From Phaeosaccion multiseriatum (taxonomy: Eukaryota > Protista > Ochrophyta, other classes), in assembly GCA_965112735.1 (NCBI GenBank), contig OZ218956.1, positions 3,534,001-3,598,000 of the forward strand: a DNA stretch of 64,000 nucleotides, written 5' to 3'. Positions 1-64,000 of this stretch are shown here, piece by piece. The position numbers were made by a program, and so were the translations under genes. The notes under the pieces are model-generated. The model ran no database searches and had not been told where the DNA came from. It was given only the letters and a program-made list of their open reading frames with translations. The stretch's first letter is position 1, and each line of letters starts with the position of its first letter.

Positions 1-3000
1 AAGCACACGAAGAGCACCGTCACAGCCCCCACCCGTCCCGACGCCGTCCCCACGCCCCCCTCCGCCAGCGCCATGCCCATATGACTGCCCATGCCTCCTC
101 CTCCTCCTCCTCCTCCTCCTCCTCCTGCTGCTGCTGCTGCTGCTGCTACTGCCATTCCTGCTCCTGTCGCTCCTGATGCTGCCGTTACTCCTGCTCCTGC
201 TGCTCCTGCTCCTGCGCTGTGGGTTGGGAGGCGTCGGTGTGCGTGGGTCGAGTAGGCCAGGCCGTGTCCGAAGAGGAGGAAGATGGAGCCGAACTGGGCA
301 ATGGTCTGCGCCTCGCTCACGCGGGTGATGAGGTCGAAGCAGCTGGGCCCCGCGATGATTCCTGTGGAGAGGAGAGCGGATGGCAGTGGATAGGCAGATG
401 GCAGGGGATGGCAGTGGGCAGTTAGAGGACAGAGGAAGGTAGTGGAGAGACAGAGGAGAGAGCGGATGGCAGTGGACAGACAGAGGAGAGAGCGGATGGC
501 AGTGGACAGACAGAGGAGAGAGCGGATGGCAGTGGACAGACAGAGGAGAGGGGATGGTAGTGGACAGATAGAGGAGAGGGGTCCCACCATGGCTCCTGAA
601 ACCCCTCCCTCCCCTCCCTCCCCACCAAACCCATCCCCACCCCACCCCACCTCTCCCCACCCGCACCTGCCAGCAGATAGCCCAGCGAGTAGGGCACCCG
701 CATCATGGCCGCAAACGCACCCCCCACCGCCGTGATCATGCTGAGAGCGACAATGTCTCTGAGCAGCTGCTCGTCGAGGTGCAGCACTGCGGGGTCTGCT
801 TCCACAAGAAGCTCCTCAAGCGAGTCTCGGAGCTCTTCGTCGATGAAGGACGTCATCTGATATGGGGGATGGGGAGGGGAGGGGAGGGGAGGGGAGGGAC
901 ATTGGAAGGAGATGGCAGTAGAAGGGAGAGTTCTGTTCAGATTGCTGCTCGTGTAAGGGGTGGATAAGTGTTAAGGTCGCCCAAACTGAACACTGAAGCG
1001 TTTGAAGGCTGCACCCGAGGGGCAGAGGGGATGGCAGAGCAAAGAGGAAGACTCGAGCATGCCCCTCCTCGGATTCGCACTGACAAATAGATTTCCTCGT
1101 CCCAGGGACTGACTGACCGACTGCCTTCCTTCCTTCCTTCCTTCGTTCCTTGTTCTTCTATTCTCCCCTCCCTCCCTCCCCTCCCCTCCCCTCCCCCCCT
1201 TTCTCCCTCCCTCCATTCCCCCCTCCCCTCCACTCCCCTCCCTCCCCCCTAACCCCTCTCCCCCTGAGCTACTGACTCACTTTGCTGGGCACGCCCTGTA
1301 TGAGCCCTCCCCCCTCCTTGCCCTTCTCCTTGAGCTTGCCCGTTTCGTAGTCCACCTTGATCTTGCCGTCCTCAAGCCGCTCAAGAACAAGCTCCTCGCG
1401 GTCGACCTCCGCTCGCGTCTGTCCGTAGGATGGAATGGGATGTGAGACCGACCCAGCGAGCGCCACCACAGTTTCAGATTCAGTTTTTTAGACCCAGACA
1501 CGCGTGCAAAGGAGGGTGATACAAAAGGGCAGCAACAGGGGCGGGGAAGAGACAAGGGGGGGGTGCGTGGGTGCGTGCGTGCGTGCGTGCGTAAGTGAGT
1601 GCAAGCCCCGGAAGAGCGACACGCCAGCATTCCTCGCCCTCCATCTCCTTGCGAGGTTGCTAGGCCCTTTTCTTTCTCCCTCCCTCCCACTCGCACTCCT
1701 CTCCTTCCCACCCCCTCCCTCCCCTCCCGTACCTTGAGCTCAAGCGTGAGTGCCTGAAAGTCGTTCCTCCTCGTCTCATTGAGCTCCAACCCCATCCGCA
1801 CAAGTCCCCAATGCGCCTCCTTGGCCCCCGCTGCCATATCACGACACCACCCCTCCTCCTCGACTTGGGGCCCCTTCCCCTCCTCCTCATTGCCGCCCCC
1901 CACCCCCACCCCCACCCCCAGCCCTTGGCCGGGCACCCTTGGTCGAGAAGTGAGGAGCTCTAAGAGGGATGTGTCTATTCTCCTCCGCACGGTCTCCAAG
2001 TTGTTCAAATGCCTCTCGAGCTCTCGAAGGGCCAGCACCTCGGATCCGACTTGCTCTTCTCCTGTCCCTTCTTTCCTTGCGCCGCCCCCCCCAGCGGCGG
2101 CGTGAGTCGTCGACGCGCCCTCGCCCGCCCCTGCCCTGCCTCTCTCTCTCTCATCCCCGCTAGGACCTTGAGGGGAGCTTCCCTCCCTCCCCTCCGCACC
2201 CTCTCCCTCCATCCTCTGAACACCTCCGTTAACGCCTCCGTTAAAGCCTCCGTTGTCGGACCTGGACGATTCGTCGTCCCGCAGCCGCATCTTCTCCTCA
2301 AAAACCCGCCCCTCCCCCCCCGGGACCCCCACTGGCCGCACCCCTTGGGACTCTACACCCGCACCGGCGACCCCATCTGCGTACCCTGGTAGCCGCAGCC
2401 CCCCCGCCTCGACTCCTCCTCCTCCTCCTCCTCCTCGTCCTCCTACTTCTCCTCCTCCCTCACCTCCTCCACCCCCTCCCAGCAGCCCTCCCTCCTCGCC
2501 CATCCCATCCACTGCCGCAGGTCGGGACACCACCGACATATCCGGTTTTGCGGGCATGCTAGCTTCTTCTATTGGGCGCAAACCGCCTTCTCCACCGCTC
2601 CCCTTGGGGAGCTGCCCCTCTCCCCCTGGGACTGATCCAAAAGGTGGTGTATCCAGTTCTCCTCCTCCTCCTTCTCCTTCTCCTGATTGTGCTCTCACCC
2701 CAAGCCGCGCATCAGCAGCAGCAGCAGCGACAGCAGCGGCAGTAGCATCCGTAAGGCCATTGGGAGAGTCGCCGCCAGCCTCGTCAAAGGGATTCAGGCC
2801 CCCCTCGCCCTCCTCTCCCTCTAACTCGTGTTCCTCCCCCTTCTCCTCAACCACCTCCTCCTCCTGCGTCCGCTGCTGTTCTTGCTGCAGTTGTAGCCCT
2901 CCCTCGGTAGAGCCATTTGCGCCCGCCCCTGCCGCAGCGGCCGACCCAGCCTCCTTCTCCCTCTGCTTCTTCTCCTTCTCTCTTTGCCTCTCCTGCTCCT

Positions 3001-3223
3001 CGGCTTCCTTCTTTTCCTCGCGAGCATGCACCTTGTCCTGGAAAGCCTTGTCGTCTTCCTTTCCGTGGTCCATGGTCAAGACGATGGTGGCCTGCCCATT
3101 GCATCGCGGCACAGATTGCAGCACCGCCAGGCTCGCAATCGCCGACACTATCAATGCCCAACGCACGCGGTAACCTCGGCCTTGCTTCGGCCATGGAAGC
3201 TTCCGACGCCGAGACACAGCCAT
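1..3223 (-). CDS. K+/H+ antiporter, CPA2 family, KEA4-6/TMCO3-like (multi-exon; 3' part beyond window start)
   Basis: ATG at 3223 is followed by a hydrophobic signal segment (WALIVSAIASLAVL) and a long low-complexity/coiled-coil exon ending at 1733. Downstream exons give ADPAVLHLDEQLLRDIVALSMITAVGGAFAAMMRVPYSLGYLLAG (~856-667), spliced to GIIAGPSCFDLITRVSEAQTIAQFGSIFLLFGHGLAYS (from 361). This matches the first helices of KEA4-6/TMCO3 (PVLQLD.RLI.D..V...GYLLAG.IIGP...V..VAQFGV.FLLF..GLEFS). Confidence 0.85.
437..580. repeat. 30-bp intronic minisatellite containing the GGATGGCAGTGG motif
   Basis: The unit cagaggagagagcggatggcagtggacaga is repeated about 4 times. Confidence 0.85.
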
Positions 3224-3679
3224 GAGGACCACAGTCACTGCTAACCGGGCGAGAGCAGAGCGACTGCGGTCAGCAGGGGTATCGAGAAAGTGAAAGCAAA
3301 TACCCGAAAGAAGAAAATGAGCCTTGCTGCTGTCGCGAGCCCCCTTTTACCGCTGTTGTCGCTCCTGTCGCAGCATACAGACCACAGCTCTCCCACAGAA
3401 GGGCGATATCCTTGAGAAGAGAACTGCTGCAGATGATGGGAAGCCCGAAGCTTAGCTCGCCTGTTACGTAGTCCCTGCACCCTGTGACCCGCGTCTGTTT
3501 CACTTGATCCCGTGTTGGTGCTACTCTTTTTCCGCCCTCGCTAGAGTAGACTCGCTAGAAAACTATGTATGCACACGTTGCAAACGTAACCATGTCCTTC
3601 TGACGACACAGTCGTCGACTTCTTCGACCGTGGCAGGCGAAGAGGTGGCGCAGCAGCGACGGGAGGAGGCAGGGCAAGG
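3224..3679. promoter_or_regulatory. Putative bidirectional promoter between the antiporter and the Sfi1-like gene
   Basis: Divergent starts lie ~450 bp apart. TTACGTA is at 3464-3470 and ACGTAA at 3584-3589. Confidence 0.45.
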
Positions 3680-5520
3680 ATGCTGGCGGCGGCGAGAGAG
3701 GCAAGAGAGAGGCGAGAAACAGGTACAGCAGCAGACATACCTGGTCTGGGCGACAACTGGAGGTCGGCGCTGGTAGTCAACGGGCTCTTCAATGCGCTCA
3801 AGAGTGAGCAGAGCGAGAGAGAGGGTCTGGAGCGAGAGCTCAGGTGAGCGCCGTGTGTGTAGAGAGGGAGAATGACAAAAGGAAAGACAAAGGGGAAAGG
3901 GCTCAGTCCAAGGCAACCTGGCGGCACGAGCCGTGTCTCGCACGTCTTCCTCTCGTATCTGCCGATGCAGCTGAACATGATCGAAACCAAGTTCGACAAA
4001 GGCGTCGGATTATACTCAAACGCTTGGAGCAGTCTTAGAGAGAGACAACAACTTCTTCTGTATTATTATGTATTCCATTCACCCACGCATCCCTCCTTCC
4101 TCCCCTCTCCATGCACCCCGTGGGCTTTTCCTGCTTGCCACTGCCTCACTAGTGAACTGGACGCGGAGCGGGCCTCCTTCATCGCGGAGCTCTCCCTCGA
4201 GGACCAGCAGGGCGGTAAGAAATACAAGGGAATGGCAGACAGAGCTGAGGATCAGCAAGGCCATCTAGAGGAATTAGACCTAGAGAATCAGCAGGGTAGG
4301 GGGGGGAGGGGCGAAGGAAGAATGAAGAATGGGGCAGCAGTTGCAGAGCAGTCTCGAGGAAGGGCGCCCCCCCCTCCAGAAATGTGCCCTCCACTCTCTA
4401 AGAGCAGGAGTCAGCCTACTCGGGAAGGAGCAGGATCACTCACTCACATGTATACCCTGTATACTACGATTGGATGCCCCCTTGCTCCCTTGGGTACCAA
4501 ACCCGTGGGCACACTTGGGGTACCCACCCACCCGCCCACCCTTCCACCTTCCTCTCTGTCCTTTCACAAAAGTCGAACCCTTATCCTCCCTCCCCTCCTC
4601 TTCTCTCCTCTCTTTCCAGCATCATCAGGTCCACAAGCCACCTCTCCCGACACTCGACAGAACCGACCCAGGGGAAGGAGCGTCCCCAACAGCTTCCGCA
4701 GCAACAACAGTCTCTTCGCCACGACACCCGCCCCCGCCTCCAACGATGCCACACCCGTCGCCCGCCCCTGGTCCGCACACACGCACGCACGCACTCTATC
4801 GCCGCGTGGTCTGACTGGCACTGGTGGTGGTGCGGCTGTATCACCAACTGCCGGAGGTGGAGGTCGGGTGTCGTTCAGTCCCTCGCGGCGGGCACGGCGG
4901 CGGGGAGGAGGGGGAGCAGGAGGAGAGTGGGGCTGGGACGACGACGGGGAGGATGAGGACGTGCGGGACTCTGCCCTACTAGAACAGCTCTCTCAGGCGC
5001 AGGTGAGAGGCATGTGGGCAGGCATATGGGCAGGCATATCGGTAGGCATATGGGCAGGCATACGGGCAGGACGGCCAGAGGGCACTTTGCTCGAGAGCTG
5101 CAGAGCCTGAATGGGCCCTCCTCGCCCCCCCAACAACATACGCATTGTACCTTTATACCTGTATCCATGGCAGTCAAACCAGCGCTCCCTGCCTGAGCCT
5201 ATGGTACCTCAACTGACCTCAACTGACCTGAGCGGAACTGAACGGAACGGAACGGAACGGAACTGAACTGAACTGAACTGAATTCCTTGTGACGCGTCTC
5301 TCGTCTCCTCCCCCTTCAGGACGCCTTTCTGTCGGGGGCGACGGTGTTGGCTGGAGCAGGAGGAGCAGCAGCAGCAGCCCCACACACCCCGCTCAGAGCA
5401 GGCGCACACGCACACCCACACGGCGCCTTCCCTGCTTCCTCTACGGCCGCTCGTAGGAGGCGAGGGAGACGTGGCTTCGAGCCTGGCTTCGACACAGGAC
5501 CTTCCCACCACCACCAATAC

Positions 5521-5554
<34 letters not shown>

Positions 5555-8500
5555 CATCCGGCTTCTTCCGCCCGCAGCCTGGGGGGGGGAGTGCTTCTTC
5601 GTTTGGGGGTGTGGGCGGTCTAACACCGCAGCAGAGAGGAGGAGGAGGAGGAGGAGGAAGGCCATCTATTGGGGTAGGATCAGCGTCAGCGTCCGCGTCC
5701 GGGCAGCCGTGGGGGGTTGGGAGTGGATGGGATGGTATTGGACGGGAAGGGGGTGGGCTGCTGTCGTCTCCGGCTCTCCTTGGCCTGGGCCCTGACCCTC
5801 AGCCTCGGCCTAGCACCCGGTACTCTGCTGCCTCCCTCGGGGCTGGCCCCCTCGGGACTGCTGCCCCCCTCGGGGAGGGACCTGTTATGCATGGCGGTGG
5901 TGGTGGTGGTGCTGGTGGTGGTGGGCATCTCTCACCAGCCTGGAGGAAAATCGATGGCATCGATACAAGAAATCGAGATGATACCATCGATGCTGTCGAT
6001 AGCCGTCGTAGTCCGGCGACGGCGGTGGAGGGCAAAGGGCCGAAGGAAAGTGGAGGGGGCGCTGCCACACCGGCTTCTGGGATGGCAGTGGATGGAGGAG
6101 GAGGAGGAGGAGGAGGAGGAGCAGGAGGAGGAAGAGGAGGAAGGGATGCTGCCCCGAGCAGTTACGGTGACGGCTTTGGTGACGGTTACACAAGTGCGAT
6201 GCGAGTGGCTTCCGAGAGGCGCCATACACACACCGCAGTAGGAGGGATGGCAGTCGATGGAGGAGTAGGAGGAGGGGGGGCGGGGAGGACTCTCTCAGCA
6301 GCACTCTCGCCGAGTGGGAAGAGGGAGCGGTCAGCGTCACCGTCGCCGTCGCCCGTCCGCCAGGGCTCAGCGGCAGCAGCAGCAGCAGTTGGTGGTACAG
6401 CCGCAGAGCAGGCAGCGAGGCCGATACTGAGCCTCAGTTCTCCATCTTCGCCCCCCCGGGGAATGTCGTCCCCCCCCCGGGGGATGTCGTCTTTTCGAGC
6501 GGATAACGCGGCATCGCCCCCTCACGCGGCGCTGCGGCTTTCTCCCCGGGAGTTGCTATCCTCCTCCTCTCCCCCTCGGGGGATGACGTCATCTCCTCCC
6601 CCCCGGAGCCCCAAGGAAGCTTTGCACACGCTGCAGAGAGAGGTGCAGAGGCTCCGACAAGAGGCCTTTGACAAGGGGCAGCAGCTCGCGACGCTGGAGC
6701 ACCAACTGCAGGAGGTGGAGGAGGACTGCGAGGACGGAGTGGAGAGGTCCAAGGACTGCCGACTTATGGCAGCGGTATTCAGGTGAGTGGGTGCGTGCGT
6801 GAGACTTTCAGTTCCAGTTTTCTTGTTTTCCTTTAACTGTAAAGACTAAGACAGGGAACTGACACTCCAAACTTTCCACTGCTCTTGCCTGCTTGCCTGC
6901 CTGACTGACTGCCTGGCTGTGCTTGCTTCTCTTCTCTTCCCCTCTCTCCTCTTCTCTTCTCTTCTCTTCTCCTCTCCTCTCTCCTCTCCTTTCCTCTCCT
7001 CTCTTCTCTTTCCTCTCCTCTTTCTGTTGCTCAGCTTGTGGAAGGAGCACTACGCTCGAGAGCATGCTGACAGGGAGAGCGCTCTGGGAGCTATGGAGGG
7101 GCTGCAGTGCCGCAGGACTATTGACCTATGGAGGACGGGTGAGGAGGGAGGAGGGGAGGGTGAGGGGATGAGCGCGGGGAGAGGGAGAAGAGGGAGGGGG
7201 AGACGGAGCGAAGGAATTGGGGAGGGAGGGAGGGAGGGAGGGAGTGGGGGGGCTCGAGGAGAAGTGAAGGCGTCGGTCGCTCGGGCCATCCTTTCAGTCA
7301 CGAAGTGCACACTGACTCCTCCCCATCCACTGCCATCCATCCCTCCTCCCCTCTCGTGACTTATGCATGACAGCCACCAAGGGGCGCCGACGGCGGCGAT
7401 GTATGACCGATAACAGGGTGGCGGACCGGGAGGGGAGGGAGAGGATCAGAAGGGTGTACGAGGCCTTCAAGGTGAGCAGCGAGAGGATCTGTCTTCCCTC
7501 TTGTTATATGATCGCTATCCTCTGTCCTTCTGTGAGCAGCGAGTGGATCTGTCTTCCCTCCTGTTATGTGCTCGCTATCCTCTGTCCTTCTGTGAGCAGC
7601 GAGAGGATCTGTCTTCCCTCTTGTTATGTGCTCGCTATCCTCTGTCCTTCTGTGAGCAGCGAGAGGATCTGTCTTCCCTCTTGTTATGTGATCGCTATCC
7701 TCTGTCCTTCTCCTCTGTGCTCCGTCCTCTGCCTCCCTGGGGCTGGGCAGTCTCATTTCCTCTTGACCGCTGTACCTGTCCCCCCTCCCTCCCCTCCCTC
7801 CCCTCCCTCCCCTCCCTCCCTCCCTCCCTCCCTCCCCTCCCTCCCCTCCCATCCCTCCCTCCCTCCCTCCCTCCCTCCCATCCCTCCCCTCCCTCCCCTC
7901 CCTCCCCTCCCTCCCTAGGCATGGTGTGTGTACTCGAGAGAGATATCCGCCGCGCGTCGCAAGGCTGTGGTGCTCATTCAGCAGCGCTACACTACGCGTC
8001 TGTCCATCGCGTGGGCACTGTGGAGGGGCAGGGTGGAGAGAGACAGGAGGGCCACCCTCGCTCTACGCTGCCTACAAGCAACCTCGCAGAGGTGAGCCAA
8101 GGGATGAGAGGGGGAGAAGGGAGGGCAGTGGTCAAGAGGAAATGAGACTGCCAAGACCCAGAGGGGGAGAGGAGGACTGAGTCGGAGGCAAAGCGGGATG
8201 AAAGTGCATGGATGGGAGGAGGGAGAACAACTGAGACAGTGAGAAAGAAGGAGGACGGATGGTGGTGGATGGGGAATAGACTGAAAACCAAGTAGCCTTG
8301 GGCACAGAAGCATTCGATATATCATATCGATCTCTTGATTGTTATCGTTGGGTGAGGTCTAGAGAATAATACTGACCCAATGCTCCTCCTCTCGCCTCTT
8401 CTCTTCTTCTCTTCTCTGCTCTGCTCTCTTGCCTTCCTTCTACCCTCTTCTCCCTACTGTAACCCAATGCTGCAATGATGCAAATGATGCATTCATGTAC

Positions 8501-10639
8501 CCTACCCCACCCCCCCCACCTCCTCCCATGCTACCCTACCCCAGGCTTTCACTCGGCGCTCTGTCCTGCTCCTTCCGTAAGTGGACCGTTCTCACAGAGG
8601 TGTCTCGGGCCGTGAAGCAGAGGGAGATGCACCTCAGAGCGGCCCTTGTGGCGTTTGGGGCCTCAGCAAGAGGAAGACTCATCAAGTCATCTGTGCTTGC
8701 CAAGTGGAAGCTTTTTGCCAGGGTGAGAAGAATTTGGCAGTGGAGGGGAATGAGGAGAGGAGAGAGGTGGGGAGGGGAGGGAGATGGGGATGGGGAAGGG
8801 AGAGGTCGGGGGAGGGGGGTGTGATTGCTCGCTTCTACCTGTCTACTCTCTCACTCTCTTTCTATCTGTGATAGTCGGATGGATCTCCCCACGTCCTCCA
8901 CGCAATGAAACTCACGAACAACACCATATTCACTGAATGCTCGGCTTGTGGCTGAAGCTCCCCTCAAGTGCTCTCCCCACACTCGCTGTCAGTGTGCTCG
9001 TGTGTGTCCGTCGTCCGCCGTCCGTCCCGTGTATCACCATCTGCTCCGCCTTCTGTGCGCCATCATGTGTACCACCAACTGCTGCACTCCACTCCCTCAC
9101 TCTCCTCTCTGTCTCTCTTCTCTCTACTATCTCTCCTCTATACCTCTTGATACTCTACTGCTATGGATGTTGGTACTACGGCCCAATAGGACCGTCGCCA
9201 GTACCTCGCCCTCCTCCACAAGCTCTTCGGGGAGCCGAGTAAGTCAACAATGCTGCGCACCGCCCTGACCCAGTGGAAGGCCGCCAGCGAGGCGTGGGGC
9301 TCCGAGTCGGCACTCAGAACAAGGCAATTGGAGAGGGTGTTGGCGAAGGACACGGAGAGGGGGAGGGCCAATCAGAAGATGGCCCTACGGAAGTGGAGGG
9401 GAGACGCGGCAAGAGTACACAGGGCGGTGGAGGTGCTGCAGCAGGTTGGTTGGGTGGGTTGGGTGGGTTGGGTTGGTTGGGTTGGTTGGGTTGGTTGGTG
9501 GTTGGTGGGGAGGTGGTTGTGTGGTTGTGTGTGTATGTGCGAGCATGTATGTGTGGGCGTGTGTTTGTTGTTCGTGTCTTGGAACCTCTATTCACGCTCC
9601 TCCAACCCCCCCATCTCCCCTCCCCTCCCCTCCCCAGGCATCGACCGTGCGCCCCTTAGCAGTGCTTCGAGCGTGGCGCCTCTCTGCCTCTCGTCAGCGC
9701 CTCTCCTACGCGGCGTTAGGTAGAGCTGTCCGGAGAGCAGCGTTGAGGAGCCTTCGCGGCGGCTTTAGTACATGGAGAGAAAATGGACAGAGGGAGGCAT
9801 GGCACAAGGCTGCGCTGAGCAGAGCCCTGAGAGGGAGGAGGAGGAAGATGATGGGCCGGGTGTTGCAGGTGAGCGGGAGGGGAGGGGAGGGGTCGTGAGC
9901 GTTTCAGTGCATCAGCCGAAGTAACGAACGAACTAACGACATCACTCATGTGTGTGCATGTGTGTGTGTGCGTGTGCGTGTGTGGGGTGTGGCGCACCAT
10001 CCGTTGCCATCCCCTCCCTCCCTTCCTCTCCACACCAGGCCCTACGCGAGGGGAGCTCTCACAGACGCGCGGCGAAGCACCAACTGGCAAGGGTAGGCCG
10101 TCTCTGCCTCGTGCGCCTGAAGCGGCTGGCCTGGCTGCGCTGGAGTCTCAAGCTTGGGCAGTGGAGGGAGTGGCAGCAGAAGGGACGCAGAGCAGTGGTG
10201 CTGCTAGGACGGGGCAAGGAGGGGCAGGCCTTTTGGCAGTGGAAGAAGCAGGTCAGGAAGGATGGCGCGGGAGGAGAGGAGGAGAGCAAGAAAGGAACAA
10301 CAAGAACAACAACAAGGAAGAAAGGAAACGGGGGAGCAAGGAGGGGATGGAAGGAAGAGAGGAAGGAAGGAAGGAAGGAAGGAAGGAAGGAAGGAGAGGG
10401 AGGAAGAAAGGAAAAAAGCAAAGAAGGAAAGAAGGCAGGCAGCAAGTCGCCTCCCCCCCCTGGGGAGAGGGAGGGAGTGCGTTCGCGCGTGCGTGGCCTG
10501 GTAGGGGGGGGTATGGCAGTACGGCCCGCTTCCTGAGGATCCAAGTGTAGGCTCGTCAGCTGCACCCCCCTCTCCAACCCCTCTCCCCTCCCCTTCCCTC
10601 CTCTCCTGGACACACACACCACACACACACACACATATA

Positions 10640-10670
<31 letters not shown>

Positions 10671-12059
10671 TGCATGCATACAGGTGTCTCTGGCAGTGAT
10701 GGAGGACCTGCACGGCCGAGTGGCAGACACTTCCCTTGCCCTGGCAGGGGTGATGGGGCGAGCACATAGGCAAAGGGCACTCGACAAGGCCCTCACGGGG
10801 TGGAGACTCTATCTGCGCAGCAGGAGGAGGCAGAAAGTGCTAGGTGTGTGAGAGATGGCAGTGGATGGAGTTGGACATGTGGGAGAGATGGAAGAAGGGC
10901 GGGAGGGGGAGGGAGGGAGGGAGGGAGGGAGGGAGGGAGGGGGAGGGGAGCGGAAATTGCTTGGTGGGTAAGGGATGGCAGTGGATGGGATAAGAGAGAG
11001 CTAAAATGGGGTATGAATTCAAGGAGCACACTCCTTGTCCCTTCCCTTGCGTCTCTGATCCCCGTCCTCCCCTCCCTGGCCCTTCCCTCCCCCTCTCTGC
11101 CCCCCCCCCCCCCCCATAGCCTGCCGCTTCCTGCACTCCTCGTCCTCTCGTCTCCTCAGCTCCGTGTGGCGCCTCTGGGTACAAGGCCACCGCCGGAGGA
11201 AACAGCGCCTCCTGGCAGCCCTTCGCCTCTGGACGAGATGGAAGAGGACTCGACTGCAACTGGCTGTGAACAAGTGGACCCGAAACTTGAAGAAGCAGCA
11301 GCTGAGCACACTCACCATCCAACTCAGAGACACACGTCGACAGCTGGGGGACATCACACGGGAGGGGGAGACGCTGGCGGGCCGGGTGGTTCGACTTAGT
11401 AAGGCCAAGCACCACCTATCGGGTGCACTGCTCTCTTCGCTGAGTGCGAGTCGAGGGCAACATGCCGCCACGGTGTGCTTCGTGAGGTGGAGGGGGTGGG
11501 CACAGCGCACTTGTCAGCGGCGAAGGCGACTGCTGGTGAGGGTTGAGGGAGGGAGGGAAGGGGGTTTTGATCGTCCTTCCCCGCCTCTGCTTCTCTCCTC
11601 TTCTCTCTTCTCCTCCACCTTCCCACACCACACAACACACCACGCCACCCACTCACTCTCTCCCTGTCGCCCCCCCCCCCCTTCCTTCCCCCTCCCCTCC
11701 CCTCCCCCCGCACCCCCTCCACCACAACCACAGACGCTCTGTTGTCGCCACACCTCTCGACAGCTCAGTACCGCCCTCTCCGCTTGGAAGAGACACACCA
11801 CCTTCCTCAGAGGCCTCATGGGCCTATCCACACGCTCGGCTCGGTCGGGGAGTAAGACCCTCTTGGTCGCGCACTGGAGGGCGTGGAGGGGAGTCACGCT
11901 ACAAAGGGCGAGACATCGCTTGGACCTGGGCTGGAGGGAGAAGCGATTGGGGGCGTGTGTGTGCATGCTGCAGAGAGCGGGTCTGAGGGTGGTGTGGAGG
12001 AAGTGGCAGGCAGCGGCAAGGTGAGGGCTTTGCTTTGGGCGGGGGGGGGGGGGGGGGGG

Positions 12060-12099
<40 letters not shown>

Positions 12100-12179
12100 G
12101 CTTTCTTTCTTTTTCCTCCTTCCGTCCCGCCCCCCTAACCTCCTTTGGTTCCTTCCGCCCGTCCTTCCGTCCTTCCTCA

Positions 12180-12252
<73 letters not shown>

Positions 12253-13519
12253 GGGCTGAGTCGGCACGAGCGGCTCAACTGCGACGTGTGGTGGTACAAT
12301 GGCAGCACCAGCAACTGGCTCTGGGCTGGGCCTGCCTCCGCCAAAGAGTAAGCCTCTACTCCCACCTCTCACACCTGACCCACCTCCTCGCCTCCAAGCT
12401 ACGCCGTCGTCAGCTGGAGAGGGGCTGGAGAACCATCTTGTGCAGTGCCGTCAAGAGCCTTCGTCAGGAGGAGGGGGCCCAGGTGAAGTCCACGCTGCTC
12501 CACGTGGGGGCAAGCAAGAGGGACTCCGCGCATTGGATGGTGGCGAAGCTGAGGGACGAGGCAAGGAGGCGTCGCGTTGCCCTGGTGTGGACGGCGTGGA
12601 GGAGATATGTGCGCTCCTTACGTAAGGCACGTAAGATGGCCAGGTCCATGCGTGTGAAGCAGAGGGTACACTTCTGCGCCAAGGTAGGTGTGGGGTGTGG
12701 GCACTAAGTCAATGGGTGGGTGGGTGGGTGGGTGGGTGCGATGGGTGGTGGGTATGGATGGTGTTGGGTATTTATGTGGGTGTGTGTGGGTGTGGGTGTG
12801 TGTGTGGGTGGGTGTGTATGTGGGTGTGTGTGTGGGTGTGTGTGTGTGGGTGTGTGTGGGTGTGTTGTGGTGTGGGTGTGTATGTGGGTGGGCGTGTGTG
12901 TGTGTGTGTTTGGGTGTGTGTGTGTACTGTGTGGGGGGATGGGGCACTTGCACTCCCTCTTACTCCTCCTCCTCGCTCTTTTGTCTTGTCCATCTCTCAC
13001 ACCCCGCTTTCATACTCTATTCCTCTCCCCTCCCCTCCCCTCCCCCACCCACCCCCCACCCCCACATATAAGATTCTGTGGGCGTGGCACCACTCCGCCT
13101 CCCGATCAAAGGGCCTCCGCAGCTTGAGTAAGGCCCTCCTTCGTGCATCCGCCGCCGCACAGCTCGCCAGGGGATGGAACAGGTGCACTTGCTTCTCATC
13201 AGTTTCAGTCTCAGTTTCAGTTTCAGCTTAGTAAGGCCGTACCCTATAGTGCCATCCTTCTACCTCCTACTATGTAACGGACATATCACTCTCTCTCTCT
13301 CTTTCTCTCTCTCTCGGTCTATCCGTCCTTCTCCACCCGCTCCTCTCTCTCTCTCTGTTTCTGTCGCTCTCTGCTCCCTCCTCTACCCTCTCTTCTCGCT
13401 CTCTTTCTCTCTCTCTTCCTCCTCCTTTCTCCCTCCTCTCCTCTGGCTCCCTCTCTCACTCTCTCTCTCTCTTTCTCTCTCTCTCTGTTTCTGTCGCTCT
13501 CTCCTCCCTCCTCCACCTG

Positions 13520-13558
<39 letters not shown>

Positions 13559-13825
13559 CTCTCTCTCTCTCTCTGTCGCTCTGTCCTCCCTCTTCCAAAC
13601 CTCCCATTCATTGTCATGCTATCCCCCTTCTCATTCATTGCCATACTAACCACCCTCTGATCTCACAGATGGAGGGCCCATGTATCACGTCAGCGCCGCA
13701 TGCAGCTCGGTCTTTTTGCGCTGGCCAAGCTCGGCAGAGGGCGTGCGGGCAGCGCCTTGGGGGGGAGGGGCGAGGGGAGGGTGGACTCCAAGGTGCGTCA
13801 GTCGAAGTTAGTCGGTGTGTCTGTG

Positions 13826-13872
<47 letters not shown>

Positions 13873-13885
13873 GTGTGTGTCTGTG

Positions 13886-13946
<61 letters not shown>

Positions 13947-13967
13947 GCCTCTGTGTGTCTGTCTGCC

Positions 13968-14016
<49 letters not shown>

Positions 14017-14031
14017 GTCTGTCTGTCTGCC

Positions 14032-14074
<43 letters not shown>

Positions 14075-15113
14075 TACTCCATCTGTCTTACGGTAGTGGT
14101 ACCGTGTGTAGTGTGCTGTCGGGGTCGTCTGATTACCCCCTCCCCTTTCTCCTCCCCCTTGTACTCCCCTCCTTTTCCCCAGCGCTCCGCTCTCGTCAAG
14201 TGGCGTGACAACACTTTCGGACTTCACCTTTCCTCCACCGTCGAGTCCTCCCGACTCGGAAACTTCGCTCTGGCCCTGTGTGTTGATGATGGAGAGGTGG
14301 CGTCGGCAGCGGCGGGGGTGGTGCAGCAGACTGTGCCATGGAGCAGGTGAGGGAGGGAGGGAAGGAGGGGAGGGTGGGGGAGAAGGAGGAGGAGGGGAAG
14401 GGATGCTGAGCGACGCCCTACAATATCGGTTCTCACATACTCCTCCTCCTGCCCCCCTCTCTCTCTCCAAGATCCCTCGGCCGACTCGTTGTCGTCTTGT
14501 CGTCTTTGGTCTTTTTCCTAACCCTTATGACCATCCCCTCCCATCCACTGCCATCTTCCCTCCCCCCCTCAGCGCGGTGCTCTTCCTCTTCGACGAGGCG
14601 GAGCAACACCTTTGGGCGCTTTCCTCCCTTTCCCTCACAGGGACAGGCTCAATCTCAGGCGGGCCAACGCTCTCCTCCCCACTCGGGAGGACTGCCACCC
14701 CTACGTTAGGGGTGCATACGTCACTGTTTTCTCCGGCGGCGGCGGCGGCGCCGGCCAACGTTACTGTCGGTGCTTCTTCTTCTGCTGCTAAAGCGGGGAG
14801 AGGGAGGGGGAGGAGGAGGGGGAGGAGAGGACGTGCGGGGGGCGACGACGACGGCGACGAGGAGGAGGAGGAGGAGGAAGGAGGAAGGATTCGAGTGGGG
14901 GGCATGGACGACGATGAGGAGGAGGAGGAGGAGGAGGAGGAGGAAGAAGAAGAGGACGAGGAGGAGGAGGGACCGCCCATGGCCATAGAGACCTTCGAGA
15001 TTGGTGCGTGGTGTGGCGTGTGCCATCCGGAGGAAGGGAAGAAGGGAGGAGAAGGGTGGATGGCAGTGGATGGAAGGGAGGGAACGTTTCTTCCACTTTG
15101 GTCCGTATGTCCA

Positions 15114-15160
<47 letters not shown>

Positions 15161-18100
15161 TATCTGACTCGTGTGTCCACCTTATCACATCCCTCCCTAC
15201 CCATCCACTTCCATCCACTGCCATCCACCACCCCCTCTCCTCTTCGAACGCCCTACCGAGAGCAGGAGAAGGCCTGGTGTGGGAGTGCTTCACTAGCGGT
15301 CATCCCACAGGAGCGGCAGGACTGCACGACATCAGCTCCAGAGCCACCGCCATAGACATGGTGGGAGTGGTGCCTATCGGAGGGGGGGGGGGGATGGCAG
15401 TGGATGGGGCGGGCACGATGGCCGGTGGTCATGTGGGCGGAGGGGCGGGGAGGAGCGCGGGCACGTTCCGAGTCATGAGTGCCGCTGCGAAGGTGAGAGG
15501 GAGGGAGGGAGGGAGGGAGGGAGGGAGGGAGGGGGGGGAGGGAGGGAGGGAGGGAGGGAGGGAGGGAGGGAGGGAGGGAGGGAGGGAGGGAGGGGGGGGA
15601 GGGAGGGAGGGAGGGGGGGGAGGGAGGGAGGGAGGGAGGGAGGGAAGGGAGGGAGGAAGGGAGGGAAGGGAGGGAGCGAGAGAGGGAGGGAGCGAGAGAA
15701 GGAAGGGGGGAGGGAGGGAGGGAGGAAAGAGGCGAGACAAGGGTTTGGCTCTGCACATACACATCGAGACAAAACTCAGCTCCTCTGCATCCTCTCCCTC
15801 GACAACACATCGCACCCACGCGCGCGCCCACACAGACACACTCGCAGGCGGCGCTCCTGTCGCAGACTGCATCCCCTTCCCCTTCGCGCCTCTTCGCCAC
15901 CACCCCTCCGCAGCAGCAGCAGCAGCAGCAGCAGCAAGCCGCCTCTCTCTTGCGCACAGCACGGCCCTTTCACTTCTTCGGCGAGGGGAGGGTGGAACAA
16001 GCGGTTGGCGGTACAGCAGTTGGTGGTACAGCGGCAGCGACTCATCGGAGGCGCGGGAGACGTTCTAGATCCCCCACTCTTGTCCACTCGCGCTCTCCCT
16101 CCCCGTCCCCTTCTCCGTCTCCTTCCCGACCGCTCTCGGGTACGGGGGGTGCACACGCGCACACACACTCATCACGCGCCCACAGCAGGAGTTTCAGTCC
16201 CCGGGGGGGGAGGACGGTTACACCGGTGGGCAGCGGCACTGGTGAGTGAGCGCGAGAGCATGAATGGGAGAGACTAACCCTGAGGAGAGAGAGAGAGAGA
16301 GAGAAAGAGATGAGAAGAAGGGACAGAGGGATAGAGACAGAGAGGGAGAGACATAGAGACAGAGAGAGGGAGACGCTCTGAAAGACTAACGTAAAGTGTG
16401 TAAAGGAGTGGTTTGATAGGGCTGTCTGAGGGGGGGGGTTGTTCGTTTCCGTGTGTGTTGCCAATCTCCGCCAACCACCACCTTCACCACTCTAAGCTCC
16501 CTCTCTCTCGCCCCGCTCTCCCCCCCCCCCTCCTCTCTCTCTCTCTGTGTGTGTGTCTCCCCTCTTCCTCCCCTCCCCTCCCCTCCCGACGCAGGCACCA
16601 ACCCGAGGAACTTGACTGCTGTGGGCGCGGGCGTGACACTCTCGGGCACCAGCGCCACCCTCGGCAAGTCATATGGGCATGGCCAGCCCCAGTCATATGG
16701 GCATGGCCAGACCTTCTCCTCCTCCTCTGGCAAGGCCCCCTCCACTGCCTTCCTCCGCAGTGTGCGCTTGGTGTGCGTGCCGGTGCTCGGGGGGGAGGGA
16801 GGGGACACCGTGCTGGGGGTGCTCAAGGTAAGTCAGTGAAGGGGAGTTTGAGTTTCAGCTCAGGAGAGAGAGAGAGCGGGAGTAAGGATATGTTACTCAG
16901 GAAAGTTTGGATGGATGGCAGTGGACGGTGAGGGCCCTGAACCCACTCCTGCTCCTTCTCCGACTCGAATATGTAATTCGCCCTTCTCCTCTCACCATCC
17001 ATTACCATCCATCCCTCCCTCCCTCCCTCCCTCCCTCCCTAAGGTGGCGCGAGTGGCCCCCCTGGGATTCGATCTGCGCCCCAAGGCCTACGAGAGGGGC
17101 GGCCCCGGGGGGGAAGGGTCGGAGAGGAAGAGGAATGAGAATGAGAATGAGGATAATGATGATGATGATGTGTTTGACGGCTTCAGCGCCGATGAAACGG
17201 CAGCCATCCTCCAGACGGCGGGGGCGGCGGCAGCTGCTCTTTACAGGTGTGTGTTTGTGGGTGGGTGAGTGGGTGGGTGGGGTGGGTGGGGTGGGTGCGT
17301 GCGTGCGTGCGTGTGTAGCTTGCTCTAACTTACCGCTCAGTGCTAGGATTGAATTGGTGAAAGTCTTTTCCTTCCAAACTCGTCCAAAGCCTCACTCGTC
17401 ACATTCGCCAGAGTCAGTCTCCATCTCTCACGGGCCTTTTACATCACATATACACACACCCAACTACACAACCCATCCCCCATCCATCCACTGCCATCCT
17501 CCCAACCTCCCATCCATCCACTGCCACCCTCCCACACTCCCATTCACCCACCCACCAACCCACCCACCCACCCATCCCTCCCCTGTCCTGACACCCCCTC
17601 CCTTCTCCCATCTACTGCCATCCTCCGTGCTGTGCTGCCCCTCCCCTCTGGTCCAAAGGGTGTCGGCAACAGCGGAGGCAGCCCTGGACTCTCGCTGCGC
17701 CTCTCGCCTCAAGCTCAGGCGCCTTTCAGAGCAGGCCAGGCAGATGGGCAGGCGCCTAACTCGGGCTGAGGGGGGAGCAAGAAGGGCCGAGAGGAAGCTC
17801 GTGGCCGCCGTGGAGGAGGTGAGAAAGGGGGGGGGTGGGGGATGGCAGAGGATGGCAGAGGATGGCAGTTGATGGGGGTGGGGATGGGAGTAGGTGAGGA
17901 GGGGGGATGGTAGTGGATGGGAGTAGGTGAGGAGAGGGGATGGCAGAGGATGGCAGAGGATGGCAGTGGATGGCAGTGGATGGTAGAGGATGGCAGTGGA
18001 TGGGGGCGGGGATGGGAGGGGATTACAAAGGACCATACAAGTTTATGGGGATCAGGGTGGCAGTGGATGGGAATCGGGGTGGCAGTGGGCCTTCTCCTCG

Positions 18101-19581
18101 ATGCTCTGCCAGGATAGCATGGAGGAGGACCTTAGACTGCCTTCTTCAAGCGAGTCTCGGGTCTAACTCCACTTTTTTCTCCCCCCTCGTCCTCCTCCCC
18201 CCCATCCTCATCCTCTGCCATCCACTGCCATCCCCCTTTCCCCCCCAGACGAGTGCGTACAGCAGCGCCGCCCGCCTGGCCGAGACGGCTCGCAGCGAGG
18301 CACTGGCTAGAGAGGCAGAGGCAGTCGCCAAATGTAGCGAACTGAACAACAAACTGCTGCAGGCCAGCGAGAGGGAGAGGGGGCAGCTGGAGGTGCGTGT
18401 GAGCGATGGCAGTGGAGGTTGGAGGGAAGTTGGGAAGGAAGGAAGTGGGAGGGAGGGAGGGAGGGAGGGAATGTGATGACGCGCCGCTGGGTGCACTGGA
18501 TGGCAATGGATGGCATTGGATGGGTGGGCTTTCGCCCCTTCCTTCACCTTGACTTCCCCCCTCACTGACATATTCCCCTTACCCCCCCCCCCCTTACTCC
18601 CTGCAGGAGCTTCTGCAGATGCAGGCCGAACTTGAGGCGGCAGGGTCCGCTGCCAAGGCCTCCGAGGGGGAGCAGTTGGTGGTACAGCGGCAGCGGGACG
18701 GTTACAGAAAGCAGAGGGACGAGTGCAGGCAGGCCTACGCGAGGGCCAAGCACAAGGTCAAGCAGCTCGAGAAGGTCAGAGAAAGGAAGGAAGGAAGGAA
18801 GGAAGGATGTGTGTGAGCATCTGTCTCTCTGTCTGTCTGCCTCTGTTCGACCTCTACGTCGGAGTCTTTCTTTGCGTCCTTACTGTGTGATGCCTGTCTC
18901 TCACTCCCTCCCTCTCTCTCACTCTCTTGTCCCTCCATCTCTCTCTCCCTCCCTCTCTCTCACTCTCTTGTCCCTCCCTCTCTTTCTCCCTGTCCCTCTC
19001 TGTCCCTGCCTCACTGATGCGATGTGCAGACGATGTTGGAGATGCACGGGCAGCAGGAGGGCTTCAAGCATGTGCACGGATTAATACTCTCCCTAGGGGA
19101 CACCGTACTGGGCCCGGAGGGAGGAGGAGGAGGAGGAGGAGGAGGAGGAGGAGGAGGGGGGGGGGGGGGGGGTGGTGTGAACGTGGAGGGCATGGAGGGG
19201 CTGACGCATGGGGCCCTGAATGGGACCCTCAATGGGACATTCAATGGAGCGAGCTCTCTGCTAATGTCTTCCACGCTCGGCTCTCCTCCTCCCTCCTTCC
19301 CGAGGGCTGAACCTGGTTTCCACACTCCCCAGCAGCAGCAGTCGTATGGGCAACAGCAGCAGCAGTCGTATGGGCAACAGCAGCAGCACCAGCAACAGCA
19401 CGATTATGCCTTCCCGCGATACGGGGGGGGCAATAGTGAGGCCAATGTCAATGGCGACGCCGGTGGGCGGGGTGGTGATACAGGATCGTTGACGCCCCGC
19501 ACAATGCGCACGGGTACAGATAGAGGGACAGGGGGCTCTCCACCTCGGCCACAGAGTCCTGGCTTGAGCCCTGTGTTGTGA
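3680..19581 (+). CDS. Very large multi-exon coiled-coil protein with Sfi1-like (centrin-binding-like) Trp repeats and a C-terminal GAF-like domain
   Basis: Exon 1 is [12 protein letters not shown]...EREGLEREL (3680-3843). Many GT-AG exons from ~6600 to 14200 encode basic helices with periodic Trp ([58 protein letters not shown]). GAF-like pieces lie at 14570-17246, coiled coils at 17659-18774, and the last exon ends with TGA at 19581. Continuity as a single gene is inferred. Confidence 0.65.
7472..7711 (+). repeat. 60-bp tandem repeat x4 beginning at the intron donor site
   Basis: The unit gtgagcagcgagaggatctgtcttccctcttgttatgtgatcgctatcctctgtccttct occurs as near-identical copies at 60-bp period. 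Confidence 0.9.
13815..14074. repeat. (CTGT)n microsatellite, intronic
   Basis: Seen directly; it produces the VCLS/RQTD artefact ORFs. Confidence 0.95.
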
Positions 19582-20300
19582 GTGTGAGGCAAGGGGAAGA
19601 CGATGATGATGATGATGAGGATGATGATGATGATGATGACGATGATGATGATGATGAGGAGGAGGAGGAGGAGGAGGAGGGGGAGGAGGAGGAGGAGGAG
19701 GAGGAGGAGGGGGCGGGAGGGGGAGGAGCAACAGGAGGAGAAGGATTATGAAAGATTCACACACGGAGCAAGGAGAGGGTGGGAGGATGACAGAACGGGA
19801 GCACCGGACAGAGCCAGGAGGGAGGGGTAGGAGGAGAAGCGGAGGGAAGAGGGGGGAGGGAGGAGAGGGAACGAGCCTCCCCTCCAAGCAAGCAGACCAT
19901 CGAAGCTCTTGCCCGGGTTGGCGGGGCGCAAAGTGTCGCTAGTTAAGATGATGGTGCCACGGAAAGCAGTCACGATCAATGATAGTAGTGTCCTCCTGGC
20001 CGACTCATCTAATGCCCTGCAGGCTGTTTGGTTTACTCACATTTTGTGCTGTGTTGGAAGAATGCATTTTTTTCGAGAGGGAGAGGAGGAGGCAATTGTT
20101 GAGGATTGCTCGGCTTCTGGCCACTAACTTGTACTCGAAGTACTTCGCACACGAAGGGGAGAGTGCTCCAGTTGGTAATCCGAAGACATCTGTGTGCCGT
20201 GGATACTCACGGCCGTGCGGCGCAGCCACCAAGCCCTCACTCACACTTCAGTTCATTTTCTAAGCTAACAAAATCAAGTGCGAGTGTTTGGCTGTTTCGG

Positions 20301-22748
20301 ATGAGGATGATGGTAAGCAGCTGCAGCATAAGAAGCGGCGGGGGTAGGAGGTTCGGGTGTAGCAGGCGGTGGAGAGCTCCCGGTGGAAGAGATGCTCCGT
20401 CTGCCGCCTCTGCCGCGGCCCCTGCCTGGGGTGTCACTCCAGCGTATCTGGCAGCCTTCCACGCCACGGCACGCCAACGGTGCTTGTCAAGCGGGTGGGG
20501 TGGATCTCTGGGGGCGAGTAGTACCAGTGAGGGGGCTTGTTTCTCAACAAGTAGTATTCCCCCTCCTGAAGAGGAGGGAGGGGGGCAGTCGTTGTATCTC
20601 GCGACACTTGAGCGTTTGGAGGCCGCGCGGGAGGTCAGGGACTGGGCGAGAGTACTCGGCGAGTGGGACGCAGCGGTGCGGTCGCCGCTGCTCATTGATG
20701 CGCCTTTTGTCGACGCAGTCATGGAGGCTTTGGCTCACTGCCGCCCACCATGGGAGGAGACGCTTGCCCTGCTGAGGGACATCAAAATTCGTCCTAACGT
20801 CCTATACTACAACATCGCCATTGACGCCTGCGGTCGGGCTCAGAGATACGATGAAGCCATGGATCTTCTTCGGGAGATGCTTGTAGTGGGATTGCAGCCG
20901 GACTCGCAAACCTTCTCGGCAGCGATTGTGGCGTCTGGCTTCGGGGGGAGGGCAGACCAGGCACTGCAGCTTCTGAAGGACATGCAAGCACAGGGGCTGC
21001 CACCCGTCAATCACAATTTGAGCGCTGCTATCGCCGCTGTGGGCAGAGCTGGCCGGCCTGAAGAAGCGCTGCAGCTGCTGGAGAGATTGCCCGAGTACGG
21101 CTTGGAGGCCGATGCCGGCAACTTCGCTGCCGCCATCGAGGTGTGCAGTGGGGCGGGATGGTTGGACGCGGCATGGGACCTGTGGGACGAGGTGCTGGCG
21201 GGAGACGTGGTTCTGGATACGAAAGTGTGCTCTGCGGTCTTGCGTCTCTGTGTCGAGTCGAGGAGATCGGACAGGGCTTTGGAGCTATTGAAGTATATGA
21301 AGGAGGAGGGACCCGCTCCCGATGTATGGTGCTACAACATCGCCATTGATGCCTGCGCCAAGGCCCGTCAACACGTTGATGCTTTGGGGTTGTTGAGGGA
21401 GATGAAGGAAGGAGGACCCGCTCCGACTGTGCACAGCTACAGTGCTGCCATTGATGCATGTGCCAAGGCTGTTCGACACGTGGAGGCGTTGAGGCTGTTG
21501 CGGGAGATGAAGGAAGGAGGACCCGCTCCGACTGTGTACAGCTACAACGCTGCTATTAACGCATGCAACAGGGCGGGTCAACACGTGGAGGCGTTAGGAC
21601 TATTGGGTGAGATGAAGGACGAAGGACCCGCTCCGGATGTAGTCACCTACACCACCGCCATTAATGCATGCGCCAAGGTTGATCGACACGCGAAGTCATT
21701 GGCGCTATTGAGGGAGATGAAGGAGGAAGGACCCGCTCCCGATGCACGTACCTACACCGCTGTTATTAACGCATGCGCCAAGGCAGGTCAACACGTGGAG
21801 GCAGTACAGCTCTTGAGGGAGATGAAGGAAGGAGGACCCGCTCCGACTGTGTACAGCTACAACGCTGCTATTCGCGCATGCGCCAAGGCGGGTCAACACG
21901 TGGAGGCGTTAGGACTATTGGGTGAGATGAAGGACGAAGGACCCGCTCCGGATGTATGGAGCTACTACGCCGCCATTGATGCATGCGCCAAGGTTGGTCG
22001 ACAGGCGAAGTCATTGGCGCTATTGAGGGAGATGAAGGAGGAAGGATTCGCTCCCGATGCACGTGCCTACACCGGTGTTATTGTTGCATGCGCCAAGGCC
22101 GGTCAACATGTGGAGGCAGTGGACCTCTTGAGGGAGATGAAGGAAGGAGGACCCGCTCCTGAAGCATGGAGCTACAATGCTGCTATTAACGCATGCGCCC
22201 AGGCCGGTCAGCACGTGGAGGCGTTGGGGTTGTTGAGGGAGATGAAGGAAGGAGGACCCACGCCGGATGTATGGAGCTATAGCGCCGCGATTAACGCATG
22301 TGCCAAGGCCGGTCGACACGTGGAGGCGTTGAGGTTGTTGAGGGAGATGAAGGAAGGCGGACTCACGCCGGATGTATGGAGCTACAACCCCGCGATTAAC
22401 GCATGCGCCAAGGCTGGTCGACACGAGGAGGCGTTGGGGTTGCTGAGGGACATGAAGGAGGAGAGCCTCGCCCCGACTCTGCCCAGTCTCTCCCCGGTAC
22501 TGCGTGCGTGTGCTGAGGCGGGGCAGTACGAAACCGCCGAGGAGCTGGGGTTGGAGATTCTGAAGAGGTGCCATAGCGAGGCACCAGACAAGCTCTGCCT
22601 CGAGACTGCCAAGCATGTTATGCGCAGTGCGGCATACGGGGACGAGAGGGCGGAGAGGGTCACGGAGAGTCTGATCCATGCAGCAGTGCACGGCAGAAAG
22701 AGAGAAGTGGAGGAGGGGAAGGCCCAGAGGCACCCAAGCGAGCTGTGA
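20301..22748 (+). CDS. P-type pentatricopeptide repeat (PPR) protein, intronless, probably mitochondrial
   Basis: About 17 tandem 35-aa motifs (PDVWSYNAAINACAKAGQHVEALGLLREMKEGGP). The first ATG is at 20301, followed by an Arg/Ser-rich N-terminus nearly free of acidic residues, with RQRCLSS. Confidence 0.93.
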   Translation: MRMMVSSCSIRSGGGRRFGCSRRWRAPGGRDAPSAASAAAPAWGVTPAYLAAFHATARQRCLSSGWGGSLGASSTSEGACFSTSSIPPPEEEGGGQSLYLATLERLEAAREVRDWARVLGEWDAAVRSPLLIDAPFVDAVMEALAHCRPPWEETLALLRDIKIRPNVLYYNIAIDACGRAQRYDEAMDLLREMLVVGLQPDSQTFSAAIVASGFGGRADQALQLLKDMQAQGLPPVNHNLSAAIAAVGRAGRPEEALQLLERLPEYGLEADAGNFAAAIEVCSGAGWLDAAWDLWDEVLAGDVVLDTKVCSAVLRLCVESRRSDRALELLKYMKEEGPAPDVWCYNIAIDACAKARQHVDALGLLREMKEGGPAPTVHSYSAAIDACAKAVRHVEALRLLREMKEGGPAPTVYSYNAAINACNRAGQHVEALGLLGEMKDEGPAPDVVTYTTAINACAKVDRHAKSLALLREMKEEGPAPDARTYTAVINACAKAGQHVEAVQLLREMKEGGPAPTVYSYNAAIRACAKAGQHVEALGLLGEMKDEGPAPDVWSYYAAIDACAKVGRQAKSLALLREMKEEGFAPDARAYTGVIVACAKAGQHVEAVDLLREMKEGGPAPEAWSYNAAINACAQAGQHVEALGLLREMKEGGPTPDVWSYSAAINACAKAGRHVEALRLLREMKEGGLTPDVWSYNPAINACAKAGRHEEALGLLRDMKEESLAPTLPSLSPVLRACAEAGQYETAEELGLEILKRCHSEAPDKLCLETAKHVMRSAAYGDERAERVTESLIHAAVHGRKREVEEGKAQRHPSEL

Positions 22749-23194
22749 GCATCGAAGGAAGGACTCCCTCAAAGCACCGGCCCGCCACCCCAAGCTGCTG
22801 AGAGGGAGTGTGAGCCGCAGGGGGGGAGTAGATAGCGTGCGTAAAGGCTGAAAAAATTTCTGTGATGTGGTGAGCACGTTGGTGCTTTGCTATGCCCCCC
22901 CCACCGATTATTGTTTATTTTTTCCGTGGAAAGAGTGGCCCTCCTGACATGCCTGGTCCTTCTCGCCAAGGAGTCGGTCGGAGGAGAGGGCGAGATGGGA
23001 CCTCCCGCACACCGCCGCCACTTCCTCCGTGTTGCTGCGGTCATAGGATTCGTCTTCTCGGGATGCAGCAGTACTCACCGGTTGAGGGCAAGGAAGTTGG
23101 TATTGGGCGTGTTAGAGCGGGAAGTAGTAGCGAGGAGGGCAGAAGCAGAAGGAGAATCACTTGTTGGGGTTTTTCTCTACAGAACCTCAGCAGA

Positions 23195-26100
23195 ATGGCG
23201 CCAACCACAGCGAACCCAGAGCGGCGGCGGCAATCACATTCACAATCATTTCTGCTGAAGGTGGCTCTCGTTCTTGCTCTAACCTTTCTCTGGCTCTGCA
23301 GCGACGCTCAAACGGCTGCAGCAGCGAATTCTCAAGGCTCCAGTGGCCCCTTGCAAGCGACTTTGCTGGACGGCACGGGTCTGCCCCTGCTGCAGAGTCG
23401 GGGATCATCGAGTCGCAGTGGAGGGGGGGGGGGAGGAGCGCCACTACACCTGCAGTACCTGGTAAGAGGAGGGTCGAAGAGAGGAGAGGAGAGGGAAGGA
23501 AAGGAATGGAGAGGAAAGGAAAGGAAAGAAAAGGAAAGGAGAGGAGAGGAGAGGAGAGGACAAAGGAGGAAGACGGAGCAAAGGAAAGGAGAGGAGAGCA
23601 CGGGGAAGAAACGCATCGAGCTCTTGGTTTTCTCTTCCTCGCCCCACGCCTCCTCTCTCTTGCTCGATGATTCTTCTTTCTCGTCATTCTTTCCTTTCCC
23701 ACACACTCTCCATTTCCATCCTAAGTATGGCCTTCTGACGTTCCCTCTCTCCTGATGGGTCTCTCTCCCCCCCTCCCCCTCTATCACTCTCCCTCTCCCC
23801 CTCTCCCGGTCTCCCCCCTCCCCTCTACCTCCTCCCCTTCCTCCTTTCAATCTGATCCGCCATCCCCGCTCACCAGGGTGTGCTGGGTGTCAAGCACGGC
23901 AAACGAGAAGTCACCACCTCGGTGGACCTCCGCCCCCTCCTCGACAACGTTCGAGCCATCAACATCAACGGGTACTTCTGCCTCCTCCCCTCCTCCTCCC
24001 CTCTCACAACTAGATCATCTATACCACCAACGGCCCGGGGCTTTACACTCACCCACCCCTTCCCGGGCCCTTCGAATGGGCAGGCCGTCGCCTTCATCCT
24101 GCCTCCGTCCCTCTCTCTGGGCGGAGGCAGTGGGGCGGGCCAGCATGCAGTTCACGTCAACGCTTCCTCCCTCCCCTCCGAGGGCCTAGAGGCAGAGCTG
24201 GTAAGCAACAGCACCCTCCTCCTCCTCCTCTCCGGTGGCCTCTCCCCTGGAGCTGGCGATGGCGCTGCTGGCGTATCACCAACTGTTGCCGCAGCTGCGG
24301 TAGCGCCCGTGGCGGTCGAGCTTCACTCCTTCATCCGACAGCCCGACGGTTCCCCAGCCTTGGCGACGATTCTGCACCAACACGGCCTCGATCTTGTCCC
24401 CAGACCGCCACCAGTTGGTGATGTATCGTCGTCGTCGTCTCCTGTGGCACGCCTGGGCACCCCCTTCGGCGACCTGCGAATCGCCCCTGAGGGGTCCTTG
24501 TTGCTGGGCAGTGGGAGAGGAGGTGTATCCACTGTATCCGCTGTATCACCAACTACTACAGGTGCTGCTGCAGTAGATGGTGTGCCACCAACTGCTGCAG
24601 GAGAGGCCGACGGCCTGGTGGTGGTGGAGGAGCGAGGCGTGACTGTGACAGGCCATTCCATCAATATCACGGCCTCCGCCAGCCCTAACGCAGGTAGGGA
24701 GAGGCTGGCTGACTGACCGACTGACCGACTGACCGACTGACTGACTGACTGACCGACTGACTGACTGACCGACTGACTGACTGACCGACTGACTGACTGA
24801 CCGACTGACTGACTGACCGACTGACTGACTGACTGACTGACTGACCGACTGACTGACTGACTGACTGACTGACTGACTGACTGACTGACCGACCGACTGA
24901 CTGACCGACTGACTGACTGACTGACTGACTGACTGACTGACTGACTGACCGACTGACTGACGGACTGACTGACGGACTGACTGACGGACTGACTGACCGA
25001 CTGACCTTGTCTTGCCATTGATACTCGTATGTATGTGTGTATGTGTGTATGCCTGCAGTTTTCAGCCTTCCCTCTTCTCTCTCTCTCTCTTTATCTGCTG
25101 GGCCTTATCCTCCCTGCATCCATACCAGTTGGTGATATACCCATCTCATCTGCGTGGGCCGCTCTCTGTCTCCGCCTCTGTTCCCCCCTCTCTCTGTGTC
25201 TCGTCTCTCCCCCACCCCTCTTCCCCACCCCTCTCTCCACAGGAGACGACAGCACAGCCAGCGGCCCAAGGAGGCACCCTAGGGGGCAAAACCCTAGTGG
25301 GCACAACCCGAGGGGGCACAACCCGAGGGGGCACAACCCAAGCGGCATCTCCCTCTCTGTGGCAGAGTCCACCAGCCTCCCCGGGGGGCGTGTGCTCATC
25401 GCGGCGGGTCATAGCGCCTCACAGGGGGGGGGAGATGTAGTGCTAGAGGCGGGCAGGGGAGGGGCAGGCTCCAAGGGGGGCGGGATACAGTTGGCGACTG
25501 CGGCGGGGGACGGCAGGTGAGAGAGGGTGGCGTCCTGGCACCTCTGTGATCGTCCACATCCACTGCCATCCCCTGCTCTGTGATCGTCCACATCCACTGC
25601 CATCCCCTGCCTCAATCCCGGCCTTTACCTCGTCTCTTCTTGTCTTGTCTCTTGTCTCTCTCTCTCTCTCTCTCTCGGAAATGGATGTGATGCATCAGCA
25701 CCAGCAGCACCGTGTCTGGGGACGTTTTGATTCAGACGGGAAGCGGCCACGAAGCCGCTGGAGGCATTCTCCTGCAGGCAGGAGGGGCAGCTGCAGCGGG
25801 TGGTGATACAGCAGGAGGAGGAGGGAGAGGAGGAGGAGGAGGAGGAGGGGCGACGGGACGAGGAAGCAAGGGGGCCTCGTTAGGGCTCATGGGAGGGGGG
25901 GGCGGAGGGGGGACGGCAGTGGATGGGAGGGGGGAAGGGAGCAGCAGTACGAGTGCCAGTGCTGCGGACGGGGGCGGCGTGCGAGTTATGAGCGGAGCAG
26001 GGGCGGCAGCGACGACTACTGCGACCACTACCGCTACTGTATCACCAACTGCCGAAGTTGGAGGAGGGGTGCCAGCAGGAAGGAGTGGTGACGTGGTCAT

Positions 26101-29100
26101 TGGGACGGCAGAAGCGCAGACTTCAGAGGGGAGCACGGGAAGCGTGGGGCTCTTCAGCGGAGGACAGGGGACGGGCAGCGGCGATGTTAGTGTCAGGACA
26201 GGGGACACTGCCAGGGGACCGAGTGGGGCCATACTGTTGAGGGCAGGGGCGGCAGAGGGGGCGGGGGGGCAGGTGGGGAAGGCGGGGTCGGAGTATGCCC
26301 AGGGGGGGATGGTGATTCTCGAGGGAGGGCGATCGAGGGGAGGGGGCGGTGGACTGGTGGAGGTGAGGGGAGGAGGAGGAGGAGGAGGAGGAGGAGCAGC
26401 AGGAGGGAAGAAGCCGGGTGTTGGTGTATCACCAACTGCTGCTTCGGGAGTGGCGTTGACCGAGCGGGTCTGTCGGGGGGGGGACGCTCCGGGCTCGGAG
26501 GAGCAGTGCGTTGACGTGCCTCTGTCAGCCGCGGCCATCCAGCGGGCAGAGGAGGCGGAGAGGGAGAGGGAGAGAGAGCGGCAGAGAGAGGGGGGCGTGC
26601 TGCTGAGTGATGCGGACCGAAGCGCCAGCCTCGTTGTGGCGCAGGCGGTGGTGCGGCTTGAAGCGAAGCGAGACGTAAGGCTTGAGGCGGAGGAGGGGCA
26701 GGTGCGCGTAGAGGCGGGGGAGGCACTGAATCTCACCTCTCCCACTCTGGTGTGGCGTCCTACGGGTGTTGGTGCTCCGTCCTCATTAGCATCTGGCGGC
26801 GTACCTGAGCTGTACGGGAACGCCTCTGCGCTGTCCCTGTCGGCCCCAAAGACCGTGCTTGTGCACTCAATGGACGAGTTCCGCATCACGTCTCCAGGGG
26901 GGCAGCTCCACGGCGACCCGGGGGGGGTGAGCCTTTTCACCGGCGGCCCCGGGGGGGCGGAGGACGGCGGCGGCGGGGGGGGGGCAGTGTCGCTTGTGGC
27001 AGGGGCAGGCAGCGCGACGCTCGTGCTGCAGGATTCACAGATGGCTGGACAGGCCCAACATGTCAAGCTCAAGGCGGGGCAGGGAGGACTGTGGCTGCAC
27101 GCGGCTGCTCACGCCGACCATGCGGCACTCGGCAGAGCTGCGGCTGAAGAGGCAACTGCGGCAGGGAAGGGGGCAGGGGAGAGCGCCAGGCTTGGGGCGG
27201 AGGCGGTCAAGGCGGCAGGATTGGCGGCGGAGGCTGCAAAGAAGGTTGGGGAGGGCGGGGTGGAGGGGGTCGGCGCCGGGGGGGTAGGAGGTGGAGAGGG
27301 CTCGGCTGGGTCTGGGTTGGGCCTTCGGTTGACGAGTGAGAGCGGCGTGAGGGTGTGGGCAGCCAAGGAGTCTTCTTGGGAGGCGCCGGAGTTGGATCTG
27401 CGAGCAGAGCAGGTGAGGGAGGGAGGGACAGGGGCCTTGTGTGTGTGTGTTTATCCCCATGCGAAAGGGCCACGAAGTCACTCGTCATCGGTCGGAAAGC
27501 GCCGTTCCCTCCCCTCCCCCCCCCCACCCCAAGCTCTAACCTTATAACACACACGTCGTCTTACTTAACCTTACGTCACTCAGGCGCTGCGACTGTCAGC
27601 GGAAGGCGCCGGGCTGACTCTAAACGGCTCGCACTCGCTCCGTCTCGAGATGAAGCAGTTGGTGCTACAGCAGGCCGGGTCTGCGCCAGCAGGAGGAGGC
27701 GGAGGAGGCAAGCCAGCTACAAGTGCTCTATCTCTCGATGCAGAGGGGGTCGTCGGTTTGTCTGGGGCGAAGGAGGTGCGCTTATGGCAGGGCCCCAGCC
27801 ATAGCACTGGCACTACAACTGGTCCTGGTCCTGGCCATAGCACTGGCACGGAAAGTGGGCTCTTACTCAACGCCACCCACTCTCTCCTGGGAGGGCCTCA
27901 CGTCATTCTGAGGGGCGGTCAACCGAAGGAGGGAAGGGCAGGGGACGGGGCAGGGGTACTGCATCTATACGGCGCAGGAGGCGGGGGAGGATCAGGCGCA
28001 GGTGGAGCAGCAGTTGGTGGTACAGGAGGTGTGCGGATGGAAGGCTCCCGTGCCGCAATCCACGCGTCGGAGTCCGTCGTGACCCAGTGCGCCTCCAACA
28101 GCAGCTCGATGGAGCTCAGCCCAACAGGGGGTGGGAGGGCACACGTGTGGGGTGAAGGAGTGGCCCTTGTGCAAGCCGGTAGGGAGGGGAGGGCCCTCCT
28201 GAGTGCGGGAGAGGCAGTGAGGGTCAGTTCCACAGAGGGCGGAGTCCAAGTGGTGGGGCAGCAGGGACTCGAGTTGAGTGTGCCCGGCTTCGGTGCGCCC
28301 AAGGTTACCGCAGAGGGCCTGCCTGGGCTGCCATCTACAACTAGAGGTGTTGGTGGTGCGCCTGGTGGTGGGGCCATCTGTGAGCATAGCGGCGGTGGAA
28401 GCTGTGTGACGTTGAGCTCGGAGGGAATTGCCTCAGCGGCGGCGTCAGACTATCGCGTGGATGCGGGCAAGGAGGTGCGGCTGGTGGCGGGGCAGACAGG
28501 GACCATTGCTCTGCAGGTATTGCCTGGGGCAGGGCCAGGGGCAGGGGGGGGGGAGGGAGGGAGCTTGTTGACCCTGTCTGGGGCAGGAGGAGGAGGAGGA
28601 GGAGGAGTGGGTGTGGGTGGGCTGAAGGCCAACGTCCCTTCGCTTAGTGTTGATGCCACCGATGCGGTTCGATTAGAGGTCAAGGGTCATGTCAAGGGAG
28701 GGGCGGGGATGGCAGCTCATGGGGGCTCGGCTGCAGTGGCACTGGATGGCGGCGGTGGGGCTTCGCTGACGGCATCAGGAGAGGCATCTGTCTACTCGTC
28801 AGAGGTGAGTGAGGAACGGAGGGGGGGAGGGAGGGAGGGAGGGAGGGAGGGAGGGGATCAGTGAGTGAGTGAGTGATCTAGGCCCTCCCTTTCCCTCTCC
28901 CTTCAGGTTGCTCGTCTGCACGCAGACAAGAGAGTCATCATTGGTGAAGAAGCAGGCGTATCACCAACAGCCGCAGCACCGACCGCAGGACAGGGCAGCA
29001 CGGGCATCGCTCTGCACCTTCCCGAGAAGCGCCTCTTGTTGAGGGGTGGGGAGAGCGTCGACGTTGGAGCTGAGCTTCACATGTGTGTGTTTGCAGGGGA

Positions 29101-32100
29101 GGGACGCCTCGTCAAGGGACAGCCCCCCACCGCTGCTGCCGCCGCCGCCGCTGCCACTCGAGCACAGATCAGAGGAGGAGCGGGAGGGGCGGGGGGAGGG
29201 GCAGGGGGCGTGGTCGGGGGGGCAGGGGTGTGCTCACATGCAACAGAGCTGCAAGTGCACACATGGGGGCACCGCATTTCCGCCGCAGCTGTGGAGGGGA
29301 TGGAGTGGAGTGTGGGGAAGGAGGGGCCGGCGGGGGCCGCTGCTAACGGTCAGACGCTTCTCTCCCTCAACACTTCGGGGGCAGAGCTGATTGCGCGGGA
29401 GGTGGGTAGGGGGTGAGGAGGTGCATGGGAGGGAGGGGGTTGTGTGTGTGTGTGTGTGTGTGTGGGCGTGCGTGTGGGTGGGATGTGTGGGTGTGTGCGT
29501 GCGTGAGTGTGTGCGTGTATGTGTATGTGTATATTTACCTCGTCGTTCTCCCATCCGGGGGTGGTGCCTTCTCTTCAGAATGCGCAGCTCCGCGCCTCAT
29601 TCATTCACGCTCTCCTCCCTCCCTCCCTCCGTCTCTCCCTCCCTCCCTCCTCCCCTCCCTCCCTTCCAGTCTATCCGCTTGCAATCAGCAGACCCCAGCA
29701 AGCTCTCTTCGGCCGCCTCCCTCTCCCTGGGCATGGAGGGAGGACGAGGAGGCAAGAGCAGCAGGCTGGAGGCAGCTGCAGACACACTCTCTCTTGCCAG
29801 CCATAGAGCGACACCCGGGGGGGGGGGCTTGGAGATGAACAGCACAGGGGCGTGCCTCTATAGCCACAAGCAGGTATGGAGCAAGTGCAAGTGCAAGTGC
29901 AAGTGCAAGTAGGGGCGTTGGTGATATGGTAGAATAAGTCACAGAAGATGAGTCAGTGAGTCCTGTCTTCGAAAAGAAAGAGATGGGGGGGGGGGGGGAG
30001 GGTTGCAGGACGGGGGTGAAATCCTGAGGACACTACGCTAATTGCTTGCTCTATATACGCTCTATCTATCAATCTTCTTGTCTATATGTGCACAGGTGTT
30101 GGCCTCCGTGGGGGACGGATCCGTCTTTCTGGATGTGTCTCCGGGCAGAGGAAGACTTGCGGCAGGAGCACCGGCAGGGGGCGGAGCAGCACTAGGGGCA
30201 GCAGTTGGTGATACAGGGACAACGGCAGGGAGGGGGGCCACCGGGCCGGGCGGGGAGGTGTGGCTACAGGCTGGGCAGGAACCGCGCCCCCTGGGGTTGC
30301 GGGGGAAAGGGTTCAGTGCTGTGAAAGTCACAGCTGGCGGGGTAGACATTGCTTCGGAAGGAGTGGGGCTCTTCGCGCAGGAGGATATGGTGAGGGAGGG
30401 AGGGAGGGAGGGAGGGAGGGAGGGAAGGAGGGAGGGAGGGAGGGGGGGAGGGAGGGAGGGGGGGGGTGGGTAATAAGTCTGGTGAGTCGAGCAGGATGCC
30501 TCAAGCTTCAGCACCACACTGCTACCCCTCCCTCCCTCCTCCGTATGACCAACTCGCTCAGGTGCTCAAAGCCGGCAACGAGGTCCATCTGTACTCGGGG
30601 GCTGCTACTCGCGGGCCTCATGGAGTTGGGCCCCCCTGGACCCCCAATCAGCTCAGCGGGCTCTCAGAGGCCTTCCTCACCAACGCCACCGCAGGCATGA
30701 GTGCCCCTCATAAGGTGTGAAGGGAGGGAGTTGGGCATACAGAAGGAGGGAGGGAGGGAGGGAGAGAAATAATGCCCGTCCAGTCGCTCACTCCTCCTTC
30801 TCTTCCTTCCTCCTTCTCCCTCTGCCTCGAAGATCGCACTCCTTGCCGGCCGCGGCACCTTGGCGGCTCAGGGGCAAATCGAGCTCAACGCCTCCGACAG
30901 CCGAGTGATGCTCAATCACACCCATGTAGCGCTCATGGCGGGCAACGGTAAGGCACTGAGAGGCTGAGAGGCACTCGTCGGTTAGGAGGACGAGGAGGAG
31001 GAGGAGGAGGAGGAGGAGGAGGAGGAGGAGCAGGAGGAGAAGGAGGAGGAGGAGGAGGAGGAGGAGGAGGAGCAGGAGGAGGACGAGGAGAAGGAGGAGG
31101 AGGAGGAGGAGGAGGAGGACGAGGAGGAGGAGGACGAGGAGGAGAAGGAGGAGGTCCCTCCCCTCCCCTCCTCCCCACCCCTCACCTCCCCTCCCCTCCC
31201 CTCTCTCACCTCACCTCCCGTCTTTCACCTCACCTCACCTCACCTCCCCTTCCCTCCCCTCCCCTCTTTCACCTCACCTCCCCTTCCCTCCCCTCCCCTC
31301 TTTCACCTCACCTCCCCTTCCCTCCCCTCACCTCTTTCACCTCACATCCCCTCCCCTCCCCTCCCCTCCTCCCCACCCCTCACCTCCCCTCCCCTCCCCT
31401 CTCTCACCTCACCTCCCCTCCCCTCCCCTCTTTCACCTCACCTCACCTCCCCTCCCCTCCACTCCCGTCTTTCACCTCACCTCACCTCACCTCCCCTTCC
31501 CTCCCCTCCCCTCTTTCACCTCACCTCACCTCACCTCACCTCCCCTCCCCTCCCCTCTTTCACCTCACCTCCCCTTCCCTCCCCTCACCTCTTTCACCTC
31601 ACATCCCCTCCCCTCCCCTCCCCTCCTCCCCACCCCTCACCTCCCCTCCCCTCTCCTCTCCTCCCCTCGCCACCCAGTGCCTCTAAGCGACGCTCTGATG
31701 GCCCATATGCCCCTGTCTGGTCTACCCGCTGTGACATCTCCTGCCCGGCTGCTGCTCGCCTCTGCCGGAGACACCTTCCTCTCTGCCAAGAGGAGTGTGT
31801 CGGTAGGAGCAGCAGGGCTCCTGAGGCTCGAGTCAGACAAGAGCACCGCTGTCAGAGCCCAGGGGGGCTTGTTCCTCGGGACGAAGGAGTATCGAGCCGA
31901 TAGTGGTGAGTGGGGGTGGGGTGGGGTGGGGTGGGGTGGGGTTGAGTTGGGTGGGGTTGGGTTGGGCTGGGTTGGGTGGGGTGGGGTGGGATGATGGGTT
32001 GGGGTGGGGTGGGTGGGTCGCAAGCCTGGCCTAGGGTGGGGTTGGGTTGAGTTGGATGGGGTGGGGTGGGGTGGGGTGGGATGGGATGACGGGTTGCGGT

Positions 32101-35100
32101 GTGTGGGTCGCAAGCCACTTAGACCAAGCCACTCCCCACCTCACCCGCACCCACATCCCTCATCCTCACCCCTCACCCTCAACCCTCACCCTCACCCCTC
32201 CCCCCCACTCAAACCCTCACCCTCACCCTCATCCTCTTGCCCCTGTCCCCTCCCTCTCTCTCTTCCCTATTTCCCCAGGAGTCAATCCCGTGCCCCATGG
32301 GCATGTGTTGCTGGCGCCGAGGGAGACCTTCGCTGTCGGCATCGGACCGTCATTTTCCGAGTGGCCGCACTCCAAGGACCGTCTGCTGCCATCGCTGGTC
32401 ACCATTAGCAATGTCTCCGCTGCTTCCTTCGTCCCAAGAGAGGGGTCTTCTCCTCCGCTCCCCCCGACTCGAGTCAACCCCGGTGCGTCAAGGCAGGAGG
32501 AGTCACAGCTGTTCATTCATTCTGAAAGCACTCCTGACCCCTCCACTCCCCTGCCTTCCCTTCCCCTCCCTCCCTCCCTCCCCTCCTCCCCCTCCCCTCC
32601 CCTCCCTTCCCCTCCACCCCCCTCCACTCCTCCCCCTCCCCTCCCCTCCCCTCTCTTCCCTTCCCCTCCCCTCCCTCCCTCCCTTCCTTCCCCTCCCCTC
32701 CCTCCCTCCCTCCCTCCCTCCCTCCCTTCCCCTCCCCTCCCCCCCCCCCCCTCCTATCCGTACGCTGCCCATCAGGACCCGACGCGCACCTTTCCATCCT
32801 CTCCGACGGCGACGCTGCCATGACCATCCTCTCCCCCGACGGTTTCACCTCCTCCTTACGCTTCGGCTCCTCCTCCCCCTCCACACACCCCGCGCCTCCA
32901 CGCACCGCAACCGCCAAGATATACGTCCGAAACGGTCACCAATACAACGAAACGGCACTCTATGTTACCCTTGGTGAGGGGGCCCAGGGTCCTACCCTGG
33001 GACCCTCTAAAGCGAGCAAGTTGGTCCTGACGGGCCAGGGTCGGGTCGGGTTGGGCAAGGGGGATGAGCTTGACAAGTGGGGCGGTCAAGCTCTCAAGGG
33101 CACCGTGCATATGTTCGGGGTGGGGGGCAAGGCAGGGGGAGGAGTGGGCGTGCTACCCACGTTGGTGATACAGGGCAACACGGCGTCGGGTTTGGAAGGG
33201 AATGTCGTGCAGCTGATTGGGCAGTCGGCGACGGAACCCAATACTATTGTGCTCACGGCGAGGAAGAATGGCGTGAGGGTGGAGCCCTTTGAGGGGAGCC
33301 GACATTGGATGGTGATGCAGAGGGGCGCCACCACACCCGCCCTCACTGCGTTTGGAGCGCATGTAAGTGAGGGAGGGAGTGGGGAGGGGAGGGGAGGGAG
33401 GGATGGAGGGAGGCGGTGGAGGGAGGGAGGGAGGGAGGGAGGGAGGAAGGGAGGGAGGAAGGGAGGGAGGGGTGTTAGTGAGAGAGTGAGGGGGGGGGGG
33501 GGGTTTGAGAGAGAAGGAGAGAGAAAAAAAGAAAGACAGAAAGACAGAAAGAAAGAAAGAAAGAAAGAAAGAGAACTTCTTGTTGTGACTCTCTTCCTCC
33601 TCCTTCTCCTCCTCCTCCTCCTCCTCCTCCTCCCACTCCTCTTCTCCCCCCCCCTTCCAACACCCCCTCTCCCGCAGGACAACCAATTCATGCCCCACAG
33701 CCTGCTGCTGGCCCACTCCGAGGGCGGTTCTGAGAGCGAATGGCAATCTCACGAGGGAGTGGGGAGGGCAAATAAGGCCAACCCTTCAGTCACCGCCGCT
33801 GCCTTCAGTCCCAAGGGCACCACAGGCTTCGGCACGGCGCCCACAAGTGCAAGGTGAGGGAGGGAGGGAGGGATGGCAGTAGATGGGGGGAGGGAGGGAG
33901 GGAGGGAGGTGGGGAGGGAGGGAGGGAAGGAGGTGGGGAGAGAGGGAGGGAAGGAGTGAGGGAGGGAGGGAGGGAGGTGGGGAGGGAGGGATGGAGTGAG
34001 GGAGTGAATGAGTGAATGATATAGTGAGTGATTTCCCCCCTCTCCCCATCCCCCCAGAGTCACAGTGGGAGGCAAGCTTCTCTCCGAGGAGGTGCACGTC
34101 ATGGCCTCGCAGGCGTGGATGAGAGACGTCACCCCCGCAAAGGCCGTTAACCCTGACGTCACCGCCAAGCTGCTTGAACTTCAAGTGCTCAACTTCAATT
34201 GGAACGCGCAAGCGGCGGAGAGGTTCGGAGTGAGTCCGGATGCGCGGCAGACGGGCTTAAGCGCCAGTAACGCTCAGCAGGTAAGGTAGGCACTGTACCG
34301 TTGTGTCTTTCATCACTCCCGGTTGGCCCCCCAACCGATGTATGGGTATCGATGTCGATATAGTGTGTCGATGTGTATATCGAGTATGTCGCCACTCCCC
34401 TCTTGTCCCTTTGCCACACCCGCTTACCCACACACCCATATACCTCCATCTGCCTCTCTCTACCTCTTCCTTCGACCTCCTCCTCCTCCTCCTCCTCCTC
34501 CTCCTCCTCCTCCTCCTCCTCCTCCTCCTCCTCCTCCTCCTCCTCCTCGTCCTCCTCCTCCTCCTCCTCCTCCTCCTCCTCCTCCTCCTCCTCCTCCTCC
34601 TCCTCCTCCTCCTCCTCCTCCTCCTCCTCCTCCTCCTCTGTCTGTACCCGCTGCCCCTGTCCATGCCCTTGCCTCTTTCAGGTGCTTCCCGAGCTCGTCT
34701 CTCTAGATCCGGCGGCGGGCGCGGGTACAGCCTCGATCTCGCACAGTCGTCTCCTGTCGCTGCTGCTTCTCTCCTACCAGCAAGAGGTTGGGGTCGGGCT
34801 ACCCAAGCTGGTGCAGCAGGGCAGCGAGCACGGGGCAAGGCTGGAGCAAATGGCAGCAGATGGGACTGCCTTTGCGGCGTCGGTTAACGCCACTTTGGAA
34901 GGGCTGAAGACGGCAGCAGATGGCCATGGAGCAAGGCTGACGCGGGGGGAGGAGGAGGGTCGGCAGAGCAATGCGTCTGTCACAGCGCTCCATACGGCGG
35001 TTTCTGAGTTGCAGCTGTCTCTCGCTGCTTGTGAGGACAAGGGCGGCAGGTCAGTGACACTCACGCACGGAAGGACGGATGGATGGCAGCCGATTGAGGG

Positions 35101-35892
35101 GCTCTTTATTCGTATGTGTGTGTGTTTGCGTGTGTGTGTGATGATAACAACACCCTGCTTCTGTTTCGAGTGCACCCGTTCCTCATGCCTCGGCATCTCT
35201 CCTCCTCCCTCCATAGCACACCCTCACCCACACCCCTTTACCCATATGCCTCTGTCCGCCCCCTCCCCTCCCTTCCCATCTACTGCCATCCCCTCCCCCA
35301 AGGCTGGAGGCGGTGGAGGCCCGTCTGGAGGCAGCAGGGAAGCTTCTGGACTCACAGCGGGCGGCCCTTGCAAGCGCTGAGCAGAGTATCCTCGCCATGC
35401 AGCAGCTGCTGGATGACCAACGCGCCACCCTGGAGAGGATGGAGGCAGTCCTGGAGCCTATCGTCGCTCAGCCGAGGTATGGGAGGAGGGGAGGGAGGGA
35501 GGAGGAGGGCTAAGCGCTATGATTCTTAAAAAGTCACCTCCAACCCCGACCGACCTAACCCCAACCCCCCCCCCCTCCCCCCCTCCGTCCCTCCCTCCCC
35601 GGGTGATGGCCGCAGCTACCCCGTGACAACAGAGGAGGTACTCTATCTGCAAGCCATAGAGTCACTCGAGGCCCAAGCCACCGAAGCTTTCCTCCTCTCC
35701 TCCTCCACGTCCTCCTCCTCCTCCGGCACGCCCGGAGCGCCCCCCCCTCCTCCTCCTACGGCCAAGGCTCTTCAGGCGCACCTCGACTCGGAGTCTGTCC
35801 GTCAGGGCATTTTGACGGCCGCACAGGCGAGGCTGAAGCGTTGGAACGGACATCTTGGGGTCCTCAGGAAGACCGCAGCCGCTCGGAAATAG
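23195..35892 (+). CDS. Secreted ~2,600-aa tail-fibre/tail-spike-like protein with beta-strand repeats, a peptidase-S74-like intramolecular chaperone domain and a C-terminal coiled coil (~18 exons)
   Basis: Signal peptide FLLKVALVLALTFLWLCSDA. Approximate exons: 23195-23461, 23877-24693, 25243-25516, ~25700-27412, 27584-28804, 28907-29401, 29670-29873, 30096-30389, 30562-30714, 30832-30948, 31678-31905, 32279-~32482, 32776-33362, 33678-33853, 34058-34280, 34682-35049, 35303-35476, 35616-35892, with GT-AG boundaries. Repeats include GGDVVLEAG, SGDVSVRTGD and SGAILLRAG. The C-terminal region reads ASQAWMRDV...LLELQVLNFNW...TGLSASNAQQVLPELV...ISHSRLLSLLLLSYQQE. Confidence 0.75.
24711..25004. repeat. 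(GACT/GACC)n microsatellite, intronic
   Basis: Seen directly. Confidence 0.95.
31155..31665. repeat. (CCCCT/CACCT)n compound satellite with internal block duplication, intronic
   Basis: Seen directly; it follows a (GAG)n tract in the same intron. Confidence 0.85.
34476..34638. repeat. (CTC)n microsatellite, intronic
   Basis: A near-perfect trinucleotide tract in the intron that interrupts the S74-like domain. Confidence 0.95.
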
Positions 35893-35916
35893 GAAATAGT
35901 ACAAAGAGAGGGAGAG

Positions 35917-35954
<38 letters not shown>

Positions 35955-36289
35955 GAATCCGTTCGGAAGGAGAAGTACAAAGAGAGCGGGACATATTGTA
36001 TCACATGTACATATCATACATGGCAGATGGGCGGTGCTGCTCGAGCAAAATACACACAAACATACACACTGTCACCGACCGCCCTGGATTGCTTAAATTA
36101 CATAATTGAGTGTTGTTGATGGCCAACCGCGTGGTCATCCCATCCCCCTCCTCACCTCCCCACCGCTCCCCACCCATCTGCCTGTCCATCCTAAGAAAAG
36201 CCGCATGCCCGTACGCTTTCGCCTGGCTCTATGCCTGCCTCTCCTATCCCTATCCATCCTCTGGCCCATATACCCATAGCCTGGTCATG

Positions 36290-36791
36290 CTATGCCTCGT
36301 CCAAGAAGTGGTCTCGCATGTGTTGGCGGCTCGCCCTTCCCCTGTGGTGGAAGCATGGCAGGGGATGGCAGTGGATGGCAGAGAGGCAGTGGATGGCAGT
36401 GGATGGGGGAGTGTTCGTGTCGCAAAGGAGCGCACGCTGAGAGTAAGGTGCGCCACTCTGTGATTCTCAAGCAGGCTATTCTGTAACGCTATTCTGTAAC
36501 GCTTCTCCGCCCGACCTGCTTGGCTCACATGCCTGCCCATACCCCTACCCGTTTGCCCATATGCCTGCCCATACGCCTCACTCACCTGGCCCTCTCGTTG
36601 GTGGCCTGCTTGCTCCCCTCGCTGCTCTTGGAGTGGTAGGTTTTGGGTCCCCCCGTGCCCCCCCACTTGTCCACCTCCAGCACCTCTCGCAGCGTCTCGT
36701 TGTGCTGCAGCTGCGTCTGAGAGTCGGCATATGGGGGCATATGGGCAGGCAGGCAGAGCAAGCAGGCATATGGGCAGGCCGAGGCGGTGAA

Positions 36792-36838
<47 letters not shown>

Positions 36839-39800
36839 GTGAGTGAGCGACTTGGCACTTGCATAAGACGGACTGTGAAAGGAGAGGAAGAGAACATATG
36901 CACGTACACATATATAGTGCCAAGCTCAAGTGGGTGGGCCCATGTCCAAAGGCGCTTGCTTCGCTACTGTATCATCAACTGCTGGTGCTGCATCAGCTGC
37001 TGGTGCTGCATCAACTGCTGCTATTGTATCACCAACTGTGGCTGTTGCTCCTCACCTGAAAGCCCGATTGGAGACACATACGAAGCGAATTGACCTGCTT
37101 CGCCTTTGCCCAGCTGCAGAGAGGAGAGGAGAGGAGAGGAGAGGAGGAGGTACCATCAGACAGGCTGGACAGCAGCAGTCGCTTCGAGTGGTGTGGCAAG
37201 CATGGCTCTTCTCTTCTCTTCTCTTCCCTTCCCTTCTCTTCCTTTCCGTTCCTTTCCTTCCCTTCCCCTCCCCTCCCTCTCCCCACCCTCTGCCATTAAG
37301 GAGGATTGGCCCACCCCAAGCACCAATTAAGGCATACCCTATACCTTTACCTTACCCTACTCTACCCTACCCTACCCTTCCATTCCCTACCGTACCCACC
37401 TGTCCACACAGAGAGTCCCGTTAACGAGGGTCACCTCTGTCTCCTCGGGGGGAGCATCCTCTGCCAAGGCGCTGTACAGCTCTCTGAAGGTGCGTCTCTG
37501 CCGCTTCCTGCTCTCCTTGCTCATGCGCTTGCTTGACTCGTTGCCCATCAGCTGGTCAGGCAGAGAGGTCGGACAGGGGTCAGTGTAAGTGGTGATGCAG
37601 TCAGTGGTGATGTAGCAGGTGGTGATACAAAAAGTGGTCAGGGAGTGGTAGATGAGAGAGACACAAGGGAATAAGAATAGAACACTCACACGTTCTTCCC
37701 CTCCTCCCCCTCCTCCATACGTCAATTAAACTGCCCCTCCCCCTATGATATGTCCTTTCTCTCCTGCTCTCTCCTCTCCTCTCTCTCATGTTCTCTCCTC
37801 CTCCTCCTCCTCCTCCTCCTCCTCCTCCTCCTCCTCCTCCTCCTCCTCTCTCTTCCCCCTGCTTGCCTACCTGCATCGCAAAGGTCACCTCATCCCACAA
37901 CCCCTGAATCTCTTCATCATCCTCGTGGTGCAGCCCTGTCTCTGTCCGGCACTCGTGCAGCAGAGCAATGTTCTCTCCTGCCGCCATGCGCACTCCCAAG
38001 TGAGGACCTGTGGGGGGGTGGTGATTCGCATGCACACGCACACGCACACGCACGCACGCACACACGCACACACGCACACACGCACACACGCACACACGCA
38101 CCCGACAGACAGAGACAGAGACAGAGACAGAGACAGAGACAATGGACGAGTAAGAGTGGGGTGCGCGTGTGTGTGTGGAGAAAGAGCACTCACGTACTGC
38201 CTCACTGCCTCACTGCCTCACTGCCTCACTGCCTCACTGCCTCACTGCCGGCAAGGCAAGGCATGAACGGTGTTAGACAAATTGGCGCAGGAGCGAGAAA
38301 GGGATCTCTCTCTCCCTCCCTCCCTCCCTCCCTCCCTCCCTCCCTCCCTCCCTCTCTCCCTCCCTCCCTCCCCCCCTCCCTCCTTCCCTCCCTCCCTCCC
38401 TCCCTCCCTCCCTCCCTCCCCCCCCCCCCTCCTCCTCCTCCCTCCCTCCCTCCCTCCCTCCCTCTCCGACCACGTACTTCGAAGGGAAGTAGCAAACTCC
38501 CCCAGACAATCCTCCACCCCGTGGAAGGCCACCCACTTGGGCGGTAGAGATGAAGCGAGCAGCCCCCAAGCCTGCAGGGCGGCGGCCGCCAGGTCCGATG
38601 GCACTGGAAGGCCCTCACTCGTGCCTCCAAACACGCTGCGGAGACGGGGCGGGGTAGGAAAGGATTCAGAAGACGGGGTAGTGTGGGTGTGTGAGTGTGT
38701 GGGTGTGTGTGTGTGTATGTGGGTGTGTGTGTGTGGGTGCGTGCGTGTGGGGGGCGGGGGTCAGTGAGGGTTGAAGGGCAACGCAACAGAGGAGAGGGGT
38801 GGGGGGCAGGAGAGGGAGAGGAAAGGAATGTCGGCGAAGGATGAAAGAAGAGAAGAGCATAGAGCACGGAGGGCAAGGAGGTTAATCAACGTACATCCAC
38901 TGCCATCTACACCCAGTCCTATACCATTAATCCATTGCCACCCACTGCCACCCTCCCTCCCTCCCTCTCCCCCTCCCTCCCTCCCTCACTCACTCACTCA
39001 CTCACTCACTCACTCACCCGGAGAGGAAGTCCAGCGCCTCCTTGGTTGATCCCTCGTCCGTGCTGCAGATGAAGATCACAATGGCCAGCGCGTGCACCGC
39101 ACCGACCCGCACATGCGAGTGCTTGCAGCTGCGGATCAGCTGTGTACATACCACAGAGAGCCACGCACGCGCGCACGCACGTACACACACGCACACACAC
39201 GCACAAAGGGACAGGGGGAGGGTCGGATCTGCAACGGTTAGATGCTGAATGAGTGCTTGCCTACTTAGCGGGTGAATGAGTGCTTGCCTACTTAGATGCT
39301 GAATGAGTGCTTGCCTACCTGCCTACTGCCAGCATACTTCCCTCCTCTCCCCTCCCTCCCTTCCCCTCCCCTCCTTGGCCTCCCCTCCCCTTCCCTTCCC
39401 TCCTCTCCCCTCCCCTCCCTTCCCCTCCCCTCCCTGCTCTCCCCTCCCCTTCCCTTCCCTCCCCTCCCTTCCCCTCCCTCCTCGCCCCTCCCTCCCCCCT
39501 TTCCTCCCCTCCCCTCCCCTGCCTCACCCTATAAAGTCTTTTGGTGAAGCTCTCGCTAAGCTCATCCTCATCCGCCCCCAGCAGCACGCACAGCACCGCC
39601 ACCGCCCTCGTCGCCAGCACCCCCTCTGCAGGGCCCGGGCTGCGCAAGATGCTTATCAGAGACGATTCCAGCGTCTCCTGGGGGCCGGGGGGGAGGGGAA
39701 GGGGGGTTGATGAATATAAGTTTGAGTTTGAGTTTCATTTGAGTTTGAGTGCCAAGTCTACGTGTCCACTCCAGCGCGGTGGGAGGGCGTAGGTGGGAGG

Positions 39801-40595
39801 TGTGAGGTGTGAGGTGTGAGGTGTGAGGTGTGAGGTGTGAGGTGTGAGGGGTGAGGTGTGAGGTGTGAGGTGTGAGGTGTGAGGTGCAGTCAGTGGGGCA
39901 TCGACATGTATACATGCAGAGATAAGCTTGGGCACCTACAACGCCGAATGGCCCCCAACCCTCCCCGCACTCCCCCTTTACACGCGCTACTCAGCAGCGT
40001 ACTCAATCTCGACCTTGGGTCAAGACAATGTCCATGTCGATATTCAAAGCCAAGAAACTGAAACTGAAGCTGCACCCATCGTACCTGTGAGGACAGGATG
40101 GGCTGCACGTCGATGGCGTGGAGCATGAGCGAAGTGACCTTGGTCAAGCCCCTCTCACGAGTTGACTCCCTGCAGAGGGCAGAGGAGGGGCGCAGGCAGA
40201 GGGGTTGTCAAGCCACGGGAGGAATGGAGAGAGAGAGAGATAGAAAGAGAGAGAAAGGGATAGAGAAAGGAGAGAAGGGGGGAGAGAGAAGATCCTTCTG
40301 CTGCACCTCCACCTCCACCACCTCCTCCACCGCCACCACCTCACCTCTTCTCCCCCACAAGGTCTACGGCGTCGGCGAAGTCGTTCGAGTCAACGTCCGT
40401 CCCCGCCCCTCTCTCCGCTGCGCCGTCGTCTTCATCCTCCTCCTCGTACTGTGGGTATGCGTGCGTGCGTGGGTGCGTGCGTGGGTTTGCGTGTGTGTGC
40501 GTGCGTTTGCGTGTGTATTTATGCGGCAAGATGTGTGGAAGTCGCGGACGTTGTGGAGCGGTAGCGCATGCGATGGTGAGGGAGGCAGACCGACA

Positions 40596-40642
<47 letters not shown>

Positions 40643-40644
40643 TG

Positions 40645-40731
<87 letters not shown>

Positions 40732-41523
40732 TACCAGTGTGAGTGCTAGTGCTTGGGGGGAGAGGCGCGGAAGGAAAGCGACTATTAATCCCCCCCCCCC
40801 TCCATGCCAACCCCACTCACAGTCACTCACCATGCCTCCCATCCCGCTTCCCCAAGTGGACACTGCTCCGCCCAGCCTGGCCAGAGCTCGGTCACTGTCA
40901 GTCGTCTCCAGACTGATTACCGAGCTGGCGTCTTCGCGGTCGCTGGCTGCTCCTGCTATCGGGCAGGGCAGGATGCAGAGCACCAAGGAGCACCAAAGGG
41001 AAAGAAGGGGGGTTGTGAGGGTTGGAGCAGCTTCTACTCGAACTTCAATGACACGTACGTAGCAAAACCTCAGCAGAGTTCAGGTAAATGGGGGGGAAGG
41101 GTTGGTTGATGAATGGTCGGCTATGCATCCTCCCACAAGTGTTGGACCTCCCTGTAATCACGCAAGCGCCCACTACATGCGAGTAATTACCTATAGAAGA
41201 AGCACCGGCTCCTGCACCAGCTTCCTTTTCTCTCTTCCCTCCCCTCTGTGCCCCCCCCGTTGCCCCTCCTCGCTCTGCGACGGACGCAGCAGTACAGGGG
41301 AAGAGAAGGGGGTGTACGAGGGACGAGGATTACGAACGGGGCTATGCGAGGGTCGAGCAAGAGGGTAGAAGAGAGGGAGAAAACGCACCCAAACGAAAGA
41401 AGACACGACAACATAGTTGCACCGACCGCGGTGACACTCGACGGCGGTGCACTCGCAATTTCCCACCATTGTAGCAAACAGAAGCAGCATTAGCAACAGC
41501 CGAGACTCACTTGTACGCGCCAT
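36290..41523 (-). CDS. Interferon-related developmental regulator (IFRD1/IFRD2 family) homolog, multi-exon
   Basis: Exons encode [10 protein letters not shown]|[81 protein letters not shown] and [13 protein letters not shown]. These are the characteristic IFRD blocks in the expected order. The start is MART|K (41523) and the predicted last exon ends with TAG at 36290. Confidence 0.88.
40596..40731. repeat. (GACA)n microsatellite, intronic
   Basis: Seen directly. Confidence 0.95.
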
Positions 41524-42331
41524 GGTGCAGCGCAGCAGACAAAAATCTCGATAGAGCGGGCGTTGACACCAATGAAGCCTGTGTCGAGCTCTTCTTTTCG
41601 GGAAAACTGGCCCACCTCTGGACGGTTTCTCGCCGTGCTAACAAGTCTTGGAAGTCTGTCCGAGTATCCTTCCAACTCCCCCCGCACAGCCCCCTCCTGT
41701 CTTCAATTGTTGTTTCAATTAATTATTTTGTAAACTTGCCCGTGTGGTGGGGGGGGGGCGGCTGAAACTCATATTCCTCTTTTGTTTTTTCTTCCCCCCC
41801 TTTACTTTTTGGTATCTCACTCACAAAGTCACAGACCTCCTCCCCTCCGGTTCCCCTCCGGTGAGGCTCTTCTTTGTAACAAGACTATATATAAACGGGA
41901 GAGTGATAAAGCTATAAAGAGCGACTTCGGGGCTCTTCCTCTCTAAACCAAGAGGAGCTGGACAAGCTGCGCCTTCCAAGTGAGGGGGGAGGGAGGGAGG
42001 GACAGAGAGCCGTTCTCTCTCCGGTCCCCTGCCCCACTGCCGCCGTTTGGACACATGGCCCCAACCCCGCTCTTTGCCCCTCCCATCTTAAACCGCCCAG
42101 TCGCCTTTCCTCTACCTCTCCCCCTCCTCCTCCTCCTCCTCGTACTCCGCTGTCCTCCCTCCCTTCCCACTCCCCCCTCCCCGCCCCCTCGCTTCCCGCC
42201 CATCGAGACTGAAGGCAACAAGCAGGCAAGCCTAGGCTCCCCACTCGCCCAAGTAAACGAATATGCCCATATACCCACGGTATCAATGCGATGGCCCTAC
42301 GTCCTTCGCCGCCCCCCCCCCATTCTTGGAC

Positions 42332-42439
42332 TCAGAAGGTGTTGACCGTCTGTGACTCCTTCCTCTCCATGATCACGGGCACGTTGCGTCCGTCTCCTTG
42401 GCACATGAGACATTCGAGCACTCTGGTAACGGGAAGCAG

Positions 42440-42485
<46 letters not shown>

Positions 42486-44763
42486 CGAAAGAGCAGTAGG
42501 TTAGTAAAACACGTCACCCAACGGGAACATGATGTCCTCTCTGCCTCCCCGCCCCGCCCCGCCTCGCTCTCAGGGCTGCCGTCCCGTCCTATCCATCGTC
42601 GATCTTGGGAGGACATAGAGGCATACACGGGCATACGGCCAAGCTTCAAAGTGATCACATACGGCCAAGCTTCAAAGTGATCACACGGGAGCGTGCGGCT
42701 TGTGTCCGGCCGTGACCAGGACGACAGGAGTGACATGAGGAAGAGACGCCCCAAGTAGGCCCCCACCAGGAGGGCCCCCACCAGGAGGACACACACAGAC
42801 AGGCAAACAAGCAAGCGAGCAAGCAAGCAAGCACATGACTCCCTTTCTCCTACCGCTCCCTCCCTCCCTCCCACCCACCCCTTCCTCCCTCTCTCCCTAC
42901 CTACCTTCCTCCCTCCCTCCCTCCTTCCCTCCCTCCTTCCCTCCCTCCCCTCCCCTCCCTCCCACCCCACTCTCCCTCCCTCCCTCCCTCCCTCCCTCCC
43001 GTTCCTGCCTCCCTCACTCACCGCTTCCCTTCGCAGCACTTGCAGGGGATGCTAATGGTGAGCTTACTCTTCTTGTCCTTCATGAGCACCACGCCTGTCG
43101 AGTAGCACACTCCGCAGGGCATCGTTCCGCGGCCCATACAATATGGACAAGACATTCGCTGTGGAGAGGTGGGGAGACCGCACAGGTCAGGACAGGATAG
43201 GGAAGAAGGAAGGAGGGGGGAAGAGGGGCATGGCGGGGATCAATCAATCGAGCGGACAACAGACGAGGGGTTGAGCGCAACAAGTTAGTTGACAAGTGCC
43301 TTCTGGAGTCAGACAACACAAGAGAAGGCCACAGAATGTATGGCAAGGGCCGATGACCTCTCTGCTCTCCTTCCTCCCTCCTATCCCCAACAGGTCCTTG
43401 GTGTCAGGTGGTTGGTTGGCAAGCAAGCCCGAGCCCAAGTCTATACACACCGCGCTGGCTTGAGGCAGGTCAAGCACTGACCCGCTGACCCACCTCGTCC
43501 CCCAGGGCCAACTCACTCACTTCTCCACTCACTCACTGAACCAGTCAACCACTCAACTCCCTCACTCCCTCACTCACCCACTCACTCCCTCTCTCTCTCT
43601 CTCTCTTGCCCGCTCGCTCACTCACTCACTCACTCACTCACTCACTCAACTCCCTCACTGAACCACTCAACTCACCCACTTAACTCATTCACTCACTCAT
43701 TCGCTCACTCAATCATTCACTCACTCACTCATTGGCTGACTGAATGACCGACTGACTCAACTCCCTCCCTCACTCCCTCATCCGCTGACTCTCTCACTCA
43801 CTCATCCACTGACTCTCTCACTCACCTGTGCTATCTTCTGCTTCCTGACCTCGTACGCCACAAGCGTGCCAAGCACTCCGACGGCGCCTCCCGCAAAGGC
43901 GCAGAACAATTCGGTAAAGAAGTCAACGTTCGAGCTCAACCCCGCCACTACCTCAGGCTCCATATTCAGTGCCGTTGGGGCTCTACTCCTGCTGCTGCCA
44001 CTCGGACTCCTGCTGCTGCCACTACCGCTCCTGCTTAAACTGTCTATGCTGCCGCTGCTGCTTCTGCAACCGGTAGCCGCTATTACCCCCCCCAGTCCCT
44101 GCTGCTGCCTCGCACCCCATAGTGCTGTCCCTCCTCTCCCTCCTCCTCCTCCTACTACTCGTCCTACTCCTTCTTCAGAGACCCGAAGTGTCATCCCGTC
44201 GTCAGTCAGGTGAGCCGGGAGCAAGGCAGGCACCCGTTGCCGCCTGCGGTGTTGGGAGGAAGTTGGCAACGGGTAAGTAAGCGAGCACTTGATGGGAAAG
44301 CCCGCGTATTCATGTACGTCAAGAGCAAAGAGAGTTTGATTGCTCTGCCTTCCGAGGAAGCAAGCACTTCCCACACTGTTGGTTACATCCAACTGGCCCC
44401 CATCAAAGGACACACACGTTGCATAGTAGCTTCCTCTCCCTCTATCCAGCTCCAGCATCTGCACAGCCTCTCCCCAACTCCAACCAAACAGCAGCCAACG
44501 GGCTGCGTCCAAGGGTCTTCTAAGGCAGGCCACGCACACGGCACCTTACATTCTTACCGTTTGTTTGTCTTACTCCTCCCGCTCTTCCCGTTCGAGTGCT
44601 GTTGCTGCTGCTGCTGCTGCTCGTGGCCCGCCCAGCACATAGAGGAGAGAGTGGCAGCGAATGGAGGGGAAACGAATGCCTGCACAAATGACCCTACGCT
44701 CAAGCTCGAGACATGAATCAAGAACACCACTATTGCCAACGCGACAGCCGAAGAGCGGCCCAT
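42332..44763 (-). CDS. ORANGE-like plastid DnaJ-type zinc-finger protein
   Basis: Bipartite leader MGRSSAVALAIVVFLIHVSSLSVGSFVQA-FVSPP. ELFCAFAGGAVGVLGTLVAYEVRKQKI resembles plant OR (FSGGAVGVISALMVVE). Zinc-finger motifs are CPYCMGRG, CGVCYSTG, CKCCEGKR (exon 43160-43022) and CLMCQGDG (exon from 42423). The 3' end is tentative. Confidence 0.78.
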
Positions 44764-45232
44764 CCTTGTTGATTCCAACCAAGACGCACGGCCCTGTGCT
44801 GGAGTAGCAGCAGGATCCCTTTCTTCTTGCCGCCCTTCGTTGCAAACCGGCTGCTCCGCCTCAAAATTAAAGCACGCGTAATCTTCAAAACACTCTTCTA
44901 TTGCTGCTACTGCTCCCCGTAGTGCAGCTTTGGCTTCTGATTCATGCCCACACGTACCTAGACGTACCAATCAAAAACTTACGTAACGAAAAGTAAGGAG
45001 CTCCTCGGATCGATGGATTATCGATTGCTCAATTCTCCATCCCCTCCACCTCTTTCTCTCTGCCTGAACACAGCAAGAAGGGCGGGAATGGTTCAGTAGG
45101 AGAGGTGTGAGGAGTCGACGAGTGCAGCAACCCTGATTTTACGTCTTCCCCGGTCAGAGAGTCCTCTTGGTGTGAGTCGGCTTGGGCCGAAGCCAGGCAA
45201 AAAGCGCGGGGGCGGTCTAGGGGCAGAGCATC
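44764..45232. promoter_or_regulatory. Putative bidirectional promoter (ORANGE-like / Rab) with TTACGTAA palindrome
   Basis: Divergent ATGs at 44763 and 45233. TTACGTAA is at 44979-44986, with further ACGTA cores at ~44952 and ~44962. Confidence 0.45.
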
Positions 45233-48200
45233 ATGCCCGCTGCTTCTTCAGCAGCTCTGGACTACGACCAGGTACGGGAAATAGTAGAGATATCAAGGCG
45301 GGGGGAACGGGGGGGGGCTTGGACCGCAGGGTGCCCGATGGAGGAAAGGGCGTTGGATGAGAGGGGACAAGCCCCTCCACGTATGCTCAACGCGACTCTC
45401 TTCTAGCCCACTGCCCGCCGCTCACCCTCTTTCCAACCTTTCCCAACCCTCTGGTCTTGTCTCTTGCTGGCGGGGTCTCGCAGCTATATAAGGTGCGTCA
45501 TGGCAGTGTTCTATGGCATCGTTTGGCGACTGCTCCCGCCTGGCCCTAGGCCGCTTCTCTCACAGAGAACGATACAACAGCGCGGCTCAGGGGGCAGCAG
45601 CTTCAGGATCAGGGTCGGAAGGGCAGAAGTGATGGAAGAGGACTGTGGGTTTTTGTTTGGGCAGTGATTATAAAATCGTCGCTGAAATCTGTAGCCCCCC
45701 CTGCTGCACCTTCGTGGTGTGCCAAGGAGCGATGTAGATTGATGTGTATATTATGTATGAGCCTAGGCATGTTTCGCGGGAGGAGTAATAGAGTTTTAGC
45801 AGCAAGGGATAGCGTAGAGTAGCGTATTGGCAGTGATTATAGAAATCGTCGCTGAAAGCTCTGCAGTCCTCTCTACAGGAGGGCCATGTAGATTGATGTG
45901 TACATTTTATGAGCCGTAAGCGGGGAAAGCGAACATAGCTTTCCTTCCAGCTATTGTAACCATAGGGACAAGGACAAGTAGAGAGACGGGGCACCTTCCT
46001 TCCTGACACTCTGCACCCCCCCTCCTCCCCTGTTTTCCTCTACCCTCCGCCTGCCGCGCGCTTATTGTCGTGTCCCCTCAGATTGTTCTAGTGGGCGATG
46101 CGGCAGTCGGTGAGTGAGTGGGCCAATGCATACCTTCACACCTGCCCCTTGACTTGTGTGCCGTGAGACAGAGGAGGCTTGGAGTCCCACCCACCCACCT
46201 CAGCCCGGAGTCCGTCCGCCTCATTCTGAGCCGTGTCTCACGCACGTTTGCTCGGCTTCCTTCCTTTCCTTCCTTCCTGTCCTTTCCTTCCGTAGCGTGT
46301 ACGCACTCATGCTTCTTTGGTGCTGCTCTTGTACTCTCCACTCGTTGTTTGCTTTCCCTTTCTTAGGCAAAACCAACCTACTGGCTTACTACACAGCAAC
46401 GGTCAGTGAGTGGTTTGGTGAGGGAGTGAGTGAGTGAGAGTGAGTGGGTGGAGGGAGGGAGGGAGAGAGAGAGAGAGCGGGCATCGAATGAACTCTGTTT
46501 TCTGTGGTGACACTTTATTGGCACTCAGCCCTTCCCACCTACTGTACCATCAAGTGCAGCAGCAGCAGCAGCAGCAGCAGCTCCAGCCGTGGCCAGAGCA
46601 TGTGTCCCATCTCCTCCTCGTGGCCCTGTCCCCCCCCTACACCAGCCCCTACTCAGTCTAGGGAGTTGGTGCTTGCCGGTGCGCTCCTTTCGAATCTATA
46701 CCCGTACCCGTAGGCCTCCATACCATTCCTCCCCACTCTATGGTTCCCGGTTCCTCGCAGCCTCTGCACGCATACGTGCACCCATATGCCTCTCTTATGC
46801 CACCCCTTTTCCTCCCCGCTCTGTGCCCATCATACCCGGACCAATATGCCTCCAAATGCACAGGATAAGGCCCCCCGGGCAGACGGCACGGCCCCCTCCT
46901 TCGGCGACACGAAATCGACCATCGGGGTAGAGTTCGCCACCATGATCGTCAACCATCCCAACGGGACACGCATCAAGGCGCAGATCTGGGACACAGGTTA
47001 GTGTAGAGGACAGAGGATGGAGAGGAGGACGAGAGGGGGATGCTGAGGGCGGGCACTCACTCACACTCCCCCTTCCTTCTACTTAACTCTTTCTCTACTC
47101 TGTTCGCTTTGTCTTGACCTCCTTCACCTTCGCTTTCCCACCCGTTCTCACTCACCACCACCCTACTTATCAACCGGCTCCCAACCCTGCCCAACCCTTG
47201 AACCTTCAACACACCCAGCGGGGCAAGAGCGGTACCGGGCCATCACTGCCTCCCACTACAAGCGAGCTGCAGGAGCCCTTCTGGTTTATGACGTCACCAA
47301 CCGCCGCTCCTTCGAGAACGCCAAGAACGTGTGGCTATCAGAGCTCAAGAACAGCGCCGAGAGTGACTCCGCCCTCCTCGACTGCCTCATGCTCGTGGGC
47401 AACAAAACAGGTGGGGTGTGGGTTCAAGTATGGGAGGCTCTTCTCCTCGTCTCTCCTCCTCTTGTCTTCTCTCGCCTCTCTCTTTCTCGTCTCTGTTCTC
47501 CTTCTCCTCTCTCTCCTCCCTCCTCTCCTAACCTCCCCCCCCCCCTCTCTCTTCTGCCTCCCATTCACAGACATTACCAATCGAGTGGCCGTTAAGGCAG
47601 TCGAGCAACAGGCAGCGGCTGACGGCCTCGGCTTACTCTCCAAGAGGTACGTACGTATCGTTGCCTAAGTCACACCACCAAGATACAAGCAACTACTGAT
47701 GGCAGGAGATGGAGATTGCAGCAGCAACGGATGGCACCCGACGACTCTCATCGTGCCTCCCTCCCCCCACACACATGAAGTTCGAAGAGTACTTCTGGGT
47801 CAACGAACTGAAACTTGAAGCAGCAAGAAGCTTACTTTGAGTGAATTATGAATCATCACATTGTTGTGCCCCGACCCACCCGACAGGACGTCTGCTAAAA
47901 CGGGGCTGAACGTGGATGAGGCCTTCGAGTCTCTAATACTCAGGGTGTACGAGCAGGATGGGCTCAATGCGGGAGAGGTGAGCAAGGGGGTGAGGAGGAG
48001 GAGGAGGAGGAGGAGGAGGAGGAGAAGGAGGAGGAGGAGGAGGAGGAGGAATGAGGAGAAGCAGGAGGAGGAGGAATGAGGAGGAGGAGGAGGAGGAGGA
48101 GGAGGAGGAGGACAGGAGAGGGACAATCACACCACAGACGGAGGGAGGGAGGGGGCAGGAGCAGCAGTAGTGGTGATACAGCAACAGCAGCGAGGGTGGG

Positions 48201-48629
48201 GTAGTAGAGCAGTGCTGGAAGCTGTGGGCGTGGCAATGCACCAGGCATACGGGCAGGGAAAGACTCGATGTGGGCGGGCTGCTGTCTCTACCCCATGTCT
48301 CTTCCAATCTCTCGCTGTGTCTGTCTCTCTCTTCATCTTCCTGTCTCTATCTTTCGAGCGGGAGCGTCCCTTTTTGTAGCGGGGCACACCGCCAAGGAAA
48401 GAGCTTCGCGACCCGCGCACGCACGCACAGTCAGCTTATTCGTCTTCCCTCTCTTTTCCACTCTACCCCCCCTCCCTCCTTCTCGCTGCTCTTCCTGTCT
48501 GCTCACCTGCCGGACTCTTGCTTGTCCGAAACGAATCCTGGCCTGCTGGAGTAGAGGGGCACGAGTGGGGGAAAGATCAAGGTTGGGGCCGGTGGCGGCT
48601 CAAGTGCGGACAGCATCGACTGCTGCTGA
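45233..48629 (+). CDS. Rab GTPase, Rab11-like, 9 exons
   Basis: Spliced product: MPAASSAALDYDQ|LYK|IVLVGDAAVG|KTNLL...|[10 protein letters not shown]...KAQIWDT|AGQERYRAIT...LVGNKT|D...|TSAKTGLNVDEAF...|...DSIDCC*. All G1-G5 motifs and the C-terminal CC geranylgeranylation motif are present. Confidence 0.93.
45659..45763 (+). ncRNA. Candidate intronic box C/D snoRNA, copy 1
   Basis: GGC..GCC terminal stem, C-like GTGATTA, D' CTGA, internal hairpin, C'-like TTGATGT and D-like ATGA. It lies in Rab intron 2 on the sense strand. Confidence 0.5.
45829..45915 (+). ncRNA. Candidate intronic box C/D snoRNA, copy 2
   Basis: Same boxes and the same putative guide AAATCGTCG as copy 1, with a different internal hairpin sequence. 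Confidence 0.5.
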
Positions 48630-49193
48630 GCAGTGCTGAGCAGTGGGGACAGCCCCACACGCGTGGAGGCGGCTGCGAAGGAAGGGGGGAGAGCTTGCTC
48701 CCCTCTCTCTCACACGCTATGTACTGCCGCTGATGGAGGATTGACAGCTCAGAGCTGCTGCCCCTCTTGCCTCCTGTGTGCTGTGGCCCTTCCCTTTCAA
48801 GCCAGCAGATTTTTGGCTGTCCTCCTTTAGAGGCTTATTTAGTAGTAGTAGTAGTAATAGTAGTTAATAATAGTAGGAAGAGGGGGGGGGGATAATTGAC
48901 CCCACTGCTCGCCCCCCTGCCCTGTTTTTCCAATACTGGATGGACCAGCCACCACTCCCACACCCTAAGTCGTCGACAATTGAGGGGGGGGGAAACGCTG
49001 CCACCGGCTGCCATCGGAAGCCGGGCACACAGACGCGTCGGCTTTTTAATTATGAAGCTCTACTTGTGTGGTAGGTTGCGTCAGGAGATCCTTGGACTCG
49101 AGGTATCGCTGGAGAAATAAAGCTGTATGTATCCACGTCCATTGGGGCGGAACCAGGTGCGGAGAAGGAGCAGGGGGGGGAGGGGTTGGAGGG

Positions 49194-52100
49194 ATGGTGG
49201 AGAGTCAAGTCTGGTCGAAGGAGGGAGGTGGATTAGAGGGAAGTGAGGGAGCAGCGGGAGCACCAGCAGTGGAGGCAGCGGGGACACCAGCAGCAGGGGT
49301 GGGAACGATATGGGGGAGCCGAGACAGGTCGAGTGAGGGAGCAGCGGGGTCACCGGCAGTGGCAGCAGGGGCACGAGCAGTGGAGGCAGCGACGGGGGAA
49401 CCAGCAGTTGAGGCAGCGGGGCCACCAGCAGCAGGGGCGGGAACGATATGGGGGAGCCGACACTGGTCGAGTGAGGGAGTAGCGGGGTCACCAGCAGTGG
49501 AGGCAGCGGGGGCACCAGCAGTTGAGGCAGCGGGGGCACCAGCAGTGGAAGCAGGGGGGGGGGAAGAAGCAGGGGCGGGAACGATATGGGGGAGCCGAGA
49601 CCGGTCGAGTGAGGGAGTAGCGGGGTCACCAGCAGTGGAGGCAACGGGGGCACCAGCAGTGGAGGCAGCGACGGGGGAACCAGCAGTGGCAGGGGCGGGA
49701 GCGATAGGAGGGAACCGAAACCGGTCGAGTGAGGGAGCAGCGGGGTCACCAGCAGTGGCAGGGGCGGGAGCGATAGGAGGGAACCGAAACCGGTCGAGTG
49801 AGGGAGAAGCGGGGTCACCAGCAGTGGAGGCAGCGGGGCCACAAGCAGCAGGGGCGGGAGCGATAGGAGGGAACCTTATGTGGTCGAGTGAGGGAGCAGC
49901 GGGGTCACCAGCAGTTGAGGCAGCGGGGCCACCAGCAGCAGGGGCGGGAACGATATGGGGGAGCCGAGACAGGTCGAGTGAGGGAGTAGCGGGGTCACCA
50001 GCAGTGGAGGCAGCGGGGTCACCGGCAGTGGAGGCAACGGGGTCACCGGCAGTGGAGGCAGCGGGGCCACAAGCAGTGGCAGGGGCGGGAGCGATAGGAG
50101 GGAACCGGAACCGGTCGAGTGAGGGAGTAGCGGTGTCACCAGCAGTGGAGGCAGCGGGGTCACCGGCAGTGGAGGCAGCGGGGGCACCAGCAGTGGCAGG
50201 GGCGGGAGCGATAGGAGGGAACCTTATGTGGTCGAGTGAGGGAGTAGCGGGGTCACCAGCAGTGGAGGCAACGGGGGCACCAGCAGTTGAGGCAGCGGGG
50301 GCACCAGCCGTGGCAGGGGCGGGAGCGATAGGAGGGAGCCGAGACCGGTCGAGTGAGGGAGTAGCGGGGTCACCAGCAGTGGAGGCAGCGGGGCCACAAG
50401 CAGCAGGGGCGGGAGCGATAGGAGGGAACCGAGGTCGATCGGGGGGGAACCTTATGTGGTCGAGTGAGGGAGCACGGACGGGAGCAGGTGGAGAAGTGGA
50501 GGCAGCGGGGCCAGCAGGGCAGCAGCTGCCTATTCTCGGCAATGCGCCTTCGCAACCCCCCACGGCGTCCAGCCTCCAACCACGACTCGGGCAAGTACAA
50601 AAGCAAAGGCAGCAGACGCTGCTGCGGCTGCAGCACGATTCAGCGCTCCGAAAGGACGCTCACTCCATCGATAGAATCCGGCGCATCATCTCCAAGGAAG
50701 TAGAGAACGGGGGGCAGCTCCCCCCTAATGCTCCCGAACTTCTCAAAGAATTACGGGTAAGTAAAAGAGCGAGACAGACGTATTTGCTCCATGCGACTAT
50801 GAGATGCGAGGGCCGACGCAGCGTCTCGCTTAGTGGGTCGCTCTTGTCGGAGCTCAAATGCACTCACTCCAATGTGCCGATCCATTCCATTCCAATCCAT
50901 CTCCCCATATGACCCCATTCATTGCACAGGCCGCCCCCCGACTATCCTTACGAACCTGCTTACGAACCTGCTCTTCTTGTACCGTACTGTACCTGCTCTC
51001 CTCTACTGGCAGGAGCTAGAGGTGCCTATCCGCGCCTCTTTCGTCGCAAACGGGAAAGGACAAATACTCGAGACGCCGGGTCAGCAGCAACAGCAGCAAC
51101 AACAGCAGCAGCAACAACAGCCACCACCACCGCTAGCACTTGCCCACCCGTTGGCATACACAGGGAAGCAGTACGAGTGCGTGGAGGACGGCGTGCGGCC
51201 AGGAGCAGCAGGCCGGCCGGGGGGGTTCGTATGGTACCTCGCGGGCAGGGTGCGCAGCGTGCTGGAGGGCAAGGTGTGGTTGGGCAGCGGCAGCGCCTTC
51301 AGAGATATGTTCACCGGCCCTATCTATACCACAGAGCAGCGGGTAAGTGTCGTGCGTGACATGCGTGCGTGCGTGCGTGCGTGCGTGCGTGAGTGCGCGA
51401 CGGAGAAGGCTTGTTTCCCTCCCCTCCCAATGTCCGGATCGAAAGTGGGCGTGAGGGGTGTATCGTCTACTCACTACTCTTCAACCTCACACTTCACAAA
51501 ACCCGCACCCCTCCTTTCCTCCCCTTTGTTCTTCTTCTCTCCCTTCTTCTGAAACGGTACCATGTATCGGCATGTGTTCACCAGGTGTCTCTAAGTCCGG
51601 AATCGACGTTCCCCTTCCAGACCTTCCGTCAAGTCTGCGCCCTCTCCAACAACACCACCCTCTTCAAAATGGGCGTCCGAGCCGGAGACTTGCTCGACCT
51701 GCCGACCCCGGACGCCATCGCAAAGGCCATAGGACCTGGCGTTGTGGCCTACCTCGCTCGGCTACGCGCTGCGAGGGCGGCTAGGATAGCGGGGGAGGGA
51801 GAGAGGGAGGCGCATTTGCGTAAAGCCGGGACGATGGTGCTCGGGGACTTCCTGCTCGAGGTGAGAGTGGTGTGGTATTGAGTGGGGGGAAGTGGGGTGG
51901 AAGTGGTACGCGTTGTGGAGTAGAGTGGATCACCCTGACCCTGACCGAGATGCTGACCCTGACCCTGATCCTCCTCCTCCTCCTCCTCCTCCTCCTCCTC
52001 CAAGTGGGTGGAGCTGATGGCCCTTGTCATCGATCATGCCCTCGCGCGCCCCTACACCTGGGACTGTGCCCCGGGCCCGGGGGAGGGGCCCCAGCAGAGG

Positions 52101-53695
52101 GTCAGTCGCCGAACGATGCGGCTCCGAACCTTTCCCTTCCACTTGGTGGTGCTGCGCTTTGAGGGAATATGCACTCACCTCACCCCCAACCTAAGTCAGG
52201 TGAGTGGTGCGTGAGTGGCGGGGTTGTCTGCTACAGCCCTCATGTCTGTCTGTCCTTGAAGTGCCGCCCCCTCCTCTCCTCTGAGGATGTGGTGGAGGAG
52301 GAGGAGGTTTCACGCAACACAAACGCAGCCCTTCAAAGCATCAGCAATTGATCCGATTGACTCTGTCTCTCTCTGTCTCTCTCTTGTACATACGCACACA
52401 CACAAGCACATGTCCTGCCTCCTTGTGTTGGTCAAGTATACTCTCTCACAGCCTCAAGGCACAGCCTCAAGGCACAGCCTCAAGGACTTTTCAGCCTCGT
52501 CACCTCACCATTTCTCTCTCGACACCGTGTGTCCCCTCTCCTCCCCTCCCCTCTGCCCGCTCCGCCCCTCCCCTTCTCTGTGCCCCCCCCCCCCCCCCCC
52601 GCCTTGGCATGGACAGGTATCCAACTCTGAGCTGCTCCGTGAGCAGATTGCGTATATGGAGATGCAGAAGGACGTCGCCAAACAAGATGTCCTCGCTACG
52701 CAGCAACACCTCAAGGTTCTTTATCAGACCCTATCGGCGGAAGGAGATGTACGTATATGCGTGCGTGCGTGCGTGTGTGGGTGGGTGGGTGCTTGCGCGA
52801 CAAACGAAGTGGTTGGGCGTTCTTGGTCCTTGTCTCGCTCTAGTCTCTCTCACCTACCCGCCCCTGCCTGTGCTTTGTTGACTTGACCCGCATGGATGGC
52901 TCTGCCTTTTCTCTGTTTCTCTGCTGACCATTTGCATCGGGAATACCCACCTACCTACCTGTCTACCTGTCTACCTGTCTACCTCCTTCTTCTTTTGTCT
53001 ACCTACCTACCTCCTTCTTCTTTTGTCTACCTTCCTTCCTACGCCTCTACTTGTGCCTCCCCCCTCCCCCCTCAGACCACACTGGCCCGCCAGATCAACG
53101 CGCTCCACGACACCACTACCCGACAAATGGCGATCCTCAGCAGCCCTGACCACACTCTCCACCGCTTGGAGCGAGCCCACGGAGAGCAGCTGCAGTTTGA
53201 GTTGGCAGAGCACATGTTGTTTTCCAGGGGCGGTGCGGGTGCTAGTGGCATGGCCACGGCCAGTGTGAGTGCCAGTGGTGATGGTGGTGATGGTGGTGCA
53301 AGCATTCCCCGCGACACCCCAATGACGTGGTACGAGGGTGCTCGGAATGCCGTGAGGGCCGTCCAGACCTCTTCCACCGGAGGCTTTGGCTCCACGGCTC
53401 GCGTGGTGGGAGGTGCATACAATTCGCTGCAGGAGCGAGTGATGCGGGTGGAGGAGCAGCTTCGGCAGCAGCGCCAACGACAGCAGCTCTTACATCAGCA
53501 GCATCTGCAGATGCAGTATGGGCAGCAGCGGCAGCAGCTACAGCTTCAGCATCAACAGCAGCTACAGCAGCAACAAGAACAGCATTTGCGACAACAACAG
53601 GAGCAAAGGAGGCGACTGCGGCTTGCAATTCAGCAGCTAAAGCTACATCAGCAGCAGCACGACCAACAGCACCCACAACCACCACCACCACCACC

Positions 53696-53750
<55 letters not shown>

Positions 53751-53923
53751 CTACAACAACAACAACAACTACTACAACTACAACTACAACTACAACTACA
53801 ACTACAACTACAGCAACAACAACACCAACAACTACAACTACAACAACTACAACAACAACAACAACTACAACAACATCAACAACAACAACCACAACTACAA
53901 CAACTACAACAACAACAACAACT

Positions 53924-53956
<33 letters not shown>

Positions 53957-55106
53957 ACCACAACTACAACAACAACAACAACAACAGCTTCAACTTCAAT
54001 CAGCACCAACACCAACACCACCACCGGCACCAACGCCGTTGGTACCAGCAGCAGCAGTACTAGCAGCCGCACTACCGGCATCAGCAGCGGCACCTGCAGC
54101 AGTGCGAGCACCAGCATCAGCACCAACACCAACACCAACACCACCCCCAGCATCCGCATCAGCGTCACCCGCACCAACGCCAACGCCAGCATCAGCAGCA
54201 GCAGCGACACCAGCATCGGTGGACGCAGCAGCAGCAGTAGCAGCAGCAGGAGGAGCGGAAGCGTCCGCGCCAAGACAACCGAGGGGAGAAGCAGCACCAA
54301 CGGCGGCTCCTGCAGCCGCTGCCGCTGTGGTAGCTGCAGACCACACCAGTCTCCATCCCCCGGTAGCAGCAGCAGCAATTGAGACAGCAGCGACTGTGAA
54401 TGTGGGTCTTCCAATGGAGCTGATGGGGGAAGGCAAGCAGCAGGAGGTAGAGAGGGAGGCAGAGGGGCAGCAGGAGGGAGGGGGTGAGGGAGAAGCACCG
54501 GATGGTGGGGAAGGTCGGAGGGCCGAGGGCGAGCGTGTTGGAGAGGGGGGGAATGAGGGGGAGGGGAAGAAGAAGGAAACATCTGCGTGTGGCGGGGCCA
54601 GGAAGGAATCGACTAAGTCCACGAGTAAGCCCAGCTCTCGGGGGAGGAAGAGAAAGAGAGCGCCGTCGGGTAGCAGCAGCGCGGCGCGGCTTGCGTGGAG
54701 TCCATCACAGGGACAAATCATTTTGGCGCAGCGAGGCTCTTTCTGGTGGCCTGCCTTTTTGGAGCAGAGGCTGGACCAGAGCGAAGAGGAGGAGGGGGCT
54801 GGGGAGAAGGGTGGGCCTGCAGCGGCAGCGGCAGCGGCAGTGGACGGTGGCGATACTGATGCGGCGGGCGGCGCAGCAGACATCAAAGTGACATTCTTCG
54901 GGAGAGGCGAAGGGAGAACCGGCAGGGTCTCGCGGAAAGAGATTAGGGTCTTTCCTGGACAAGTGCTCCCGCAGATTCTGGTACGTAAGACGTACGTAGG
55001 ATATCACTGGACCTTGTTTGTTTCTCTGTGTATGCCGTTCTTTCTTCGCCCCCCCTTCCCCCGCCCCCTCGCCCTCAAACCTGAACTGACATTTGCGAGT
55101 TGCACA

Positions 55107-55138
<32 letters not shown>

Positions 55139-58100
55139 CACACGCACACACACACCCTTTTTCGCAGAACGACCAGACCAAGGGGACAAAGGCCTGTCGG
55201 GACGCATGGGGGCAGGTGTTCGACTGGTTATTTTCTTACTCGTGGGAGGAGGAGGAGGAGGAGGAGGAGGAGGAGGAGGAGGAGGAGGAGAAGGAGGAGC
55301 AGGGGGAGGGAAAGGACGGAGCGGACGGGGAGGGGGACGGGGAGGGGTGTGGGGGGCTTCAGGAGCCGCGTGAGGGGAGGCCAAGGCCGATCCCCACGGC
55401 AGGGCTCTACTGGGGCAAGTCCTTGCCGGAGCTCAGAAATGAAGGAGGAGAGGGGGGAGGGGATTGGGAGGCTTTCGAAAAGCGGGAGTTAGAGCACCGA
55501 CGAGACGGCCTGTTGCGGATGCTGGGGGAGGACAATATGCCCATGGCGATGACGGCCTTCGCTGGGTACCGTAAGGTGCTGGACTCTCTGTGGACGGAGG
55601 AGCAAGAAAAGACAAATGCCCTGGAGGAAGAGCAGCTGAGGCGCGAATTGAGTGAACTTGAGGCGACGACAGGGGGAGAGGGAGAAGGGGGAGAAGGGGA
55701 GCAGAAGACGAGGAGGAAGAGCATCAAGAGCATCAAGACTGAGCTGGAAAAGAGAGGGAGGGCGCGAAGCAAGAGACTACAGCTGGTCCCCAAGGTAGGT
55801 AGGGTATACATCATAGAGCAGTACATGGTGGGGGGCGAGGATGGCAGGGAGAGTGGTGAGGGTGGGGCATAGCAGTGGATGGTGAGGGTATTTCCACACA
55901 TACTATCTGCCCTTGGTTTAGTGATAGTGAGGCTATCGACCAGTACGTGGTACCTGGTGTCAGGTGGCATCAGAGGCCTGTGCCCCGCTCCTTTTGCGCC
56001 ACCTGCTTCCGGTCAGGAGTTGACCGGCATCCTCCTTCCCTCCTCCCTCCTCCTCCTCCTCCTCCTCCTCCTCCTCCTCCTCCTCCTCCTCCTCCTCCTC
56101 CTCCTCCTCCTCTCCTCCTCCTCCTCCCCTCGGTCCTCCTTGCTTCCTTGCCTGCTTCCCTCCTTACCTGCTTGCTTCCTCTTCCTTCCTTTCTTCGTGT
56201 TGTCTTTCTTCCTCCCTTCCTTCCTCCTTGCTTCCTCCCCTTCTTTCTTCTTGCATGACCATTTCCTCTGCTCTGGCGCCTCTCTTTCTATGTGCAGGCG
56301 AGAGGCCTCCAGGACCGAATGTCCATCTTTGAAGCTCAACGAAAGCCCGGGTATGGACGGGATGGTGTGCAGCAGGAGGCGGAGGAGGAGAAGGAAGGGG
56401 GCGATGAGGGAGAGGGGGATGGAAACACCGATAGGGAGGAGCTAGAGGAGGATGAAGAAGACACTGACTGTAGAGTGTCCAAGCACGATGCTGAAGCTGC
56501 TGAGAAGACGGCGCTGCGGCACGGTAGGCCAAGTCGGAGTGGAGGGAGTGGAGGCGGTGGACAGGTGCTGCAAGCAAAGGAAGGATGTGGGGGTGGGGAC
56601 GCTGCTGCTGCAGCTGCGGAGAAGTGGGAAGAGCAACACCAAGTCCAAGCTGCTGCTGCCCAAGGAGAGGGGAAGGACGAGAGCGCGAGCGGTGTTTCCT
56701 CCTCCGATGGGATGTCTGCCGCCGAAAAGAAGGGGCTGTTTGGAGGAGGAGACGCAGGACGACGAGAGGGTGACGAGCAGGAAAGGCGTCGTATTGCCGA
56801 GGAAAAGGAAGGGTCACTCACCGTGGAGTCTGAGATGAAGAAAGGCATTCAGAAATGTCGTCTCCGTCCGGGCATTGCCGAGCCCAAGGCGGAGGGAGGA
56901 GTCACAGCGCTCACAAAGGCGCCGTCGCTGACCGCGTCTGCGCCAAAGCTGGAGGGCCCAGCGATGACAATAGACAGGAGAGGGCCGGCAGTGGTGGCAG
57001 AGGCGAAGCAGACGGAAGTCAAGAAGGAGGAGGTGTGCGAGAAGCCGCCCTCGTATAGAGGGACTGCTGGAGGTGGAGGTGGAGGTGGTGGAGGAGAGGA
57101 GCGACAGGATATTCCCGTAATTCCCGCGTATATGCGGAAGAAGAGGCATCGGGGAAGGCACGCCCCTGTTACTGTTCCTCCTCGTGCTGCTGATGTACAA
57201 GAGGCCCGCGCTCCTGCAGCAGCAGCGGCGGCGACGGTGCATGCAGCAGAGGCCCAACCGACAGCAGGACCCGTATCAGCAGCAGGAGCGGTATCAGCAG
57301 CAGCAGGAGTGGCACCAGCGGGAGTAGGAGTGCCTCGCACTCTTGCTGCCTCTGCAAGCAAACACCCTTTATCAGCGGCGCCGGACTTGGAACAAGCCCT
57401 GCCGCTGACTGAGAGCGGATCCCGGCCCGTGAATGGGAATGCGAATGGGAGTGGGGCGAGGACAGTCTCATTATCCGCCCCTGCATCTGCCATTTGTGGC
57501 TCCGCCTCCGCAGGAGATGGCGCGAGTGGCAGTGGCACAGTGGACAGAGTCGCAGTTATGGAGGCGCCTCCTCTGTCAGCAGTGTCAAGGCCCACCCCGC
57601 TGGGCCCTCCTGTAGCACCAACTGCTGTTGCTGCACCACCAACTACTGCTGAGGACACCTCGGCACGAGGCATCTCCGGCAGTGCTACTGTGACTCCTGC
57701 TGCTGTAGCACCAACTTCTAATGCTGATACCGAGAATGGCGACGAGAGGACGTGCGCGAGCAAGGGCAAGGAGCCGAGCGCCGCCCAAGGCGAAGGAGCT
57801 AAGACGGAGGAGGAGCGCGTGGACAGGGTCAAGCGCCAGCAAGCAGGGGAAAGGACAGCAAGCGACAGCAGCCAGTTGTCTAGGAAGCGGGAGGTTGGAG
57901 AGGGAGAGGGAGAGAGAAGCGGTGGGAAGGATGACGCGGTTGGAAGTGGAGGGGGAGGGGGAGGAGGAGGAGGAGGAGGAGGAGGAGGAGGAGGAGGAGG
58001 AGGAGCAGGAGCAGGAGGAGGAGGAGGAGGGGAGAGACGAAGTGAGAGAGGACGTAGATGGGACGGGGATGCAAGCGAGCAAAGGAGGGCAGAGAGAAGA

Positions 58101-60098
58101 GATGACAGCAGGGAACGTGAGGGGAAAAGAGATTGGGACACAGGAGAGAGGAGGGATGATAGCAGAGAGCGGAACGGAGGAAGAGGGTGGGGCACAGGAG
58201 AGAGAAGGGGTGATAACAGGGAGCGGAACGGAGGAAGGGGGTGGGGAGGAAGGGACGTCCGAAACGGCATACGGGAGGGAGGCCTAGGAGAGAGAAGGGG
58301 TGACAGTAGGGAGCGTGAGGGAGGACGGGAGAGGAGCATGCGAGAGAGAAGGGATGGCACAGGCGGGATGCGGGAGGGAGGGGGGGAGTGGGGCGGAAGG
58401 GGGAGAGGCGCAAGAGAGGGAAGGGATGACAGCAGGGAACGCGAGGGAGGACGGGAGAGGAGCACAGGAGAGAGAAGAGATGGCACAGGCAGGGAGCGTG
58501 AGGGAGGAGGGGAGTGGGGCGGAAGGGGGAGAGGCGCAAGAGAGGGAAGGGATGACAGCAGGGAACGCGAGGGAGGACGGGAGAGGAGCACAGGAGAGAG
58601 AAGGGATGGCACAGGCAGGGAGCGTGAGGGAGGAAGGGGTGGCACACACGAAATGCGGGAGGGAGTCATGGGGCAGAGAAGAGCTGACAGCAGGGAACGT
58701 GAGGGAGGAACGGGGCACGGGCACGCATATGAACAGGCATACGGGCAGGGAGGAGGAGGCGAGCATCCCCATTTGCACGAGAGAGGCGGGGGGGTGTTCA
58801 TGGGAGATCCCCGACACAGGCACCGATGGGTGGTCCAAAGGGGTGGAGAGGGGAGGGGTGGAAGGGGCGAGTATAGTCACGCACAAGAGAGAAACGGCGG
58901 TGGATTCAACGGAGATCATAGACACAGCCGCGGAGGAGTGTTCGCGAGGAGTGGAGAGCGGAGGGGTGGGTTGGGCGGAGATGGGAGGGGTGGAAGGGGC
59001 GGCGAGGGGAGGGGCGGAAGGGACATGCTGCGTCCTCACGTGCATGAGAGAGATGGTGCGGGAGACGTTGGTGATCGCCGACACAGCCGAAAGGGAGAGG
59101 GCGACAACAACGACAACAGGGTAATGGCAGGGGTTGGCAGCAGCAGCAACAGCAGAGCCTTCGAAGACCCCCGGGGTCAGAGTCTTAGCCCTCAGCCACA
59201 GAGCTCCCAGCCGCAGGGCTCCCAGTCGCAGAGAACTGGTCGGAGGCTGGAGAATGCGAGCGCCCCAATACCTCGCAAAAGGAGCAGAGTTGAAGAGGCA
59301 CGGGACGATCCGGCGGCTGAGGCCCAGGCCATAAGAGACAGCAGAGGAAGGCCTTCATCCTCTTCTACCGCAGCAGTTGGTGATGCAGCAGCAGTTGGTG
59401 AAGCAGCAGCAGCAGCAGCAGCAGGAGCAGCACCGGCGAAGCCCTCCCCCCCCCGACAGGGTCTGGGCCGTTCTGTGTCCGTGAATACGGCGATGTCCTT
59501 CCCCTCCCCCCGACACGGCGACCGACCCGGGCTGGATCACTCTTTGTCCGCGAGTGAGGTATCACCTTCCCTCCACTCCGCGCGACCGTGCTTCGATCGC
59601 TCTCTCTCCGCGAGTACGGCCACATCCTCCCACCCCCGACCCGGTTTGGATCGTTCTTTGTCTGCGAGTGAGGTGATACCCTCCCCTGCCCCTGCCTTGC
59701 CCCGACCAGGCTTGGATCGCTCCTTGTCTGCAAGTGCAGTGGTGACGGGTTCCAACTCTCCTGCTGCATCACCAACTGCTGCGCCTCCACCGGGACAGGT
59801 GAACGGACACCCTGCTCCTGCAAGCCTTGCAAGCAGCCCGTGCGGCGCAAGCAGAGGAAGCGGAGGCAACTTCAACGGTTTCGGCAGCGGTGGCGGTGGC
59901 GGTGGTGGGGGGTTTGGTGGGGCTGGAGCTCGGGCGAGGGCTGGAAGCGACACCCCTAGGCTCGTGGCTCTGGGGGGGAAGGATGGGGTCTTGGAACCCG
60001 CCAAGGTGATGACCGAGAAGGAGAAGGAGAAGCTGCGCCGTGACTCAGAGCACCGCAGCAAGTCATCCAACAGACATGCTTGGAGGCCGCGGAGGTGA
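49194..60098 (+). CDS. Large (~2,900 aa) PWWP-domain protein with N-terminal tandem repeats, polyQ and an R/D/E/G-rich tail, ~8 exons
   Basis: PWWP-like GQIILAQRGSFWWPAFL...IKVTFFGRGEGRTGRVSRKEIRVF (54711-54955), preceded by the NLS-like GRKRKR. The polyQ lies at 53460-54000. Exons: ~49194-50756, 51011-51342, 51585-51860, 52005-52199, 52617-52748, 53076-54980, 55168-55794, ~56299-60098. Start and single-gene status are inferred. Confidence 0.65.
49240..50510 (+). repeat. Coding minisatellite (SSEGxAGSPAVEAAG / GAGTIWGSRDR modules)
   Basis: More than ten recurrences of ggtcgagtgagggag(c/t)agcggggtcacc with shuffled sub-modules. Confidence 0.9.
53690..53995 (+). repeat. (CAA)n/CTA polyglutamine-coding tract
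   Basis: Seen directly, in frame with the PWWP exon. Confidence 0.9.
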
Positions 60099-60850
60099 GG
60101 AGCAGGAGAAGGAGGAGGAAGAGGAAGCAGAGGAGGGGTGACGAGGAGGAAGAGGAGGGGGAGGAGAAGAGCGAGGAGGGAGCGAGGAGGGAGCGAGGAG
60201 GGAGCGAGGAGGGAGCGAGGAGGACTAGGCGCCCCATGCCACGTGGGCAACGCTGTTGGAGACTTCAGTGGGACCCACGCACGTGTATGCATACTTAGTC
60301 CCCCCCCCCCCCACAACACACATCACTGTACATATGAAATGAAGCACAACACTGTACAAAAAAAATGAGTAATACTTCGTGTAGGGCAATAAAAGGTTGA
60401 TGTTTTTTAACACTCGATTTGCGTAAGAATCGCCCAAATCGCCCCCAATATTTTGTTGGACACTTTAGCAAAATGACGCTGGGAGAAGCGCTATAGCTCT
60501 TCGTATAGCTCTTTGAGATGCCTATCGATCTATAGTCTTTCGGCTTTCATCGCTTTTCCCTTCCCTATTTGTCAGCATTTCTGCAAGAAAACTTCTCCTT
60601 GTCGCCCGATCTCTTTCTTTAAAAAAAAAAAAGGGCGATTCTTCCGCAAATCGAGCTGAACTGCCCTACGTGAGATTACCCTCCTGCAAGTTATCTGTGT
60701 GTCGATCTATCTATAGCGCCAAGCACGTACGGCAGTGAGTGGTGGGGTGCACAGCTGCCGCCTCCCCTCCCCTGCAGGCTCGGCAGGCCTCCATATACCC
60801 CCCATTGCATGTTGCTCATACTCTGCCTCTGAGCCCTGTGAGTCTTCCCT

Positions 60851-61215
60851 CTACATGTTGCTCCTAATCTTTTCTCTGAGCTGATTCTCATCCGCACCCT
60901 TGAGCGTGTCCACCACCTCCCCCTTCTTGAGCAGCAGGAAGGTGGGCATGCTGCTGACTTGGTACTTCTGAGCCGCCGCCTTGTTGGCGTCCACGTCTAC
61001 CTTCAGGAACACCGCCTGATGGCAGTGGATTGGGGGGATGGATGGCAGTGGAATAGGGGTGAGTGGGGGGGGGGGGGGAGAGGAGCCAGGGAGGAAGAGT
61101 CGTAAGCAGACTGGTCAGGAACAATTTTCTGTCTGTCAAATGACTCCAACTCTTCACCAGCATCTCATTCTGCCTCCCCGGCTCAAGTGAGTTTCACTCT
61201 TTCTCTCCATCTCTC

Positions 61216-61253
<38 letters not shown>

Positions 61254-62633
61254 TTAGGGAACTCATCCGCCATAGCTTTGTAGGCTGGTGCGATTTGCTG
61301 ACAAGACGTGTACGTCCGTGCGTGCGTGCGTGCGTGCGTGAGTGGGAGGGTGGGCGGGTGGGCGGGTGGTGGGTGTGTGGGTGTACCGGGGCGACAAATT
61401 GCAGGCGGGGTTAGAAGTGAGACGCGGCAAGACAGAGTAGCAGGGTGTAATCATTCTGCCAGTCTGCCTGTCTATCTGCCTGCCTGTCTATCTTCCGTGT
61501 TCATATGTAGGGGGGGAGTGAGTGAAAAAGCGATCCAAAGAAGCCTTTTGAGGGCAAGTCCTCAGCGTCCTCCCCTTCCTCCCATCCTCCCCTTCCTCAA
61601 GCGATACAGCCCCCCCCCCCTCCCCTCTACTCTCTCTTCTGTCTTTCTCGCTATCCATCCGACTGTACCTCTCTCCCTCCCTCCGTCTCTTTTGTCTCTC
61701 TCTCTCTCTCTCTTCTATCCGCATCTGTCCCACTCCTTTTCTCTCTCTCTCTCCTCATCTCTCACCTTGCACGGCCCACACCATGTGGCGTGGAAGTCCA
61801 CCACCACGAGTGCGTTGGCCTTGGCTGCGCTCTTGAGCTCGTTGTCAAACTCCGCCATTGTCCTCACTTCCATCACCCCGCCTCCCCGTGCCGCACGTTC
61901 TCTCTCTCTCTTCATCCTGTGATTCCATCGCAAGCGACGCACCCTTATCGATGAGCATACGAGGGGAGGCAATGCAATGCAACGCACAAGAGACACACTC
62001 TCCTCACTCCAAATCAACGCTCGGTCGTGCCAGACCTTAACCTACCTACCCAATTATCCCTTACCTCTCGATGATCTGTTTGGTATTGGCGGAGGAGGCA
62101 GCCGGGTCCTTGAGCAGGTACAGCCAGCCGCCGTGCTCAATGGCCAGCTCCGCGAGCGTCTGCGAGGTGTCCACGACCGTCTCCAGCTTATCGTCCACAG
62201 CTACCCCGTTGTTCTCCCCGCATCCCGCCTTGCCGCACACCTCACTCACAGTCTCAGACGGAGCCGAGTTTACGCGCTTCACAGAGCCGTCTGCTAGGCG
62301 CACTCGCACCGTCAGCTGAGGAGAGAGAAGAGAAGGTAGGCGGCGGCGGCGAAGGAAGAGGAGGAGGAGGAGGAGGAGGAGGGGGGGGGGGGGGGGATGG
62401 GGGGGGGGAGGAGGAGGAGAAGGGGGACATAAGCGGCAGACGGTGGCGAAGCGTCAAGAGGCTTGCCCACTGCTCTCTCTCTATCCATTTTCCTCCAGCT
62501 CCACGTCCTCTCCCCAAATCGTCCTACTTCTCCTCTTCCTCCTCCTCTGCCTCACCTGGTTACTTGGGGTGGACCCGCTCGCTGTCCCGGCCACGAGCAA
62601 GACCAGAGCCGCAGGAAGAAAGGTGAGCTTCAT
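60851..62633 (-). CDS. Signal peptide + ubiquitin-like (Npl4-UBL-like) domain + thioredoxin (WCGPC) fusion, 5 exons
   Basis: MKLTFLPAALVLLVAGTASG-STPSNQ|LTVRVRLADGSVKRVN...TLAELAIEHGGWLYL...|...LVVVDFHATWCGPCK|QIAPAYKAMADEFPK|AVFLKVDVDANKAAAQKYQVSSMPTFLLLKKGEVVDTLKGADENQLREKIRSNM*. Confidence 0.88.
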
Positions 62634-63137
62634 GACCACCTGCTGCCGCTGCTGGCTACTCCCTGTCACTGCTGACTGCTTCTGGTGGTTCCCTGCTTCT
62701 TTGATGGCGTGCCTCTCTCTTTAGCTCCTCACTTGCACTACAACTCGCTGTATTAAGTGCTGTGAACACTTGTCCCCAGACAGAGCCAGTCTCCTCCCTT
62801 ACGTAATTCCTTACGTAAGGTTATGGTTGGCATCCTGGGACAAGCCCCATGTGCCTTTGCCTGTTTTGTTTGAGCCCCCCCCGCCTTTCTCCGTTCTTTT
62901 CTCCCTCCCTCTCTCCACATCCTACCTCTACTTCTCCTCCTCCTTCTCTCCATCCTCCCCCCTTACTTTTCATTGTAGGCGTTTGTCTTTGAAGCGCTCT
63001 TGTCCAACGGCACAGGAGCGGGGCGGTGTCTAGCGCGGATACGGGAACGACGGATATCAACAACGCTTTCGGTCTCATTAGGGGGAGGAGGAGGAAGAGG
63101 AAGAGGCGATAGCACGGCTGCGGGGTAGCCCCTCACC
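62634..63137. promoter_or_regulatory. Putative bidirectional promoter with tandem TTACGTAA palindromes
   Basis: TTACGTAA at 62799-62806 and 62811-62818, between divergent starts. Confidence 0.45.
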
Positions 63138-64000
63138 ATGGCTCGGCTAGTTCGGACCAAAAAGGGCAGCACCGGCACCCCCACCGGAGGAGGGGATGAG
63201 AACGGAAGCGGCCCCAGCAGCCCCTCCCCGGCCAGCGGTAGCACTCCGCCGAAGAAGCGCGTGCTGCAGAAGGGCAAGCTCCCTGGAGTCTCGAGGGGCG
63301 GCTCCGGGGATCCCGGTTCCGAGGCGATTGACGCAGAAGGAGGAGGAGACGGAGGCGGAGAAGGAGGTGAAGAGGAGGAGAACGGCAGGGGTGCAGGCGG
63401 CGAGGGGGAGGGCGACGAGAACAAGGAAACAGTACCCGCACCAGGAACAGCAGCACCAGCACCAGCACCAGCACCAGCACCAGTAGCAGCAGTACCAGCA
63501 GGAGGGGGAGGATCCACTCCTCCCACAGCGGTTGCCGCAGTACCTGTTGCTCCACAGGTACACGCCGTTGGTGCTCCTGCTGCTGGTGCTCCCGCTCCTG
63601 CTGCTGCTTTGCCGTCCTCGACGACGACGACCGCGCCACTAGCCTCTTCTGTGGCGGAAAGGGAGCAGGCCGCCGCCCCTGCTCCTTCACCCCTCCCTGG
63701 GCCACCCTTAGCCTCCAGCAGTCTAGCTGCGGCGGCAGCAGCGCTGGCGGCAACACAACACGCTTCCTCTTCTCCCGCCTCGTTGGCCTCTTCCCCTGCT
63801 CCTCCCCCGCCCTCCTCCGCCGTTCGCGTGACGCACCAGCTGACGTCTTCGCTGCCCCCTCTCGCTTCCGCTGTTGCCGCTGGGGCCCCAGCGGCCGCCC
63901 ATCAGGGGGTAGGGCACGGGCAGCATATGCGTAACAGCGGTGGCGCTTCTTCTTCTACTCCTTCTGCCATTACTCCTGGTGGGACGGGTGGTTATCTGGC
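63138..64000 (+). CDS. 5' part of an uncharacterised low-complexity, probably nuclear protein (runs off the window)
   Basis: ACCATGG start context. MARLVRTKKGSTG...TPPKKRVLQKGK contains an NLS-like motif. The frame stays open to the window end, which explains its absence from the ORF track. Confidence 0.65.
   Translation, partial: MARLVRTKKGSTGTPTGGGDENGSGPSSPSPASGSTPPKKRVLQKGKLPGVSRGGSGDPGSEAIDAEGGGDGGGEGGEEEENGRGAGGEGEGDENKETVPAPGTAAPAPAPAPAPVAAVPAGGGGSTPPTAVAAVPVAPQVHAVGAPAAGAPAPAAALPSSTTTTAPLASSVAEREQAAAPAPSPLPGPPLASSSLAAAAAALAATQHASSSPASLASSPAPPPPSSAVRVTHQLTSSLPPLASAVAAGAPAAAHQGVGHGQHMRNSGGASSSTPSAITPGGTGGYL

What the first reader, a model, noticed from the sequence alone, without database searches (positions are those of the whole stretch)
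23195..35892. Domesticated phage/bacterial tail-fibre-like giant secreted glycoprotein encoded by an ~18-exon algal nuclear gene
Seen in sequence: a signal peptide, then ~2,000 aa of short Gly-flanked beta-strand repeats. These are GGDVVLEAG, SGDVVIGTA, TGSVGLFSG and SGDVSVRTGD, followed by ~8-aa-period runs such as AKRDVRLEAEEGQVRVEAGEALNLTS, ASDYRVDAGKEVRLVAG and GVGLFAQEDMVLKAGNEVHLYS. After them come LTGQGRVGLG, SPKGTTGFGTAPTSARVTVGGKLLSEEVHV, an S74-like chaperone domain and a coiled coil. Established knowledge: such repeats typify trimeric beta-helices of gp5/VgrG spikes and tail fibres. GNVGIGT..P..KL.V.GKI.A.EV.V is the signature of bacterial (e.g. Bacteroidota) tail-fibre-domain proteins, and S74 chaperones drive trimer folding of tailspikes. 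The best-studied eukaryotic carrier of S74 is the MYRF transcription-factor family. Inference: an ancient horizontally acquired fibre, now fully intronised and secreted, builds a long trimeric extracellular filament (adhesin, wall or zoospore appendage, flagellar hair element, or extrusome).
Basis: partly seen in the sequence, partly recalled or inferred. Interest (0 to 1): 0.9.

Follow-up and report, generated by a model that had tools for sequence, protein, structure and literature searches.

The report
Giant algal fibre protein, tail-fibre cap
An intron-rich nuclear gene of a photosynthetic protist encodes a 2,600-residue secreted glycine-rich protein with no known relatives, except that its tail end matches the trimer-forming "chaperone" module of phage tailspikes and bacterial surface fibres, here without its self-cutting residues.

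Summary
An 18-exon model on the + strand (23195-35892) joins through 17 canonical GT..AG introns into one stop-free reading frame of 2,593 codons.

The protein has one strongly hydrophobic segment, an N-terminal signal. It carries twice the chance number of N-glycosylation sites. A strand-turn motif (hydrophobic-x-hydrophobic-x-[A/G]-G) recurs with a weak period of about 8 residues.

Residues 2235-2356 are homologous to the S74/ICA chaperone domain and the loop motif before it. The best matches are bacterial secreted fibres (Bdellovibrio, Bacteroidota) and viral fibres. The match runs across two splice junctions. The Ser-Lys catalytic dyad is not conserved, so self-cleavage is doubtful. A coiled coil follows.

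The first ~2,200 residues have no detectable relative in 1.84 billion representative proteins, phage genomes, or viral and metagenome contigs. There is no DUF2345 or Gp5_C match, and AlphaFold on single exons failed. The trimeric beta-helix therefore remains an inference.

The 64-kb window holds no viral hallmark genes and no paralogues. The donor of the module cannot be resolved.

Verdict: a real feature, and a new eukaryotic cellular variant of S74-capped fibre proteins.

The parts
23195..23461 (+). Exon 1 (aa 1-89). Start codon; signal peptide at about aa 1-38 (23195-23308): basic n-region, 17-residue hydrophobic core, S-D-A at positions -3..-1.
   Evidence: Kyte-Doolittle 19-mer maximum 2.08 at aa 18-36, the only strongly hydrophobic segment
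23877..24693 (+). Exon 2 (aa 90-361). The 5' edge is uncertain; 24084 is an alternative.
   Evidence: splice-site enumeration
25243..25516 (+). Exon 3 (aa 362-452). Holds the first GDVx-hydrophobic motif. The 5' edge is uncertain.
25708..27412 (+). Exon 4 (aa 453-1021), the largest exon. Gly-rich strand-turn motifs and the 8-residue-period run at aa 764-797.
   Evidence: sub-threshold DUF3540 hit on the periodic run; zero relatives in 1.84e9 representative proteins
27584..28804 (+). Exon 5 (aa 1022-1428).
   Evidence: donor GAG|GTGAGT, acceptor CTCAG|G
28907..29401 (+). Exon 6 (aa 1429-1593).
29670..29873 (+). Exon 7 (aa 1594-1661).
30096..30389 (+). Exon 8 (aa 1662-1759).
30562..30714 (+). 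Exon 9 (aa 1760-1810).
30833..30947 (+). Exon 10 (aa 1811-1848). The 5' edge is uncertain; 30872 is an alternative.
31678..31905 (+). Exon 11 (aa 1849-1924).
   Evidence: sub-threshold T6SS_Vgr hit
32279..32482 (+). Exon 12 (aa 1925-1992).
32776..33362 (+). Exon 13 (aa 1993-2188). Less Gly-rich module with a G-R-V-G-L-G motif. No relatives found.
33678..33853 (+). Exon 14 (aa 2189-2246). Its end carries the loop motif before the S74-like domain.
34058..34280 (+). Exon 15 (aa 2247-2321). N-terminal two thirds of the S74/ICA-like core.
   Evidence: Pfam Peptidase_S74 15.5 bits, E = 0.021, profile positions 12-50 of 58
34682..35049 (+). Exon 16 (aa 2322-2443). The rest of the S74/ICA-like core (to about aa 2356, window 34786), then the start of the helical region. 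The 3' edge is uncertain.
35303..35476 (+). Exon 17 (aa 2444-2501). Coiled coil.
   Evidence: weak hits to coiled-coil families; heptad count and composition
35616..35892 (+). Exon 18 (aa 2502-2593) and the TAG stop.
33816..34786 (+). Tail-fibre-type C-terminal module in genomic coordinates (aa 2235-2356, interrupted by two introns): loop motif plus S74/ICA-like domain.
   Evidence: tblastn 49.7 bits, E = 3e-8, to Bdellovibrio locus L274, with 11 more hits; HMM of 166 S74 domains

Best explanation
This is one nuclear, spliceosomal-intron-rich gene of a photosynthetic protist. It encodes a 2,593-residue secretory-pathway protein.

Shown:
- The exon chain.
- An N-terminal signal-like hydrophobic segment and no other membrane segment.
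- Enrichment of N-glycosylation sites.
- A Gly/Ala/Ser-rich body (aa ~170-1850) studded with hydrophobic-x-hydrophobic-x-[A/G]-G strand-turn motifs with a weak 8-residue period.
- A C-terminal module (aa 2235-2356) homologous to the loop motif plus S74/ICA chaperone domain of phage tailspikes, viral fibres and bacterial secreted fibres, followed by about 150 residues of coiled coil.

Inferred:
- As in those fibres, the C-terminal module and coiled coil bring three chains into register, and the body then folds from that end into a long trimeric beta-rich fibre on or outside the cell. It would act as an adhesin, or as a wall or surface appendage element.
- The SDxxxK Ser-Lys dyad is not conserved, so the module probably stays attached as a permanent trimer cap instead of cutting itself off.
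- The module was most likely acquired long ago from a bacterium or a virus. It now carries two host-type introns and host composition. It was joined to, or has diverged together with, a body that is now lineage-specific.
For: Gene model. Coding signature. Signal segment and sequon excess. Motif enrichment and periodicity.

S74 homology:
- Pfam partial hit on exon 15.
- An HMM of 97 viral S74 domains hits only aa 2283-2351, across the exon 15|16 junction. It scores 10.3 bits against a null maximum of 6.8 in 2,000 shuffles.
- hhalign probability 75%, E = 2.6e-5.
- tblastn of aa 2190-2420 gives L274 49.7 bits at E = 3e-8, L226 43.5, L169 43.1 and L231 42.0. In all, 12 hits are listed at E <= 6e-4. 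The six alignments inspected are colinear, and the hits listed map to the same stretch. The L274 and L231 alignments span both junctions.
- An HMM of 166 domains gives E = 7e-6, and 17.8 bits against a null maximum of 5.6 in 3,000 shuffles.
- The matched proteins are Pfam S74 at 56-65 bits. Two of them (the Bdellovibrio proteins L274 and L231) are 1,500-1,850-aa proteins with a signal peptide, a fibre body, S74 and a terminal coiled coil. L226 has the same layout in 599 aa. L256 (1,742 aa) is cut at its N-terminus and carries about 300 further residues after S74.

Comparable families: Bdellovibrio MAT fibres of this architecture are trimeric surface adhesins, and S74 acts as chaperone and protease in them (PMC10769870). 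The ICA domain drives trimerisation in MYRF (PMC3742443).

Host context: a PPR gene, a split thioredoxin gene, no viral genes and no paralogues.
Against: - No transcript or protein evidence, so the exon chain is a model.
- The body has no homologue anywhere. There is no internal sequence repeat and no confident structure (pLDDT 33 and 31). It could be largely disordered rather than a beta-helix.
- The Pfam S74 score on the exon piece is below the gathering threshold.
- The catalytic motif is absent, so classic S74 behaviour cannot be assumed.
- The MAT N-terminal domain is not detectable.
- The direction and donor of the transfer are unresolved. The algal branch is very long and lies in no supported clade.
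Confidence: 0.55

Rival explanations
1. The gene descends from a fibre gene of a eukaryotic virus (a polinton-like virus, virophage or giant virus) that integrated into the algal genome. It was later intronised and either domesticated or is decaying.
For: Polinton-like viruses of protists carry S74 at the C-terminus of modular fibre proteins of up to 3.9k aa (PMC12220804). Giant-virus MAGs were among the S74 loci recovered (L091, L115, L117, L153). One of the top matches, L169, is a viral contig.
Against: - Seventeen spliceosomal introns filled with host-type microsatellites.
- Composition like the flanks.
- No viral hallmark domain in the ten largest other ORFs of the 64-kb window, and no paralogue.
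- No hit of exon 13 in viral contigs, nor of exons 4, 5, 15 and 16 in phage genomes.
- The best matches and nearest tree rows are bacterial.
Confidence: 0.2
2. The body is an intrinsically disordered or loosely structured Gly/Ala-rich matrix or wall protein, not a beta-helical fibre. The S74-like tail only links three chains together, or is a relic without function.
For: - 17.7% Gly and 14.2% Ala, with long poly-Gly tracts.
- AlphaFold pLDDT of 31-33.
- No Gp5_C, DUF2345 or haemagglutinin-repeat match.
- No homologue anywhere.
- The catalytic dyad is lost.
Against: - Significant excess of alternating-hydrophobic strand motifs followed by a turn, with an 8-residue periodicity.
- Sub-threshold hits fall on spike-type families exactly at the periodic runs.
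- In every studied carrier, S74 sits on a trimeric beta-structure (PMC10769870, PMC8326128).
- Single-sequence AlphaFold failure is expected for orphan and obligate-trimer proteins.
Confidence: 0.25
3. The model joins more than one gene, or the locus is a pseudogene whose open frames persist because stops are rare in G+C-rich DNA.
For: There are no transcript data. GT and AG are frequent, so some in-frame join nearly always exists. The antisense strand of exon 4 also holds a 446-aa ORF. Four exon edges are ambiguous.
Against: - An open path of 2,593 codons with no stop.
- Strong GTRAG donors and pyrimidine-rich acceptors placed exactly where coding similarity ends.
- Homology to S74 proteins continues in frame across two introns.
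- A G1 codon signature in all 18 exons.
- A signal segment only at the first exon.
Confidence: 0.1

Closest known systems
S74 subgroup of the MAT (mosaic adhesive trimer) surface fibres of Bdellovibrio, and the similar 'tail fibre domain-containing' secreted proteins of Bacteroidota and other bacteria (PMC10769870; loci L274, L231, L226, L264, L211)
   Same: - N-terminal signal and a very long body.
- A G-x-G-T..P...[KR]-[LV]-x-V-x-G loop motif directly before an S74 domain, then a coiled coil at the C-terminus.
- S74 is the only Pfam-recognisable domain.
- These give the best pairwise matches to the algal protein.
   Different: - Eukaryotic gene with 17 introns.
- No SDxxxK dyad.
- The conserved ~130-aa N-terminal domain of MAT proteins is not detectable.
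- The body is much richer in Gly and shares no detectable similarity.
- The helical tail after S74 is about 240 aa, against about 60 aa in the bacterial proteins.
Phage tailspike and tail-fibre intramolecular chaperone domains (K1F endosialidase, GA-1 gp12, T5 pb1; Pfam PF13884)
   Same: A C-terminal position on a fibre. Shared core motifs: L..L.hydrophobic..F.W, G-hydrophobic-x-A, V-L-P-E-L-V, and a terminal helix.
   Different: An HMM of the GA-1/K1F subtype does not detect the algal domain. tblastn against 50,697 phage genomes finds nothing for exons 4, 5, 15 or 16. The catalytic dyad is absent.
MYRF/MrfA, the best-studied eukaryotic ICA-domain proteins (PMC3742443, PMC8326128)
   Same: A eukaryotic cellular gene using a tailspike-type ICA domain followed by a leucine-zipper-like helix.
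   Different: MYRF is a membrane-tethered transcription factor with an Ndt80-type DNA-binding domain, a transmembrane helix after ICA, and a strictly conserved Ser-Lys dyad. The algal protein has none of these. It has an N-terminal signal instead.
Fibre proteins of polinton-like viruses and giant viruses of protists (PMC12220804)
   Same: Giant modular proteins (up to 3.9k aa) ending in S74, found in protist genomes.
   Different: Those sit in intron-poor viral elements beside capsid, ATPase and integrase genes, and carry laminin-G, collagen or phage tail-repeat domains. None of this is seen here.
gp5 / VgrG spike triple beta-helix (Gp5_C, DUF2345, T6SS_Vgr)
   Same: Short alternating-hydrophobic strands with a period of about 8 residues. 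Sub-threshold T6SS_Vgr and DUF3540 hits fall on the periodic runs.
   Different: No profile match reaches threshold, and there is no Gp5_C or DUF2345 hit at E <= 1. This is a resemblance of pattern only.

Membership tests
Peptidase_S74 / ICA domain (PF13884) | Significant sequence match to the family | tested here: met
   Pfam on exon 15 alone is below threshold: 15.5 bits against a cutoff of 22, profile positions 12-50 of 58, because the domain is split by an intron.

On the spliced product:
- An HMM of 166 S74 domains has its only hit at aa 2281-2354, E = 7e-6. It scores 17.8 bits against a null maximum of 5.6 in 3,000 shuffles.
- tblastn gives 49.7 bits, E = 3e-8, to L274, with 11 further hits below 1e-3.
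- The best matches tested (L274, L226, L169, L231, L256) score 56-65 bits on Pfam S74.

Pfam itself could not be run on the spliced sequence.
Peptidase_S74 / ICA domain (PF13884) | Catalytic Ser-Lys dyad in an S-D-x-x-x-K motif | tested here: not met
   In the BLAST and tool-MAFFT register, Ser aligns with Ala2263 and Lys with Met2268. In the alternative MAFFT register they align with Ser2264 and Arg2269. The HMM leaves the motif unaligned. No register keeps the Lys. The dyad is absolutely conserved and required in MYRF and endosialidase (PMC3742443).
Peptidase_S74 / ICA domain (PF13884) | Sits at the C-terminal end of a fibre or spike and is followed by a helical or zipper segment | tested here: met
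   The domain lies at aa 2235-2356 of 2,593. The segment aa 2350-2500 is 60% E/Q/A/L/R/K with a heptad pattern and gives weak coiled-coil family hits.
Peptidase_S74 / ICA domain (PF13884) | Trimerisation-dependent self-cleavage; ICA fold | not testable with these tools
MAT fibres / bacterial tail-fibre-domain secreted proteins | N-terminal signal peptide | tested here: met
   Basic n-region, a 17-residue hydrophobic core and small residues at -3/-1. It is the only strongly hydrophobic 19-mer. This is a heuristic reading, not SignalP.
MAT fibres / bacterial tail-fibre-domain secreted proteins | Conserved beta-rich domain of about 130 aa directly after the signal peptide | tested here: not met
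   An HMM from 11 bacterial N-terminal domains scores -1.2 bits on algal aa 39-360. 682 of 3,000 shuffles did as well.
MAT fibres / bacterial tail-fibre-domain secreted proteins | Loop motif (V-G-G/N-small-x-x-P-x-x-x-L type) before S74 | tested here: inconclusive
   The motif aligns without gaps within the significant L274 and L231 alignments. A motif-only HMM gives non-significant partial hits at aa 2072-2086 and 2238-2252.
MAT fibres / bacterial tail-fibre-domain secreted proteins | Intertwined trimeric beta-helix or beta-prism stalk | not testable with these tools
   AlphaFold on single sequences of exon 5 and exon 13 gave pLDDT 33.1 and 31.1. No multimer mode and no alignment depth were available.
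gp5 / VgrG triple beta-helix (Gp5_C, DUF2345, T6SS_Vgr) | Profile match to the repeat families | tested here: not met
   Only sub-threshold hits: T6SS_Vgr 15.2 bits (cutoff 22.4), DUF3540 19.5 (27.9) and RHS 14.0 (27.9). No Gp5_C or DUF2345 at E <= 1.
gp5 / VgrG triple beta-helix (Gp5_C, DUF2345, T6SS_Vgr) | Strand periodicity of about 8 residues | tested here: met
   Hydrophobic autocorrelation is 0.09-0.15 at lag 8 and 0.1-0.2 at lags 15-16 and 23-24, and negative at lags 3-4 and 11-12, over aa 400-2000. The signal is weak.
MYRF family | Ndt80-type DNA-binding domain before ICA and a transmembrane helix after it | tested here: not met
   No such Pfam hit on any exon, and no hydrophobic segment after aa 36.
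Endogenous polinton-like or giant-virus element | Neighbouring viral hallmark genes (capsid, packaging ATPase, integrase, polymerase); intron-poor genes | tested here: not met
   The ten largest other ORFs of the window have no Pfam domain. Neighbours are a PPR gene and a split thioredoxin gene. The gene itself has 17 introns. Only large ORFs were scanned.

The most novel reading that the evidence does not exclude
A photosynthetic protist builds an extracellular fibre with tail-fibre assembly logic. A bacterial or viral S74/ICA trimerisation cap has lost its protease dyad and is retained as a permanent C-terminal clamp on a lineage-specific, 2,200-residue glycosylated Gly-rich beta-fibre. This would be a second co-option of the ICA module by eukaryotic cells, independent of MYRF and of different function. 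It would be the first such co-option for a secreted structural or adhesive fibre.
Probability: 0.4. Interest if true: 0.7.

Novelty: new variant of a known kind. Interest (0 to 1): 0.5.

Why it matters
S74/ICA domains are known as quality-control caps of phage tailspikes, of bacterial predator fibres and of virus fibres in protists. In eukaryotic cell biology they are known essentially from the transcription factor MYRF.

A cellular, fully intronised, secreted giant protein carrying such a cap would show three things. The tail-fibre folding module has been recruited more than once by eukaryotes. It can survive without its protease dyad. Algae may build surface fibres the way phages build tails.

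It also gives a concrete handle, the C-terminal 400 residues, for testing trimerisation of an otherwise unsearchable orphan protein.

Tried and rejected
Homologue searches that found nothing:
- Exon 4 (566 aa). The word-indexed search was swamped by low-complexity words. The full HMMER scan of 1.84e9 representatives gave 0 hits, not even the window's own genome.
- Exon 13. No hits among proteins, viral contigs or metagenome contigs.
- Exon 15 in metagenome contigs.
- tblastn of exons 4, 5, 15 and 16 against 50,697 phage genomes gave nothing meaningful.
- The PDB sequence search of exons 4, 5 and 15 gave nothing.
- PHROGs and NCBIfam gave nothing useful.

Profile tests that failed:
- An S74 HMM built only from the GA-1/K1F subtype did not see the algal domain. 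That subtype was too narrow, so it was replaced by domains of the 'GFIAQEV' type.
- An alignment that included the algal exon was too divergent to seed a genome scan.
- A motif HMM for the GNVGIGT module was not significant on its own.
- The HMM for the MAT N-terminal domain was negative. My by-eye match of aa 52-67 to the Y-Q-G-x-L..G-x-P motif is therefore rejected.

Structure and repeats:
- AlphaFold on exon 5 and on exon 13 was uninformative, with pLDDT 33 and 31. No fold search was run on such models.
- Self-BLAST found no internal repeats.

Tree and lineage:
- A tree of 96 S74 domains gave the alga a 3.3-substitution branch and no supported clade, so no donor is claimed.
- The lineage could not be fixed. 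The PPR neighbour hits dinoflagellates, brown algae, a dictyochophyte and diatoms at similar levels. Rfam and tRNA scans were empty.

Left out: I did not run Pfam, HHpred or structure prediction on the spliced C-terminus.

Full report
**1. What is in the sequence**

The window is G+C-rich (0.52-0.68) eukaryotic DNA. Between 23195 and 35892 the + strand holds a chain of open segments.

For each of the 17 gaps I listed every GT..AG pair that keeps the frame and avoids stops. Every gap can be closed. In most cases the best-scoring pair lies exactly where the coding-like sequence ends, for example CAG|GTGAGG...CTCAG|G, GAG|GTGAGT...TTCAG|G and CAG|GTAAGG...TTTCAG|G.

The resulting 18-exon model is 7,782 nt and 2,593 codons, with one terminal stop. 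The edges of exons 2, 3, 10 and 16 have plausible alternatives.

Each exon shows the usual excess of G at codon position 1 (0.30-0.60). The introns (111-784 nt) are full of microsatellites such as GAGG, CCCTC, CTGACTGA, AGG and CCT. No transcript data were available, so the chain remains a model.

**2. Properties of the product**

- Composition: G 17.7%, A 14.2%, L 10.1%, S 9.7%, and only 11 Cys.
- The only strongly hydrophobic 19-mer is aa 18-36. It is preceded by Arg-rich residues and followed by S-D-A, a signal-peptide layout. No later membrane segment exists.
- N-x-S/T sites number 17 against 7.3 expected (P = 0.0004). This fits passage through the secretory pathway.
- From aa ~170 to ~1850 the motif hydrophobic-x-hydrophobic-x-[A/G]-G recurs 20 times (6.3 +/- 2.4 expected). 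A GDVx-hydrophobic motif occurs four times between aa 424 and 620 (0.2 expected).
- Hydrophobic autocorrelation has small but consistent peaks at lags 8, 15-16 and 23-24.
- There are no duplicated sequence units detectable by BLAST. The 'repeats' are a recurring strand-turn pattern.

**3. The C-terminal module**

Pfam on the exon pieces gave one relevant hit: Peptidase_S74 on exon 15, at 15.5 bits and E = 0.021, covering profile positions 12-50 of 58. That is below the gathering score of 22, and weak hits of that size also appeared for unrelated families. For scale, the founding member, K1F endosialidase, scores only 36 bits.

The domain is cut by an intron and the tools take no spliced sequence, so I tested it locally.

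- I collected S74 domains from viral contigs by the G-F-I-A-Q-E-V pattern. Ninety-eight of 118 had the [ST][DN]x[RK]xK motif upstream. I collected more from bacterial genomes with an alignment of those.
- An HMM of 97 viral domains hits the 2,593-aa product at one place only, aa 2283-2351, across the exon 15|16 junction. It scores 10.3 bits against at most 6.8 in 2,000 shuffles.
- hhalign gives 75% probability, E = 2.6e-5.
- With 166 viral and bacterial domains the single hit is aa 2281-2354, E = 7e-6, and 17.8 bits against at most 5.6 in 3,000 shuffles.
- tblastn of aa 2190-2420 against the 1.9 Mb of fetched loci gives 49.7 bits, E = 3e-8, to L274 (Bdellovibrio sp. HCB-110). It also gives 43.5 to L226, 43.1 to L169 (a viral contig) and 42.0 to L231 (Bdellovibrio). 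In all, 12 loci are listed at E <= 6e-4. The six alignments inspected are colinear, and the hits listed map to the same stretch.
- The L274 alignment runs from G-T-T-G-F-G-T-A-P-T-S-A-R-V-T-V-G-G (against G-N-V-G-I-G-T-T-A-P-S-E-K-L-E-V-S-G) through F-N-W-N and V-L-P-E-L-V to the last helix. It therefore crosses both the exon 14|15 and the exon 15|16 junction in frame. This supports the homology and the gene model at once.
- The matched proteins are bona fide S74 carriers, at 56-65 bits on Pfam, with no other Pfam domain.

**4. The catalytic motif is not kept**

S74/ICA domains cut themselves at the Ser of S-D-x-x-x-K. The Ser and Lys are absolutely conserved, and both are required in MYRF (PMC3742443). 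The Ser is required in the Bdellovibrio fibre Bd3182 (PMC10769870).

In the alga the corresponding stretch reads M-A-S-Q-A-W-M-R-D-V. BLAST and one MAFFT run align Ser with Ala2263 and Lys with Met2268, with K-D-V against R-D-V. Another MAFFT run shifts by one, giving Ser2264 and Arg2269. The HMM leaves the motif unaligned. In no register is the Lys present.

I therefore file the domain as an S74/ICA homologue that fails the catalytic criterion. Self-cleavage should not be assumed.

**5. After the domain**

About 240 residues follow. Residues 2350-2500 are 60% E/Q/A/L/R/K with a heptad pattern and give weak hits to coiled-coil families. This resembles the shorter coiled coil that ends the bacterial relatives and the zipper needed for MYRF processing (PMC3742443).

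**6. The body is an orphan**

- Exon 4 (566 aa) has no hit at E <= 0.001 among 1.84 billion representatives of about 15 billion proteins. The source genome itself is evidently not in that collection.
- Exon 13 has none either. Exons 4 and 5 have no phage match.
- The whole product matches the fetched bacterial and viral fibre loci only at aa 2224-2334.
- Pfam gives only sub-threshold hits: DUF3540 (19.5 bits) on the periodic run aa 764-797, T6SS_Vgr (15.2 bits) on exon 11, and RHS. It gives no Gp5_C or DUF2345.
- AlphaFold2 on single sequences of exon 5 and exon 13 gave pLDDT 33 and 31. This says nothing either way for an orphan that may fold only as a trimer.

The beta-helix reading rests on three things: the strand-turn motif, the 8-residue period, and the fact that S74 always caps trimeric beta-structures in known carriers. 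It is an inference.

**7. Context and origin**

- Upstream lies a PPR gene (E = 4e-122). Its best relatives are dinoflagellate, brown-algal, dictyochophyte and diatom proteins at about 30-38% identity.
- Downstream are a thioredoxin gene split by an intron, a weak BSD2-type Cys-rich domain and low-complexity ORFs.
- The ten largest other ORFs have no Pfam domain. The window has no paralogue of the gene.

This is host nuclear DNA of a photosynthetic protist of unresolved lineage, not a viral island. A tree of 96 S74 domains puts the alga on a branch of 3.3 substitutions per site, in no supported clade. The nearest rows by path are Bdellovibrio and Bacteroidota. All reference domains were chosen by one motif, so the sample is biased. 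I claim no donor.

Fibres of polinton-like and giant viruses with C-terminal S74 exist in protists (PMC12220804). They remain a possible source.

**8. Comparison with known systems**

The closest known architecture is the S74 subgroup of Bdellovibrio MAT fibres and similar bacterial secreted 'tail-fibre-domain' proteins. These have a signal peptide, a long trimeric fibre, a loop motif, S74 and a coiled coil (PMC10769870).

The algal protein shares the ends of that plan. It lacks the conserved MAT N-terminal domain and the catalytic dyad, and it has an unrelated body.

It is not MYRF-like. It has no DNA-binding domain and no transmembrane helix after ICA.

It resembles gp5/VgrG only in pattern.

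**9. Verdict**

Its interpretation is right about the tail-fibre-type C-terminus and the secretory, multi-exon nature of the gene. The beta-helix, the phage or stramenopile labels and the proposed functions are unproven. Any active chaperone-protease role is probably wrong.

I rate it a new variant of a known kind, of moderate interest.

Noticed in passing
window-wide; core CACCAACTG at 4842, 6386, 6700, 9073, 10078, 16017, 18673, 24277, 24412, 24586, 25126, 26043, 26430, 27656, 28011, 30202, 37030, 57616, 59374, 59392, 59770: A word of about 18 nt, consensus CTGTAYCACCAACTGCTG, occurs on both strands far above chance: 15 matches to a 14-mer against 0.01 expected. It lies in introns and also inside coding exons of the giant gene in both orientations, where it gives V-S-P-T-A-A or A-A-V-G-[GD]-T. 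Its nature is unexplained. It could be a dispersed element footprint or a recombination signal.
   Followed up: partly
window 20106-22748 (+): An apparently intron-free PPR gene (Pfam PPR_2, E = 4e-122) with about 14 near-identical tandem 35-residue repeats. Its best relatives are only 30-38% identical and are spread over dinoflagellates, brown algae, a dictyochophyte and diatoms. The source lineage is therefore poorly sampled.
   Followed up: partly
window 60854-61114 and 61718-62041 (-): A thioredoxin gene split over two exons (Pfam Thioredoxin, E = 4e-11 and 1e-7; W-C-G-P-C in the upstream exon). It confirms eukaryotic host context.
   Followed up: partly
window 43021-43239 (-) and 46714-46998 (+): A Cys-rich C-x-x-C-x-G-x-G stretch with a weak BSD2 Cys-rich-domain hit (E = 0.009, below threshold), and an exon ending in a Rab-GTPase-like I-G-V-E-F..I-W-D-T-G motif with no Pfam hit on the piece.
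   Followed up: partly
window 49068-50909 (+), 52896-55370 (+), 56292-60095 (+): Three long ORFs without Pfam domains: a tandem array of units about 30 residues long (S-S-E-G-x-A-G-S-P-A-V-E-A-A-G type), a poly-Q-rich protein, and an Arg/Gly/Glu-rich protein of 1,268 residues.
   Followed up: no
introns of the gene, e.g. 24705-25005, 30984-31154, 31155-31675, 34476-34638: The introns are largely microsatellite arrays: (CTGACTGA)n, (AGG)57, a CCCTC-based array of about 520 nt, and (CCT)54.
   Followed up: no
loci L274, L231, L256 (bacterial), L169 (viral contig): The bacterial and viral relatives of the C-terminus are themselves giant proteins (1,020-1,844 aa) in which S74 is the only Pfam-recognised domain. 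Large parts of this fibre class are as uncharacterised as the algal body.
   Followed up: partly
window 32913-33020 (aa 2040-2073, exon 13): The HMM of the bacterial MAT N-terminal domain gave its best, non-significant, match (E = 0.32) not at the algal N-terminus but in exon 13, at a Y-x-E-T..V-x-L-G-type motif. This is probably chance.
   Followed up: no
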